This document shows positions 1 to 64,000 of a stretch of 64,000 nt of DNA, in pieces. Under the pieces are notes generated by a model, which did no database searches, was not told the DNA's origin, and saw only the letters and a program-made list of their open reading frames with translations. Source of the stretch: Mobula birostris (lineage: Eukaryota). The stretch lies in NCBI RefSeq assembly GCF_030028105.1, contig NC_092395.1:22846424-22910423 (forward strand). The letters are read 5' to 3'. Positions within the stretch are counted from its first letter, which is position 1, and the number at the start of each line of letters is the position of its first letter. A program made the position numbers and the translations under genes.

Positions 1-469
1 TCTAAATAAGAGCAATCCAACTAAATCACTCCCCTGCTCGCTCCCAATAAACTTGTAAGCCCTTCCGTCTCAGATTATCCCACTCCCTTCAGAGTGTATT
101 ATGAACGTGCCTCCACGACCCCAAATCATTTGCTGTGTAAAAGCGAATAGGAAGGGAAATAAAAGCCCAAATTTCTGTGACACAAACTAATGAATATCTT
201 TTGATTAAAAATACAGGCTGAGGATGTTAAATAAATGCTAGTTTTTTTTAAGCTAATGCCATTACAGTCGGGATTGTGTGTCTGTTTGGTGGAAATCTCA
301 GGGAGTTTTGAAAAGTTATTTCAACGCACTGAGTGACTGGAAGGGATCAGATTATGAATACAAAGTAAGTTTTAATTTAAAAGAAACAAAATTATCAAAT
401 TCAAAAGGCAGCAGTTTTGTTTCAGATGAACACGGCAGAAAGTCCCTGAATTTCCTCTTGGTTGACAGT

Positions 470-580
470 CACTTTAAATTGGCGCTCCCACGATAGCCAA
501 TCAAATACGCTTCCGTTCGGGACGGGGCCACGCGTCTCCATGGCGATAGAATGTTGGCGCCCGCACAGTTTTGGCGGGTT
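470..580. promoter_or_regulatory. CpG-rich E2F/CCAAT motif cluster in intron 1 of the ZNF367-like gene
   Basis: TTGGCGC at 479-485 and 554-560, TTTTGGCGGG at 569-578, CCAAT at 497-501, CTTCCG (ETS-like) at 510-515, TTTAAA (CHR-like) at 473-478. Confidence 0.5.
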
Positions 581-1145
581 CTATGCGGATATTTTGCAAC
601 ATAAGATCATTCAATAACAAAAGCGAAACAACCCCCCAACATATTCAGCAACAATATTAATTTTATTTTTAAAATCTATGTAAACTACGTTTAACAATCA
701 CAACGATGATCAGAAAAGAGGAGACTTTGCAAGCTGTGGGTTTGCTTACATTTAATTGAAATATAATATCTGTAAAAGTACCGTTCTGTTTAGAAACCAC
801 AATTATGTGTTTTCTTAAATTTAAAAACATATGAAAAGCACATTGCTCTGAGGGGAGGAAATGAAACTAAGATTTCCAGCAAACTTGCTTGGCAATAGAC
901 CAAACGCACATCTGCAACTGAACTACAGAAACACTTTTAAGTAACTTAACATTAATAACGATTTAAAATACAAATACAAACTGATTTTGGTTAAATGCAA
1001 AGAAAGTCTTTGTTAAATGTCGTTCTCGCTTTTTCGCGGATAAGGTATTAAAATTCTGTTTGACATCCCCTTATCTCTGCAGAACTCCCCTTCGAGATTC
1101 ATTTAATAGACAGAAATTATTGCCAGAAAGGCAACTTTCATTTAC

Positions 1146-1376
1146 CTTGTAGGCGGGGAGGTCAGGACTCTGCCCGGGTGAGATAGATCCTGCCGATCCG
1201 ATGCTGGGAGTCGGACTGGGGCTTATGCTGTTGGAGCTTTCCGGCCATTGGCATGGTAAATACATTGACAAGTGACCCAGATTTACCTCCTCTGCATTGC
1301 ATGTAGATTTAATTACAGAGACGATCATCCGCTTGGGTGAATCGCAACCTGCAGCGCCAGACATAATGATATACAT
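1146..1376 (-). CDS. First coding exon of a ZNF367-like C2H2 zinc-finger gene; the rest lies left of the window
   Basis: Translation (MYII)MSGAAGCDSPKRMIVSVIKST...SPDLPAYK resembles the ZNF367 N-terminus as recalled (DSPKRVLVSVIRTT ... SPDSGHLK). Ends at a phase-0 donor AAG|GTAAAT (1146/1145). Start is ATG 1376 or 1364. Confidence 0.7.
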
Positions 1377-1384
1377 TGATTTTT

Positions 1385-1590
1385 CGTTTCAAAAACAGAA
1401 AAGTATAGTTCTTGTAAAGTCTCTTATCCTCCGTGTCTCTCCCGCGTATTTTTGGCTTCTGGGAAATTTCATTGACCAATCAGACCAGAGACACGAGGGA
1501 GCACCCGCGCTTTTCGCCCAATCAGCTGCTGAGTTTGTGTGTCAAAGCTGGCATTTAAACTGATCTTTAAAGCTGTGAGCGCCTTTAAAA
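1385..1590 (-). promoter_or_regulatory. Cell-cycle-type promoter of the ZNF367-like gene
   Basis: CCAAT boxes at 1476-1480 and 1518-1522, E2F-like TCCCGCG (1440-1446) and TTTTCGCC (1511-1518), CHR TTTGAA on the minus strand (1388-1393), TTTAAA at 1554, 1566 and 1584. Confidence 0.55.
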
Positions 1591-2850
1591 ACTCTCCAAA
1601 TGACTCAAATGCTGGCAAGGTTGATGCGGGACTGCGCATTATCCTGTGTTAGCAATAAGAAAAGTATGCTTTTAAAAAGCGCTTCCTTTACTTTTAACGT
1701 ACAGTAACATCGAACAAATTAAAGTTTAAAGGGGCAATTCTTTTGTCGACATAATCTTTATGTAACCTAGAGCATGATTAAGAATTAGGGGCAGGAATAG
1801 GTCACATGGCTTTTCCCTCTTATCCCATTCACTAAAATCAATCCGTTAGCATCCAAAAGTGTGTTGACTTTAGATTTTAATATGCACGATAAAATATCTA
1901 TAATTGCAATAAAACATTTTCTTTCACTTTAATCCCCTTGTAATAAAAACTAACAAATTGTTTGCCGTCTGAATTCTTTGATGCACCTTTCTGATTCACG
2001 TAGGACACACTTTCCCTTCTGAAAACCACATACTCACTCACCTTCTAAATAAACTGTTTTTCTAATAATGTAATCTCCATACTCCATCTGCTACTTGTGA
2101 CATTTTAGTTTCAGATGATTTCAGGCATTTCATTTAACTAGTTTATGGTGCACCTTAACTTTCCCTTTTCCTAAGCCTAGATTTATTAATTCTATCTCAC
2201 AATAGCGTGCAGTTTCTTCTAAAATGTTTCTATTCCATCTACTACAATCACTCCTAAAGCGTTTTGTGTCCAGACTCATATAACAAGGCGGCTATCACTA
2301 ATCATCCCTGCTTCATGTTGGCTACTTAAATCCCTCCAGAAAATATTCATTCTTTCTGCGTGAGTGTAATGCATGTAATTTATTGTCCTACTGGAGAAAC
2401 GAAAATCTGCAGATGCTGAAGGATCTCAGCAGATCGAGCAATATTCGTGGAGGGAAAAATATTTATTGTTCTCTATTCTTGGACTGTGTCCATAAGTTTG
2501 CATTTCTTGGTGTTGATCGCGGAACCCAAAAAATAAACAGAAACTCTTGTTCTTCTTTTCCTGTCAAGGTGAATCAAGATAAGATGTAGTGATTCGGGGC
2601 ATTTTTTTTAAATAGAAGTGGGGTGAATAACAAGTTATGGCAGTACACCACACCTCGAAAGCAAAATAATGCAGATGCTGTAAATATGATTTTTTTTAAA
2701 AAAAGAAAAATGTTAACAACATTCAGCACATTGCAGAGCACCTGCAGAGTGAAATAGAGTTAGTATTTCATATTGATGACTATTCATTGGACACTTAAAA
2801 ATATATACAGACAACAGGAAGAGGAAAAAGTGAAAAGCTCTTTGACGGAA

Positions 2851-2944
2851 CACACATAGAAGTTGCTGGTGAAGCGCTCACCAGCAACTTTTATGTATGT
2901 TGCTTGAATTTCCAGCATCTGCAGAATTCCTGTTGTTTGCGTTT
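2851..2944. mobile_element. Short, partly inverted Penelope-type terminal-repeat insertion with 16-bp TSD
   Basis: Flanked by AAGCTCTTTGACGGAA at 2835-2850 and 2945-2960. Sequence matches the repeat at 3611-3700 and 61016-61197. Confidence 0.8.
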
Positions 2945-3610
2945 AAGCTCTTTGACGGAATGGGAGCCAGGGGTAACTACACAAGGTAGAAGGAAATAAT
3001 GCAACAAATCATCAGTTTCTCTGTATCTTAAACATTGTTACATACTTCCCCCCACCAACGCCACCCAAGTTTTGACACTAGAGCATTGTCCTGAACTGCT
3101 GGTGTGGATCTTGTGAGTAAATGGATACAAGGCCATGATTTCTCCACGATATTATCAATCCTGAAAATCTTGGATTTACTGAGATATGGAATACTGAAAC
3201 AGGCAATGCTCCCTACGTGCAATCTAATAGCCAAGATTCCACAGGATCATTGTGAAAGCGGTTCTCAAATCCTGCACTATTAATCTAATGCTGGAACCAA
3301 GTTTCTTTCATTTCGATGGACATTATAAGGCTGTAGATATAAAACAAAGTTCCAATCATATTGATTTAAATTTTTTAAAAATCTAATTTTAAAAATTATT
3401 AACTGAAATTATTTAAATATAATTCAAACAATTGACAGCTGGCAAAGCTGGGTGATGGTCTTGGTGGTTGTCAAACCATTTATGGATGTTTCTGTATCCA
3501 GACTTCCTCCACAAACCACCACTGACAACCCTGTCCAGCAGGTGCAGGCTAAAATACTGCTCCTCGTTCTTTTAAATCTCTTTCCACAGAACTGGGCTAA
3601 CCTGCTGTGC

Positions 3611-3860
3611 TAACAACAGGAATTCTGCAGATGCTGGAAATTCAAGCAACACACACAAAAGTTGCTGGTGAACGCAGCAGGCCAGGCAGCATCTCTAGGA
3701 AGAGGTGCAGTGGATGTCTCAGGCCCAGACCCTTCGTCAGGACTAACTGAAGGAAGAGTGAGTAAGGGATTTGAAAGTTGGAGGGGGAGGGGGAGATCCA
3801 AAATGATAGGAGAAGACAGGAGGGGGAGGGATGGAGCCAAGAGCTGGACAGGTGATAGGC
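3611..3860 (-). mobile_element. Penelope-like element 3' end with degenerate hammerhead core
   Basis: Same repeat that follows the GIY-YIG ORF at 60690-61197. Minus strand reads gtc-CTGACGA-agggtctgggcct-GAGA-catc. Confidence 0.75.
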
Positions 3861-4090
3861 TTTAACATTAATCTAAATTTATAACTTGACACCCTCTGCT
3901 GAAAAGACTCAGGTATTACACCAACATAGAACATCAACAATAATCTACATTTATATGGCATATTTAATGTAGAAAATTACCCCTAGATTCTTCACACAGT
4001 TGTAATTTGAAACAAGGAAAATCTGGGGCAGGGAAAGTGACATGATTATGATTATGTTTGGTCAAAAAGATGAATTTAAAGAGGATGTTG

Positions 4091-5470
4091 AATCAGAATC
4101 AGGTTTATCACCACCAGCATGTGACTTGATATTTGTTAACTTAGCAGCAGCAGTTCAATGCAATACATAATATAGAAAAAAATAAATGAATAAAGTAAAT
4201 CAATTACAGTATACATATATTGAATAGATTAAATATCATGCAAAAAAGAAATAATATATATTTAAAAAGTGAGATAGTGTTCACGGGTTTAATGTCAATT
4301 TAGGAATCGGATGGCAGAGGGGAAGAAGCTGTTCCTGAATCGCTGAGTGTGTGCCTTCAGGCTTCTGCACCTCCTACCTGATGGTAACAGTGAGAAAAGG
4401 GCATATGGATGCTGCCTTTCTGGCATACCGTTCCTTGAAGATGTCCTGGGTACTTTGCAGGCTAGTACCCAGATGGATCTGACTAGATTTATGAACTCCT
4501 GCAGCTTCTTTCAGTCCTGTGCAGTCACTCCCTCTCCCCCACCAACCCTCATACCAGACAGTGATGCAGCCTGTCAGAATGCTCTCCATGGTACACCTAT
4601 AGAAGTTTTTGAGTGCTTCTGTTTATATACCAAATCTCTTCAAACTCCTAATGAAGTATAGTCGCTGTCTTGCCTTCTTTATAGCTGCATCGATATGTTG
4701 GGACCAGGTTAGGCCCTCAGAGATCTTGACACCCAGGAACTTGAAACTACTCACTCTCTCCACTTCTGATCCCTCTAAGAGGATTGGTATGTGTTTCTTC
4801 GTCTTACCCTTCCTGAAGTCCACAATCAGTTCTTTTGTCTTACTGACATTGAGAGCAAGGTTGTTGCTGCGACACCACTCCACCAGTTGCTACATCTCAC
4901 TCCTGTATGCCTCCTCATCTCCATCTGAGATTCTACCAACAATGGTTGTATCATCAGCAAATTTATAGATGGTATTTGAGCTATGCCTAGCTATGCAGTC
5001 ACGGGTATAGAGAGTAGAGCAGTGATCTATGAGTAAACCCGAGGTGCGCCAGCATTGATTGTCAGCGAGGATATGTTATCATCAATCTGCACAGATTGTG
5101 GTCTTCCGGTTAGGAAGTCAAGGATCCAACTGCAGAGGGAGGTACAGAGGCCCAGGTTCTGCAACTTCTCAATCAGGATTGTGGGAATGATGGTGTTAAA
5201 TGCTGAGCTATAGTTTATGAACAGCATCCTGACATGGGTATTTGTATTGCCCAAGTGGTCTAAGGGCGTGTGAAGAGCCATTGACATAGTGTATCTGCTG
5301 TTGACCTATTGTGGCGATAGGTAAATTGCAGTGGGCCCAGGCCCTTTCCAAGGCAGGATTCAGTCTAGTCATGTCCAACCTCTCAAAACATTTCATCACT
5401 GTAGATGTGAGTGCTACTGGTTCACTGTAGATGTGAGTCATTAAAGCAGCTCATATTATTCTTCTAAGGC
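4091..5470 (-). mobile_element. Rex1/Babar-clade LINE, 5'-truncated and decayed
   Basis: RT fragments ([17 protein letters not shown]; WCRSNNLALNVSKTKELIVDFRK; KKARQRLYFIRSLKRF) and a (CTGATT)n tail at 4091. Confidence 0.85.
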
Positions 5471-5499
5471 ATACATTACTTTACACAAGGAGACAGTAG

Positions 5500-7205
5500 G
5501 TATGCATTTTGCATCACTCTTCACTGTAGAAGACAATAACAGTATGCCAGATGTTGAAGGATGCTAGGGAAGATAAGTGAATGCAGTTGCTATTACAAGG
5601 GAGAAGATGCTCAAAAAGTTGAAAGACCTAAGGGTACGTAAGTCACCTGGACCAGTTGAACTGCACCACAAGGTTCTAAAAGAGGCAGAGGTAGAGATTA
5701 TGGAGGCATTAGTAGTGATCTTTCAAAAATTATTGGACTCTGGCATGGTGCCAGATGACTGAAAAATTGCAAATGTCACACTACTCTTTAAGAAAGGAGG
5801 AAGCAACAGATAGGAAATTATAGACCAGCTAGCCTGACTTCAGTGGTCAGGAAGATGTTGGAGTCAATGCAAGGATTAGTTTATGGTGTACTTGGTGACG
5901 CAGGACAAGATAGGACAAAGTCAACATGGTTTCCTTAAGGGAAAGTCGTTCCTGATGAACCTGTTGGAATTCTTTGAGATTACAAGTAGGATAGATAAAG
6001 GGAATGCAGTGGATGTTGTATATTTGGACTTTCAGAAAGCCTTTGACAAGGTGCCACATGAGGCTGCTTACCAAGTTAAGAGCCCATGGTATTACAGGAA
6101 AGTTACTGCCAAGATTACAGCATTGGCTGATTAGTAGGGGGCAGCGAGTGGGAATAAAACGATCATTTTCTGTCTGGCTGCCAGTGACTCGTGGTGTTTC
6201 GCAGGGGTTGGTTTTAGGACTGCTTCTTTTTATGCTGTATATCAATGATTCAGATAATGGAATAGGTGGTTTTGTTGCCAAGTTTGCAGATGAAACGAAG
6301 ATTGGTGGAGGGGAAGATAGTGTTGAGAAAACAGGTAGGCTGCCGAAGGACTTAGACAGATTAGGAGAATGGGCAAGAAAGTGGCAAATGACATACAATG
6401 TTGAAAAATGCATGCTCATGCACCTTGGTAGAAGTAAATGTGCAGAATATTTTCTAAATGGGGTGGGGACAAATACAAAAATCTGAGATGCATAGGGACT
6501 TGGGAATCCTTGTGTAGAACACTCTAAAGGTTAACTTGCAGGTAGAGTCAGTGGCGAGGAAGGTAAATGTAATGTTAATATTCATTTCAAAAAGTCTAGA
6601 GTACAAAGGCAGGAACATGATGCTGAGGCTTTATAAGGCACTGGTGAGGCTTAAGTATTAATAATAGTTTTGGGCTCCTCATCTAAAATATGTGTTGGCA
6701 TTTAGAGAGGGTTCGGAGGTTCACAAGGATGAGGTTCCAGGAATGAAAGGCTCATCATGAGGAATGTTTGATAGCTCTGAGCCTGTACTCACTGGAATTT
6801 AGAAGGATGAGGAGGATCTCATTCAAACCTTTCGAATGTTGAAAAGCCTAGACAGTGTAGATGTGGAAAGGATGTGTCCCATGATGGGGGAGTCTAGGAC
6901 AAGAGGGCACAGCCTCAGGATAGAGACCTGTCCATTTAAAACAGAGATACGAAGGAATTTCTTTAGCCAGAGGATGGTGAATTTATGGAATGTGTTACCA
7001 CAGGCAGCTGTGAAGACCATGTCGTTGGTGTATTTAAGGCAGAGCTTGAAAGGTTCTTGATTAGGCACTGTATCAAAGGTTACGGGGAAAAAGGCCGAGG
7101 AGTGGGGTTGAGGAGAGGAAAAAACATACCAGCCATGATTGAATGGCAAAGCAGACTCAATGGTCCAAATGGTTTAATTCTGCTCCTATATCTTAAGGTC
7201 TTTAT
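5500..7205 (+). mobile_element. CR1 LINE, decayed
   Basis: [36 protein letters not shown] motifs over several frameshifted ORFs; CR1 3' UTR. Confidence 0.9.
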
Positions 7206-7714
7206 ATAGGGGTTTATATTCACGTCAGAAGTTGACCTTGGGGATGATCAGGCACCATCACTGATGAGACTAGTTTTGGGATTAGATGAGAATTTGGTGG
7301 AAGGGGGTGGTACTATGGAGGTGGTATGAAAGGGATGGTGCAAGTTAGGATACATCGGCAGAGATTTCAATGACTTCCAAGTTTGCTGAACCCTAAACAA
7401 AGACAACTGGCCAGGAATCCACTGGAATGATTGACACGAGTTCACAGCAGCATATAAATTGAGGCTGGATGGAGTTCAGCAAAGGGATGCAAGTAGTATT
7501 AGTGATGGCTCAAACATGTGAGCCAAGGTAGAGTTAAATAGGACACTAAAGTTGTGAACATTTTAACTCAGCCTTAACAGCAAAATAAAGTCAATTACTT
7601 TTGACAATTATTGCATCTTCCTGCAATCCAGTGTGAAGAATGACATGTTCTCATAGCAAAGAGCTCTTTGTTCCCCCTTTATGGCCAAAAAGCTCACTCT
7701 ATTACATCAATAAA

Positions 7715-8365
7715 TTGAAGTTTTGTAGGTACATTTAATATCAGAGAAATGTATACAATATATATCCCGAAATTATTCTTCTTCGCAAACATCCATGAAG
7801 AGGTTTGCCCCAGAGCATGAACGGCAGTTAAATGTAAGAACCTAAAAGCCCCCCCAGCTACCCGCTCCCACACATAAGCAGCAGCAAAGCAACAACCTCC
7901 CTCCCCCACCAGCAGAACCAAGCATCAGCAACCGCCCACTAAGCATTCAAACGTGAAGCAAAACATCAATACAGACAGACTTGCAATAGCCCAGTCTACG
8001 CGTTCACCCGGCATTTGACATACCATAGGCTCTCTCTCTCCCTCCCCCAGTGAAGAAGTATTCCCGTTTTATAGTGAGAGGGGAGACATAAAGCAACTTG
8101 CTGATTTATGGTGTTAAAAGTCTGTGGCATCGCTTTTTTTGAGCTCTGTGTCCAAAGAACTCATCTCCCTGGGCACAGATTTTCCATCTCCAACGACGCA
8201 TCAGGTGGCAGCATCGGCCCTGAATCTGCCCACCTCCAGAACCATGAAAATCCGACACCCTGAAGGCCCGCTAGTCTTCCAGGCGGCATCCTTGTCATAT
8301 CGAAAAGTGGCTGGTCATGAGGCCCCGAGAGAGGGTCCCATTTCTGAAAGAACTGAAGTCTCAGG
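7715..8365 (-). repeat. Probable non-autonomous retroposon, unclassified
   Basis: The left end resembles the Rex-type 3' tail on the minus strand (ATTAAATGTACC...AACTTCA, compare 33480-33500). No ORF. Confidence 0.4.
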
Positions 8366-9382
8366 ACATCAGTTCGTCAACTTACCTTAATCTTTTTATT
8401 ACTTTGGCACAAGGGGACCTCACCAAAAGTCAGAGCACTATAGCACAGAAACAGGCCCTTCAATCCAACTAGTCCATGCCAAATTGTTATTCAGCCTATT
8501 CTCATTGACCTGCACAAGGTAGCAAAGAGGGTTTGTCGCAAGTTCTCCTATCTGAAGGTCTAAAGATGAGGCCACAGCAACAGCGGGACTGCACTGTGTT
8601 GTTACACTTCCATTGGCTCTCAGAATGGGAAGAAGCTATTGAACCCAATTTCTTCTTGAGGGTACAATTCATTGAGTTCTATTGCAAAGCATGCATCGCT
8701 GATAAGGAAGAAATAAAGCTCAATTGGGATGGTACCTGTGTTTGAATAACCTGCTGATGCCGACCTGCATTCACATGGCTGGTCCAGTGAAGTTGTTAAA
8801 AAGGATGCCACTACCCACAGAACTGTATATTCAATGGAGTTCAGAGCAGTGTTGTGCAGAGCAATCAGCAACAAGTGAAAAATACAAAATAACTAATTTA
8901 TATTTGGCATAAAAGACAAAAAGTGAAGCTGTTGCGAATTCAGAATAAAAACTGACACAAGTAACATTGCTGCTGAAATTCAGTTCTATGTACTTTAATA
9001 GAAACAAATTTCAGAAGCCAAGTATAGTACTCAACAGTTATTATATACCACCAAATAACATTTTCAGAGGTAATTTCTCTTTCCTTCAACCTCAATCTCC
9101 ATACAAGGTAATGAAATTTTGCATTACCATAGTCAGTCCACCCATAAAGAATATTCTGGAAAGTACTGATGAGCAGTAACTTGTAGCTATGCAAGTACCA
9201 TGGCTACAAGTTAGCTCAGAGACAGGGTATTCCTGATTCCCCAAATCATTCCAGCATCTTGTATCACAGGAGTCACAGACAGATGATAGAATGCTTAGCG
9301 CTTGCCTGGACAAGCCCAATCCCAGTTGTCACCATGACAAAGCAACCAATTTAAATGGCTATGATCCATCACCCTGAACATT

Positions 9383-10665
9383 CAGAATCAGATTTACTAT
9401 CACCAGCATGTGACATGAAATTTGTTAGCTCAGCAGCAGCAGTTCAATGCAATATATAATCTAGCAAAGAAAAAAAAACATAATAAACAAGTAAATCAAT
9501 TATGTATATTGAATAGATTTTTTAAAAAATGTGCAAAAACAATATTTAAAAAAGTGAGGTAATGTCCAAAGCTTCAATGTCCATTTAGGAATCCGATGGC
9601 AGAGGGGAAGAAGCTGTTCCCGAATCGCTGAGAACGTGCCTTCAGGCTTCTGTACCTCCTTCTTGATGGTAACAGTGAGAAAAGGGCATGCCCTGGGTGC
9701 TGGAGGTCCTTAATAATGGATGCTTCCTTTCTGAGACACCGCTCCCTAAAGATGTCCTGGGTACTTTGTAGGCTGGTGCCTAAGATGGAGCTGACTAGAT
9801 TTACAACCTTCTGCAGCTTCTTTCCGTCCTGTGCAGTAGCCCCTCCATACCAGGTAGTGATGCAGCCTGTCAGAATGCTCTCCACGGTACAACTATAGAA
9901 GCATTTGAGTGTATTTGTTGACATGCCAAATCTCTTCAAACTCCCAATAAAGTATAGCTGCTGTCTTGCCTTCTTTATGACTATATCAATATGTTGGGAC
10001 CAGGTTAGATCCTCAGAGATCTTCATGCCCAGCAACTTGAAGCTGCTCACTCCCTCCACTTCTGATCTCTCTATGAGGATTGGTATGTGTTCCTTCATCT
10101 TACCCTTCCTGAAATCCACAATCAGCTCTTTCCTCTTACTGACGTTGAATGCCAGGTTGTTCCTGTGGCATCATTTCACTAGTTGGCGTATCTCACTCCT
10201 GTACACCCTCTCGTCACCACCTGATTCTACCAACAATGGTTGCATCGTTAGCAAATTTATAGATGGTATTTGAGCTATGCCTAGCCACATAGTCATGTGT
10301 ATACACAAAGTGTAGAGCAGTGGGTGAAGCACACACCCCTGAGGTGCGCCAGTGTTGATTGTCAGTGAGGAGGATATGTTATCACCAATCCACACAGACT
10401 GTAGTCTTTCGGTTAGAAAGTCGAGGATCCATTTGCAGAGGGTGGTACGGAGGCCGAGGTTCTGCAGCTTCTCAATCAGGATTGTTGGAATGATGGTATT
10501 AAATGCTGAGTTATAGTCGATGAACAGCATCCTGACGGAGGTGTTTGTGTTGTCTAGGTGGTCTAAAGTCCTGTGGAGAGCCATTGAGATTGCATCTGCC
10601 ATTGACCTATTACGGCGATAGGCGAATTGCAATGGGCCCAGATCCTTGCTGAGGCAGGATTTTAT
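9383..10665 (-). mobile_element. Rex1/Babar-clade LINE, same family as 4091-5470
   Basis: [46 protein letters not shown] motifs; same 3' UTR and tail as the 4091 copy. Confidence 0.88.
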
Positions 10666-11165
10666 TCGCCAATCTGGGTAACTTCTAGATACCACACATA
10701 TAACTCACTAAATACATAAACACTATCATGTAGGAACAAAGCAACAGATACTGCTATCTACAAATTTTCTATTTCACACAACATCCTAACTTAGAAATGT
10801 ATCATAATTATTGTGCTAAAGGATTCCAGATCTTAGTGCAATGAAATGGGAGTACATACTTTCACCAAAATGAAGAGTGGTTCAGAAAGGCAGCTCACTG
10901 CCTTATTTTCAAGGACAAAGGCAATAAAATTTAGCCTCGCAAGTGACTTCCACAGAGCACAAGTTAAAAAAAAGCAATTGCAGAAACAGACTTATCTAAG
11001 TTTATCAAACCAAATTCCAAAAATATACTAATAAATTCTGGGAGTAGTCATTACATTATTCTACACACTAGCAGTAAAACTTTAGCATATTGCATTTCAC
11101 TTAAGGTTATTCTCTCAAAAAAAAATTGCACAACTCCAGCCATATCATAAAGGGACACAAATGTA

Positions 11166-11171
11166 TTTATT
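11166..11171 (-). terminator. Candidate THOP1 poly(A) signal
   Basis: AATAAA on the minus strand followed by a GU-rich TTTGTGT, near the end of a largely TE-free stretch downstream of the stop codon. Other AATAAA copies lie near 11483 and 11980. Confidence 0.3.
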
Positions 11172-13605
11172 ACACGGTAGCATTCTTTACATCATGTACT
11201 TCCCTTAGTACATAATTAGACTCCTATTCATAGTGTTCTATCATGTCACTATATTAAACTATACTAAATTGTGGGACCCAAATGGGCAATTTCCCAACAG
11301 CACCAGTGTCACATAAGAGGTAATGGGTCTCTGCTTAAAACACACAATCAACAATATAAACATATTCTTTATGAGAAAGCTTGCTTAAATTACTGAGTTG
11401 TACAACTTCCTTTCTTTACAGGTCATGAATTCACCTTTTAACACATGACAAATTACATCAACTCCATATCACTGCAACTCCCTTTATTTAGTATAAATTT
11501 TCTAGATTTAAGAAATGCCTTTGTAACAATTATTTTGTTGTGATCATACTTAACTGCCAACTCTTTTCTTACTGATATCATTAGCAATGTTTAAAAATTG
11601 CAGGGTTAAAGGATAATGTTATAATTTAGTTTGATAATGCAAGTAAGAGCATAAAAGATATGGTCTTTTGAGATAAGGATTCGGCCAGAATGGGTGGTGA
11701 AGTCACTCAAGAGCAACCTTGACATGAAGTAAAGAAATCAACTTTTGACCATAGATACTATTGAAAGTACAGAAAATCAGAGCATCAGATCTAAATTCCT
11801 CCACCAAACAATAGCCATGATGGTCCAAGGCAGTGTTTGCAATTACAAATGTTGAAACTGAAGGCTGCGCCACTTTCGAAACAAGGGGCAATTATGTCCA
11901 ATGTTATATTTTTGTCAAATATTAGGCAATAATCCGTTTGACATTGACAGACTTTCATTGATAAAAGTCACATGTCAATTTATTGACGAAAATAAATTCC
12001 TGTTTTATCTCCACCTTACACAAGAAACCCTTTTCATGAATTTTCACAGTACTGGTGCTCCATTCTGCCAAATAATTATTCATACCCCTTTGTACTGGAA
12101 GCCCCAGCAGCTCAGGGGTTTAAGCTGCAGTACATTAGCTGGAAGATCTCATCAGATCTTTGATTGACATTGATGTTCTTACTAACCAGTAAGAAAATAT
12201 TGCAAATAATCTTAGGGTTAAATGTCCAGAATCCAAGCAGTATTCAGTACAACACAAGAACAAATTGACAGAAAATACCCTTTATCATTATATAACCTTG
12301 CTCTGCTGAAAAAAAGAATGAGACTTATTTTAGGAAAAGAGGTGTGGAGACTTCATCAAGGTGTGTGCCATGCTCTGCAACCTACCCATATTAAGACAGA
12401 GAAAGAACTGCATGGAGACCTGGGAGCCATGACACAGAGCCTGTAGATATGAACAAATAGGAAGAGTACGAGGCTTTCAGAGAGACATTCCTGTTCAACA
12501 TCAATAGCTTTTACCTCAGTGAGCACAGGAAAAGGGCATTGTCCAGATGCCATATTTCTAATCAAGGACCTTTTCATAATGCGCTTTTGAAACGTTATTC
12601 TTTCCCACACAAAAAAAAAGGCATCTCCACACTCTAGTAATACTGTATATCACACTAAAGTTTACATACTTAAGTATCCCAGCACCAGATACACTGGGAC
12701 CAAAGTGAAAAAGAATCTAATGCACCATAAAACAATATTATATTCATCCTTTAATGTTCTACTTTTGTTATCCTCAGGTAAAATTCCACATATGGCAGAC
12801 GTACTTCTCTCATCACTCATGGAACAAATCTTCAAATAAGGTTGTTGGACAACTTTGGAGAGCAAGGGCGCCCCCACATCTCTCCATCTTTCCTTAAATC
12901 AAATGAGAAAACCCACTAAAGTCACATTGGTTGAGCTCAACTAAGCCCAAATAGAAAAATTTCCTGATCTTTGTGCCAATTACTGTAGACAATCACCAGA
13001 TACATTTTGTGCAAAAAAAAGCACATTGCCATCAACATTTCCTCTCTATTGTAATAAGATTTATACTCTGATCGAATCACATAATTGATTTGTTTTCTTT
13101 TTGAAAGATGAAAATTATTAACATCTTCTCTAGAAGCTGGCAATTGATTCCTGAAGTTTTGAACTGGGTACACATCATGTGTTAGGTAGTGAAAAATGGC
13201 AAACTACCCTATTACTCTGCAGCTCAATCCATCTAAGATTAGTCTAACTTTTTGGGAAATACCCTCACATAATTGAACTAGTGCCACTGATCCAGAGCAA
13301 CAGCTTCAGACAATTTTACTCTTTCTAGGTAAACAAGGAGAGATTGCGGTGAGGAGTTCATTTATGAGAAAAGGGCTCATGTTTGGTTCTCCTTTCTCAA
13401 TGGAGCGAATACAATTGAATTTTTTTTCCTCAAGTTTTAAAATATCTTGTTTCATTAAAGGGTTTTGCTAGAACAACAAATTCTGGTTAACCCATTAGCA
13501 GGCTGCAGTTGAACAACACATATATGAAAAAAAAAAATCCATCTGGAGAGCAGTTCATCTACTGTGCCATGGTGGAAGATGTACATGATGTACAGGGAGA
13601 CAATC

Positions 13606-13770
13606 TCAACAGGCTGAAGGTGCAAACTGTTTCTCTATATCTACTCTCAGCCCTTTGCTCAGAAGAAAAGCTTCTTGTTTAGGCTCACGGCCCAAAAAAC
13701 ATCTCAGCATGTCCTCAGCATCCATTGAACCACCCGGTTTAAGAATACAATTCCGATAATCTATTCCGAC
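13606..13770 (-). CDS. THOP1: THOP1 last coding exon (12 of 12)
   Basis: tgtag|GTC acceptor; [54 protein letters not shown] then TGA; 165 nt. Confidence 0.95.
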
Positions 13771-14240
13771 CTACAAGAGAGAAGCATAAAGAGGTTAGGA
13801 GATTGTTTTATAACTGACAGCATATCAGGTCATTAAGTGTTGTTTTAGCATAAATTGAAAAAAATAGGAATGTTTACAACCAGAGCTTGCCTATAAAGTA
13901 AATGGTAGCTGTAAAGTGGGACATGTAACCAGAAAGACCTCCATATTATGCTCCTGACAATGAGCCAGATTTCAGTCTGCCAGCAAGCCCCCCTTTGAAC
14001 ATAGGGTAGCTGAGGCATATGGATTAACTTAATGGAAAGCTGGACAAATACATGGTGAAAGAGAAGTAGGAAATGTTGATGGGATCAAAGGAAGCAGCGT
14101 GCAAGGAGAGCAATTCATAGAACAAACACCAACTTAGACCTAGTTGTGTGAACAGTCCACTTTATGCTGTTGAAATATGCAAGTTGGAAAATGTTTTCTC
14201 ATATCGAAGTTCTTATAAACCCGAGATTATCTTCATCAGA

Positions 14241-14715
14241 TCATAAGACATAGAAGCAGAATTAGGCTGTTCGGTCCATCGAGTGTGCTCTGCCATTCTG
14301 TCATGGCTGATTTATTATCCCTCTCAACCCTATTCCCCTGCCTTCTCCCCATAACCTTTAAATCCCAGATTATTCAAGAATCTATCAACCTCTGCTTTAA
14401 ACATACCCAATGTCCCGGCCTCCACTGCCAGCTGCAGCAATGAACTCTACAGATTCACCACCCTCTGGCTAAAGAAACACCTCATCTCTGCTCTAAAGGG
14501 AAGCCCCTCTATTCTGAAGCTGTGCCCTCTGGCCCAAGACACCCTACTATAAGAAACATCCTCTCAACATCCACTCTATCTTGACCTTTCAATACTCCAT
14601 GAGGCATATCCCCTTTGCTCTTTTGAACTCCAGTGAGACAAGCTCAGAGCCATCATACACTCCGCATACATTCCCCGGATCGTTATCGCAAACCTCCTCT
14701 GGAACCCCTCTCCAA
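14241..14715 (-). mobile_element. CR1 3' fragment
   Basis: Reverse complement of the CR1 3' end seen at 22020-22525, with the CATAAGACATAG tail. Confidence 0.8.
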
Positions 14716-14721
14716 CGGTGG

Positions 14722-15550
14722 TCGTCAAGTTTATTTATATAGCACATTTAAAAACAACCCACATTGACCAAAGTGCCGTACAGATCAGAGCAGAATAGCT
14801 AAAATTACAAATATGAGAAACACAGACATAACCAACAAGGCGAACAGCTTATAGGCACAAAGGAAACAACACAAGGGCCTAAGCACAAGCCAAAAATCAG
14901 CCACATCAGGAGGATTCAAACACTAGTGAATAAAAGTAAGATTTGAGCTTGGATTTAAAAGAGTCGATGGAGGGAGCAGATCTGATAGGGAGGGAAATGC
15001 TGTTCCACAGTCTAGGGGCTACAATGGCAAAAGCATAGTCACTCCTGAGCTTGAGTTTAGATCTCAGGGCAGCCAGGAGCCCCAAGTCAGCCGACCTGAG
15101 GGGCCTGGAAGTAGAATAAGGGGTTAGAAGGTCTGTGATACAAGGGGGAGCCAGCCTATTTAGGGCTTTATAAACAAACAGGAGAATCTTAAAATCAATT
15201 CTAAACCATACTGGCAACCAGTGGGGGGAGGCCAGGACGGGAGTAATATGGTCCCTCTTCTGGGCACCTGTCAGGGGCCTAGCTGCCGCATTTTGGACCA
15301 GTTGCAGATGGGACAGGTACAACTGACTAATCCCAGTATACAGGGAATTGGAGTAGTCCAAGCGGGAGGATACAAGGGTATGGATGACTCTCTCGAGATC
15401 TTTGAAAGAGAGCAACTGCTTGATTTTGGCAATAGTACGAAGCTGGAAAAAAACTGGCTTTTACTACTGCATTAACTTGCCCATCTTTTCTTAGATAGAG
15501 GGTCCAAATTTCAAACTTCATTTGACATTCAGGCAAGATATATTTCAAAG
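14722..15550 (-). mobile_element. L2-clade LINE 3' fragment
   Basis: SRLDYSNSL...LQLVQNAAAR...DHITPVLAS.HWLPV.FRIDFKILL, the typical L2 ORF2 C-terminus; tail GTGCTATATAAATAAA. Confidence 0.9.
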
Positions 15551-16166
15551 GATGCCAAAACTAAGAAGGAGCAATTGCTACAGATAACTGCACCCAACAA
15601 CAGCAAGCTAGATAATGATTTAAGACCACAGCAACACAGAAAGGGCACTAGTTTTTAAGTATTCCAGAAGATATTCAAAAGTTCTGTAAATATTACAGTG
15701 AGGTTAAACAGAGACAAACAAGAAAGATATAAAATGAATGTGTGAAGAGAGAAATATCTAAGCTGGTGTGTCAGTGACAAGGATCATCAAGATGAAGTTT
15801 CCACAGATAGAGCAGAAAGATGGGGAGTTATTTCCTCACAAAAAGGTTTAAGGAGAATAAAATACTTTGACACAAAGTCTTTCTAAGACAATATTGGATA
15901 AATATTTTAAACAGAGGAAGTTACAGTTTTGGGAAGAGAAAATGTAGGACTATTGCATTTCTCTAGTAATGAGACAAAAATCTGTTGGGCTAAAATGGCC
16001 CTCCTAGATATAGACTCATTCTGCGACAATCCAGTCAAGGTTAGGGAAGGAAAATGCTTCTAGTGACCATCAAGTAACCTACTTTGTAAAGTGACTTAGG
16101 ACAGTCAGATTACATTTGAGATGTCAATACTCCCCCCTCCAAAAGAGAATTCTAACGAATCCGTAC

Positions 16167-16303
16167 TTTTGAGCTCATGATGCCTTCCTGTCGAAATCGG
16201 GTGTAGAACATATCCATTGAGTAGACCTCACTCCAGAGGTAACCGTAATACTGGGCATCGTATCCCCCAACTAGGTGTCCAAATGTGGCTGGCATATTAG
16301 TTT
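16167..16303 (-). CDS. THOP1: THOP1 coding exon 11
   Basis: ttttcag|AA ... AAA|gtacgg; [46 protein letters not shown]; 137 nt. Confidence 0.96.
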
Positions 16304-16658
16304 CTGAAAAGCAAGCATTATTTCTGCAAGTCAATATATTTTTACATGTTGTTTCTGCTTATTACATTTCTATAGGTGAGACCCAGTTAAATTTGTTAAG
16401 TTACCCCAGTTGCATGCAAATTTTTAACGATGAGCAGCACTATATATTAATAACAATGAGCAAGTGGCAACTAATATTTTAATCTTTTCAACTTAGCAGG
16501 ATCCTAGATAGGATGATGTCTAATGAGGATAATGTACAGTATCACAGACAATTCAGCAACTTGGATCCTTCACAGATGGCTATTCCACACTCAGGAACAT
16601 ATATTCATCATTTGTATCAGTGATAGAGAAAAAAAATGGTATTTTTCCTTTTAGCTAC

Positions 16659-16793
16659 CTGGTGATGCTGGAACACACAGTATCTCTTTACATAATCTGG
16701 CATACTCTTCCTTGGCATCAATTTCTGTATTCGAGCTTGTGTGCAGTGACTGATCAACTTTTGCCAAAATTATTTGTCTTAAGTTGAAGAGGC
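16659..16793 (-). CDS. THOP1: THOP1 coding exon 10 (not in the ORF track)
   Basis: acacag|GC ... CAG|gtagc; [45 protein letters not shown]; 135 nt. Confidence 0.95.
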
Positions 16794-17732
16794 CTGTGTA
16801 CAAATAAAAAGGGAAAGAAATTTGGTCACTGTCCTTTTTATTTTCCTTCCCAGGCTAAGCACTATTCTTTGAAGAGCAAGTAATGCCACAGATCCCAGAC
16901 TTTGAATGTTTTTTTTGGACATATTAATGAAAGGCAAGTACAAATTCTGCTGATATTTTCTACATGAATGCACGGAAAAGCAGCCAAATAAAGACTTTTC
17001 CACGGCATCAGAAATAAACTTAAAACGCTCAGGTGCCAACAGTTAAATCTAAAACAATGTAACATATAAAAATCTGCTGAGTTCCAGTATTTTGGTTTTG
17101 TTTTTGATAAAAGAGTTGTCATTTTACTGGGATGGGCACTCAAACTTGGACAATATCAGGGCCACAGATTTGTCAAATACCATAAGACATAGCAGCAGGA
17201 GCAGAATTAGGCCATTCAGCCCATCAAGTCTGCTCTGCCATTCCATCTTAGCTGATTTATTATCCCTCTCAACCCCAAATCATAACCTATTCAATATAGA
17301 TTTCAAACCTCGTCAAAGTTGGCACAACACTGGGCGAAGAATATACGCATCAAGTAGATTTCGCTCTAGAGTAAATTGCAATTCCAGGAACTGTATTCCC
17401 CCCCCGCCCAGTTGGGTGGTTTTTGGCAGATCGTCCCTAGGAAGATTCCAAATTAGCAAGCACTCTGACAGTCGAAAGATGATTAAAATTTTATTTTTTT
17501 TTTTTTAAATTTCCCTTGCACCACACCACAGGGCTTTTCGTCCCCTTAGGAACAGTGAGGGTATATAGACTTCCTAGAATCCACAAAAATGTTATATTTT
17601 GGTGATGAGAGCATTTACTTTTTGAACACTGATACTATTTTGCAGTCATATACAGGAGCATACCTACAAATATTTGCTATTTCATTAATCCAAAGGCACC
17701 ATTCTATCATTTGAGCCTAGTCATTAAATGAA

Positions 17733-17998
17733 CACCACGCTAGCATAGCAGTTAACACATTATTACTACAGCTTGGGGCATTAGAGTTGAGAGTTCAATT
17801 CCGATGTCATCTATCAGGAGTCTGTCATCCTCCCCGAAGAATGCCTGGGTTTTCTCGAGGTACTCCAGTTTCCTCCCACAGTCCAAAGACATACCAGTTA
17901 CTAATTTAGAATTGATCATTCTAAATTACCCCATGACTAGACAAGGGTTAAGCAGGAGTTGCTGGGCAGTACAGCTTGAAGGGCCTATACTGTGCTGA
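17733..17998 (+). mobile_element. tRNA-derived V-SINE (HE1-like)
   Basis: A/B-box-like head (TAGCATAGCAG; GTTCAATTCC), V-domain GTACTCCAGTTTCCTCCCACAGTCCAAAGAC, CR1-like tail GAAGGGCCT..TGTGCTG. Confidence 0.75.
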
Positions 17999-18104
17999 AT
18001 AATTAATAATAAATTGGAAGAACAAACCCATGTGAGCTCTTAACTATTGCTCTTTTTTTAATTTAATGCATTACACAGGTGTGAAACAAGGGATCAATAC
18101 CTAC

Positions 18105-18291
18105 CAGCGTTAGCTAGTCTGGATTTAATGAGCTTGTCCAGAAGAGCTTGTGGGATTATACTCCCATCCTTGTAGTGCCTAGACATCCGGAGTAAGGGCT
18201 CCTTTTCCCAAACCCAGTTCTCCAACATCTGAGAGGGAGCCTCCACAAAATCTCGCTCAACATGTGTTCCACTGAACATGGCAAATTCAGC
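18105..18291 (-). CDS. THOP1: THOP1 coding exon 9
   Basis: aacag|GCT ... CTG|gtagg; [29 protein letters not shown]..., containing the third zinc ligand Glu; 187 nt. Confidence 0.97.
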
Positions 18292-19084
18292 CTGTTATAT
18301 GATCACATGATGAAATTTAGGATTAGAACAGTTAACATAACTACTTATTCCCGCTCCACAGTGCTGATTAATAAAGAGTTTTACATTTATCATTTATTGC
18401 CTGCAACTTCATAAAAATTGGTGAACTTCTCCAGTCCACAAGAATCAGCAGGGTATTTTTCTAGTGAAGAACATTATGACCCTGTAGCTTACAGGATGGG
18501 CCATTTGAATGCAATCAGGTGGGGTGGATTTCCTTCCCTCCAGCTAACACACACACACACACCATTTAAGGTGCTTTTTCTGTTAAACTGGATGAAAGCA
18601 GGTAACACCTTATCAAGCCAAACAACCTGTGGCTCAGCTCCAGTAATGCAAGGGAGTTACCACATGAGCAGTCAGAAACAAAGTTTTTAGAAGATGAGAA
18701 ACAGCTGACAAGCTGGAGTACTGGTGCACCATTTATGCTAACTTTAAGTATAAAAGTACTACTCTGCAGAAACAAGAGCTGCAGAGGAATCACCTTTAAA
18801 GCCATCATCGGCAATGACAACATTATGAAATGGACCACATAAGGTTTTAAAGGAAACCTTCCTCCTGCTAGTTTGATTGGACAGTTTTCAGTCTCCATTT
18901 TCTCTTTATACATACTATGAGTGGTAATGAGCACCACCAATCAAATGCATGGGTTGGAAAGAAACTTCCTTCTCCCCAATAATCAAAAACTAAAATAGAA
19001 CATTGAGATTTACAGTACGAGACTTCTATGTGTATTTCGTCTGAAGTTGTGAAAAAGAAAATATAATAGCAACTTTGATATTGG

Positions 19085-20581
19085 CAACAACAACGAGGGC
19101 CCAGCAATACTGAAAGAAGAAGTGGAACATGCTATGAAGAAACTGAAAGGGGAAATCATCAGGACCAGATAACATTCTGGTCGAACTGTATGAAGTGCTA
19201 GAAGATTTTGGTGGAAAGAAATTAACAATCTTATTGAAATCTTTTAAAGACAGTATTCATTGCACTGGCAAAGAAACCAGGTGCAACAGTGTGGACAACA
19301 CAGAACAATTAGTTTAATGAGCCACCTCACAAAAATTCTACCTAGAATCATCATGCTCAGAATAAGAAACAAAATTAAACCAGAGATCAGTGAAGAACAG
19401 TGAGGCTTTGTCGAAGGCAAGGGAACAGCAAACGTTACTTATATTCTCAGGAATATTATCGAAAGGTCAATAGAAGTACAACAAGACCTGAACTTCTGTT
19501 TCATTGACTACACAAAAGCCTTTGACACAGTGAAACACCAAGTCATCATGAAGATGCTTAGAGATATTAATATCGACGGAAAAGATCTAAGAATAATCAG
19601 GAATCTCTACTGGCAACAAAGTGCAGTCATACAAATAGACGACGAGATTGGTGAATATCAGCCAATAAAGCGAGGAGTCAGACAGGGTTGTGTTCTATCA
19701 CCAGACCTGTTCTCCCTGTACAGTGAAAACATCATGAGAACCATACAAGACCTATCTGGAATAAGTATAGGAGGATACAATATCAAAAATCTCCGCTATG
19801 CGGATGATACAGTACTGAAAGCAAACAGTGAAGTAAATTTACAGAAACTAGTATCTACCATCAACACAGAGAGCGAAAGATTTAGCCTAACCTTAAAACA
19901 AAAAGAAAACTGAAGAAATGGTAATATCAAAGAAACCTGATATCCCAAACTGTAGAATCGTATTGGGAAATGAAATCCTGAAACAAGTTCACAACTTTAA
20001 GTACCTTGGACCATGGGTAACATCTGATGGTAAATGTGAAACAGACATAAAAGCAAGAATAGCAATGGCAAGAACAGCATTTACAGAAATGAGAAACATC
20101 CTAACGAACAAGAAAATAGCAAATGACATCCGCCTTAGAGCTCTCAGCTGCTACATTCTTCCTATATTGATGTATGGCTGCGAGTCATGGACCATCACAA
20201 TGCAATGGAAAAAAGAATCAATGCAGCAGAGATGTGGTTCCTCAGAAGAATGCTATGCATATCATATACGGACAGGATAACCAACGAAGAAGTTCTACAG
20301 AGAACGAAAACAAAACGTACAGTACTTAAAAAAAAATAATCAGAAAACAGCAATCAAAATTCTTTGGACACATCATGCGAAGAGACATTAGAACATTTAG
20401 TTACATCTGGAAAGCTGGAAGGAAGAAGCAGAGGCAGACAGAGAATGAAAATGATAGATGGAATAACATCATGGTTAGAAACCAGGGAGGCAACAACTAA
20501 AATTCCGAGGGTCAGGGACCATGATGGATGGAGAGACATGATCACCCACGCCAAACGGCAAGGTACCTGAATGATGATGAA
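19085..20581 (+). mobile_element. RTE-clade LINE, 5'-truncated
   Basis: FIDYTKAFD, RGVRQGCVLSPDLFSLYSE, LRYADD, FKYLG, YGCESWT, GRSRGRQR motifs; (TGA)n tail. Confidence 0.9.
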
Positions 20582-21964
20582 TAGCAAAGAGGTTAAAGTA
20601 TTGTATTAGCAATTTAGTAAGGCAATAGTGATGGTCTAGATTCACAAATACAAATTCCACCTCAGAAAGAGGGGAATTTAAATTGTTAATTAAATAAATT
20701 ATATTTATTTTCTCCTACACTGCTTTTGACTTTATAAATCTAACTAGCTCTAGACTTTTAAGAAAGAAAAATCTACTGTCCATACCTTAGTCACAATACA
20801 ACTGCAGATATTATTGCAATTAACTTTTAACTGCTCTCTGAAATAGCCCAGCTGTCACTCAGTTCAGTTTCAAGAGTGAGCATTAATGCTGATCTTGCCA
20901 GCAAATGTCCACATCTTTACATTTGACAGAGATGATGAGACAAGTGGGGGATGGAAAATCAGGTACAAGTAATGCCAGTTGTTCATATTTTGCTCTGACT
21001 CCTAGCAAACAAGGTATGGGAATAATGATAGTATAATGCTAAAGCAAAACACTGACTACTTGTAAATTCAAATCTAAATTTTAAAAAAAATTCAGAAAAT
21101 GCTATAAGTTACCAGGTCAGGTAACAACTATGGTGAGAGAAAGTGAATACACTTTTCAGGTTGAAGACCTCTTGTTAGAATTGGTAGCATCCAAATTCAT
21201 AGTACAGAGATTATGTTATTTATCTAATTGTCACAAATCAAGAAAATATATCCAAAAACTTGAACTCACATTCCACTATGGCATCTGAGGAGTTCGAGAT
21301 CATGCTTATTGACTGCAATACAACAGATAGATTTTCTAATGGAATATATTACAGAGAAGTGTAACGCAGATATCGGTCCACATGAAGTGCCTTGACACAA
21401 AGTGACAACTGCCCATTTCTTGCCGAACCCAGGTTCTTCCAGCAGTCTGTTTTGTGCTGCAGCTTCCAGCATCTGCAGTCTCGCATGCCTCAAGTATGCA
21501 TCTTTGGAGTGCAGGAGGGTCAATGTAGACTTTGAAGGAAAGAGCATGAAGAAAAAGACAGACCCAAAGTTTTTTTGATGATGCCAGGACATACTGAGAA
21601 ACTAGTTAGCTTAGAAAATGGGACCAATAGTCCAGTTGCACCCTCAATGCAGTTTTACGAAGGATAACTTCCTTTCATTTTTACTGATGAATGATTCTAG
21701 TTATGAAGCATCAGATACTGTAGCTAAGTGCACAGTATCAGGTGCTTCATGGCTGGAATCATTCAGCAGAAATTAAAGGAAGCTTTTCTATGTAAAACTC
21801 CATTTAGGGTGCAACTGCACTACAAGTTCCATTTTGGTCTCCAAACTTTAAAAAAGATACGAAGGACTCAAGGAAGAAGTAGAGATGAAAAACTCCAGAG
21901 ATGGGGAATTTTAATGACAGGTCCTGCTGAGAGAAGCTAGAGTTGTTCTCCTTTAAGCAAAACT

Positions 21965-22525
21965 GGTAGCAGGTAGTGTACTGCTGCACTTGGAGTACTG
22001 TCAACTGTTTGGGCCCCACATCTCAGAAAGGATGTGTTGTCATTGGAGAGAGTCCAGAGGAGATTCACGAGGATGATTCGGAGAATGAAGGGGTTAAGAT
22101 ATGAGGAGCATTTTGCATTGGAATTTGTAAGAATGTGGGGGAAATCTCATTGAAACCTACCGAATGTTGAAAGGACTAGATAGGGAGGATGTGGAGAGAA
22201 TGTATTCTGTGATGGGGGTATCCGGAACTAGAGGGCACAGCCTCAAAATTGAGGGGCAACCCTTTAGAACAGTGGCAAGGACATTTATTTTTAGCCAGAG
22301 AGTAGTAAATCTGTGGAATGCTCTGCCACAGACTGTGGTGTAGACCAAGCCCATACATATATGCAAGGTGGAAGTTGATTGTTTCCTGATCAGTCAGGGC
22401 CTCAAAGGATATGATGAAAAGGCAGGTATATGGGGTTGAGTGGGATCTGGGATCAGCCACTATGGAATGGCGGAGCAGACTTGATGGGCTGAATGGCCTA
22501 ATTCTGTTCCTATGTCTTATGGTCT
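21965..22525 (+). mobile_element. CR1 3' fragment
   Basis: HLEYC..., LERVQRRFTRMI, RGHSLK and CR1 3' UTR ending CCTATGTCTTATGG. Confidence 0.85.
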
Positions 22526-23220
22526 CACTGGTTTATGACAGATTTAAATAAAGCAGACATAAGATGTTCTATTAGTTAAGGCTACAATTATAAGGGGAAG
22601 GATTTGGGCAAGGCAGTTCAGGGCAAACGGGGGGAACCCCCCACCCTCCACCCACAAAAAATAGTAATCATCTGGAACTTGTTGCCTGGAAGGTGATGGG
22701 TACAAAGGGAAACAGTGAATTCAAAAGTAAATTGGATAGACACTACAAAGGAATAAACTTGCAGAGGCAAATGGATAGAGTGGGGGAAAATAGGACTAAC
22801 TATATTGCTCTCTAGAGAGCCAGACTAAATTTGAGGTTTTTTTTTGTCAAAGTCGCGCTTACATATGAAAGCCAAAGAACATTAAGAAAATACCCATCTT
22901 AAGATCTACCCATCTAGAATTAGCTGGCCTTGTCTGTAGCTCACATTTAAAGCACAGGAGACAGATCATTTCTACGTTCAGTAATTAGTAACAGTTATGA
23001 AATCAAAGTGCAACACCATATAAAAGTGTTCACATTCCATTTGAAATCCACTGGCTTTAATCGGGGACCACACGTATGGCCACAGATTACAAGCAGGTTC
23101 AGGCAATATTATCCAATAATCAAATAAACAGTCTAGCCCCACACATGAAGCCTGGCAAATTGGTTTAGAAAGTGGAGAGCCACTATTACTACAGCAACAG
23201 GCCACTGATGGAAATCTCAC

Positions 23221-23422
23221 CTGGGAGCAGATTTGATGCATCACATGACCAAACTCATGGAAGTAGGTTTCAACCTCATCGTGCTGAAGTAAAGATGGAG
23301 CACTAGGAGTTGGCTTAGTGAAGTTTGCAACCATAGCAGCCACTGTGATTTGCCTTGTATTATCTGGTAATAAGCAGCCTGGCTGAAGTCCAAAACAGGC
23401 AGCATGTCCATATTTCCCTTCC
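23221..23422 (-). CDS. THOP1: THOP1 coding exon 8 (HEXXH catalytic motif)
   Basis: acag|G ... CAG|gtgag; [17 protein letters not shown]...[17 protein letters not shown]; 202 nt. Confidence 0.97.
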
Positions 23423-24043
23423 CTGTAAAAACATACATTGTTAACTTAACACAAATATCTCCCAACAGTTATTGTCACCACTTATAATTAAATACAATTG
23501 CTAGCAGAATACCTGTAATCATTTCCACAATTGACTTGAACAAAAAATATGTCCAAGGTAAACACTGAATTTATAATTATTCAAATTTTGAACACTTCTT
23601 TTCAAGCCTTTTCCTTTTTTTTTTTAAGGATATGGAGCAGTTCTCTTACTATTCATCCATGATGATCCCCATCTCTATTCTTTGCTGTCTGATTTGCTGA
23701 TACAATTCCAGTTATTAATGTTCTGCACTTTTAGTTCTTCCACTTCAAAACTACATGCTGTATGTCACATTCTTCATTCTCTATGGCTCCATTCCGATTA
23801 TATCTAAATTTATCCTATTTCTTACTGCTTCATTTAGAACCAGGTCCTCTACGACTAATCTTTATGAAAATATAACAAAACCCAAACCTGCAACCTTCAC
23901 TTAGCACAGACCACAACCTTCAATCTTTCTGGTCTTCTTGATCTGTTGCAAACTGGGCAAAGGCACCTAGCTAAGTTTATGACAATAACATCTGAATTTG
24001 GTTCAGATTTTCTATATTCTGAATGAACATACTTGTAAATTAC

Positions 24044-24410
24044 CTTGGATACAAATCTAGGTAGAATTGTCCCAACAGCTCTCCAGATGCTGTGTCTTTC
24101 ACAGAGTACAATTTAACATCCTCATGCCATACAGGTTCATTCTCAACAAGCTCGAAGGTCAATCCGAGCAGTTCCTGATAGATACTCATCAGGCCAGTTG
24201 TTACCACTTCCATTGGAAAATACTCCTTCAGCAGGTTCTGGTCCACACAATACTTCACCTCCTCCACCTGGTTCATGTAGTACCGTAGATCCCAGGCATT
24301 TATAATACCATCAAAATCTAGCTGTCGCTTTGCACATTCTTCCTTCTTCAGGTCCAAGATAACTGCCCTTTCCTCTTCAGCAAGTGGTTTTAGTTTCCTT
24401 GCAAGTTCAT
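24044..24410 (-). CDS. THOP1: THOP1 coding exon 7
   Basis: tttcag|AT ... AAG|gtaat; [23 protein letters not shown]...FYLDLYPR; 367 nt. Confidence 0.97.
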
Positions 24411-25029
24411 CTGAAACACAATGAAAAGGTGTACATGTATTGAAGCCAGATGAACAAAAATGGTCTCTTCATGAAAACACAAGATTCATTTCTACTTTCT
24501 TGGTGAACAGCATTTGTAAACAATAAAAGCTGCCATTCCACCTACACACAACACCAAATCCATTAATACAAATGACACTGAATTGCCTCCTCAGTTCAAA
24601 CTATTAGAGGTGAAAAATAAATGCTAGTCTTATCAGGGGCAACCATACCCCATGAAGAGATAAAATCTCAGATTCATTGGTTGGTGTCAGTATAGACAGA
24701 ATAACAGTGATTCAGAAGGTCTCTCTGGTGAGCAAAAAATTAGAAGAAAAACAAATTGAAAATTTCAAGCACTTTATTAAAGGATTAGAGTTTGCATCTA
24801 ATCCTTCAGGGATCAATTTAGCCAGTTAACAATTGTCACAACCAAAATGGCAGTAGATAGGAATGGGATAGTAGCAAATTCTCATGGCCTCCATAGTGCC
24901 TCTGAACCATTCCTTCAAAATAGCAGTCAAGGTTTTAGGAAGATCATTCCATTTCAGAATCTATACTTCGAACAATGCTGTCTGCAAGTGGCAAGGGTTC
25001 TTAACTACAACACTAAGTCACATTGTTTT

Positions 25030-28000
25030 TCACAAGATCACAAGACAAAGGAGCAGAAGTAGGCCATTCGGCCCATCGAGTCTGCTCCGCAGCTCCCCCA
25101 TGAGCTAAACTATTCACCCATCTAGTTCCAATTTCCGGCTTTTTCCCCATATCCCTTGATACCCTGACTAATTAGATACCTGTCAATCTCCTCCTCAAAC
25201 ACCCTCAATGATCGGGCCTCCACAGCCATATGTGGCAACGAATTCCACAAATCCACGACCCTCTGGCTAAAAAAATTTCTCCTCATCTCTGTTTTAACTG
25301 GGTACCCTCTAATTCTAAGACTATGGCCTCTTGTCCTGGACCCCCCACCAAGGGAAACAACCTTTCCACTTCTACTCTGTCCAACCCTTTCAACACTCGA
25401 AACGTTTCTATGAGATCCCCTCTCATTCTTCTATACTCTAATGAATACAATCCAAGAGCCGACAGACGCTCCTCATATGTTAGCCCCTGCATTCCAGGAA
25501 TCATCCTCGTAAATCTTCTCTGAACTCTCTCCAACATCAGTATATCCTTGCTAAGATAGGGGGCCCAAAACTGCACACAGTATTCCAAATGAGGTCTCAC
25601 TAATGCCCCATAGAGCCTCATCAACACCTCCTTACTCTTATACACTATTCCTCTTGAAATGAATGCCAACATAGCATTCGCTTTCCTTACCGCCAATCCA
25701 ACTTGGTGGTTAATCTTTAGGGTATCCTGCACGAGGACCCCCAAGTCCCTTTGCACTTCCGACTTTTGAATTTTCTCCCCATCTAAATAATAATCTACCC
25801 GATTATTTCTTCTTCCGAAATGTACAACCGTACATTTGTCAACGTTGTATCTCATCTGCCATTTCTTTGCCCACTCTCCTAAACTGACTAAGTCTCTCTG
25901 CAACCTTTCCGTTTCTTCAACATTTCCTGTTTCTCCACCTATCTTAGTGTCATCCTCAAACTTGGCCACAAAACCATTTAATCCATAATCCAAATCATCG
26001 ATATACATCGTAAAAAGAAGCAGCCCCAACACCAACCCCTGCGGAACACCACTAGTAACCGGCAACCAATCGGAATAGGATCCCTGTATTCCCACCCTTT
26101 GCTTTCTGCCTATCAGCCAATGCTCCACCCATTTCAACATCTTTCCTATAATTCCATGAGCTCTCATCATATTAAGCAGCCTCATATGCGGCACCTTATC
26201 GAAGGCCTTTTGAAAATCCAAATACACAACATCCACAGCCTCTCCCTTGTCAATCTTATTCGAGATTACCTCAAAAAATTCCAGTAAGTTGGTAAGGCAG
26301 GATCTTCCCTTCATGAAACCACGCTGGCTTCGGCCTATCTTGTCATGCACCTCGAGGTATTTCATAACCTCGTCCTTGAGGATTGACTCCAATATCTTTC
26401 CAACCACCGATGTCAGACTAATAGGTCTATAATTTTCTTTTTGCTGCCTCCTTCCTTTCTTAAATAGCGGAACTACATTTGCGACCTTCCAGTCCTCTGG
26501 AACCATGCCAGAGTCTATTGATTCCTGTAAGATCATTTCCAATGCTTCCACAATCTCCAAAGCCACCTCCTTCAGAACCCTTGGGTGCACCTCATCTGGG
26601 CCGGGAGACTTATCTATTCTTAATCCACTTAGCTTCCCAAGCACTTTCTCTCTAGTTATCTTGACTGTACCTAATTCTATTCCGATACCTCTGGCTATCA
26701 GGTATATTGCTCATGTCCTCCACTGTGAAGACTAATGCAAAATACTCATCCAGTTCCTCCGCCATCTCTTTGTTATCCATTATAATTTCTCCAGCATCAT
26801 TTTCAATCGGTCCCGTACCTACCCTTGTCACTCTTTTACTCTTCATATATTTAAAAAAACTCTTAGTATCCTTTTTTATGTTAATCGCCAACTTCCTTTC
26901 ATAATTCATCTTTTCTTTCCTAATGACTTTTAGTTTCTTTCTGTAAATTTTTAAAGGTCTTCCAGTCCTCATTTTTCCCACTAATTTTTGCTTCCTTGTA
27001 CGCCATTTCTTTTGCTTTTATTTTTGCCTTAACCTCTCTCGTTAGCCACATTTGTGCCATTTTTCCATTCATGATTTTCTTTTTTCTTGGAATATATTTT
27101 TCCTGCATTTTTCTTATTTCTTGTAGGAATTTCATCCAATTCTGCTCTGCCGTCCCTCCATTTAGTTTACTTTTCCAGTTGACTTGGGCCAGTTCCTCTC
27201 TCATACCACTGTAATTTCTCCTGTTCCACTGAAATATCGATACACCTGATACCAGCTTCTCCTTTTCAAATTTGAAACTGAACTCAATCATATTATGATC
27301 ACTACTTCCAAGAGGTTCCTTTACCTCCAGCTCCCTAATTGCCTCAGGTTCGTTACACAGCATCCAATCCAAAACAGCCGGTCCCCTGGTGGGCTTCTGG
27401 ACAAGTTGCTCCAAAAAGCCATCCTGTAGGCATTCTACAAACTCCCTCTCCTGAGATCCATTACCTTCCCGACTTTCCCAATCCACTTTCATATTAAAAT
27501 CCCCCACAATTATCATGACATTGTCCTTCTGACACGCTTTTTCTATTTCCAGCTGCAACTTGTAGTCCACATCCCGACTGTTGTTTGGAGGCCTGTATAT
27601 AACTGCTATTAGTGTCTTTTTACCCTTGCCATTTCTTAATTCTACCCATAAGGATTCTACCTCTTCTGATCCTATGTCCCTTCTTTCTATTGATTTGATA
27701 TTGTTACTTACCATCAGGGCCATGCTAGCCCCTTTACCTACCTTCCTGTACACTGTGTATCCTGGGATATTCAGCTCCCAATCACATCCATCATTTAGCC
27801 ATGACTCGGTGATGGCCACAATGTCATACCTTTTAACCTGCAGCTGTGCAGCAAGGTCATCCACTTTATTTCTAATGCTGCGTGCATTTAAGCACAGTAC
27901 ATTTAGATTGGTACCTGTTGCCACTTGTGCTATAATTCTATTTTGTAGCAAATTATCCTGTACATTCACTGGCCTGTCCTTCTTACCATCTTTATAAAAC

Positions 28001-28730
28001 TCTATAAAACTCTGGTTAGGCCACACTTGGAGTATTGTGTCCAGTTCTGGTCACCTCACTATAGGAAGGATGTGGAAGCATTGGAAAGGGTACAGAGGAG
28101 ATTTACCAGGATGCTGCCTGGTTTAGAAAGTATGCATTATGATCAGAGATTAAGGGAGCTAGGGCTTTACTCTTTGAAGAGAAGGAGGATGAGAGGAGAC
28201 ATGATAGAGGTGTACAAGATAATAAGAGGAATAGATAGAGTGGATAGCCAGCGCCTCTTCCCCAGGGCACCACTGCTCAATACAAGAGGACATGGCTTTA
28301 AGGTAAGGGGTGGGAAGTTCAAGGGGGCTATCAGAGGAAGGTTTTTTTACTCAGAGAGTGGTTGGTGCGTGGAATGCACTGCCTGAGTCAGTGGTGGAGG
28401 CAGATACACTAGTGAAGATTAAGAGACTAATAGACAGGTATATGGAGGAATCTAAGGTGGGGGCTTATATGGGAGGCAGGGTTTGAGGGTTGGCACAACA
28501 TTGTGGGCCGAAGGGCCTGTACTGTGCTGTACTATTCTATGTTCGCTGCACAGTATTTTTGACTTATTTCTATTTTCCTCTTCCTCGATCCTAACACCTT
28601 GGTTTCCTTCCCCTTGCCAACTTAGTTTAAACCCTCCCTAACAGCTATATTAAACAATCCTGCTAGGATATTAGTACCTTTTGAGTTTAGGTGTAATCCA
28701 TCTTTTTTGTACAAGTCATACCTTCCCCCT
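25030..28730 (-). mobile_element. CR1 LINE with near-complete frameshifted ORF2 and the end of ORF1, interrupted by a second CR1
   Basis: APE endonuclease (LNARSI, ITESWL, GDFN, SSDH) and RT ORFs at 25283-28026. 28620-28730 encodes the ORF1 end (KKDGLHLNSKGTNILAG...EGLN stop). Confidence 0.92.
27993..28544 (+). mobile_element. CR1 3' fragment nested in the opposite-strand CR1
   Basis: LYKTLVRPHLEYCVQFWSP... and tail GTACTATTCTATGTT; the host element resumes after 28544. Confidence 0.88.
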
Positions 28731-28935
28731 GGTACAGCAATTCTACTGTATTAAGCTGCAAAGTTACAACTGCTACGTACAGTATCAGGCCCATTACAAA
28801 TTAAATTTTGATAATCTTCACTTGGTAGATCGTAGAGGATTCCATGCCAACATACAAGGATAATGTTGAAGATCCTTGAAACAAAAATACATTCCATTGA
28901 CTCCCTGTATCTTATATTCTAATCACATTAATTAC

Positions 28936-29071
28936 CGAGAAAGACAGTGACATTCTTGCTGTTCTTAGCCATGTTCATTTCTAGCACAAAATCTGAGTGC
29001 GTCTTGAAGTTCAGGAGAGCCGATTTCTTTTTACGAAGTGCCACCACTTCCTTAAGGATATCTGTGTTGTC
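28936..29071 (-). CDS. THOP1: THOP1 coding exon 6 (not in the ORF track)
   Basis: ctag|GAC ... TCG|gtaat; DNTDILKEVVALRKKKSALLNFKTHSDFVLEMNMAKNSKNVTVFL; 136 nt. Confidence 0.95.
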
Positions 29072-30168
29072 CTAGACCAACAAAAAGAAAAATTTGCTTA
29101 TGTCTTTATACTAAAGCACTAAGTAATACAAGTGGCTGTACACCCTTGCTATGCCCAATCATGCTTTGAAACTACTTGCTGAGTATACAGTACTTAGTTA
29201 TGCAGAGCAGAAAGGCCCTACATTCCAATGACAGGAGGGGATACGGAAGTCATACTACACTCCTGTTGATTACAATTTAGATTCTGGGTGGAGAGCGCAA
29301 GATACAATGTTTCAAATTGTGACTCAAAGGGCCTGTTCCTGAGCTGTAATGTTCTGAGTGCAGCTACAACATACAGATTGCACTCCTGACAAGACTTTAT
29401 GGAAAAAATTAACGTAAATGCTCAAAATAAATAACATTACTAGAAAAGAACGACACTTTCCTGTGGAGGGGGGGCTGATACCTTATAGTTTTAGAATCAA
29501 GAGTTTGATACTTACCTCAGGTGCTGTCTGTGCAGAGCTTGTATGCTTTCGACACAATTGCATTAGCTTCATCTAGGTGTTTTGATTTCCTTTCATATCC
29601 CAATAACCTGCTGGTGGATTTATCTGGCTACTGTAAACCATTTGCTAGTGTAGATTAACAGCGGGAAAGAATCATAGGGAATTTATTGGGCATGTGCAAT
29701 AAACTGCATGGGTAGAGGGAATGACATAAATCTAATAGAAACAATACCCTCTATCTACCTAGTTACAAGTATATCTTTTGGGCATTCAAGGTGAACAGTT
29801 TAAAAAAAAACCTTGCAAATATTAGGCAGTACTAAAATAGATACGTCATTTAAGAACTTCAAAGAAGGACAGGCTTAACATGGAGAGTAAACATACTAAT
29901 GATTAAAAAGTGACATGGTATTTATATTAAACAGAAGTAGAGGCATTAATAAGAGACTTAACAGAAAGTTCCTTAATTGATAAGTGGAAAGGGTGCATTG
30001 GCTGAAGCAAACAGAATACATGTATTTAACAGAAAATAATTATGCACCAGAAAGAAATAATGAAAGGTAAGCTGAAACAAATATGCAACAGAGCAGAACA
30101 ACTTGCCAGTTTTTGTGCTGTAAATTCTCTGTTATTGAACAGAGGTTATCAAGTAAAGCCAAGCCTAC

Positions 30169-30329
30169 CTTCATACAACGGGAGTTGAAGGCTTGCTCCA
30201 TCTTCCTCCTGGTTTCTGGGACGTAGCACTTCTTCATTAAAGGAAAATAATGTGGATATTTTAGTGTCACCTTTAGCATCCCGGTTTCTGTTTTTTCCAA
30301 GCCACTGATAAAGTCATCAGGGAGACCAC
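30169..30329 (-). CDS. THOP1: THOP1 coding exon 5
   Basis: ttccag|GT ... AAG|gtagg; [13 protein letters not shown]...[16 protein letters not shown]...FNSRCMK; 161 nt. Confidence 0.96.
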
Positions 30330-30665
30330 CTGGAAGCACAATATGCCATTATCAACATCAAAGCCAAAAATCACTTCAATAAAACTCAGTATTTATATTA
30401 CTCACTCAACATATAATAAAAGATCTAACAATTGATTCAAATGAGAAACATAGGTTTGGCCTCCGGAAAAGCTGCTAAACTCATTCAGTGATATGAAGAG
30501 AGTCTCATTTATTCTCTAATCTGCATCAAGTAATCTTAATTTAATCAAACAGTTGCAGGAAACTCTACACACTGCTGTATGAAAGCACGGCAGCGCCCTA
30601 CTTTCGAGGTTTGCATTGATTCAGCACGTCATCTAAAAATTAGACAAACTTTTAGAGATGTGTGG

Positions 30666-30904
30666 TGTTGCGCATCATGTATTTAATAATATTTGAGTAA
30701 TATTGTAAATATTGTTTGATTAAGCATTCTTTGTTGTTTAAGTAATTCATTATGGTTATATGTACAAAGTATGTGAATGGCATACATCAACACCCCACAT
30801 GATATGCATGTGCCTCGTTTAAAATAAAATCGAAGTAAATGACTAATCTCCCTTGTTTCCCTTCTGATTAGTTTTTAACGCTTTGGAGTTACAAAGCATA
30901 ACAA
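30666..30904. mobile_element. Probable solo LTR
   Basis: TGTTG...TAACA termini and an internal AATAAA; interrupts the Rex sequence. Confidence 0.5.
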
Positions 30905-31396
30905 ATATATTGACTGGTTACATCATGGCCTGGTATGAACACGCCAATGCCCTTGAATGGAAAAGCCTACAACCCAGTCCAGCAGTGGGGAAGTCCTCCC
31001 CACCACTGAGCACATCTACATGGAGTGATGTTGCAGGAAAGCAGCATCCATCATCAGGACCCCCCCCTTCCCCCTCCCCACCACCCAGGCCAAGCTCTCT
31101 TCTCGCTGCTGCCATCAAGATGGTAGGAGCCTCAGGACCCACATCACCAGGTTTAGGAATAATTATTACCCCTCAACTATCAGGCTCTTGAACCAGAGGG
31201 GATAACTTCACTCACCCCCAACACCGAACTGTTCCCACAATCTATGGACTCACTTTCAAAGACTCTTCATCTCATGTTATCGATACTTATTGCTTTTTTA
31301 AAATTTATTTGTTGCATTTGCAGTTTGTTGTATTTTGCGCATGGGTTGTTTGTCTGTCTTCTTGTGTGTGGCCAATCATTGATTCTATTGTGTTTC

Positions 31397-33419
31397 CATA
31401 TAACCATATAACAATTACAGCATGGAAATAGGCCATCTTGGCCCTTCTAGCCCGTGCCAAACTCTTACTCTCACCTAGTCCCACTGACCTGCACTGAGCC
31501 CATAACCCTCCATTCCTTTCCTGTCCACATACCTATCCAATTTAACTTTAAATGACAACATCGAAACTGCCTCAACCACTTCTGCTGGAAGCTCGTTCCA
31601 CACAGCTACCACTCTCTAAAGTAGTTGCCCCTCATGTTACCCCTAAACTTTTGCCCTTTAACTCTCAACTCATGTTCTCTTGTTTGAATCTCCCCCATTC
31701 CCAATGGAAAAAGCCTATCCACATCAACTCTATCTATCCCCCTCATAATTTTAAACACCTCTATCAAGTCCCCCCTTAACCTTCTACACTCCAAAGAGTA
31801 AAGACCCAACTTGTTCAACCTTTCTTTGTAACTTAGGTGCTGAAACCCAGGTAACACTCTAGTAAATCTTCTCTGTACTCTCTCAATTTTGTTGACATCT
31901 TTCCTATAATTCGGTGTCCAGAACTGTACACAATACTCTAAATTTGGCCTTACCAATGCCTTGTACAATTTCAACATTACATCCTAACTCCTATACTCAG
32001 TGCTCTGATTTATAAAGGCCAGCATACCAAAAGCTTTTTTCACCACCCTATCCACATGAGATTCCACCTTCAGGGAACTATGCACCATTATTCCTAGATC
32101 CCTCTGTCCTACTGCATTCTTCAATGCCCTACCATTTACCATGCATGTCCTATGTTGATTAGTCCTACCAAAATGTAGCACCTCACACTTATCAGCATTG
32201 AACTCCATCTGCCATCTTTCAGCCCATCCTTCTAACTGGCCTAAATCCCTCTGCAAGTTTTGAAAACCTACTTCATTATCCACAACTCCACCTATCTTCG
32301 TATCATCTGCATTCCTACTAATCCAATTTACCACCCCATCATCCAGATCATTAATAGATATGACAAACAACATTGGACCCAGTACAGATCTCTGAGGCAC
32401 ACCAGTAGACACCGGTCTCCAACCTGACAAACAGTTATCCACCACCACTCTCTGGCATCTCCTATCCAGCCAATGCTGAATCCATCTTACTACTTCAATA
32501 TTAATACCTAACGATTGAACCTTCCTAACTAACCTTCCGTGTGGAATCTTGTCAAAGGCCTTACTGAAGTCCACATAGACAACATCCACCGCTTTACTCT
32601 TGTCAACCTTCCTAGTAACCTCTTCAAAAAACTTAATAAGATTTGTCATCATGACTTTCCACGCACAAATCCATGTTGACTGTTCCTAATCAGACCCTGT
32701 CTGTCTAGACAATTATATATACCATCTCTAAGAATACTTTCCATCAATTTACCCACCGCTGACGTCTAAGTCACAGGCCGATAATTGCTAGGTTTACTCT
32801 TAGAACCCTTTTTAAACAATGGAACAACATGAGCAATACGCCAATCCTCCAGCACCATCCCCGTTTCTAACGACATTTGAAATATTTCTGTCAGAGCCAC
32901 TGCTATTTCCACACTAACTTCCCTCAAGGTCCTAGGGAATATCCTGTCAGGATCCAGACACTTATCCACTTTTATATTCCTTAAAAGCGCCAGTACTTCC
33001 TCTTCTTTAATCATCATACTTTCCATAACTACCCTACTTGTTTCCTTTACCTTACACAATTCAATATCCTTCTCCTTAGTGAATACCGAAGAAAAGAAAT
33101 TGTTTAAAATCTCCCCCATCTCTTTTGGCTCTGCACATAGCCATCCACTCTGATTCTGTAAGGGACCAATTTTATCCCTCACTATCCTTTTGCTATTAAT
33201 ATAACTGTAGAAACCCTTTGGATATATTTTCACCTTACTTGCCAAAGCAACCTTATATCTTCTTTTAGCTTTTCTAATTTCTTTTTTAAGATTCTTTTTA
33301 CATTCTTTATATTCCTCGAACACCTCACTTACTCCAAGCTGCCTATATTTATTGTAGATCTCTCTCTTTTTCCGAACCAAGTTTCCAATATCCCTTGAAA
33401 ACCATGGCTCTCTCAAACC
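31397..33419 (-). mobile_element. CR1 LINE, 5'-truncated, inserted in the Rex 3' UTR
   Basis: RT ORFs at 31606-33473 (DFSKAFDK, GVPQ, ADDTK, LVRPNLEYC); CCATATAA-type tail. Confidence 0.92.
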
Positions 33420-34303
33420 TTGTATGTCTGCAAGAAAATGGATCTTGAGGGTTGTACATGGAGATATATGCACTTTGATAATAAATGTACTTTGAACTTT
33501 ATTGGTTTAAATATTTCACTAGCAAAACAGGCACAGAATTACTATCTCTACTTTAAAACATGGTCTGAAAATAACAAAGGAGAAAGACATGGGTTCAGTT
33601 TCATGTCCATATATTGAAATAATCCAGGTATACATAAAACACAGCCAATTGGATAAGATAGAGCGTACTCAGGATTGAAAGAAATATAATCTTCCTCATT
33701 AAGGGAAGAAAATGGACAACATACAAATGAACCAAGGACAGCATTCTATAATATTTTCTCTAATATCTGAATAAGAGCAATTTCAAATGATGAATTGAGT
33801 GTATCACAACAGTACAAGTATATTTGTTAAATGGAAAAGTCCAGCCGGATAGTTTAATCTGAAAGTTGCCACTTTATTAGGTACATCTGTACACCTGCCC
33901 ATTAATATCTAATCAGCCAATCATCTGGCAGCAATTCACTGTATAAAAGCATGTAAACATGGCCAAGAGGTTCAGTTCAAACCAAACATCAGAATGGGGA
34001 AGAAATCTGATCTAAGTGACTTTGACCGTGGAATGATTGTTAGTACCAGACAAGATGGTTTGAACATCTCAGAAACTGCTGATTTCCTGGGATTTTCACA
34101 CACAACAGTCTCAAGTTTACAGAGAATGGTGCGATAAACAAAAAAAAATCCAGTCGCAACATTTCTAAGGGTGAAAATGCCTTGTTAAGGAGAGAGGCCA
34201 GAGAAGAATGGTTCAAGCTGACAGTAACTCAAATAACCACACATTACAACAGTGGTATTCAGTACAGTATCTCTGTACACACGTCAAACCTTGAGTGGAT
34301 GAG

Positions 34304-36878
34304 TCAATAGACAATAGGTGCAGGAGTAGGCTATTCGGCCCCTCAAGCCAACACCGCCATTCACTGTGATCATGGCTGATCATCCCAATCAGTACTCTGT
34401 TCCAGCCTTCTCCCCACATCCCTTGACTCCGCTATCTTTAAGAGCTCTATCTAACTCTTTCTTGAAAGAATCCATTGAATTGGTCTCCACTTCCTTCTGA
34501 GGCAGAGCATTCCACAGATCCACAACCCTCTGTGTGAAAAAGTTTTTCCTCAACTCCGTTCTAAATGGTCTACCCCTTATTCTTAAACTGTGGCCTCTGG
34601 TTCTGGACTCCCCCAACATCGGGAACATGTTTCCTGCCTCTAGCGTGTCCAATCCCTTAATAATCTTATATGTTTCAATCAGATCCCCTCTCATCCTTCT
34701 AAATTCCAGTGTATACAAGCCTAGTCACTCCAATCTTTCAATATATGACATTCCCGCCATCCCTGGAATTAACCCAGTGAACCTACGCTGCACTCCCTCC
34801 ATAGCAAGAATGTCCTTCCTCAAATTTGGAGAGCAAAACTGCACACAATACTCCAGGTGGGGTCTCACTAGGGCCTTATACAACTGCAGAAGGACCTCTT
34901 TGCTCCAATACTCAACTCCCCTTGTTATGAAAGCCAACATGCCATTAGCTTTCTTCACTGCCTGCTGTACCTGTATGTTTAGTTTCAGTGACTGATGAAC
35001 AGGGACACCCAGATCTTGTTGTACTTCCCCTTTTCCTAACTTGACACCATTCAAATTGTAATCTGCCTTCCTGTTCTTGCCACCAAAGTGGATAACCTCA
35101 CAATTATCCACATTAAACTGCATCTGCCATGCATCTGCCCACTCATCCAACCTGTCCAAGTCACTATGCATTCTCATAACATCCTCCTCACATTTCAGTC
35201 ATCCAGCTTTGTGTCATCTGCAAATTTGCTAATGTTACTTTTAATTCCTTAATCTAAATCATTAATGTATATTGCAAATAGCTGCGGTCCCAGCACCGAG
35301 CCTTGTAGTACCCCACTAGTCACCGCCTGCCATTCTGAAAAGGACCCGTTAATCTCTACTCTTTGTTTCCTGTCTGCCAACCAATTTTCTGTCCAGGTCA
35401 GTACCCTACCCCCAATACCATGTGCTCTAATCTTGCCCACTAACCTCCTATGTGGGACCTTATCAAAGGCTTTCTGAAAGTCCAGGTACATACACTACAT
35501 CCACTGGCTTTCCCATGTCCATTTTCATAGTTACATCCTCAAAAAATTCCAGAAGATTAGTTAAGCATGATTTCCCCTTCGCAAATCCATGCTGACTCAG
35601 ACCTATCCTGCTACTGCTATCCAAATATGCCGCTATTACATCTTTTATAATTGACTCCAGCATCTTTCCCACCACTGCTGTCAGATTAACTGGTCGATAA
35701 TTGCCTGTTTTCTCTCTCCCTCCTTTCTTAAAAAGTAGAATAACATTAGCTATCCTCCAATCCACAGGAACTGATCCTGAATCTATAGAACATTGGAAAA
35801 TGATTACCAAAGCGTCCACAATTTCTAGAGCCACCTCCTTAAGTACCCTGGTATGCAGACCATCAGGCCCTGGGGAGTTATCACCCTTCAGTCCCATCAG
35901 TTTACCCAACACCATTTTCTGCCTAATACGAATTTCCTTCAGTTCCTCCATTACCCTAGGTCCTCTGGCCACTATTACATCTGGGAGATTGTTTGTGTCT
36001 TCCCTAGTGAAGACAGATCTAAAGTACCTGTTCAGCTCGTCTGCCACTTCCTTGTTCCCCATTATAATTTCACCCCGTTTCTGTCTTCAAGGGCCCAACT
36101 TTGGTCTTAACTAATTTTTTCCTCTTCACATACCTAAAGAAGCTTTTACTATCCTCCTTTATATTCTTAGCTAGCTTACCTTCGTACCTCATCTTCCCCC
36201 GCCCCTCCCCATATTCCCTTTTTAGTTATCTTCTGTTGCTCCTTAAAAGTCTCCCAATCCTCTGGCTTCCCACTCATCGTTGCTATGCTATATTTCCTCT
36301 CTACTTTTATACTATCCTTGTCATCCATGGTCGCCCCTTACTCCCCTTAGAATCTTTCTTCCTCTTTGGAATGAACTGATCCTGCACCTTCCGTATTATT
36401 CCCAGAAATACCTGCCATTGTTGTTCCACTGTCATCCCTGCTAGGGTATCTTTCCAGTCAACTTTGGCCAGCTCCTCTCTCATGGGTGCATAGTCCCCTT
36501 TGTTCAACTGTAATACTGACACTTCCGATTTTCCCTACTCCCTCTCAAATTGTAGATTAAAACTTATCATGTTATGGTCACTACCTCCTAATGGCTCCTT
36601 TACCTCAAGTTCCCTCATCAAATCTGGCTCATTACACAACACTAAATCCAGAATTGCCTTCTCCCTGGTAGGCTCTAATACAGGCTGCTCTAAGAATCCA
36701 TCTGTGAGGCATTCCACAAACGCCCTTTCAACCAACCTGATTTTCCCACATGTTGAAATCCCCCATAACAACCGTAGTATTATCTTTGCGACATGCCAAT
36801 TTTAACTCTTGATTTAACTTGCACCCTATATCCAGGCTACTGCTTGGGAACCTGTAGATAAATCCCATTAGTGTCTTT
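34304..36878 (-). mobile_element. CR1 LINE, frameshifted ORF2
   Basis: Endonuclease end (GGSDHNMI) and RT fragments; CAATAGACAATAG tail. Confidence 0.92.
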
Positions 36879-36885
36879 TTATATA

Positions 36886-38813
36886 CCGTAAATTCCGGTG
36901 TACAAGCCGAGAATTTGACCCTAAATTTTGGTCCTAAAATTAGGGAGTTGGCTTATACAGAGGGTGCCAACTTTGGAAAAATGAATACAGGGAAGACAGG
37001 TCGTATTTATTGGCTGTTTTTGAGTCAAATTCATTCCACTGTCGATGCAGGAGTTCTTTGAATGGTTTGTTTAAACTCCCATCTAGTGGCTGGATCACGG
37101 ACATCAAACCACCGGGGATGACTGCAATGTCCGTATTTTCAGCTTTCAATACTGCTTTTGTCCCACCTGACAAGTGCGCTTTGAACATATCCCAGACAAG
37201 TAGCAACTTTTCCTTCCCGAAACCTCGGGGACATCGACACCACACCTCTTTAACCCACTTCAAGCAACCCACTTCATCCATCCAGCAGCGTTTTTGGACA
37301 TAAACACCCCCCGCAGGAATTTTCTGAGCAATCTTTGTTTTTTGTCTCAACACAACATCACGTCTATTCATAAAATTTTGCGTAGCTTTGAAATTTTTGC
37401 TGACCTCACGGTGTTTTTCGTCCCATTTCAACACTTGAACTTGAATTATTTCTCTGGTAACAATGTATCCAGTCGATCGCTGGTGATTCCACCCACTCTA
37501 AAACTTTTTCTTCCAGTTCTGGCCACTGGCATGTTTTCCCGCAGTTTGCACATTTCGTCTTTAGCATTTCCCTCAGTGTGTCCTCTGCCTTTCTCCATTC
37601 TCTCACTTGTTTCCCGTTTACGCTAAACTTCTTAGCAGCTGCAGAATTATTTGTTCCTTTAGCAAAATCAACAACCTCCCAGGAGGAGGGAGAAGATGGC
37701 AGCGCGTGCAGCCACGTCAGTGATGATATCTGTTATCTGTCAAGTAGGGGATCGTGCCCAATTCTGATTTGATGGAGACGGACGTGAGAGCACAGAGGAA
37801 CATCCGGAAAACTTCTGAAATGCCCACTTTGCTGCCGCTACTACTGTGTGGTAACCAGAATCTCCGGAGCTGAAGGCCTTGAAATCCTTGGCTTTGCATG
37901 TTTCAGCGGCCGGGGAGAGGTCGAAGGCACTCGGCAGAGGATGGCGCTGGGAGGCTGTATCGGGGAGGCTGGTCGGAAGCTCGAAGTTTTCAGACGGATG
38001 GACTTAGTGTCGGCTGCTTCCAAGGTACTGGCAAGTTGACGGTGCCTGGAGATTTAAGGCAGGGAGTTTCTCCCTTTTGCCGCCTGTTATTGGGGACTCG
38101 GGGAGTCGATCGACTCGGGACTTTGAGACTTCTTTTTACTGGGCCCATGGTCTGTTCATCAAATTATGGTATTGCTTGGCACTGCTGTAACTACATGTTA
38201 TAATTATGTGGTTCTGTCAGTGTTAGTCTTTGGTCTGTCCTGTTTTCTGTGATATCACTCCGGAGAAACATTCTATCATTTCTTAATGCATGTATGCATT
38301 TCTAAATGACAGTAAAAGAGGACTGAGTGTTCTCATGATCTAATCTAACCTTCAGCTTGAAGCCAGCATCATATCGCATTCGTTTTAATCTTTTGTACAT
38401 GGTGGTCGCAAACTCAATACTGAGCACAGATACTGATCCCACCACCCCATGTTATGTTTTAACGAGATTACGGTGGGCGCGAAATGGTTTCACGGGGGTT
38501 ACATTCCAGAGGATCCTTTACCATTGGGAACCTAATCCAAAACTTCCCTCCCTGATTTATTTATTAAGAATTTGCTTACAACGCCCTGCAATGTGTAGGC
38601 CTGTTTTCTTAGCAGGTACTGGTTCACAAAATTGCCAGGTTCTGGATCCAGCAAAGCTGAGTACCGGCATATGAGATCTTGTGATCTTTTCTGGTTAAAT
38701 CAAAAACCTCTACAAAAGGGGTTGGCTTATACAAAGGTAACATGAAAAAGTCACTTTTTTAACCTTGAAAATGGGGGGGGGGGGTTGGGTCGGCTTATAC
38801 TTCAAATATACGA
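36886..38813 (-). mobile_element. pogo-family (POGK-like) DNA transposon, decayed
   Basis: TA-CCGTAAATTCCGGTGTACAAGCCG ... CGGCTTATACTTCAAATATACGA-TA termini. ATG at 38400 gives MYKRLKRMRYDAGFKLKVVDFAK...AAAKKFSV..KQVREWRK (Brinker-type DNA-binding domain); DDE part LLVWDMFKAH...IPGG..QPLD..LNKPFK. Confidence 0.88.
37678..38346 (+). mobile_element. Non-autonomous retroposon inserted in the pogo ORF
   Basis: AACCT duplicated at 37673-37677 and 38347-38351; 5' AAGATGGC motif; CTAATCTAA tail. The pogo reading frame is restored on removal. Confidence 0.75.
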
Positions 38814-39689
38814 TAATCCACAAACATATACTCAGTGGCCACTTTATAAGGTATAGGGGATACCTGATAAAGTGGCCACTAAGTGTATAAAGACAACAAA
38901 AACTCACACCAAGGCCACAGAGTATGAAAACAAAAGAGATAGCAAATGCAGAAATCAAGAACCAAAAAAAAACTCAAATTACTCCTTAGGTCAAACATCA
39001 TCTGTGGAAGCAAAAGATGGTCATCTCAAACTTCTAGCTGCATATCAATTTAAATCTCTTTCCCACTCCCACCGTGACCTGTCTGCCCTTGGCCTTTCTC
39101 CCCTTAACTAGGGAGAAGATATACACATTAGGAGAAAGCATCTCATATTTCACTTGGGTGCCTTTCAACTCTATAATATAATTGATGATTTGGGTTACCC
39201 ACACTTACTCACTTCTCCGCCATTTTTTTGTCCATTTATTCATCCCTCTACACTCCCGGTTGTACCTATCCATGATCCTCTCCCATCTGGCTCCACCTAT
39301 CACCCAACAGCCTTCATACTGCTATACATGAGCAATTTTTTTTAGATTTCTTCCCAGTCTGATGTAGTCTTGACAAGAAGCATCAAGTCATACCTTTTAA
39401 GAGATGCTTGGATAAATACATGGATGGGTTGGGATATGGAGGGCTGAGGTCAAGGTACAAGTCAATGGCACTAGACAGAATAATAGTTTCATACATAACT
39501 AGATTGGCCAAAGGGTCCGTTTCTGTGGGGCAGTCCTCTATAACTCCACAGATACTGCATGACTCACTGAGTCCTTTCAACGCTCTGCTTTTTTGAAATG
39601 ACTATGTAGATAAGATTGTTTTATATCACAATTCTAAAAAGGGACAATGAATGTTCTATCTAACAATGGATCAAAACAATATATACGTA

Positions 39690-41218
39690 CAGTGACATGC
39701 AAAAGTTTGGGCACCCCTGGTCAAAATTTCTGTTACTGTGAATAGCTAAGCGAGTAGAGGATCTCCATAAGTCATAAAGTTAAAGATGAAACATTCTTTT
39801 CAACATTTTAAGCAAGATTAGTGTATTATTTTTGTTTTGTACAATTTTAGAGTGGAAAAAAAAAAAGGAAAGGAGCACCATGCAAAAGTTTAGGCACCCC
39901 AAGAGATTTGAGCTCTCAGATAACTTTTTACCAAGGTCTCAGACCTTAATTAGCTTGTTAGGGCTATGGTTTGTTCACAGTCATTGTTAGAAAAGGCCAA
40001 GTGATGCAAATTTCAAAGCTTTATAAATACCCTGACTCCTCAAACCTTGTCCCAACAACCAGCAGCCATGGGGCTCCTCTAAGCAGCTGGCTAGCACTCT
40101 GAAAATTAAAATAATTGATGCCCGCAAACTAGGAGAAGGCTATAAGATAGCAAAACGTTTTCAGGCAGCCGGTTCCTCAGTTCGTAACCTAATTAAGAAA
40201 TGGCAGTTAACAGGAACAGTGTAAGTCAAGTTGAGATCTGGAAGATCAAGAAAACTTTCCGAGAGAATTGCTCGTAGGATTGCTAGAAAGGCAAATCAAA
40301 ATCCCCGTTTGACTGCAAAAGACCTTCAGGAAGATTTAGCAGACTCTGGAGTGGTGGGCACTGTTCTACTGTGTAGCGACACCTGCATAAATATGACCTT
40401 CATGGAAGAGTCATCAGAAGAAAACCTTTCTTGTGTCATCACCACAAAATTCAGCGTCAGAAGTTTGCAAAGCCTGATGCATTTTGGAAACAAGTCCTGT
40501 GGACTGATGAAGTTAAAATCGAAGTTTTTGGCCGCAATGAGCACGGAGTTGGATCGATCATGCTTTGGGCTTGTGTTGCAGCCAATGGCACAGGAAACAT
40601 TTTACTGGTAGAGGAAGAACGAATTCAGTTAAATACCAGCAAATTCTGGAAGCAAACATCACACCATCTGTAAAAAGCTGAAGATGAAAAGAGGATGGCT
40701 TCTGCAAAAGGATAATGACCCTAAACACACCTCAAAATCCACAATGGACTACCTCAAGAGGCGCAAGCTGAAAGTTTTGCCATAGCCCTCACAGTCCCCC
40801 GACGGAAACATCATCGAAAATCTGTGGATAGACCTCAAAAGAGCAGTGTATGCAAGACTGCCCAGAATCTCACAGAACTAGAAGCCTTTTGCAAGGAAGA
40901 ATGGGCGAAAATCCTCCAAACAAGAATTGAAAGACTCTTAGCTGGCTACAGAAAGTGTTTACAAGCTGTGATATTTGCCAAAGTGAGTGTTACTAAGTAC
41001 TGACCATGCAGGGTGCCCAAACTTTTGCTTCGGGCCCTTCTCCTTTTTTGTTATTTTGAAACTGTAAAAAATGGAAAAAGTAATCTTGCTTAAAATATTA
41101 AAGAAATGTATCATCTTTAACTTTATGCCTTTTGGAAATCAGGTCATCCTTTATTCGCTTAGCTATTCACAGTAACAGAAATTTTGACCAGGGGTGACCA
41201 AACTTTTGCATGCCACTG
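39690..41218 (+). mobile_element. Tc1 IR/DR-type transposon with long TIRs and defective transposase
   Basis: TA-CAGTGACATGCAAAAGTTTGGGCACCCCTGG ... CCAGGGGTGACCAAACTTTTGCATGCCACTG-TA. Inner DRs near 39877 and 41010. [35 protein letters not shown] motifs. Confidence 0.93.
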
Positions 41219-41355
41219 TATACACACACCACAGAATTAAATCCACAGGTCTGTAGATTCATGATCTTAAACTTGAAATTGTGGGCTCACTAAATGTATA
41301 AATACAGTTTCATTTGTTATTAATAGGGATAAATTCCAATTCAGGATGAACTCAC

Positions 41356-41458
41356 CGAGTTCATCCTGTGTAAACCCCAGGAACGTGGTATTCTCATTCA
41401 GGTTCTTGCTGAAGTCTATGCATAAAGTACTGATTTTCTTCTTGATAGCTTTGATCTC
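41356..41458 (-). CDS. THOP1: THOP1 coding exon 4
   Basis: cttcag|GAG ... TCG|gtgag; [34 protein letters not shown]; 103 nt. Confidence 0.96.
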
Positions 41459-41670
41459 CTGAAGCACAAAATAAATTACATTAGGTCCTTTCACTCGCAA
41501 TTCCCAATACTTTAGGGACATTGTACATTCCTGAATAAAGTACTTAAATACAACATTTGATAGTACAGGAAGATCTAGTGGCCTAATAAATGCAGCCATT
41601 GATAAAGATGAATTTCCTGGAGACCTAGCAGAAAAATCCAAGTAATGTGATACTGATATAACAGCCTCTC

Positions 41671-42206
41671 TGTAATGTTTCACTGCTAAGGTAATGGTTT
41701 CTCTCTAACAGCAATGTTCGGGTTATGACTAGAGGTAACGGGGCCTTTGGAATGTATGTTAGCCAATGAGAGGCAGGTTGTGTTTTCTTGTGGGTCTGGG
41801 AGCAAGGATTTCATGGTCTTTTGCCGGGGAGAGACAAGGAGAGAAGACGTGAATGGAGAGAGTTGGTAGACCACCGGACGGAGTGGACTTGGAGTGAGGG
41901 TCTGAGGGTTGGCTATGCTTGGAGGAGGTCGACAGGGAACCAGTGGACTGAACCGTGAGCTCCACCGTTGACTGTTTCATCAGAACTGGCCTTTTTCTTT
42001 TTTTTGTTTCTTTACTAACCACCTAGTCAAATTAAGAATTATAAAGCTGAATTGTTTAATTGCATTAAACTGCTTGTTATTTTGTGATACTGATTTGTAA
42101 TAGGGGACTCATTGCGCAGCATTCACCCAAACAAGATTTCTTAAGTTTGGCCGGGCCAAGGGCTGTCTGCCCCTGGATTATGCTGCTAGCTGAACCAAGA
42201 GTTACA
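41671..42206. mobile_element. Probable solo LTR
   Basis: TGTAA...TTACA inverted termini, about 540 bp, compositional shift from the flanks. No clear TSD. Confidence 0.45.
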
Positions 42207-42584
42207 CTGACAAAGGAACCAGAAGTTCCAATATGCCATTTCTCTTCAATGTTCAGTTAAATATTAACTGGTGTACCAGTTACTTAAAATTACTTGGGTT
42301 AATGTTACATAATATTTCTGTGAATGACTACTCATCCGGATCATCAAGATTTTCGATTTAAATACAGAGATTCTGCAAATGCTGGAAATCCAGATCAACA
42401 CACAAAATGCTGGAGAATCTCAGCAGGGCAGGCAGCATCTATGGAGGGGTTGATGCATCTGGCTGAGACCCTTCATCAGGAGTATCTTAATGAAAATCTT
42501 CATCAGATTTTAATTTAGTTTCTTGCCTGGAAAACACAGGAGCTGTGGTCAGCTTTATAATCAGCTCCCAAAAGCATTGCAGGA

Positions 42585-45433
42585 GCCTGACGTGCAGATT
42601 GTTATTAATGATTATGATATAGTTGGGATCACAGAGACATGGCTCCAGGGTGACAGGGATGGGAGCTCAACGTTCAGGGATATTCAATATTCAGGAGGGA
42701 TAGACGTGAAGGAAGGGGAGGTGGGGTGGCGTTGCTGGTTAAAGAAGAGATTAACGCAATAGAAAGGAAGGACATAAGCCGGGAAGATGTGGAATCGATA
42801 TGGGTAGAGCTGCGTAACACTAAGGGGCAGAAGACACTGGTGGGAGTTGTGTACAGGCCACCTAACAGTAGTAGTGAGGTCGGAGATGGTATTAAACAGG
42901 AAATTAGAAATGTGTGCAATAAAGGAACAGCAATTATAATGGGTGACTTCAATCTACATGTAGATTGGGTGAACCAAATTGGTAAAGGTGCTGAGGAAGA
43001 AGATTTCTTGGAATGTATGCGGGATGGTTTTTTGAACCAACATGTCGAGGAACCAACTAGAGAGCAGGTTATTCTGGACTGGGTTTTGAGCAATGAGGAA
43101 GGGTTAATTAGTGATCTTGTCGTGAGAGGCCCCTTGGGTAAGAGTGACCATAATATGGTGGAATTCTTCATTAAGATGGAGAATGACATAGTTAATTCAG
43201 AAACAAAGGTTCTGAACTTAAAGAGGGGTAACTTTGAAGGTATGAGACGTGAATTAGCTAAGATAGACTGGCAAATGACACTTAAAGGATTGACGGTGGA
43301 TATGCAATGGCAAGCATTTAAAGGTTGCATGGATGAACTGCAACAAATGTTCATCCCAGTTTGGCAAAAGAATAAATCAAGGAAGGTAGTGCACCCATGG
43401 CTGACAAGAGAAATTAGGGATAGTATCAATTCCAAAGAAGCAGCATACAAATTAGCCAGAGAAAGTGGCTCACCTGAGGACTGGGAGAAATTCAGAGTTC
43501 AGCAGAGGAGGACAAAGGGCTTAATTAGGAAGGGGAAAAAAGATTATGAGAGAAAACTGGCAGGCAACATAAAAACGGACTGTAAAAGCTTTTATAGATA
43601 TGTAAAAAGGAAAAGACTGGTAAAGACAAATGTAGGTCCCCTGCAGGCAGAAACAGGTGAATTGATTATGGGGAGCAAGGACATGGCAGACCAATTGAAT
43701 AATTACTTTGGTTCTGTCTTCACTAAGGAGGACATAAATAATCTTCCAGAAATAGTAGGGGACAGAGGGTCCAGTGAGATGGAGGAACTGAGCGAAATAC
43801 ATGTTAGTAGGGAAGTGGTGTTAGGTAAATTGAAGGGATTGAAGGCAGATAAATCCCCAGGGCCAGGTGGTCTGCATCCCAGGGTGCTTAAGGAAGTAGC
43901 CCAAGAAATAGTGGATGCATTAGTGATAATTTTTCAAAACTCGTTAGATTCTGGACTAGTTCCTGAGGATTGGAGGGTGGCTAATGTAACTCCACTTTTT
44001 AAAAAAGGAGGGAGAGAGAAACCGGGGAATTATAGACCGGTTAGCCTAACGTCAGTGGTGGGGAAACTGCTGGAGTCAGTTATCAAGGATGTGATAACAG
44101 CACATTTGGAAAGCAGTGAAATGATCGGACAAAGTCAGCATGGATTTGTGAAAGGAAAATCATGTCTGACGAATCTCATAGAATTTTTTGAGGATGTAAC
44201 TAGTAAAGTGGATAGGGGAGAACCAGTGGATGTGGTATATTTGGATTTTCAGAAGGCTTTTGACAAGGTCCCACACAGGAGATTAGTGTGCAAACTTAAA
44301 GCACACGGTATTGGGGGTAAGGTATTGGTGTGGGTGGAGAGTTGGTTAGCAGACAGGAAGCAAAGAGTGGGAATAAACGGGACCTTTTCAGAATGGCAGG
44401 CGGTGACTAGTGGGGTACCGCAAGGCTCAGTGCTGGGACCCCAGTTGTTTACAATATATATTAATGACTTGGATGAGGGAATTAAATGCAGCATCTCCAA
44501 GTTTGCGGATGACACGAAGCTGGGTGGCAGTGTTAGCTGTGAGGAGGATGCTAAGAGGATGCAGGGTGACTTGGATAGGTTGGGTGAGTGGGCAAATTCA
44601 TGGCAGATGCAATTTAATGTGGATAAATGTGAAGTTATCCACTTTGGTGGCAAAAATAGGAAAACAGATTACTATCTGAATGGTGGCCCATTAGGAAAAG
44701 GGGAGGTGCAACGAGACCTGGGTGTCATTATACACCAGTCATTGAAAGTGGGCATGCAGGTACAGCAGGCGGTGAAAAAGGCGAATGGTATGCTGGCATT
44801 TATAGCGAGAGGATTTGAGTACAGGAGCAGGGAGGTACTACTGCAGTTGTACAAGGCCTTGGTGAGACCACACCTGGAGTATTATGTGCAGTTTTGGTCC
44901 CCTAATCTGAGGAAAGACATCCTTGCCATAGAGGGAGTACAGAGAAGGTTCACCAGATTGATTCCTGGGATGGCAGAACTTTCATATGAAGAAAGAATGG
45001 ATGAACTAGGCTTGTACTCGTTGGAATTTAGAAGATTGAGGGGGGATCTGATTGAAACGTATAAGATCCTAAAGGGATTGGACAGGCTAGATGCAGGAAG
45101 ATTGTTCCCGATGTTGGGGAAGTCCAGAACGAGGGGTCACAGTTTGAGGATAGAGGGGAAGCCTTTTAGGACCGAGATTAGGAAAAACTTCTTCACACAG
45201 AGAGTGGTGAATCTGTGGAATTCTCTGCCACAGGAAACGGTTGAGGCCAGTTCATTGGCTATTTTTAAGAGGGAGTTAGATATGGCCCTTGTGGCTACGG
45301 GGGTCAGGGGGTATGGAGGGAAGGCTGGGGCGGTGTTCTGAGTTGGATGATCAGCCATGATCATAATAAATGGCGGTGCAGGGTCGAAGGGCCGAATGGC
45401 CTACTCCTGCACCTATTTTCTATGTTTCTATGT
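42585..45433 (+). mobile_element. Young CR1 LINE, 5'-truncated, with an 871-aa uninterrupted endonuclease/RT frame
   Basis: ORF 42726-45341: VYRPP, GDFN, SDH, QHGF, DFQKAFD, GVPQGSVLGP, FADD. One frameshift near 42655. Intact 3' UTR with TTTCTATG tail. Confidence 0.97.
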
Positions 45434-45636
45434 ATATATTAAATTAAGGAAACTCCAAGAATGGCACACAGATCATATGTGCTGGGTAGTGACACATTTT
45501 TAACTTTTACCCAAGTCCCCCCAAAAACCAAAAGGGCAGGTTATTCCCGCTTATATTAATATTAATCCTGCATTATTTACTAGCATTCTCATTTTGATTA
45601 AATATCTATAAATGCCACAATTTTACTGCTATTCAC

Positions 45637-45744
45637 CTCTTGCTTCTCTTTACACAAATGGAGTCCATTTCTTTTTCCTAATTTCAACAGTCTTTCCATG
45701 TAGCGCCTAGCTTCCGGCCGTAGATCTTCAGCTTGACATTTATC
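45637..45744 (-). CDS. THOP1: THOP1 coding exon 3
   Basis: cctcag|GAT ... GAG|gtgaat; DKCQAEDLRPEARRYMERLLKLGKRNGLHLCKEKQE; 108 nt. Confidence 0.96.
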
Positions 45745-46966
45745 CTGAGGGAGAAAAGAAACATCCAGAGTGACTAGAAGCAAAGAATCATCTTAAATGA
45801 ATTTACCTTACTATGTAAAGGAATCTAGAAAATATCTTCATACAGACAAAAAGCATCTTTTACATGAGCATAATTTTTACTGATTTGTCAGCTGGAACAG
45901 TGACAATTAGGATCCTTTATTCCAAAGATGGAACACTTTACTTCAGAGATGACTGCAGGATATAACATTTAACATCACATTTTCCAACAAATCCTGTTTA
46001 CCTAATAAGTGAAGCCAATGTTAATGATGTTATTACACCAACAATTATTTACACAATATTTTGGGAAAAATATGCAGACTGAGGGTCGCACATATATGGA
46101 ATGAGCTGCCAAAAGAAGCAGTTGAGGCAGGACCAATAAAAATATATAAAAGACATTTAGACAAGTATGTGGAAAGCAAGGAAATTGGACTAGTTCAGAT
46201 GGGCATCTTGGTTGTCATGATCAAATTGGGCTGAAGAGCCCTTTTCTGTGCTGTACAACTCTATGACTGCAAGTGCAAATGAAATAAAGGTCACAGACCA
46301 GTTAACCTACTTTGATCCTACTGAATAATGGGGAAATCAAGACATCCACAGAAACACTGATTTTAGTATTCACATTCATCTTTTCAGCTCAATATGAGAA
46401 ATTTAATATCATTGTTGAATGATGCTTCTAAAAGTGCAACATTTCCTCAAATACAGCATTAAGATGCCAGCTTAGATTGTGCTTTATAATCCTGGATGTC
46501 AGTATAACCCATGACCCCACGATGTAGAAGCAAACAGGTATAAAGTAATTATGTTAGAGTAGACAAGTACTCTATCTGAAGTGCATCAGCAAGTCCGCGC
46601 AGAGCTCTGAAGAATATCGGAAAAGTTGGATGTTCATGGTTTTAGAAAAAACAGCTATTATGGTGTCTAAAATGGGAACACTTAAACCCGAGTCAGTACT
46701 GATGTTCAAAACAAAGTAAAAATTCTCACCACCCAAACCAAAACAGACTGGTTCATGCTAAACAAAAGGAGGTGTTTTCACTGTTGTCTTCAGTTCTGCA
46801 CCTATCTGATATCCCAGCAAGCTATTCATTTATGAAAAACTACTCAAAAAATATTGTTGTAAATTACTAGGGCCATCATGAGCCGTGTCCCTTTGTTCTC
46901 ATCAGCTGCGGCATTGCTTAGCCCATTGAGCTGGAATCCACTGAAGAAATACAAAAACAAAGTATA

Positions 46967-48586
46967 CAGGTGTCCCCACATTTTGAACGTTCGCTTTACA
47001 AAACCTCGCTGTTACGAAAAAAGGCAGCGCGCGCCCCGAGCAGCCAAGCTCCTCCCCCGGAACTGCATTCTAGCCGGCATTGCTTAAACACGTGCCTGTG
47101 AGCATCTGTGCATTATGTCGATTTATTTTGAGCATCCGTTAGCAAGATGAGTTCTAAGGTATTGGAAAAGCCTAAAAGAGCTCGTAAAGGTGTTACACAG
47201 CGTAAAACTAGACATAATTAAGCATTTCGATCCTGATGAACAAAGTAAGGACAAAGTTTGGCTTGTGGAAGTTGACAAAGATGATGTTGAAGAGGTTTCA
47301 GCATCCCATGACCAAGAATTGATAGATGAAGAGCTGATGCAATTGGAAGAGGAAAGGATAACAATTGAAACTGAATGTAGTAGCGAACAGACCAAAAGTG
47401 AAGTCGTTCAGGAACTGAACATGAAGCAACAGCATGAGATTTTCACTGCAATGATTGCAGAAAAGTATGACTTTAATTTTGAAAGGGTACGTAGGTTTAG
47501 GGCATATTTGTAGGATGGTTTGAGTGCTTACAAAGAACTGTATGATAGAAAAATGAGCGAGGCTAAGCAGTCAAGCATACTGTCATTTTTCAAGCCTTCC
47601 ACATCAGCCACAGCAGACGATGAACCTCGACCTTCGACATCGAGGCAGGAAGACATAGAAGAAGATGATCTGCCTGCCCTGATGGAAACAGACAACAATG
47701 AGATGACACCCCAGTGTCCCACCACACCAACATCCGAGCCGCGGACCGATATAGGGCTGCGAAGAATGTAGTGGTGCAGCAGTAGCCGGGACGCACCCAG
47801 CACATCTTTAAGAAAAAAGCCAAAATAAACAAGCTAATTAATTAGCTTGTTGGAAGGGTCTCGGCCCAAAACGTCAACTGTATCTCTTCCTAGAGATGCT
47901 GCCTGGCCTGCTGCATTCACCAGAAACTTTTATGTGTGTTGCTTGAAATTCTAGCATCTGCAGATATCCTCGTGCTTGAGCTTGTTTATTTCGGCTTTTT
48001 TCTTAACGATGTGCTGGGTGCATTCCAACTACCGCTGCGCCACTGCACGTTTCACAGCAATGTATCAGTCTGCGGTCTGGAGGTTGGGGGCCACTGCACC
48101 ACCCCAACCTCTGACGACTCAGCCTAACACACCATCATCAGTGTGCTCGGCGCTGTCTTCCCGATTCCGGTAAGTGATACTACACTGTACATACATTATT
48201 TCTACTTTATATAGGCTGTGTATTTTTAATGTGTTATTTGGTATGATTTGGCAGCTTCATAGCTTAAAGGTTAATGGAAAGAGTGTTTCTGCCGAGCGCT
48301 TGCGTGAGATTTTCGCTACGGTGGACAGTTCGGCAATGATTGTAGAAAAGTATTTCTACTTTATATAGGCTGTGTACTTATCATATCATTCCTGCTTTCA
48401 CTATGTTACTGTTATTTTAGGTTCTATGTGTTATTTGGCATGATTGGCAGGTTACTTTTTGGGTCTGCGAATGCTCACAAATTTTTCCCATATAAATAAA
48501 TGGTAATTGCTTCTTCACTTTACAACATTCCGGCTTACAAACCATTTCATAAGAACGCTCTACCTTCGAGTGGTGGGGAAAACCTG
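46967..48586 (+). mobile_element. Tigger-like internally deleted DNA transposon
   Basis: TA-CAGGTGTCCCCAC ... GTGGGGAAAACCTG-TA. A Tigger N-terminal remnant (VKLDIIKHF) is fused to the C-terminus (DVEEV.ASHDQELIDEELMQL; YKELYDRK..AKQSSILSFFKP). Confidence 0.85.
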
Positions 48587-48714
48587 TAATGCTCTGACAA
48601 TACTTTTGAAACTAATATTCGTAGAACTATCAAAAAAGGAATCTTGCAAAATAAAAGTGGCCTAAAATTTTCTTCAGCACCCCCACACTTTATTCAACCA
48701 GCATCATTTCTCAC

Positions 48715-48863
48715 CTGAAGAGCAACAATTCTCTGGTAAACATCTTCTCTCATGCTCATCTCTACATCAAATTCAGATAACCGTTTATCTGCCTCAGTGC
48801 TCGCAGCCCGAACTTCTTTGCAAGGAGAAACATGCTGTGGGAAGTCAAGAATATTCCGCTGAA
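48715..48863 (-). CDS. THOP1: THOP1 coding exon 2
   Basis: tttcag|TT ... CAG|gtgaga; [50 protein letters not shown]; 149 nt. Confidence 0.97.
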
Positions 48864-49184
48864 CTGAAATAACAAAAAATATCTCAGTATTAGATCCAAA
48901 GCATTCGACAAAGCAATCTTCCATTACACGAGAGATATTAAGAGAAAAATCTAGTACAAAGCACATTTCACTGGGAAGGGCATTCTTACTGCTCTTAACT
49001 TCCATACTGTGATACTTCAGTTTGTCATTTCAAGATAAGTATTCACCATGGAATGAAAGATATGGGCTTATTGACAGAAAGGAAGTCTTAGAACATAAAC
49101 AGATAGCTTCCTCACATGAGCTCAAGCATACACTTTCCAACTTTATTTACTCTATAGCAACTTGGACAGAAATTCCAAGAAATA

Positions 49185-50200
49185 ATCTGCGCACACCCAT
49201 CTTGCCGCTGCCTTGATAGAGTTCTTCTTGTCCTTATCCACCAGCCCATCAGCCTCCGCATCCAACACATCATCTTCTGCAATTTCCATAATCTCCAAAG
49301 GGATCCCACCACTAAAAACGCACCTTTGCCTCCCACCCCCTTCCTGCTTTCCGTAGGGATCACTTCCTCCACAATTCCGTTATCCATCCGACCCTCCCCA
49401 CTAATCTTCCTCCCAGCACCTATCCCTGCAAGCAACCCAAGTGGTACACCTGGCCAGACACCTCCTCCCTCACATCCATTCAAGGCCCCAAAGAATCCTT
49501 CCAAATGAGGAATACTTCACCTGTGAACCTGATGGGGTCATCTATTATGTCCAGTGCTCCCACTGCAGCTTCCTCTACATAGCTGAGACCCGTCATAAAC
49601 TGGGGGACCCCTTCATCTAGCACCGTCACTCTCTCCACCACAAGTTGAACTTCGATGGCTAAACATTTAAATTCTAATTCCCTTTCCCCTTTTGAAATGT
49701 CAGTCCATGGCCTCCTCTTGTGCCAAGATAAGGCCACGCTCAGGGTGGAAGAGCAATATCTTACATTTCTTCTGGATAGTCTCCAACCTGATAGCATGAA
49801 TATCAATTTCTCTTTCCAGTAGGAAAAAATCTTTATCCTCTTCCTCTATTCCCCACTCTAACCCTTTACTTCTTCTTAGCTGCCCATCATTTCCCCCGGG
49901 TCCTTTTCTCCTTCCCTTTCTACTTTGGTCAACTCTCCTGTCCAATCAGATTCCTTCTTCTCTAGACCTTGACCATTCCCACCACCTGGCTTCACCAATC
50001 ACCTTCCAGCTAGCTTCCTTCCCCTTCCCCCACCTTTTTCCCCTGGTGTCTTCCTCCTTCCTTCTCAGTCCTGAAGAAGGTTCTTGGCCCAAAATGTCAC
50101 TGTGTATTCATTTCCACAGATACTGGCTGACTTGCCCAGTTCCTCCAGAATTGTGTGCGTTGTTTTGGATTTCCAGCATCTGCATATTTCTTCATGTTTA
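49185..50200 (+). mobile_element. Penelope-like element 3' part, decayed
   Basis: GIY-YIG remnant (VIYYVQCSHCSFLYIAET...) and terminal repeat with cagtc-CTGAAGA...AAAA-tgtc-actg. Confidence 0.85.
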
Positions 50201-53200
50201 TCATTACAGTGTATTTTTGTTTTCAATGCTTTGAAGTTGCTGATAAAGTTGATGTTTCTGGCTGATCCACTGTATTGCCCATTTTGAGAAGTAGGCATCA
50301 TGAACATTTATTGTCATCCTCTAATTACCTGTAGGAAACCAAAGCACCCAGGGGAATGAATTCCACGCATTCACAGAGAACTGGCAAACTCCACACAGAG
50401 CAGTATCGAACCTAGGTCACTTGAGCCACAAGACACTGAACTACCCACAGCAGCAACATGCCACTCGAGGGCTAACACTTGTGTAATGCAAATATTATTT
50501 ACCATTTACCACCCCATGCTTGAATATTGTCTGGGTATTGCTGCATACAAGCTTGGACTCCTTCATTAAATGAGGATCATTTGAAATCATCATTTCCATT
50601 GGAAAATCTATGTTATAAATTGTTGAAACTTTACTTAATGAAAACTCATTCATAATGTACACAGCATATTTAGGTGAGTGCAGGCGATTAGGTAACTTTC
50701 ATGTGATTTCTTGGTTACACTATATAACATGAAAACTAACATAACCTCAGACCTATTTGTCCAACAAAGCCACGGAGAGACAGAGGTAAAATCTCCTGTC
50801 AGCAGTGATCTCTACACAAAATAATAGAATGTCTGGTCTATTGCTTACAAAGGTATTTCCACAAAATGACCCATTTTGAACAATGCTTTCTAGATACAAC
50901 AATCAATTTGATGGGATCACCACTGAATTTTCTTTATGCTATTTACAGTACAAATGAAAAGTGTGACACTTCTCCCTATTCAGTATAAATAATTGTATTT
51001 TAGGTACTAATAATAGAGTTTGCTCATGCACAATGTGTATGCATTAGTTTGCAATAGAATATTATGGATACAAGTTGAAATAAAGGGCATCTATTGCAAT
51101 GAACCGGCACCTGTGACACTGAATGAAATATTGATTTGTTCAAGCAGCACCAGTGGGCAAAGGTTGAATATTCAGCAGGCAGATTTTCCCTTTCATCACG
51201 GTAACATCTGCTGACAATTTGATTCCATGCATACTGGCTAGATTATGGTCCTCAAGCTTAGCTACAAGTCGCCAGCATAAACTGAATACTGCACTGACAA
51301 ATGAGGCACAGGTGACAGTGAATTCAGTACACACGTAATCAATATAGCATCCCAACACTGCTGTTTCTAAACTATTCCCTAAAGAGCTTGCTGTACTGCT
51401 ATTTACATCTCTGCATGCAAACAAGCCCAACAGATCATGATTTAAAGTCAGAAGTGACGCTTTAGATGATCTTCTGGTTAAAAATGTAGACTAATTCAAT
51501 TCTGCAAGTAGCATACAAGATGGCACAAATGAAAGGAAACTACAGCACAATAAATACAATTTCATCCAGTATACAAAAGTTATATGTCAGGATTTATTAA
51601 CTTCCTATCCAGATTTTAGTCTTTTCTATCTGTGACATTACAGTAGAGTAGACAAGGAAAATTTGCTTCCTATTGATACAAATTGCTGGTGACCTCAGAT
51701 TTAAAATAATTGGTTAAAAACAAATCCAAAAGGTAGACACTGGATTCAGAGGTAGCTTTCAGTACTATATTGTTATGATCTGGAATTCAATACCTGAAAG
51801 GATAATGAAAACATATTCAATAGTAACTTACAAAGGATTTTGCATCCATCTGTAAACAAAAAGGAAATGGGAAAAGCAGGTGATTGGGAGTATATTGAAA
51901 AGCTATATCAAAGAGTTGGTACCAATATAAACTGGTTCCTTCTGTGCTGTGTGACTCAGTGAAATGCAAGACACCATCAAGCATTGAAGTGAAGTCAGCT
52001 AATTCAACAGGAGAGCTTTCTTTTTCTTTAACAGTGCAATCTGATATCATTTTATGAGGCATGTCACTCACAGCTGACACAATGGATAATACTCCTTTTG
52101 CTTTTGTTTCTTTTCCAAACCGAGATTTTTTAAAACTTGCAGATAAAACAACCAAATTAACAATGCTTTCCTAACTTTAAACCAATTTCTGAATCCAGCC
52201 TAATTGACTTTTAATTCTAAAATGAATTCCGAGATGCTTCTACTGATGGGCATACTTTCATGCTCATAGGCAGTTTTGATCCAACAAACTCAATGAATTA
52301 GGTTTGGATTTAAGAATTTAAGTTTGGATAGGTACTTGGATGAGGGAGGTATGGAGGGCTATGGTCTGGGTGCAGATAGAACTAGGCAGTAAAACAGGTT
52401 GGCATTGACTAAATGGGCTAAAGGGCCTGTTTCTGTTCTGTAGTGCTCGATGAAATCCAAGCTATCAGCATAATATTTAAATTTATAATTTGCAGGCAGG
52501 TCTTTCGGTCTGTTTGTATTGACTCTTCAACTAGACAAAAATAATCCAGTTAGTCAGCTCTCTCTCTCACCACAGCTGTCTTCCTCAATTTCAACTATTA
52601 ACAGCCTTGAAGGATGGCATTCTGCCCATCAACTCTAAATAGCACTTTGCAGAACCTTCTCTGAGAAAGTTATGCAGTTCCATAGTATATGTGGACTTAG
52701 GTATTCTCAAACTCCATTTGCAACCTGGTAATTTTATTTTTGAAATGCAATCATTGTTGTGAGTAGACGAAAACACTTCCACACACAGCAATATGACAAG
52801 AAATAGATATTGACCATTTGTGGTTGCTCTCATCAAAATCAAACTTCAGGAAACAAGCTTCTGGAGATTAGCATCTGGAGACAGTGTTTTGAGTTGATAC
52901 CTTGCATCAAAAATGAATTAAAGCACTTGAAGTCGCTTGGATTTCCATAATACTTAAAGACTTTCTCAACCTTGGATAAAAGGATTAATACTTGATACCA
53001 AACAAGAGGCCAGCAATTTCCCACTCTCCTTATTTACATGGTGTCCTGCCACCTACTCTCACCTGTTAGTAAATTACAGGCACCAATTAACCCACCAGAA
53101 GAAATGCCCAGTCATGGGAAAAATGTACAAGTTCCACACAGACAACCATGGATTCAGTTTAGGAATTAACCTGGGACTCAAGCTGTGAGGCAACTAAACT

Positions 53201-53662
53201 AAATAATTACGGTGAGCAAGTCACCTATCTTCAAAACATGTACTAACACGTAAGGACCGCCAAGGGCTGGCTAATCCAATAGAACACAACTGAACCCAGA
53301 TTTTGCACTCAACTCTCCGGAGTGGCGGTTCTATCACTAGGCCACATCTGCCAGCTCCACTAATTCCATAACGTTCTAATGTTTCCTTTCCAGTCTGCAT
53401 TCAACTTCTTTCAGAATACTATCACTGTACACTTAAACCAAGCCAGCAGGTCCAAGATCACCGCGAGAGTTGTGCAATTATTAAAATATAAATATGCAAC
53501 ACCCGCTTAATAAACAGAAGCTGATAAGTGCAGGTTTACTCGTCAAGGCACCTGGTGATGTTTTGATTCCAGTGATGTTGCTGCTAAATTAAAATGAACG
53601 AGTCAACTCATTAAATCTCAGGGCGTTACAATCCCCGAAACATTGCACCCCCCTCCCCTCAC

Positions 53663-53882
53663 CAGTGTATTCCACCTCGATGTCGGCCAGTTCCTTCAGC
53701 GTATTCTCATAGGTCACCTCGGCCAGGTCGACCAAGCCAACGCGATTGTACACCTGTCTCGTCCTGCACATGATGGCCTGGGCCTCCTCCTCGATTTGCT
53801 CTTTACTCAGATTCCAGCGGAGACGGTTCGGGCCTGCGGGCTCTCCTGTCCCGCTGATTAGCATTTTGCCGACGGGAGACAT
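53663..53882 (-). CDS. THOP1: THOP1 first coding exon
   Basis: ATG at 53882 with an in-frame upstream TAA; MSPVGKMLISG...NRLRWNLSKEQIEE...YENTLKELADIEVEYT; donor CTG|gtgagg; CpG-rich. The exact start codon is less certain than the exon. Confidence 0.88.
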
Positions 53883-54039
53883 GCCGATCTTATATTTTAT
53901 TTAAATACAATATCAATATATATTGTTACCACGATGGAATTCCAATTACGTCCAGCACCAATACTTCACACTCAAATCACCAACACGCCGGTGCAATTCA
54001 AACGTGGACTCTCTCCAACCGACGATGCCAAGTCCCTCC

Positions 54040-54125
54040 TCTACCTCAACCTCATTGGTTACTTCTCTCCTACGCAGCGACGTCAATCATGCCTGAACTG
54101 ATTGACGGAAGTCTGCCACGGTCAT
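54040..54125 (-). promoter_or_regulatory. Putative THOP1 promoter
   Basis: CCAAT (ATTGG 54054-54058), CRE-like CGACGTCA 54078-54085, composite TGACG/CGGAAGT (CRE half-site + ETS) 54103-54112; 170-230 bp upstream of the ATG. Confidence 0.6.
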
Positions 54126-56519
54126 CAGACAGAATTGCGACCGCATTTCTACCCCGAGCAAACGACCATTCAGCCCCTCCAAACGCTTCAGACCGAGACC
54201 CTTCAAAGTTCATTTATTAGTAGAGTAAATACAACCTCGAGATTCGTTTCCTTATAGGAGGCCACAAAACCCAGAAGCCCAATTGAACACCTTAAAAATG
54301 CATTTAAACACCCAGTTTGCAAAAAACAAATAATCGTGCTAACAATTAAAAAGTAAGCAAATAACATTCAGAACTAAAGTTATTAAAGTGAAGGGTCTCG
54401 GCCCAAAATGGCGACTATACTCTTTTCCATAGATGCTGCCTGGCCCACTGAGTTCCTCCAGCATTTTGTATATTTCAGGAAAGTGAGTTCACAACCATGA
54501 AGCTGGTTAACACTGAAACCCATTAGTTGCAGACCACAGCCTCAGTTCATGTCCTGTGCATTGTTCAAGATAGCCAGCATCTGCAGAATCTTTTGTATTT
54601 ATAATCTTATTTCGATTTATCCAACATAACCATTTGCAAGTTTCCACCAACTTCATAAAATGCTTCATAATTTCATGCCAGAAGAGCTTTGCAAAAAATT
54701 TAGACTTGAGCAAGACTTCCTAACCACCAGAAATAGTGTCTCTTATTTCCACACTATCAATTCCCAATAATACCTTGAGCTATTCCATAAAATGGCTCTT
54801 ACAAACTTCTAAATTTGCAGACATTACCATCATCGTTTGTGCAATTAAAAATCAAAATCTGCAGATGCTTTAAATCTGAAATAAAATATTAATGCTTGAG
54901 ATGCTCAGCATCTATGAACAGAGAAAGTAAACAATTCAGTTCATGGTTATACAGCAAGTAACCAGGTCCTTCAGCTCAGCTTGTCTGTGCCAAGAATCCC
55001 TTTTAAGGCAGTCCTTTTAGGCCCATCTTTCTCAAAAACTTTCCTATTCAGTACCTGTCCAAGTGCCTTTTAAAGGATGTTAATGTGCCTTTCTCAACTA
55101 CTTCCCCTGCCAGTTCATTCCATTATACAGACCACATTCTGAATGAAATAGTTGCTCCTCAATCAACGATCTTTCATTTGAAATGGAAAAACTCTGCCGA
55201 AGGGTCTCAGCCGAAAACTTCGACAGTGCTTTTATCCATAGATACTGCCTGACCTGCTGAGTTCCTCCAGCGTTTTGTGTGTGTGCATTGCTTGCATCTG
55301 CAGATTGTTTCTTGTTTGTTGAGGTGCTGGTCATAGGTCTTGTTTGGAGGAGGTCAAAAACAGAATTCAGAGGGGACGTAGGATGAGAATTGAAGTGACA
55401 GAATTAAAGTGAAGACCAGGGTTCTGTGTGTGCACTTATGTAGGTATTCTGCAAATAGTCACCCAAACTGTGGTTGGATTCCCTGTTGTACAGCAAGCCA
55501 GTTCAGTGCTGGTCACGCTTTACTAAATTGGATGCATTGCAAATGAATTGCTACCTATCCCAGAGGAATTGTTTGGGTCTCCAGAAGATAAAAGGAAAAG
55601 GGCAGACATTGCACATCCTGTTTTGTACAGGCAGCTATAGTGAAAAAGGAAATGATTGTTGGTTAAGTGGAAGAGAATTAATGAAGAATAGATGGGGAGT
55701 CTCTTCACAGCTCTTTGTTGGAAGGAGGGAAAGATGGGACTTTTTGAGCATGATAGAAATTATGAAGGAAAAATCCATTGAATATAAACGTTGGTGGAGT
55801 AGAAGGCAAGGACAAAGAGAACCCTACCTTTCCCATAGGTGGGAGGAAAGGGGATGAGAACAGAACTATGGGAAATGGAGCAGGGAGCCAAGTGCAAATG
55901 CATCATTCTCTCTCCTGAAAGGACACTAGGTCATAGTCTATTTTCTTGTCAGAACAGTTCAACATTTTGTAGTATCAACTCATTTTTGTTCACTCTGCAG
56001 ATTATTGTGTAGAGTTCACTTGAAGAGGCTGGTCAGATGTGATGGCATATTACTTTAAGTTCTGGAACTACGCTCTTTGCATTCAGTGTTTGGAGTACAA
56101 TAAATGAGTTATAGTTTTTCTTAAACATAAGATGCTTCATTGTTTTATTTGTGAAAACCTACATTAGCATCCTCTTATATTGCAAATTTCCAACGTGTAC
56201 TATGTTCTGAATGTGTCTCTTTGAGAACTGTTTGTTTTTCCCCTATTCTTTCTCATATATAATTTGAAAATCAAAAACTGCATCTGCTGGAAATCGGAAG
56301 TAAAATCAGAAAGTGCTGAAAATACTTATCAATCGGACAACACTTGTGGGAAGAGAAATACAGTTAACATTTCAGGTCAAAGACATTTTATCACAGAATA
56401 AATAGCTCTTAAGTAATTGCTGAAAGTGCATTAAAATGCTTCTTTGTGGAAAAGAGAAACTGGAAAAAATGTTACTAAACATGATCCGAAACACAGATAG
56501 AAAAAAGCTATTTCCTCTA

Positions 56520-56999
56520 CGGGGGTGATTGATGAGTTCGTGGCCTAAGGTAGAAGGAGTCAATTTTAGAAAACCTAGCACATTTATTTTTCAATTTAGT
56601 CCTCTCCTACATGTACACCCTTAATCCATCAGTCGTGGAGCATATGGATCTCTTCTTTGTAGAAGTGGTCCACAGCAGGGGTGATAAGTTTGTGACCTAA
56701 GGTAGAAGGAGATGAGTTATACAACTCTCGTTACATGCACGTGCAGTTCAGCTCTTTGAGTGATTATGCAGAAAGTTTGAAGTTTCTCCTCATCTCCTCC
56801 TACTTTAGGCCACAAACTTATCAATCACCCCTGCCGTGGACCACTTTCTGGAGGTCCAAGACACTGACATCTACAAAGAAGGGATCCGGATGGTCCACGA
56901 CTGCAGGACTAAATGTGTAAATGTTGGAAAAATAAATGTGCTAGGTTTTTTAAAATTGACTCCTTCTACCTAGGCCGCGAACTTATCAATCACCCCTCG
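56520..56999. mobile_element. Mariner-type MITE with about 75-bp TIRs
   Basis: TA-CGGGGGTGATTGATGAGTTCGTGGCCTAAGGTAGAAGGAG ... CTCCTTCTACCTAGGCCGCGAACTTATCAATCACCCCTCG-TA. Confidence 0.88.
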
Positions 57000-57954
57000 T
57001 ATGATTGATTCAGTAACTAGAAGCTACAAATTAAAATTTGCAAAGGAGATGAGTAAGAACTTTATATGTTGTACTTGGTGCCATCGGGAACACTTAAACA
57101 GATCAAGGAAACTAATTACAATAATAAGAAGAAATTTGACAGCTATGTAAAGATTAGGAATTCAGAGGGCTATGAACTATAGATAGGTACGTATGACTGA
57201 ATATGACTGTTTCCTCAATGAGCCTGCCATAAGCACAATGGAGCAAATGAATTCCATCTCTGCTGCATTTCTTTCATTAAAAAAGCAGGTATTTTCTTTT
57301 CGAAGATGCAAAATAATATGTAAAATGATGACAAATTTATGAACTTTCCAAAATCTAACTTTGCTTCTTCCTAAATACATCTAAGTAGCTACCATGGGGT
57401 TTTGAATACATAAAGTCCAACTGTTTTTCAATAAAGTGATGTCAGAGCAGAGGGATTAAACCCAATTGGAAGGATTGAACAGGATGTGGTGATTTACCTC
57501 TAGCAGAGAGAAGGCTGATGGTTGATTAAGAGATTTTCCACAATAAAGAAAGGGTTGACACAGTAGGCAGAACATGTCAGACAGTCACCAGAAAATTCAG
57601 GAGAAACTCTCTTGAGAGAATAAATGATTAATATACATAATAGGAGACCATTCAGTTGACTGAAAATAGTGTTTTTATTTTAATTCATTCATGTGCTGTT
57701 GATGTTGCTAATCATGTGAGCATTTATTATTATCTGTCCCTGACTGCCCATGAACTGAGGAGAAAGTTAAGGTTCAACCACATCAGTTGTCCACGGGCAC
57801 ATTCAACCCAAACAAGGGTAGTGGATTTCTTTCCCTGAAAGACATCATCTTAATCCTACTTTCCTGCACTGAACCCATATCCATGCAGTTTACATTCTTC
57901 AAGGACATTTGGTCTCTCTGATTCTATCACTGTTTCAGTCCATGAGGAAAAGAC

Positions 57955-58522
57955 ATGGGCCAGAAGAAGCAGGATCTCCCAGTGGCCACCCATTTTAATT
58001 CCACTTCCTACACTGATACGTCAATTCATGGCCTCTTCTGCTGTTGCGATGAGGCCACATTCAGGTTGAACATCATCTTGTATTCCATTTGGATAGCCTC
58101 TAACTTGATAGCATGAACACAGATTTCTCGAATTTCCGGTAATACTCCCCTCCCCTTAACCATTCCCCAACCCCCCCTTTCACTCTCTCACCTTATCTCC
58201 TTGTCTGCCCATTGTCTCCCTCTGGAGCTCCTCCCCCTTCCCCCCCCCCCATTGGCCTTCTGTCCTCTCCTTTCAGATTCCCCCTTCTCCAGCCCTGTAT
58301 GTCTCATGAATCAATTTCGCAGCTTTTTACTTCCTTTTTCTCCCTACCCTTCCCTTTAAATCTATTCATCTTTTTTTTTCTCCAGTCCCGCTGAAGGGTC
58401 TCAGCCTGAAACATTGATTGTACTCTTTTCCACAGATGCTGCCTGGCCTGCTGAATCCCTCCAGCACTGCATTTGGTGTGTGTGGCTTGGATTTCCAGTA
58501 TCTGCAGATTTTCTCATTTGTG
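57955..58522 (+). mobile_element. Penelope-like element 3' fragment
   Basis: DLPVATHFNS-type remnant and terminal repeat with degenerate core cagtc-CCGCTGA...GAAA-catt-gattg. Confidence 0.8.
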
Positions 58523-60689
58523 TCTAGATAGGGTGAAATCTTATATTTTTTTCTCTATTAATTTAAACCTATATTCATTTCTATTCCTTTGAAATATTAA
58601 CTTCTCATGACTTAACATACCTTATAATTCTCCTTCTGACATCATCTATTCCAAAGAAAATTTCCACAATCTATTTAGTCATTAGCTATTTTCCCCAGAC
58701 TTTGTTACATTCTTGCAAGTCTCCTTGACATTTTTTTTTACAATTCAATCACATCTCTCCTGTAAAACATTGGTCAAAATTGGCCATAGTGCTTGAATTA
58801 TGCTTCTCCATTCTTATATATCATGCCTTTGCAATTAAAGGAAAACATTAATATTCCTTATAAACTAATAGATTGACCAATCTACTGCTTTTAAGCTTCT
58901 GTGGAGTTAGTCCAAGGTCTTCTGCTCATCCACATCTCTCAGTTCAGTGTCTTCTTGTTTGTACCTTTGCTTCTTTCCAAATGTGTTACTTCACACAGAT
59001 CTCCTTTCGTACCACTGATGACCATTTATGTGCTCCTGCACCTAAAGGTTTCATCCACATGGTGAGCTTCATGGCCAATTTTCAATGTCATTTTCAAACC
59101 TCCTTATCACACCACTTCTGCTTACATCTAGTATTAATGCATACTATAAAATTCAAGCAATCAAGTACTGACAATCTTTCAGTTGTTAAAAATAGCTGCC
59201 AACCTTTTGTTCCATACCACCAAGCTAATTTGGTCACTCTAAGTGCTTAGAATGTGCATTCACGATATTGCATTCAATTGAGATAAGGAATAGATTTATG
59301 TGATAGGTCAAAAAATACAAAGGCATGTTGATAATTTATCATCTGAATTATGGTGGAAAATATCTTAAAAGGTAGCACAAACACACGACTAGTTGGCTGA
59401 AATACCTGTTTTTGTAAACTTAAGGAATTCTGCAGATGCTAGAAGACCAGAGCAACACACACAAAATACTGGAGGAACTCAATAGGATTCCTCATGAAGG
59501 CCCTTAACCCAAAATGAGAACTGTTTATTCTTCTCCATACATGCTGCCTGACCTGCTGAGTTTCTCCAGTGCTTTGTGTGTTACATGTTTTTGTCTTGTG
59601 TTTTTTGTTATCTGCTGTAAATCATTAGTTAACATTAGTTAAAATAGTGAAAACATATTGGTTAAAATAAGATGAGTATATCTAAAACATCACATAACTT
59701 CTACTAGTCAAGTTTACTCAACGAACATAGATGAAATTACAAACTGAATAAGAACCACACTTCTAACCATTATGCTAAATTAAAATAACTCATCTTGTTA
59801 ACAGTGAATCAGCTCTCTGCCTATCACTAAACAGTAACATGGAGAAAAAGGTCAATGGACACCATGCAGTGATCATGAATGATACACAAACTTTCACCCT
59901 TCTTGAAATGTTTAATGGCAGTTGACAGACCAACATCAGGTGCATCACCACCACCTACTGAGTTGGAGTGCGGAGCAAAGAAACAGGAAGCGTATCCACT
60001 ATATTCCATCCCCATCCAAAAACAAGTCTAATGCTTTTTCAGAAAGTCAAAACCACACTTACAGTATATGCATTACAATGGCTGTGATATCTGTAATGTT
60101 GAATTAGGTTTGTGGGTCCAGCAAGTGAGACAGGAAATGCATTTAGTTTGAATAGGTATATTAATCATTTATTTACATACAGTAAAAATTTGACCAAACA
60201 TTCATGTTCCCTGTTACAGACAATAAAAGCTGAATATTCAAACATATATAGTTAAATAGCATGCAGAGCATACCCTCCCCCCCAATGTGCATCTTTGTTA
60301 GAAACAAAGGAAGAAGAGAGCCAGCCCATTTCACGTGCTATTTTATATACCCAGGATGTTGGAACCTGGATACCCAACAGCCATCCAATGGAAAAAGCAG
60401 CTGCAGTTTCTAAACGAGCCAATCACAATGGAAGTGATTTTTTGACAATCAGAATAAGGCACACCCCCACAGGACAATATCCTAATAAACTTTCCATGTT
60501 AGACTGTGTCTGTCCCAAAAACCTCAATTTAGCAATTAGATGTTTTCTTTGCACCTCGAGGTATTGCATTCAAACAATATATGCTGCACCATTCATGACA
60601 AGTACACTCCCTGCAGGTGCCAGTATCATGCATATTAAATCTGAACAGGGAATGACTCAACCTAGTATGTCCAATCCATAAACATGCAA

Positions 60690-61197
60690 GGCTCCCGATG
60701 TGGCCTTCTATACATTGGCGAGACCCGACACAGACTGGGAGATCGTTTCGCTGCCCGCCAGAGAAAGCAGGGTCTCCCAGTGGCCACACATTTTAATTCC
60801 ACGTCCCATTCCCATGCTGATATGTCTATCCACGGCCTCCTCTACTGTAATGATGAAGCCACACTCAGGTTGGAAGAACACCACCTTATATTCCGTCTGG
60901 GTAGCTTCCTACCTGATGGCATGAACATTGCCTTCTCAAACTTCCGCTAATGCCCCACCTCCCCCTCGTACCCCATCCGTTATTTATTTATATACACACA
61001 TTCTTTCTCTCTCGCAAACACGAGGAATTCTGCAGATGCTGGAAATTCAAGCAACACACATCAAAGTTGCTGGTGAACGCAGCAGGCCAGGCAATATCGT
61101 CCTGACGAAGGGTCTCGGCCCGAAACGTCGACTGTACCTCTTCCTAGAGATGCTGCCTGGCCTGCTGCGCTCACCAGCAACTTTGATGTGTGTTGCT
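60690..61197 (+). mobile_element. Penelope-like element: GIY-YIG endonuclease C-terminus plus inverted terminal repeats
   Basis: ORF 60684-60950 SRCGLLYIGETRHRLGDRF...VATHFNS..H...LRLEEHHLIFRLGSFLPDGMN, followed by head-to-head repeats. Confidence 0.9.
61099..61132 (+). ncRNA. Minimal type I hammerhead ribozyme motif (Penelope-associated)
   Basis: gtc-CTGACGA-a-GGGT ctcg GCCC-GAAA-CGTC-gac: intact CUGANGA and GAAA cores, stem II, palindromic ACGT stem III, GUC cleavage triplet ending at 61129. Confidence 0.7.
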
Positions 61198-61388
61198 AGA
61201 TTTTAACTCACCCATTTTCTGTACATACCCCAAGTACCTATGTGTATCACCTCCCAATACATTATCGAATTTTCTTTGCCCTTCTCACTACTTTTCTAAC
61301 TACGGTCAACTTCAACCCATGTTCCGTAACCAAAACTACGAGCAAAGAAAACCTAGAACGTTCGACCCCATTCACGGCGATACCGGGC

Positions 61389-61474
61389 ACCAACGCATGC
61401 GCCGCGGCTGAAGAGACGCGTGGAACCAGCGCATGCGCCGCGGCTGAAGAGACGCGTGGAACCAGCGCATGCGC
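61389..61474 (+). promoter_or_regulatory. CpG-rich promoter with a 36-bp tandem duplication and three NRF1-type sites
   Basis: CGCATGCGCCGCGGCTGAAGAGACGCGTGGAACCAG repeated exactly at 61394 and 61430, plus CGCATGCGC at 61466. Confidence 0.8.
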
Positions 61475-61479
61475 TCTGG

Positions 61480-61548
61480 GATCTGGACGTACAGCTGACG
61501 GCGCTTGTGAGGTGCTGTGTTGGGGTTGATAAGTATTAGAAAAAAAAG
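61480..61548 (+). other. Putative non-coding first exon of a gene divergent from THOP1 (probably SGTA by synteny)
   Basis: Consensus donor AAG|GTGAGT at 61548/61549 just downstream of the NRF1 cluster. SGTA is head-to-head with THOP1 in human. No coding evidence in the window. Confidence 0.5.
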
Positions 61549-62361
61549 GTGAGTTTAAAGGGGTATTCTTATAATGAGATCATACAGGGCCGTCGGCGAA
61601 GTGTTGTATAATGAGAAAAGTCTCCACCGAATTTCAGCGTTACAGTTTAGATCCTCTGACCGGGCTCATTTCCTGATGGCTAGTTTGGTATTTGCAGGTG
61701 AGGAGGCTCTCAGATATGGTAGGCCGAAACTGGAATGTTCTGCACTTTTTTTGGTTGTGTGTAATTATTTCTTGTAGCAATAGCTGTCAGATTCTGTGCA
61801 CGTCTTTTACACTGTTATCTTCAAAAGTAACAGTGAGATTTAATGATTCAGTAGGGTTGATAGTGCATTTGTTGTACGTTGGCAGTTTCGCCGTTTCATT
61901 CAAGCGTATCGCAATAGATGTGTAACCATGAATGCATGAGAAAAAGAAAATGTTCCATTCTAGTGGAATCCGCTTTGAAAGATGAGCTATAGAAAATACC
62001 GTGGATATTAGAGATCCGAAAGAAACAATAGAAAATATTGAAAACATCTGTGATCTTTTATAATTGGATGGGATTGCTACACTTGATGAATTTCACATAT
62101 TTGACATTTGGGAAGTAACAAAACTGTTTGTTGACCATTTCCAATACTCAGATTGTCCATCTTTGAAATAAACGATAGATTGAGGTAATGTAAAAAAATT
62201 AAAATGCTGTTACACAATGCTCCAAATCCATTGTATCTGAAGCAATTGAACCCAGATGCCAGAAATCTGAAATAAATCCGGCAAAATCTCCAGAGAGGGA
62301 AGCTGTTAATGTTTTATGTTGATGACTTATTCAGCACTGGAATAAGCTAAAAATTAAACCA

Positions 62362-63810
62362 GAACCAGCTTTATTATCACTGTCATAAATTACATGAAAT
62401 GTGTTGTTTTGAAGCACCAGTACAGCACAAAGACATAAAATTACTATAAATTACAAAATAATTAGTGCAAAGAAAAAAATGGAATAATGAGGTAGCATTC
62501 ATGGGCTGTTCAGAAATCCAGTGATAGAGGAGAAGAAGCTGTTGCTGAATTGTTGAATGCAGATCTTCAGACCCCTGTACCTCCTCCCTGGTGGTAGTAA
62601 CGAGAAGACAAGATATATACCAGATGGTGAGGGTCCTCAATGATGAGTGCCATTTTCTTGAGGTGCTGCTTCATAAAGATGTCCTTGATAGTGGAGAGGG
62701 TTGTGCACATGTCAAGTCTATAATGCTCTGATGCCCCTTCTGATCCTGTGCATTGGAGCCTTCACGCTAGGCTGTGATGTAACCAGTCAGAATATTCTCC
62801 ACTCTACATCTGTGGAAATTTACAGGAGGCTTTGATGATCTGTCGAAGTCCTAAATGGTGTAGTCAATAAACAGCAGCCTGACATACAGTAGTGCTAGAA
62901 AGTTTGTGAACATTGTAGAATTTTCTCTATTTCTGCATAAATATGACCTAAAATGTGATCAGATCTTCCCGTAAGTCCTAAAACTAGATAAAGAGAACCC
63001 AATTAAATAAATAACACAAAAACATTGTACTTGTTCATTTATTTGTTGAGAAATATGCAGAAATAGAGAAACTTCTACAGGGTTCACAAACTTTCTAGCA
63101 CCACTGTAAGTATTACTATTGTCCAGGTGATCCAAGGACGAGTGGAGAACCTGTGAGATTACATCTGCTGTAAACCTATTGTTGCCAATAGGCTAATTGC
63201 AGTGGGTCCATGTCCTTGGTTAGGCAGGAGTTGATTCTAGCTATGACGAGCTTCTCAAAGCACTTCATTGCAGCAGATGTGAGTGCCGCTGGGCAATAGT
63301 CGTTGAGGCAGCTTACCCTGCACTGGTATGATTGGCACCTTTTTGAAGCAGGTGGGAACCTCTGACTGCAGCAGCAGGAGATTGAATATGTCCTTGAACA
63401 CTCCTGCTGGTTGGTTGGGTCAGGTTTTCAGAGCCCTACCCAGGTACACCATCGTGGCTTGATGTCTTGTGAGGGTTTACCCTCTTGAAAGATGTTGTGA
63501 CATCATCCTCTGAGACAGAGATCACAGTGTAAGTGGATGCTGCAGGGATTCGCATAGTTTTATTATACTTAAGGCATGCATAAGAGGCATTGAGCTGATT
63601 TCTGAATGAAGCATCACAGCCATTCATGATGTTATTTCGCTTTGTAAGAAGTAACGACCTGCAAACCCTGCCAGACTGATGTACATCCGGTTTAATCTCT
63701 AACCTCAATTGGAATTGGTTATTCACCCTTAAAATCACCTTCCGTAGGTCACACCTAGACTTGTATAGTTCTGGATCACCGGTCTTGAATGCCACAGATC
63801 TAGCCCTTAG
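62362..63810 (-). mobile_element. Rex1/Babar LINE, old and decayed
   Basis: ARSVAFKTGD..LYK.R.DLRK, FKRVNPHK...DGVPG motifs; 3' end similar to the 4091 copy. Confidence 0.8.
62887..63106. mobile_element. Tc1-type MITE inside the Rex LINE
   Basis: TA-CAGTAGTGCTAGAAAGTTTGTGAAC ... GTTCACAAACTTTCTAGCACCACTG-TA; about 55-bp TIRs. Confidence 0.9.
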
Positions 63811-63845
63811 TAGATAATGAAGTTGAACTTCACACAATATCCTAA

Positions 63846-64000
63846 GTCATAGTCATACTTTATTGATCCTGGGGGAAATTGGTTTTTGTTACAGTTGCAC
63901 CATAAATAATAAATAGTAATAGAACCATAAATAGTTAAATAGTAATATGTAAATTATGCCAGTAAATTATGAAATAAGTCCAGGACCAGCCTATTGGCTC
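63846..64000 (-). mobile_element. 3' tail of another LINE running off the window
   Basis: Minus strand ends GATCAATAAAGTATGACTATGAC, a poly(A)-signal-like hexamer plus short tandem tail. Confidence 0.5.

Follow-up and report, generated by a model that had tools for sequence, protein, structure and literature searches.

A perfect 12-bp hairpin spanning the exon 4 splice donor of THOP1 in Mobula birostris and relatives

The THOP1 gene and the hairpin at its exon 4 donor

The stretch analysed here, called the window, comprises 64,000 nucleotides of Mobula birostris DNA, and mapping ray and shark proteins onto it revealed THOP1 with 12 coding exons. The coding region (13606..53882, minus strand) is intact with 689 codons, and the joined 12 exons give 689/689 residues of the named M. 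birostris THOP1 protein (P0131). Coding exon 4 (41356..41458, minus strand, 103 nt) is preceded by exon 3 (45637..45744, minus strand, 108 nt) and followed by exon 5 (30169..30329, minus strand, 161 nt). Compared with solved structures, the minus-strand frame 41458-41357 matched thimet oligopeptidase with an E value of 9.6e-10 and neurolysin more weakly (5.3e-08). The gene, the exon number and the exon length given in a first-pass annotation, made from the sequence alone, were all borne out. Nine of the 12 coding exons have a length that is not a multiple of three. The glycine of the FLGF motif at 41376, a glutamate in other rays and most sharks, was found only in organisms A and C and in the named M. 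birostris protein. Long stop-free frames on the minus strand at 23083-24411 (496 codons) and about 18100-19740 (547 codons) run from THOP1 exons into introns, and probably reflect a biased intron composition.

The introns around exon 4 are rich in mobile elements. At 39688-41220, starting some 135 nt past the donor in the intron below it, lies a Tc1/mariner-type element in decay, with terminal inverted repeats and a transposase broken into pieces. Within intron 3, antisense to THOP1, lies a LINE open frame of 895 codons (42654-45341, plus strand), likely a young copy, whose product has an endonuclease domain (Pfam Exo_endo_phos) and a reverse transcriptase domain (RVT_1). An inverted LINE pair (34307-36074 and 43656-45423), about 80% complementary over about 1.75 kb, is situated in the introns flanking exon 4 alone; given its many repeats, the genome probably holds numerous such pairs.

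The hairpin is encoded by an inverted repeat at 41342-41368, which reads CAGGATGAACTC ACC GAGTTCATCCTG on the plus strand, with two arms of 12 nt (41342-41353 and 41357-41368), 100% complementary and separated by a spacer of 3 nt. Since 41356 is the last exon base on the minus strand, exon positions -13 to -2 pair with intron positions +3 to +14 and G|GU alone is left unpaired. The 5' arm (41357..41368, minus strand) is formed by the last four codons of coding exon 4 (Gln-Asp-Glu-Leu), and the 3-nt loop (41354..41356, minus strand) holds the final exon base and the donor GT of the junction used in RNA contigs. The 3' arm (41342..41353, minus strand) covers the intron positions, with donor consensus at +3 to +6 (GAGT) and eight free positions at +7 to +14. 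The description given in the first-pass annotation, a perfect 12-bp stem with a G|GU loop at the donor, proved exact when set against the sequence and the exon mapping, whereas its discount of three pairs for the consensus GAG was too small, as GTGAGT supplies four. A genome search showed the hairpin locus to be single copy, and the identical hairpin letters recur in contigs of four other organisms, which excludes an assembly artefact. A derivation of the intron arm from a repeat was rejected on a search of the genome, where the first 131 intron bases are single copy. Rfam covariance models gave 0 matches at E<=1 in 41200-41700, and a search of openly accessible literature listings found no report of a THOP1 donor hairpin.

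Predicted folding and use of the donor

Within a 111-nt context the 12-bp stem was recovered as drawn (z -2.59; 3/200 shuffles equally good), in agreement with the fold proposed beforehand. For the hairpin alone, predicted energies are -17.7 kcal/mol at 37 °C, -21.6 at 25 °C and -23.2 at 20 °C. The local fold energy at the exon 4 donor is -18.8 kcal/mol, compared to 0 to -7.2 kcal/mol for the ten other donors of the gene, and 0/517 background G|GTRAG sites reach -17.7 kcal/mol. The stem is too short for an ADAR or microRNA substrate (12 bp in a fold without extension), and these candidates were dismissed.

The accessibility of the donor to U1 was assessed with the U1 5' end sequence taken from the ray's own genome. 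The donor UCG|GUGAGUUC pairs with U1 at -9.4 kcal/mol, the fourth best among the gene's 11 donors. Opening positions -3 to +6 is predicted to cost 8.3 kcal/mol, which does not exceed the span of values at the other ten donors (1.7-9.4 kcal/mol); this cost is moderate because the lower eight pairs can remain. If opening extends to +8 or +14, the cost rises to 13.1 and 15.5 kcal/mol, respectively, both the highest among the 11 donors. The hairpin is thus a predicted stem over the U1 binding site, and the earlier proposal that it hinders U1 is borne out as a prediction by the cost for -3 to +8. In the stretch 41470-41150 there is no cryptic donor with U1 pairing below -5 kcal/mol, except for two weak ones, which lie 126 and 128 nt beyond the exon end.

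The use of the donor was followed in four sequencing runs (X16, X17, X19, X20) over 28920-48900. None of the runs is on record as RNA; their RNA nature was a guess, which exon-joining contigs back in the case of X16 and X17. Run X16 (organism A) yielded a contig of 4631 nt (depth 41.6) and X17 (organism B) one of 4655 nt (depth 36.4), and in both of them exons 2 and 5 are exactly 211 nt apart. As 211 nt is the sum of exons 3 and 4, exon 4 is included via the hairpin donor in the dominant mRNA of both organisms. Exon 4 was thus included in 2/2 readable RNA contigs, although assembled contigs lose rare forms; among the matches listed, X19 gave a piece of exon 5 alone and X20 no exon piece. Inclusion here means the dominant, not the sole form, because contigs drop rare forms and nonsense-mediated decay (NMD) would hide skipping. 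A contig of run X9 that carries the exon and 93 intron bases was considered as a case of intron retention; it spans 41263-41456, bounded by GATC at both ends, and was therefore read as restriction-library DNA and not as RNA evidence.

In the NMD rule, a premature stop counts when it lies over 50-55 nt ahead of a junction. The expectation that skipping of the 103-nt exon shifts the frame was confirmed: a stop would arise at codon 178, within exon 5 and some 104 nt ahead of the junction between exons 5 and 6, a distance sufficient for an NMD-coupled switch, and intron retention would lead to a stop at codon 223. The ingredients of an NMD switch do exist at exon 4, as they do for most frame-shifting internal exons. 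A protein of the skipped or retained form was found neither among 15 listed of the 26 members of the ray cluster nor among 8 longer matches, and every listed full-length named ray and shark protein contains exon 4. The 581-aa isoforms of three rays start at a later methionine and keep exon 4. In predicted seal THOP1 isoforms (P0012-P0017, P0020, P0023, P0024, P0026), exon 4 is joined to an alternative or later exon; being gene models only, they may represent mammalian alternative splicing downstream of the exon 4 donor.

Conservation and the background of perfect hairpins

Contigs of organisms B, C, D and E were compared with the window over 41225-41760, and they differ from it at 5/464, 0/194, 36/494 and 26/407 letters, respectively. 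Organisms D and E are about 6-7% diverged, and two exon changes in them correspond to Cys of the named Hypanus and Hemitrygon proteins, for which reason they are taken as stingray-like. The 27-nt hairpin shows zero changes in 4/4 relatives, with one contig per run and site, two of them at a depth under 5. Covariation, for which the first-pass annotation had suggested a check, was not found, as a stem without any change in four relatives holds no compensatory change. Under neutrality, the probability that 8-12 free sites (8 intronic, 4 synonymous) all stay unchanged amounts to 0.24-0.76 for a local intron divergence of 3-11%, and the invariance of the hairpin is within neutral expectation. With flanks diverged by 30%, neutral survival of the stem would drop to 1-6%. 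The proximal intron past the stem (41225-41341) changed at 4/117 sites vs 18/160 in the upstream intron (p=0.023; p=0.12 once a cluster of 20 nt is counted as one), a weak hint of constraint. At 41581-41601, eight substitutions plus a deletion within 21 nt set organisms D and E apart from A and B, although one change is shared by B; this cluster may be a single complex mutation.

Beyond these relatives, a protein search among 1.84 billion representatives gave 131 matches, mostly read-through frames from exon 4 into the intron, which resemble homologues of bony fish, birds, mammals and invertebrates. After removal of 16/131 (spliced, without the junction glycine, or unrelated), 115 frames were scored at the amino-acid level: compatibility with a 12-bp stem was found in 0/115, with 9 bp in 1/115 and with 6 bp in 9/115. 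Judged from these frames, the stem is not general in animals at this intron of THOP1. Skate or shark read-through proteins were not recognised among the 131 matches; another search returned 8 spliced proteins, a further one a single candidate without a score, and three frames of the window were absent from the collection searched. Neurolysin, the paralog, shares the 103-nt exon but not the stem, and a metagenome scan for exon 4 gave 0 matches.

The first-pass annotation had put the chance of a perfect match at 4^-12. This figure is too small, since a fixed position is the wrong null for a site picked after the fact in a genome rich in perfect stems. The background was determined in 36 stretches of 10 kb from 17 contigs, mostly non-coding DNA, by counting perfect, non-simple hairpins with a stem of at least 12 bp and a loop of 3-10, while arms of simple repeats were tallied separately. 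Four such hairpins were found in 360 kb, with stems of 22, 14, 13 and 12 bp. Together with the window, the tally is six perfect hairpins in 424 kb, whereas five rounds of local shuffling yielded 0.4 on average (Poisson p about 4e-6), and most perfect stems of such length in this genome therefore do not come from independent letters. Apart from the THOP1 donor, perfect hairpins were located in the window at 2860-2890 (13 bp) and in the background stretches L027 (2758-2805, 22 bp), L018 (1822-1853, 14 bp) and L025 (3783-3811, 13 bp). The rate of perfect stems amounts to about 11 per Mb (3-28, resting on 4 events), or ~10-15 times the shuffle rate. From this rate, a donor GT is expected inside the loop of such a hairpin at about 3e-5 per donor, or 4e-4 for the window's 11 donors. 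With 2e5 donors assumed genome-wide, and selection at junctions ignored, about 7 donors would have the GT in a loop and about 60 any overlap. The donor hairpin thus exceeds the expectation for random letters and is rare per gene, yet it is expected occasionally in a large scan.

A proposed tolerated copy and its alternatives

From the observed geometry, the presence in five organisms, the inclusion of exon 4 in two of them and the genome-wide excess of perfect stems we infer, with reasonable but limited confidence, that the hairpin goes back to an old template switch, which copied the exon end into the intron start in one step, and that a strong donor tolerates it. The neutral template-switch product, which the first-pass annotation had offered as an alternative, is the best fit among the readings. 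The exon end ACTC-G happens to complement the GAGT of the donor, which would provide a seed of 4 bp, and a template switch during replication would then have stretched this seed to 12 bp by overwriting intron +7 to +14, with the protein and the donor unaltered. What was found, a perfect inverted repeat with a short spacer, of a kind in genomic excess, is consistent with such an event. QDEL of the exon arm is present in 15/23 named cartilaginous-fish (ray and shark) proteins; the exon arm is thus old protein sequence, which makes the intron the likely copy. At the outer pair, Narcine has Lys in place of Gln, and catsharks have Arg. The origin would predate the split of the devil rays from the stingray-like organisms D and E, and slow substitution, the constraint of the protein on the exon arm and possibly recurrent repair via template switching may account for its persistence. 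Along these lines, template switching has been described to create hairpins in one step and to be able to maintain them without selection (PMC5453318 and PMC8794818, in the parts available). The switch itself is deduced from a single state, as all four relatives already have the stem and a stemless ancestor was not seen among them.

With a strong U1 match (G|GTGAGT) and the usual unwinding, splicing would prevail and the stem would at most slow the use of the donor. That the stem is tolerated because the donor is good is suggested by precedents from SMN2 and yeast: PMC1802598 describes predominant inclusion of SMN2 exon 7 when its stem had 11 bp and position -1 was G, and for a yeast donor that paper cites a 9-bp stem as ineffective in vivo and one of 15 bp as blocking. 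On the other hand, comparable stems silence some exons (SMN1/SMN2, PMC1802598), for which reason one might have expected decay or purging of a neutral stem, and the extreme stem energy as well as the low divergence of the proximal intron count against a tolerated copy.

Among the alternatives, a selected regulatory stem comes first, which would compete with U1, cause skipping or retention followed by NMD, and so set the dose of THOP1, perhaps by tissue or water temperature. It is backed by opening costs of 13.1 (full U1 site) and 15.5 kcal/mol (-3 to +14), the highest of the 11 donors, by a predicted stability that rises in cooler water (-21.6 kcal/mol at 25 °C, -23.2 at 20 °C), by the premature stops upon skipping (codon 178) and retention (codon 223), by 27 unchanged nt in 4/4 relatives whose same contigs differ elsewhere (D 36/494, E 26/407), by the little diverged proximal intron, and by the inverted LINE pair that brackets exon 4 alone, inverted Alu pairs having been linked to loop-out skipping (PMC13019027, in part). 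However, covariation is absent and the conservation is non-significant, exon 4 is dominantly included in 2/2 readable RNA runs, the minimal opening cost of 8.3 kcal/mol is not unusual beside those of the other donors (1.7-9.4), and the stem is missing from other animals at this intron (0/115). The lack of skipped or retained proteins among the 15 listed of 26 cluster members and 8 longer matches also speaks against it, although NMD targets are not expected there. The regulated switch put forward in the first-pass annotation is thus not supported, given dominant inclusion in two organisms, no compensatory change in four relatives and a conservation compatible with neutrality, and we consider selected regulation unlikely. 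A more specific proposal, in which a single mutation produced a 12-bp lock in stingrays and devil rays that was then selected as a temperature- or helicase-sensitive, NMD-coupled switch of THOP1 dose, is decidedly improbable; in the same proposal, donors would lend themselves to seeding template switches, since copying an exon end that complements GURAGU into the intron would harm neither the protein nor the donor.

A match that arose by ordinary point mutations, with neither a special mutational origin nor a function, gains from the four pairs that the consensus supplies free, from the very many donors scanned, and from other animals, whose read-through frames fit 6 bp in 9/115 and 9 bp in 1/115 cases; it is nonetheless quite improbable in view of six stems in 424 kb against 0.4 in shuffles (Poisson p about 4e-6). 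Least probable of all is a stem that aids splicing or protects the transcript, for example by keeping the donor back pending definition of the upstream intron, or by presenting G|GU in a loop: exon inclusion is good in spite of the hairpin, and the hairpin is old, but a 3-nt loop cannot host the U1 helix of 7-9 bp unless the stem opens. Furthermore, the precedents, as far as the available parts of PMC2794156, PMC1802598, PMC9236610 and PMC4974535 describe them, are uniformly repressive.

The THOP1 donor hairpin is real and limited to one lineage, and it adds a further case to a known type of structure. A related structure is the hairpin of tau (MAPT) exon 10, which reportedly has about seven stable pairs (PMC6720520) and is thus shorter than the THOP1 stem. 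In both cases the exon end pairs with the intron start across the donor; the tau hairpin sets a roughly 1:1 isoform ratio, as proven by mutations (PMC9236610, in excerpt), whereas that of THOP1 is known from sequence and prediction. Similar in shape is TSL2 of SMN1/SMN2 exon 7 (PMC1802598, in part), likewise a short triloop stem at an exon-intron junction; it competes with U1, as is predicted for THOP1, and its effect varies with stem and donor strength. According to the same excerpt, TSL2 is a stem of 8 bp, nearly all exonic, at a weak donor of an exon with demonstrated skipping, whereas THOP1 has 12 perfect pairs, one arm fully intronic, the GT in the loop and a good donor, and skipping was not seen in the dominant RNA contigs. 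The HIV-1 SD hairpin (PMC4974535) and the attenuated donor of MLV (PMC2794156), as described in the accessible parts of both papers, resemble it in that the U1 site of a donor still in use is hidden by a local hairpin. Repression of the donor has a purpose in HIV-1 and MLV because these viruses require unspliced RNA. For THOP1, we know of no use for an unspliced or skipped form. Short-range template-switch hairpins (PMC5453318, PMC8794818, both in part) share with it the perfect repeat, the short spacer, the near-palindromic seed and a possible persistence without selection; they were shown by states before and after the event, whereas THOP1 is known from the after state alone. The word 'splice' is absent from the main text of PMC5453318 as far as available.

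The THOP1 donor hairpin is probably without a regulatory role. If neutral, it would represent a natural test of the hairpin strength that is tolerable at a used vertebrate donor, a case of tolerance in which 12 perfect pairs, surpassing every one of the 517 donor-like sites of the background, reside on an exon required for the intact enzyme. If functional, it would be a splicing regulator born in a single template-switch step.
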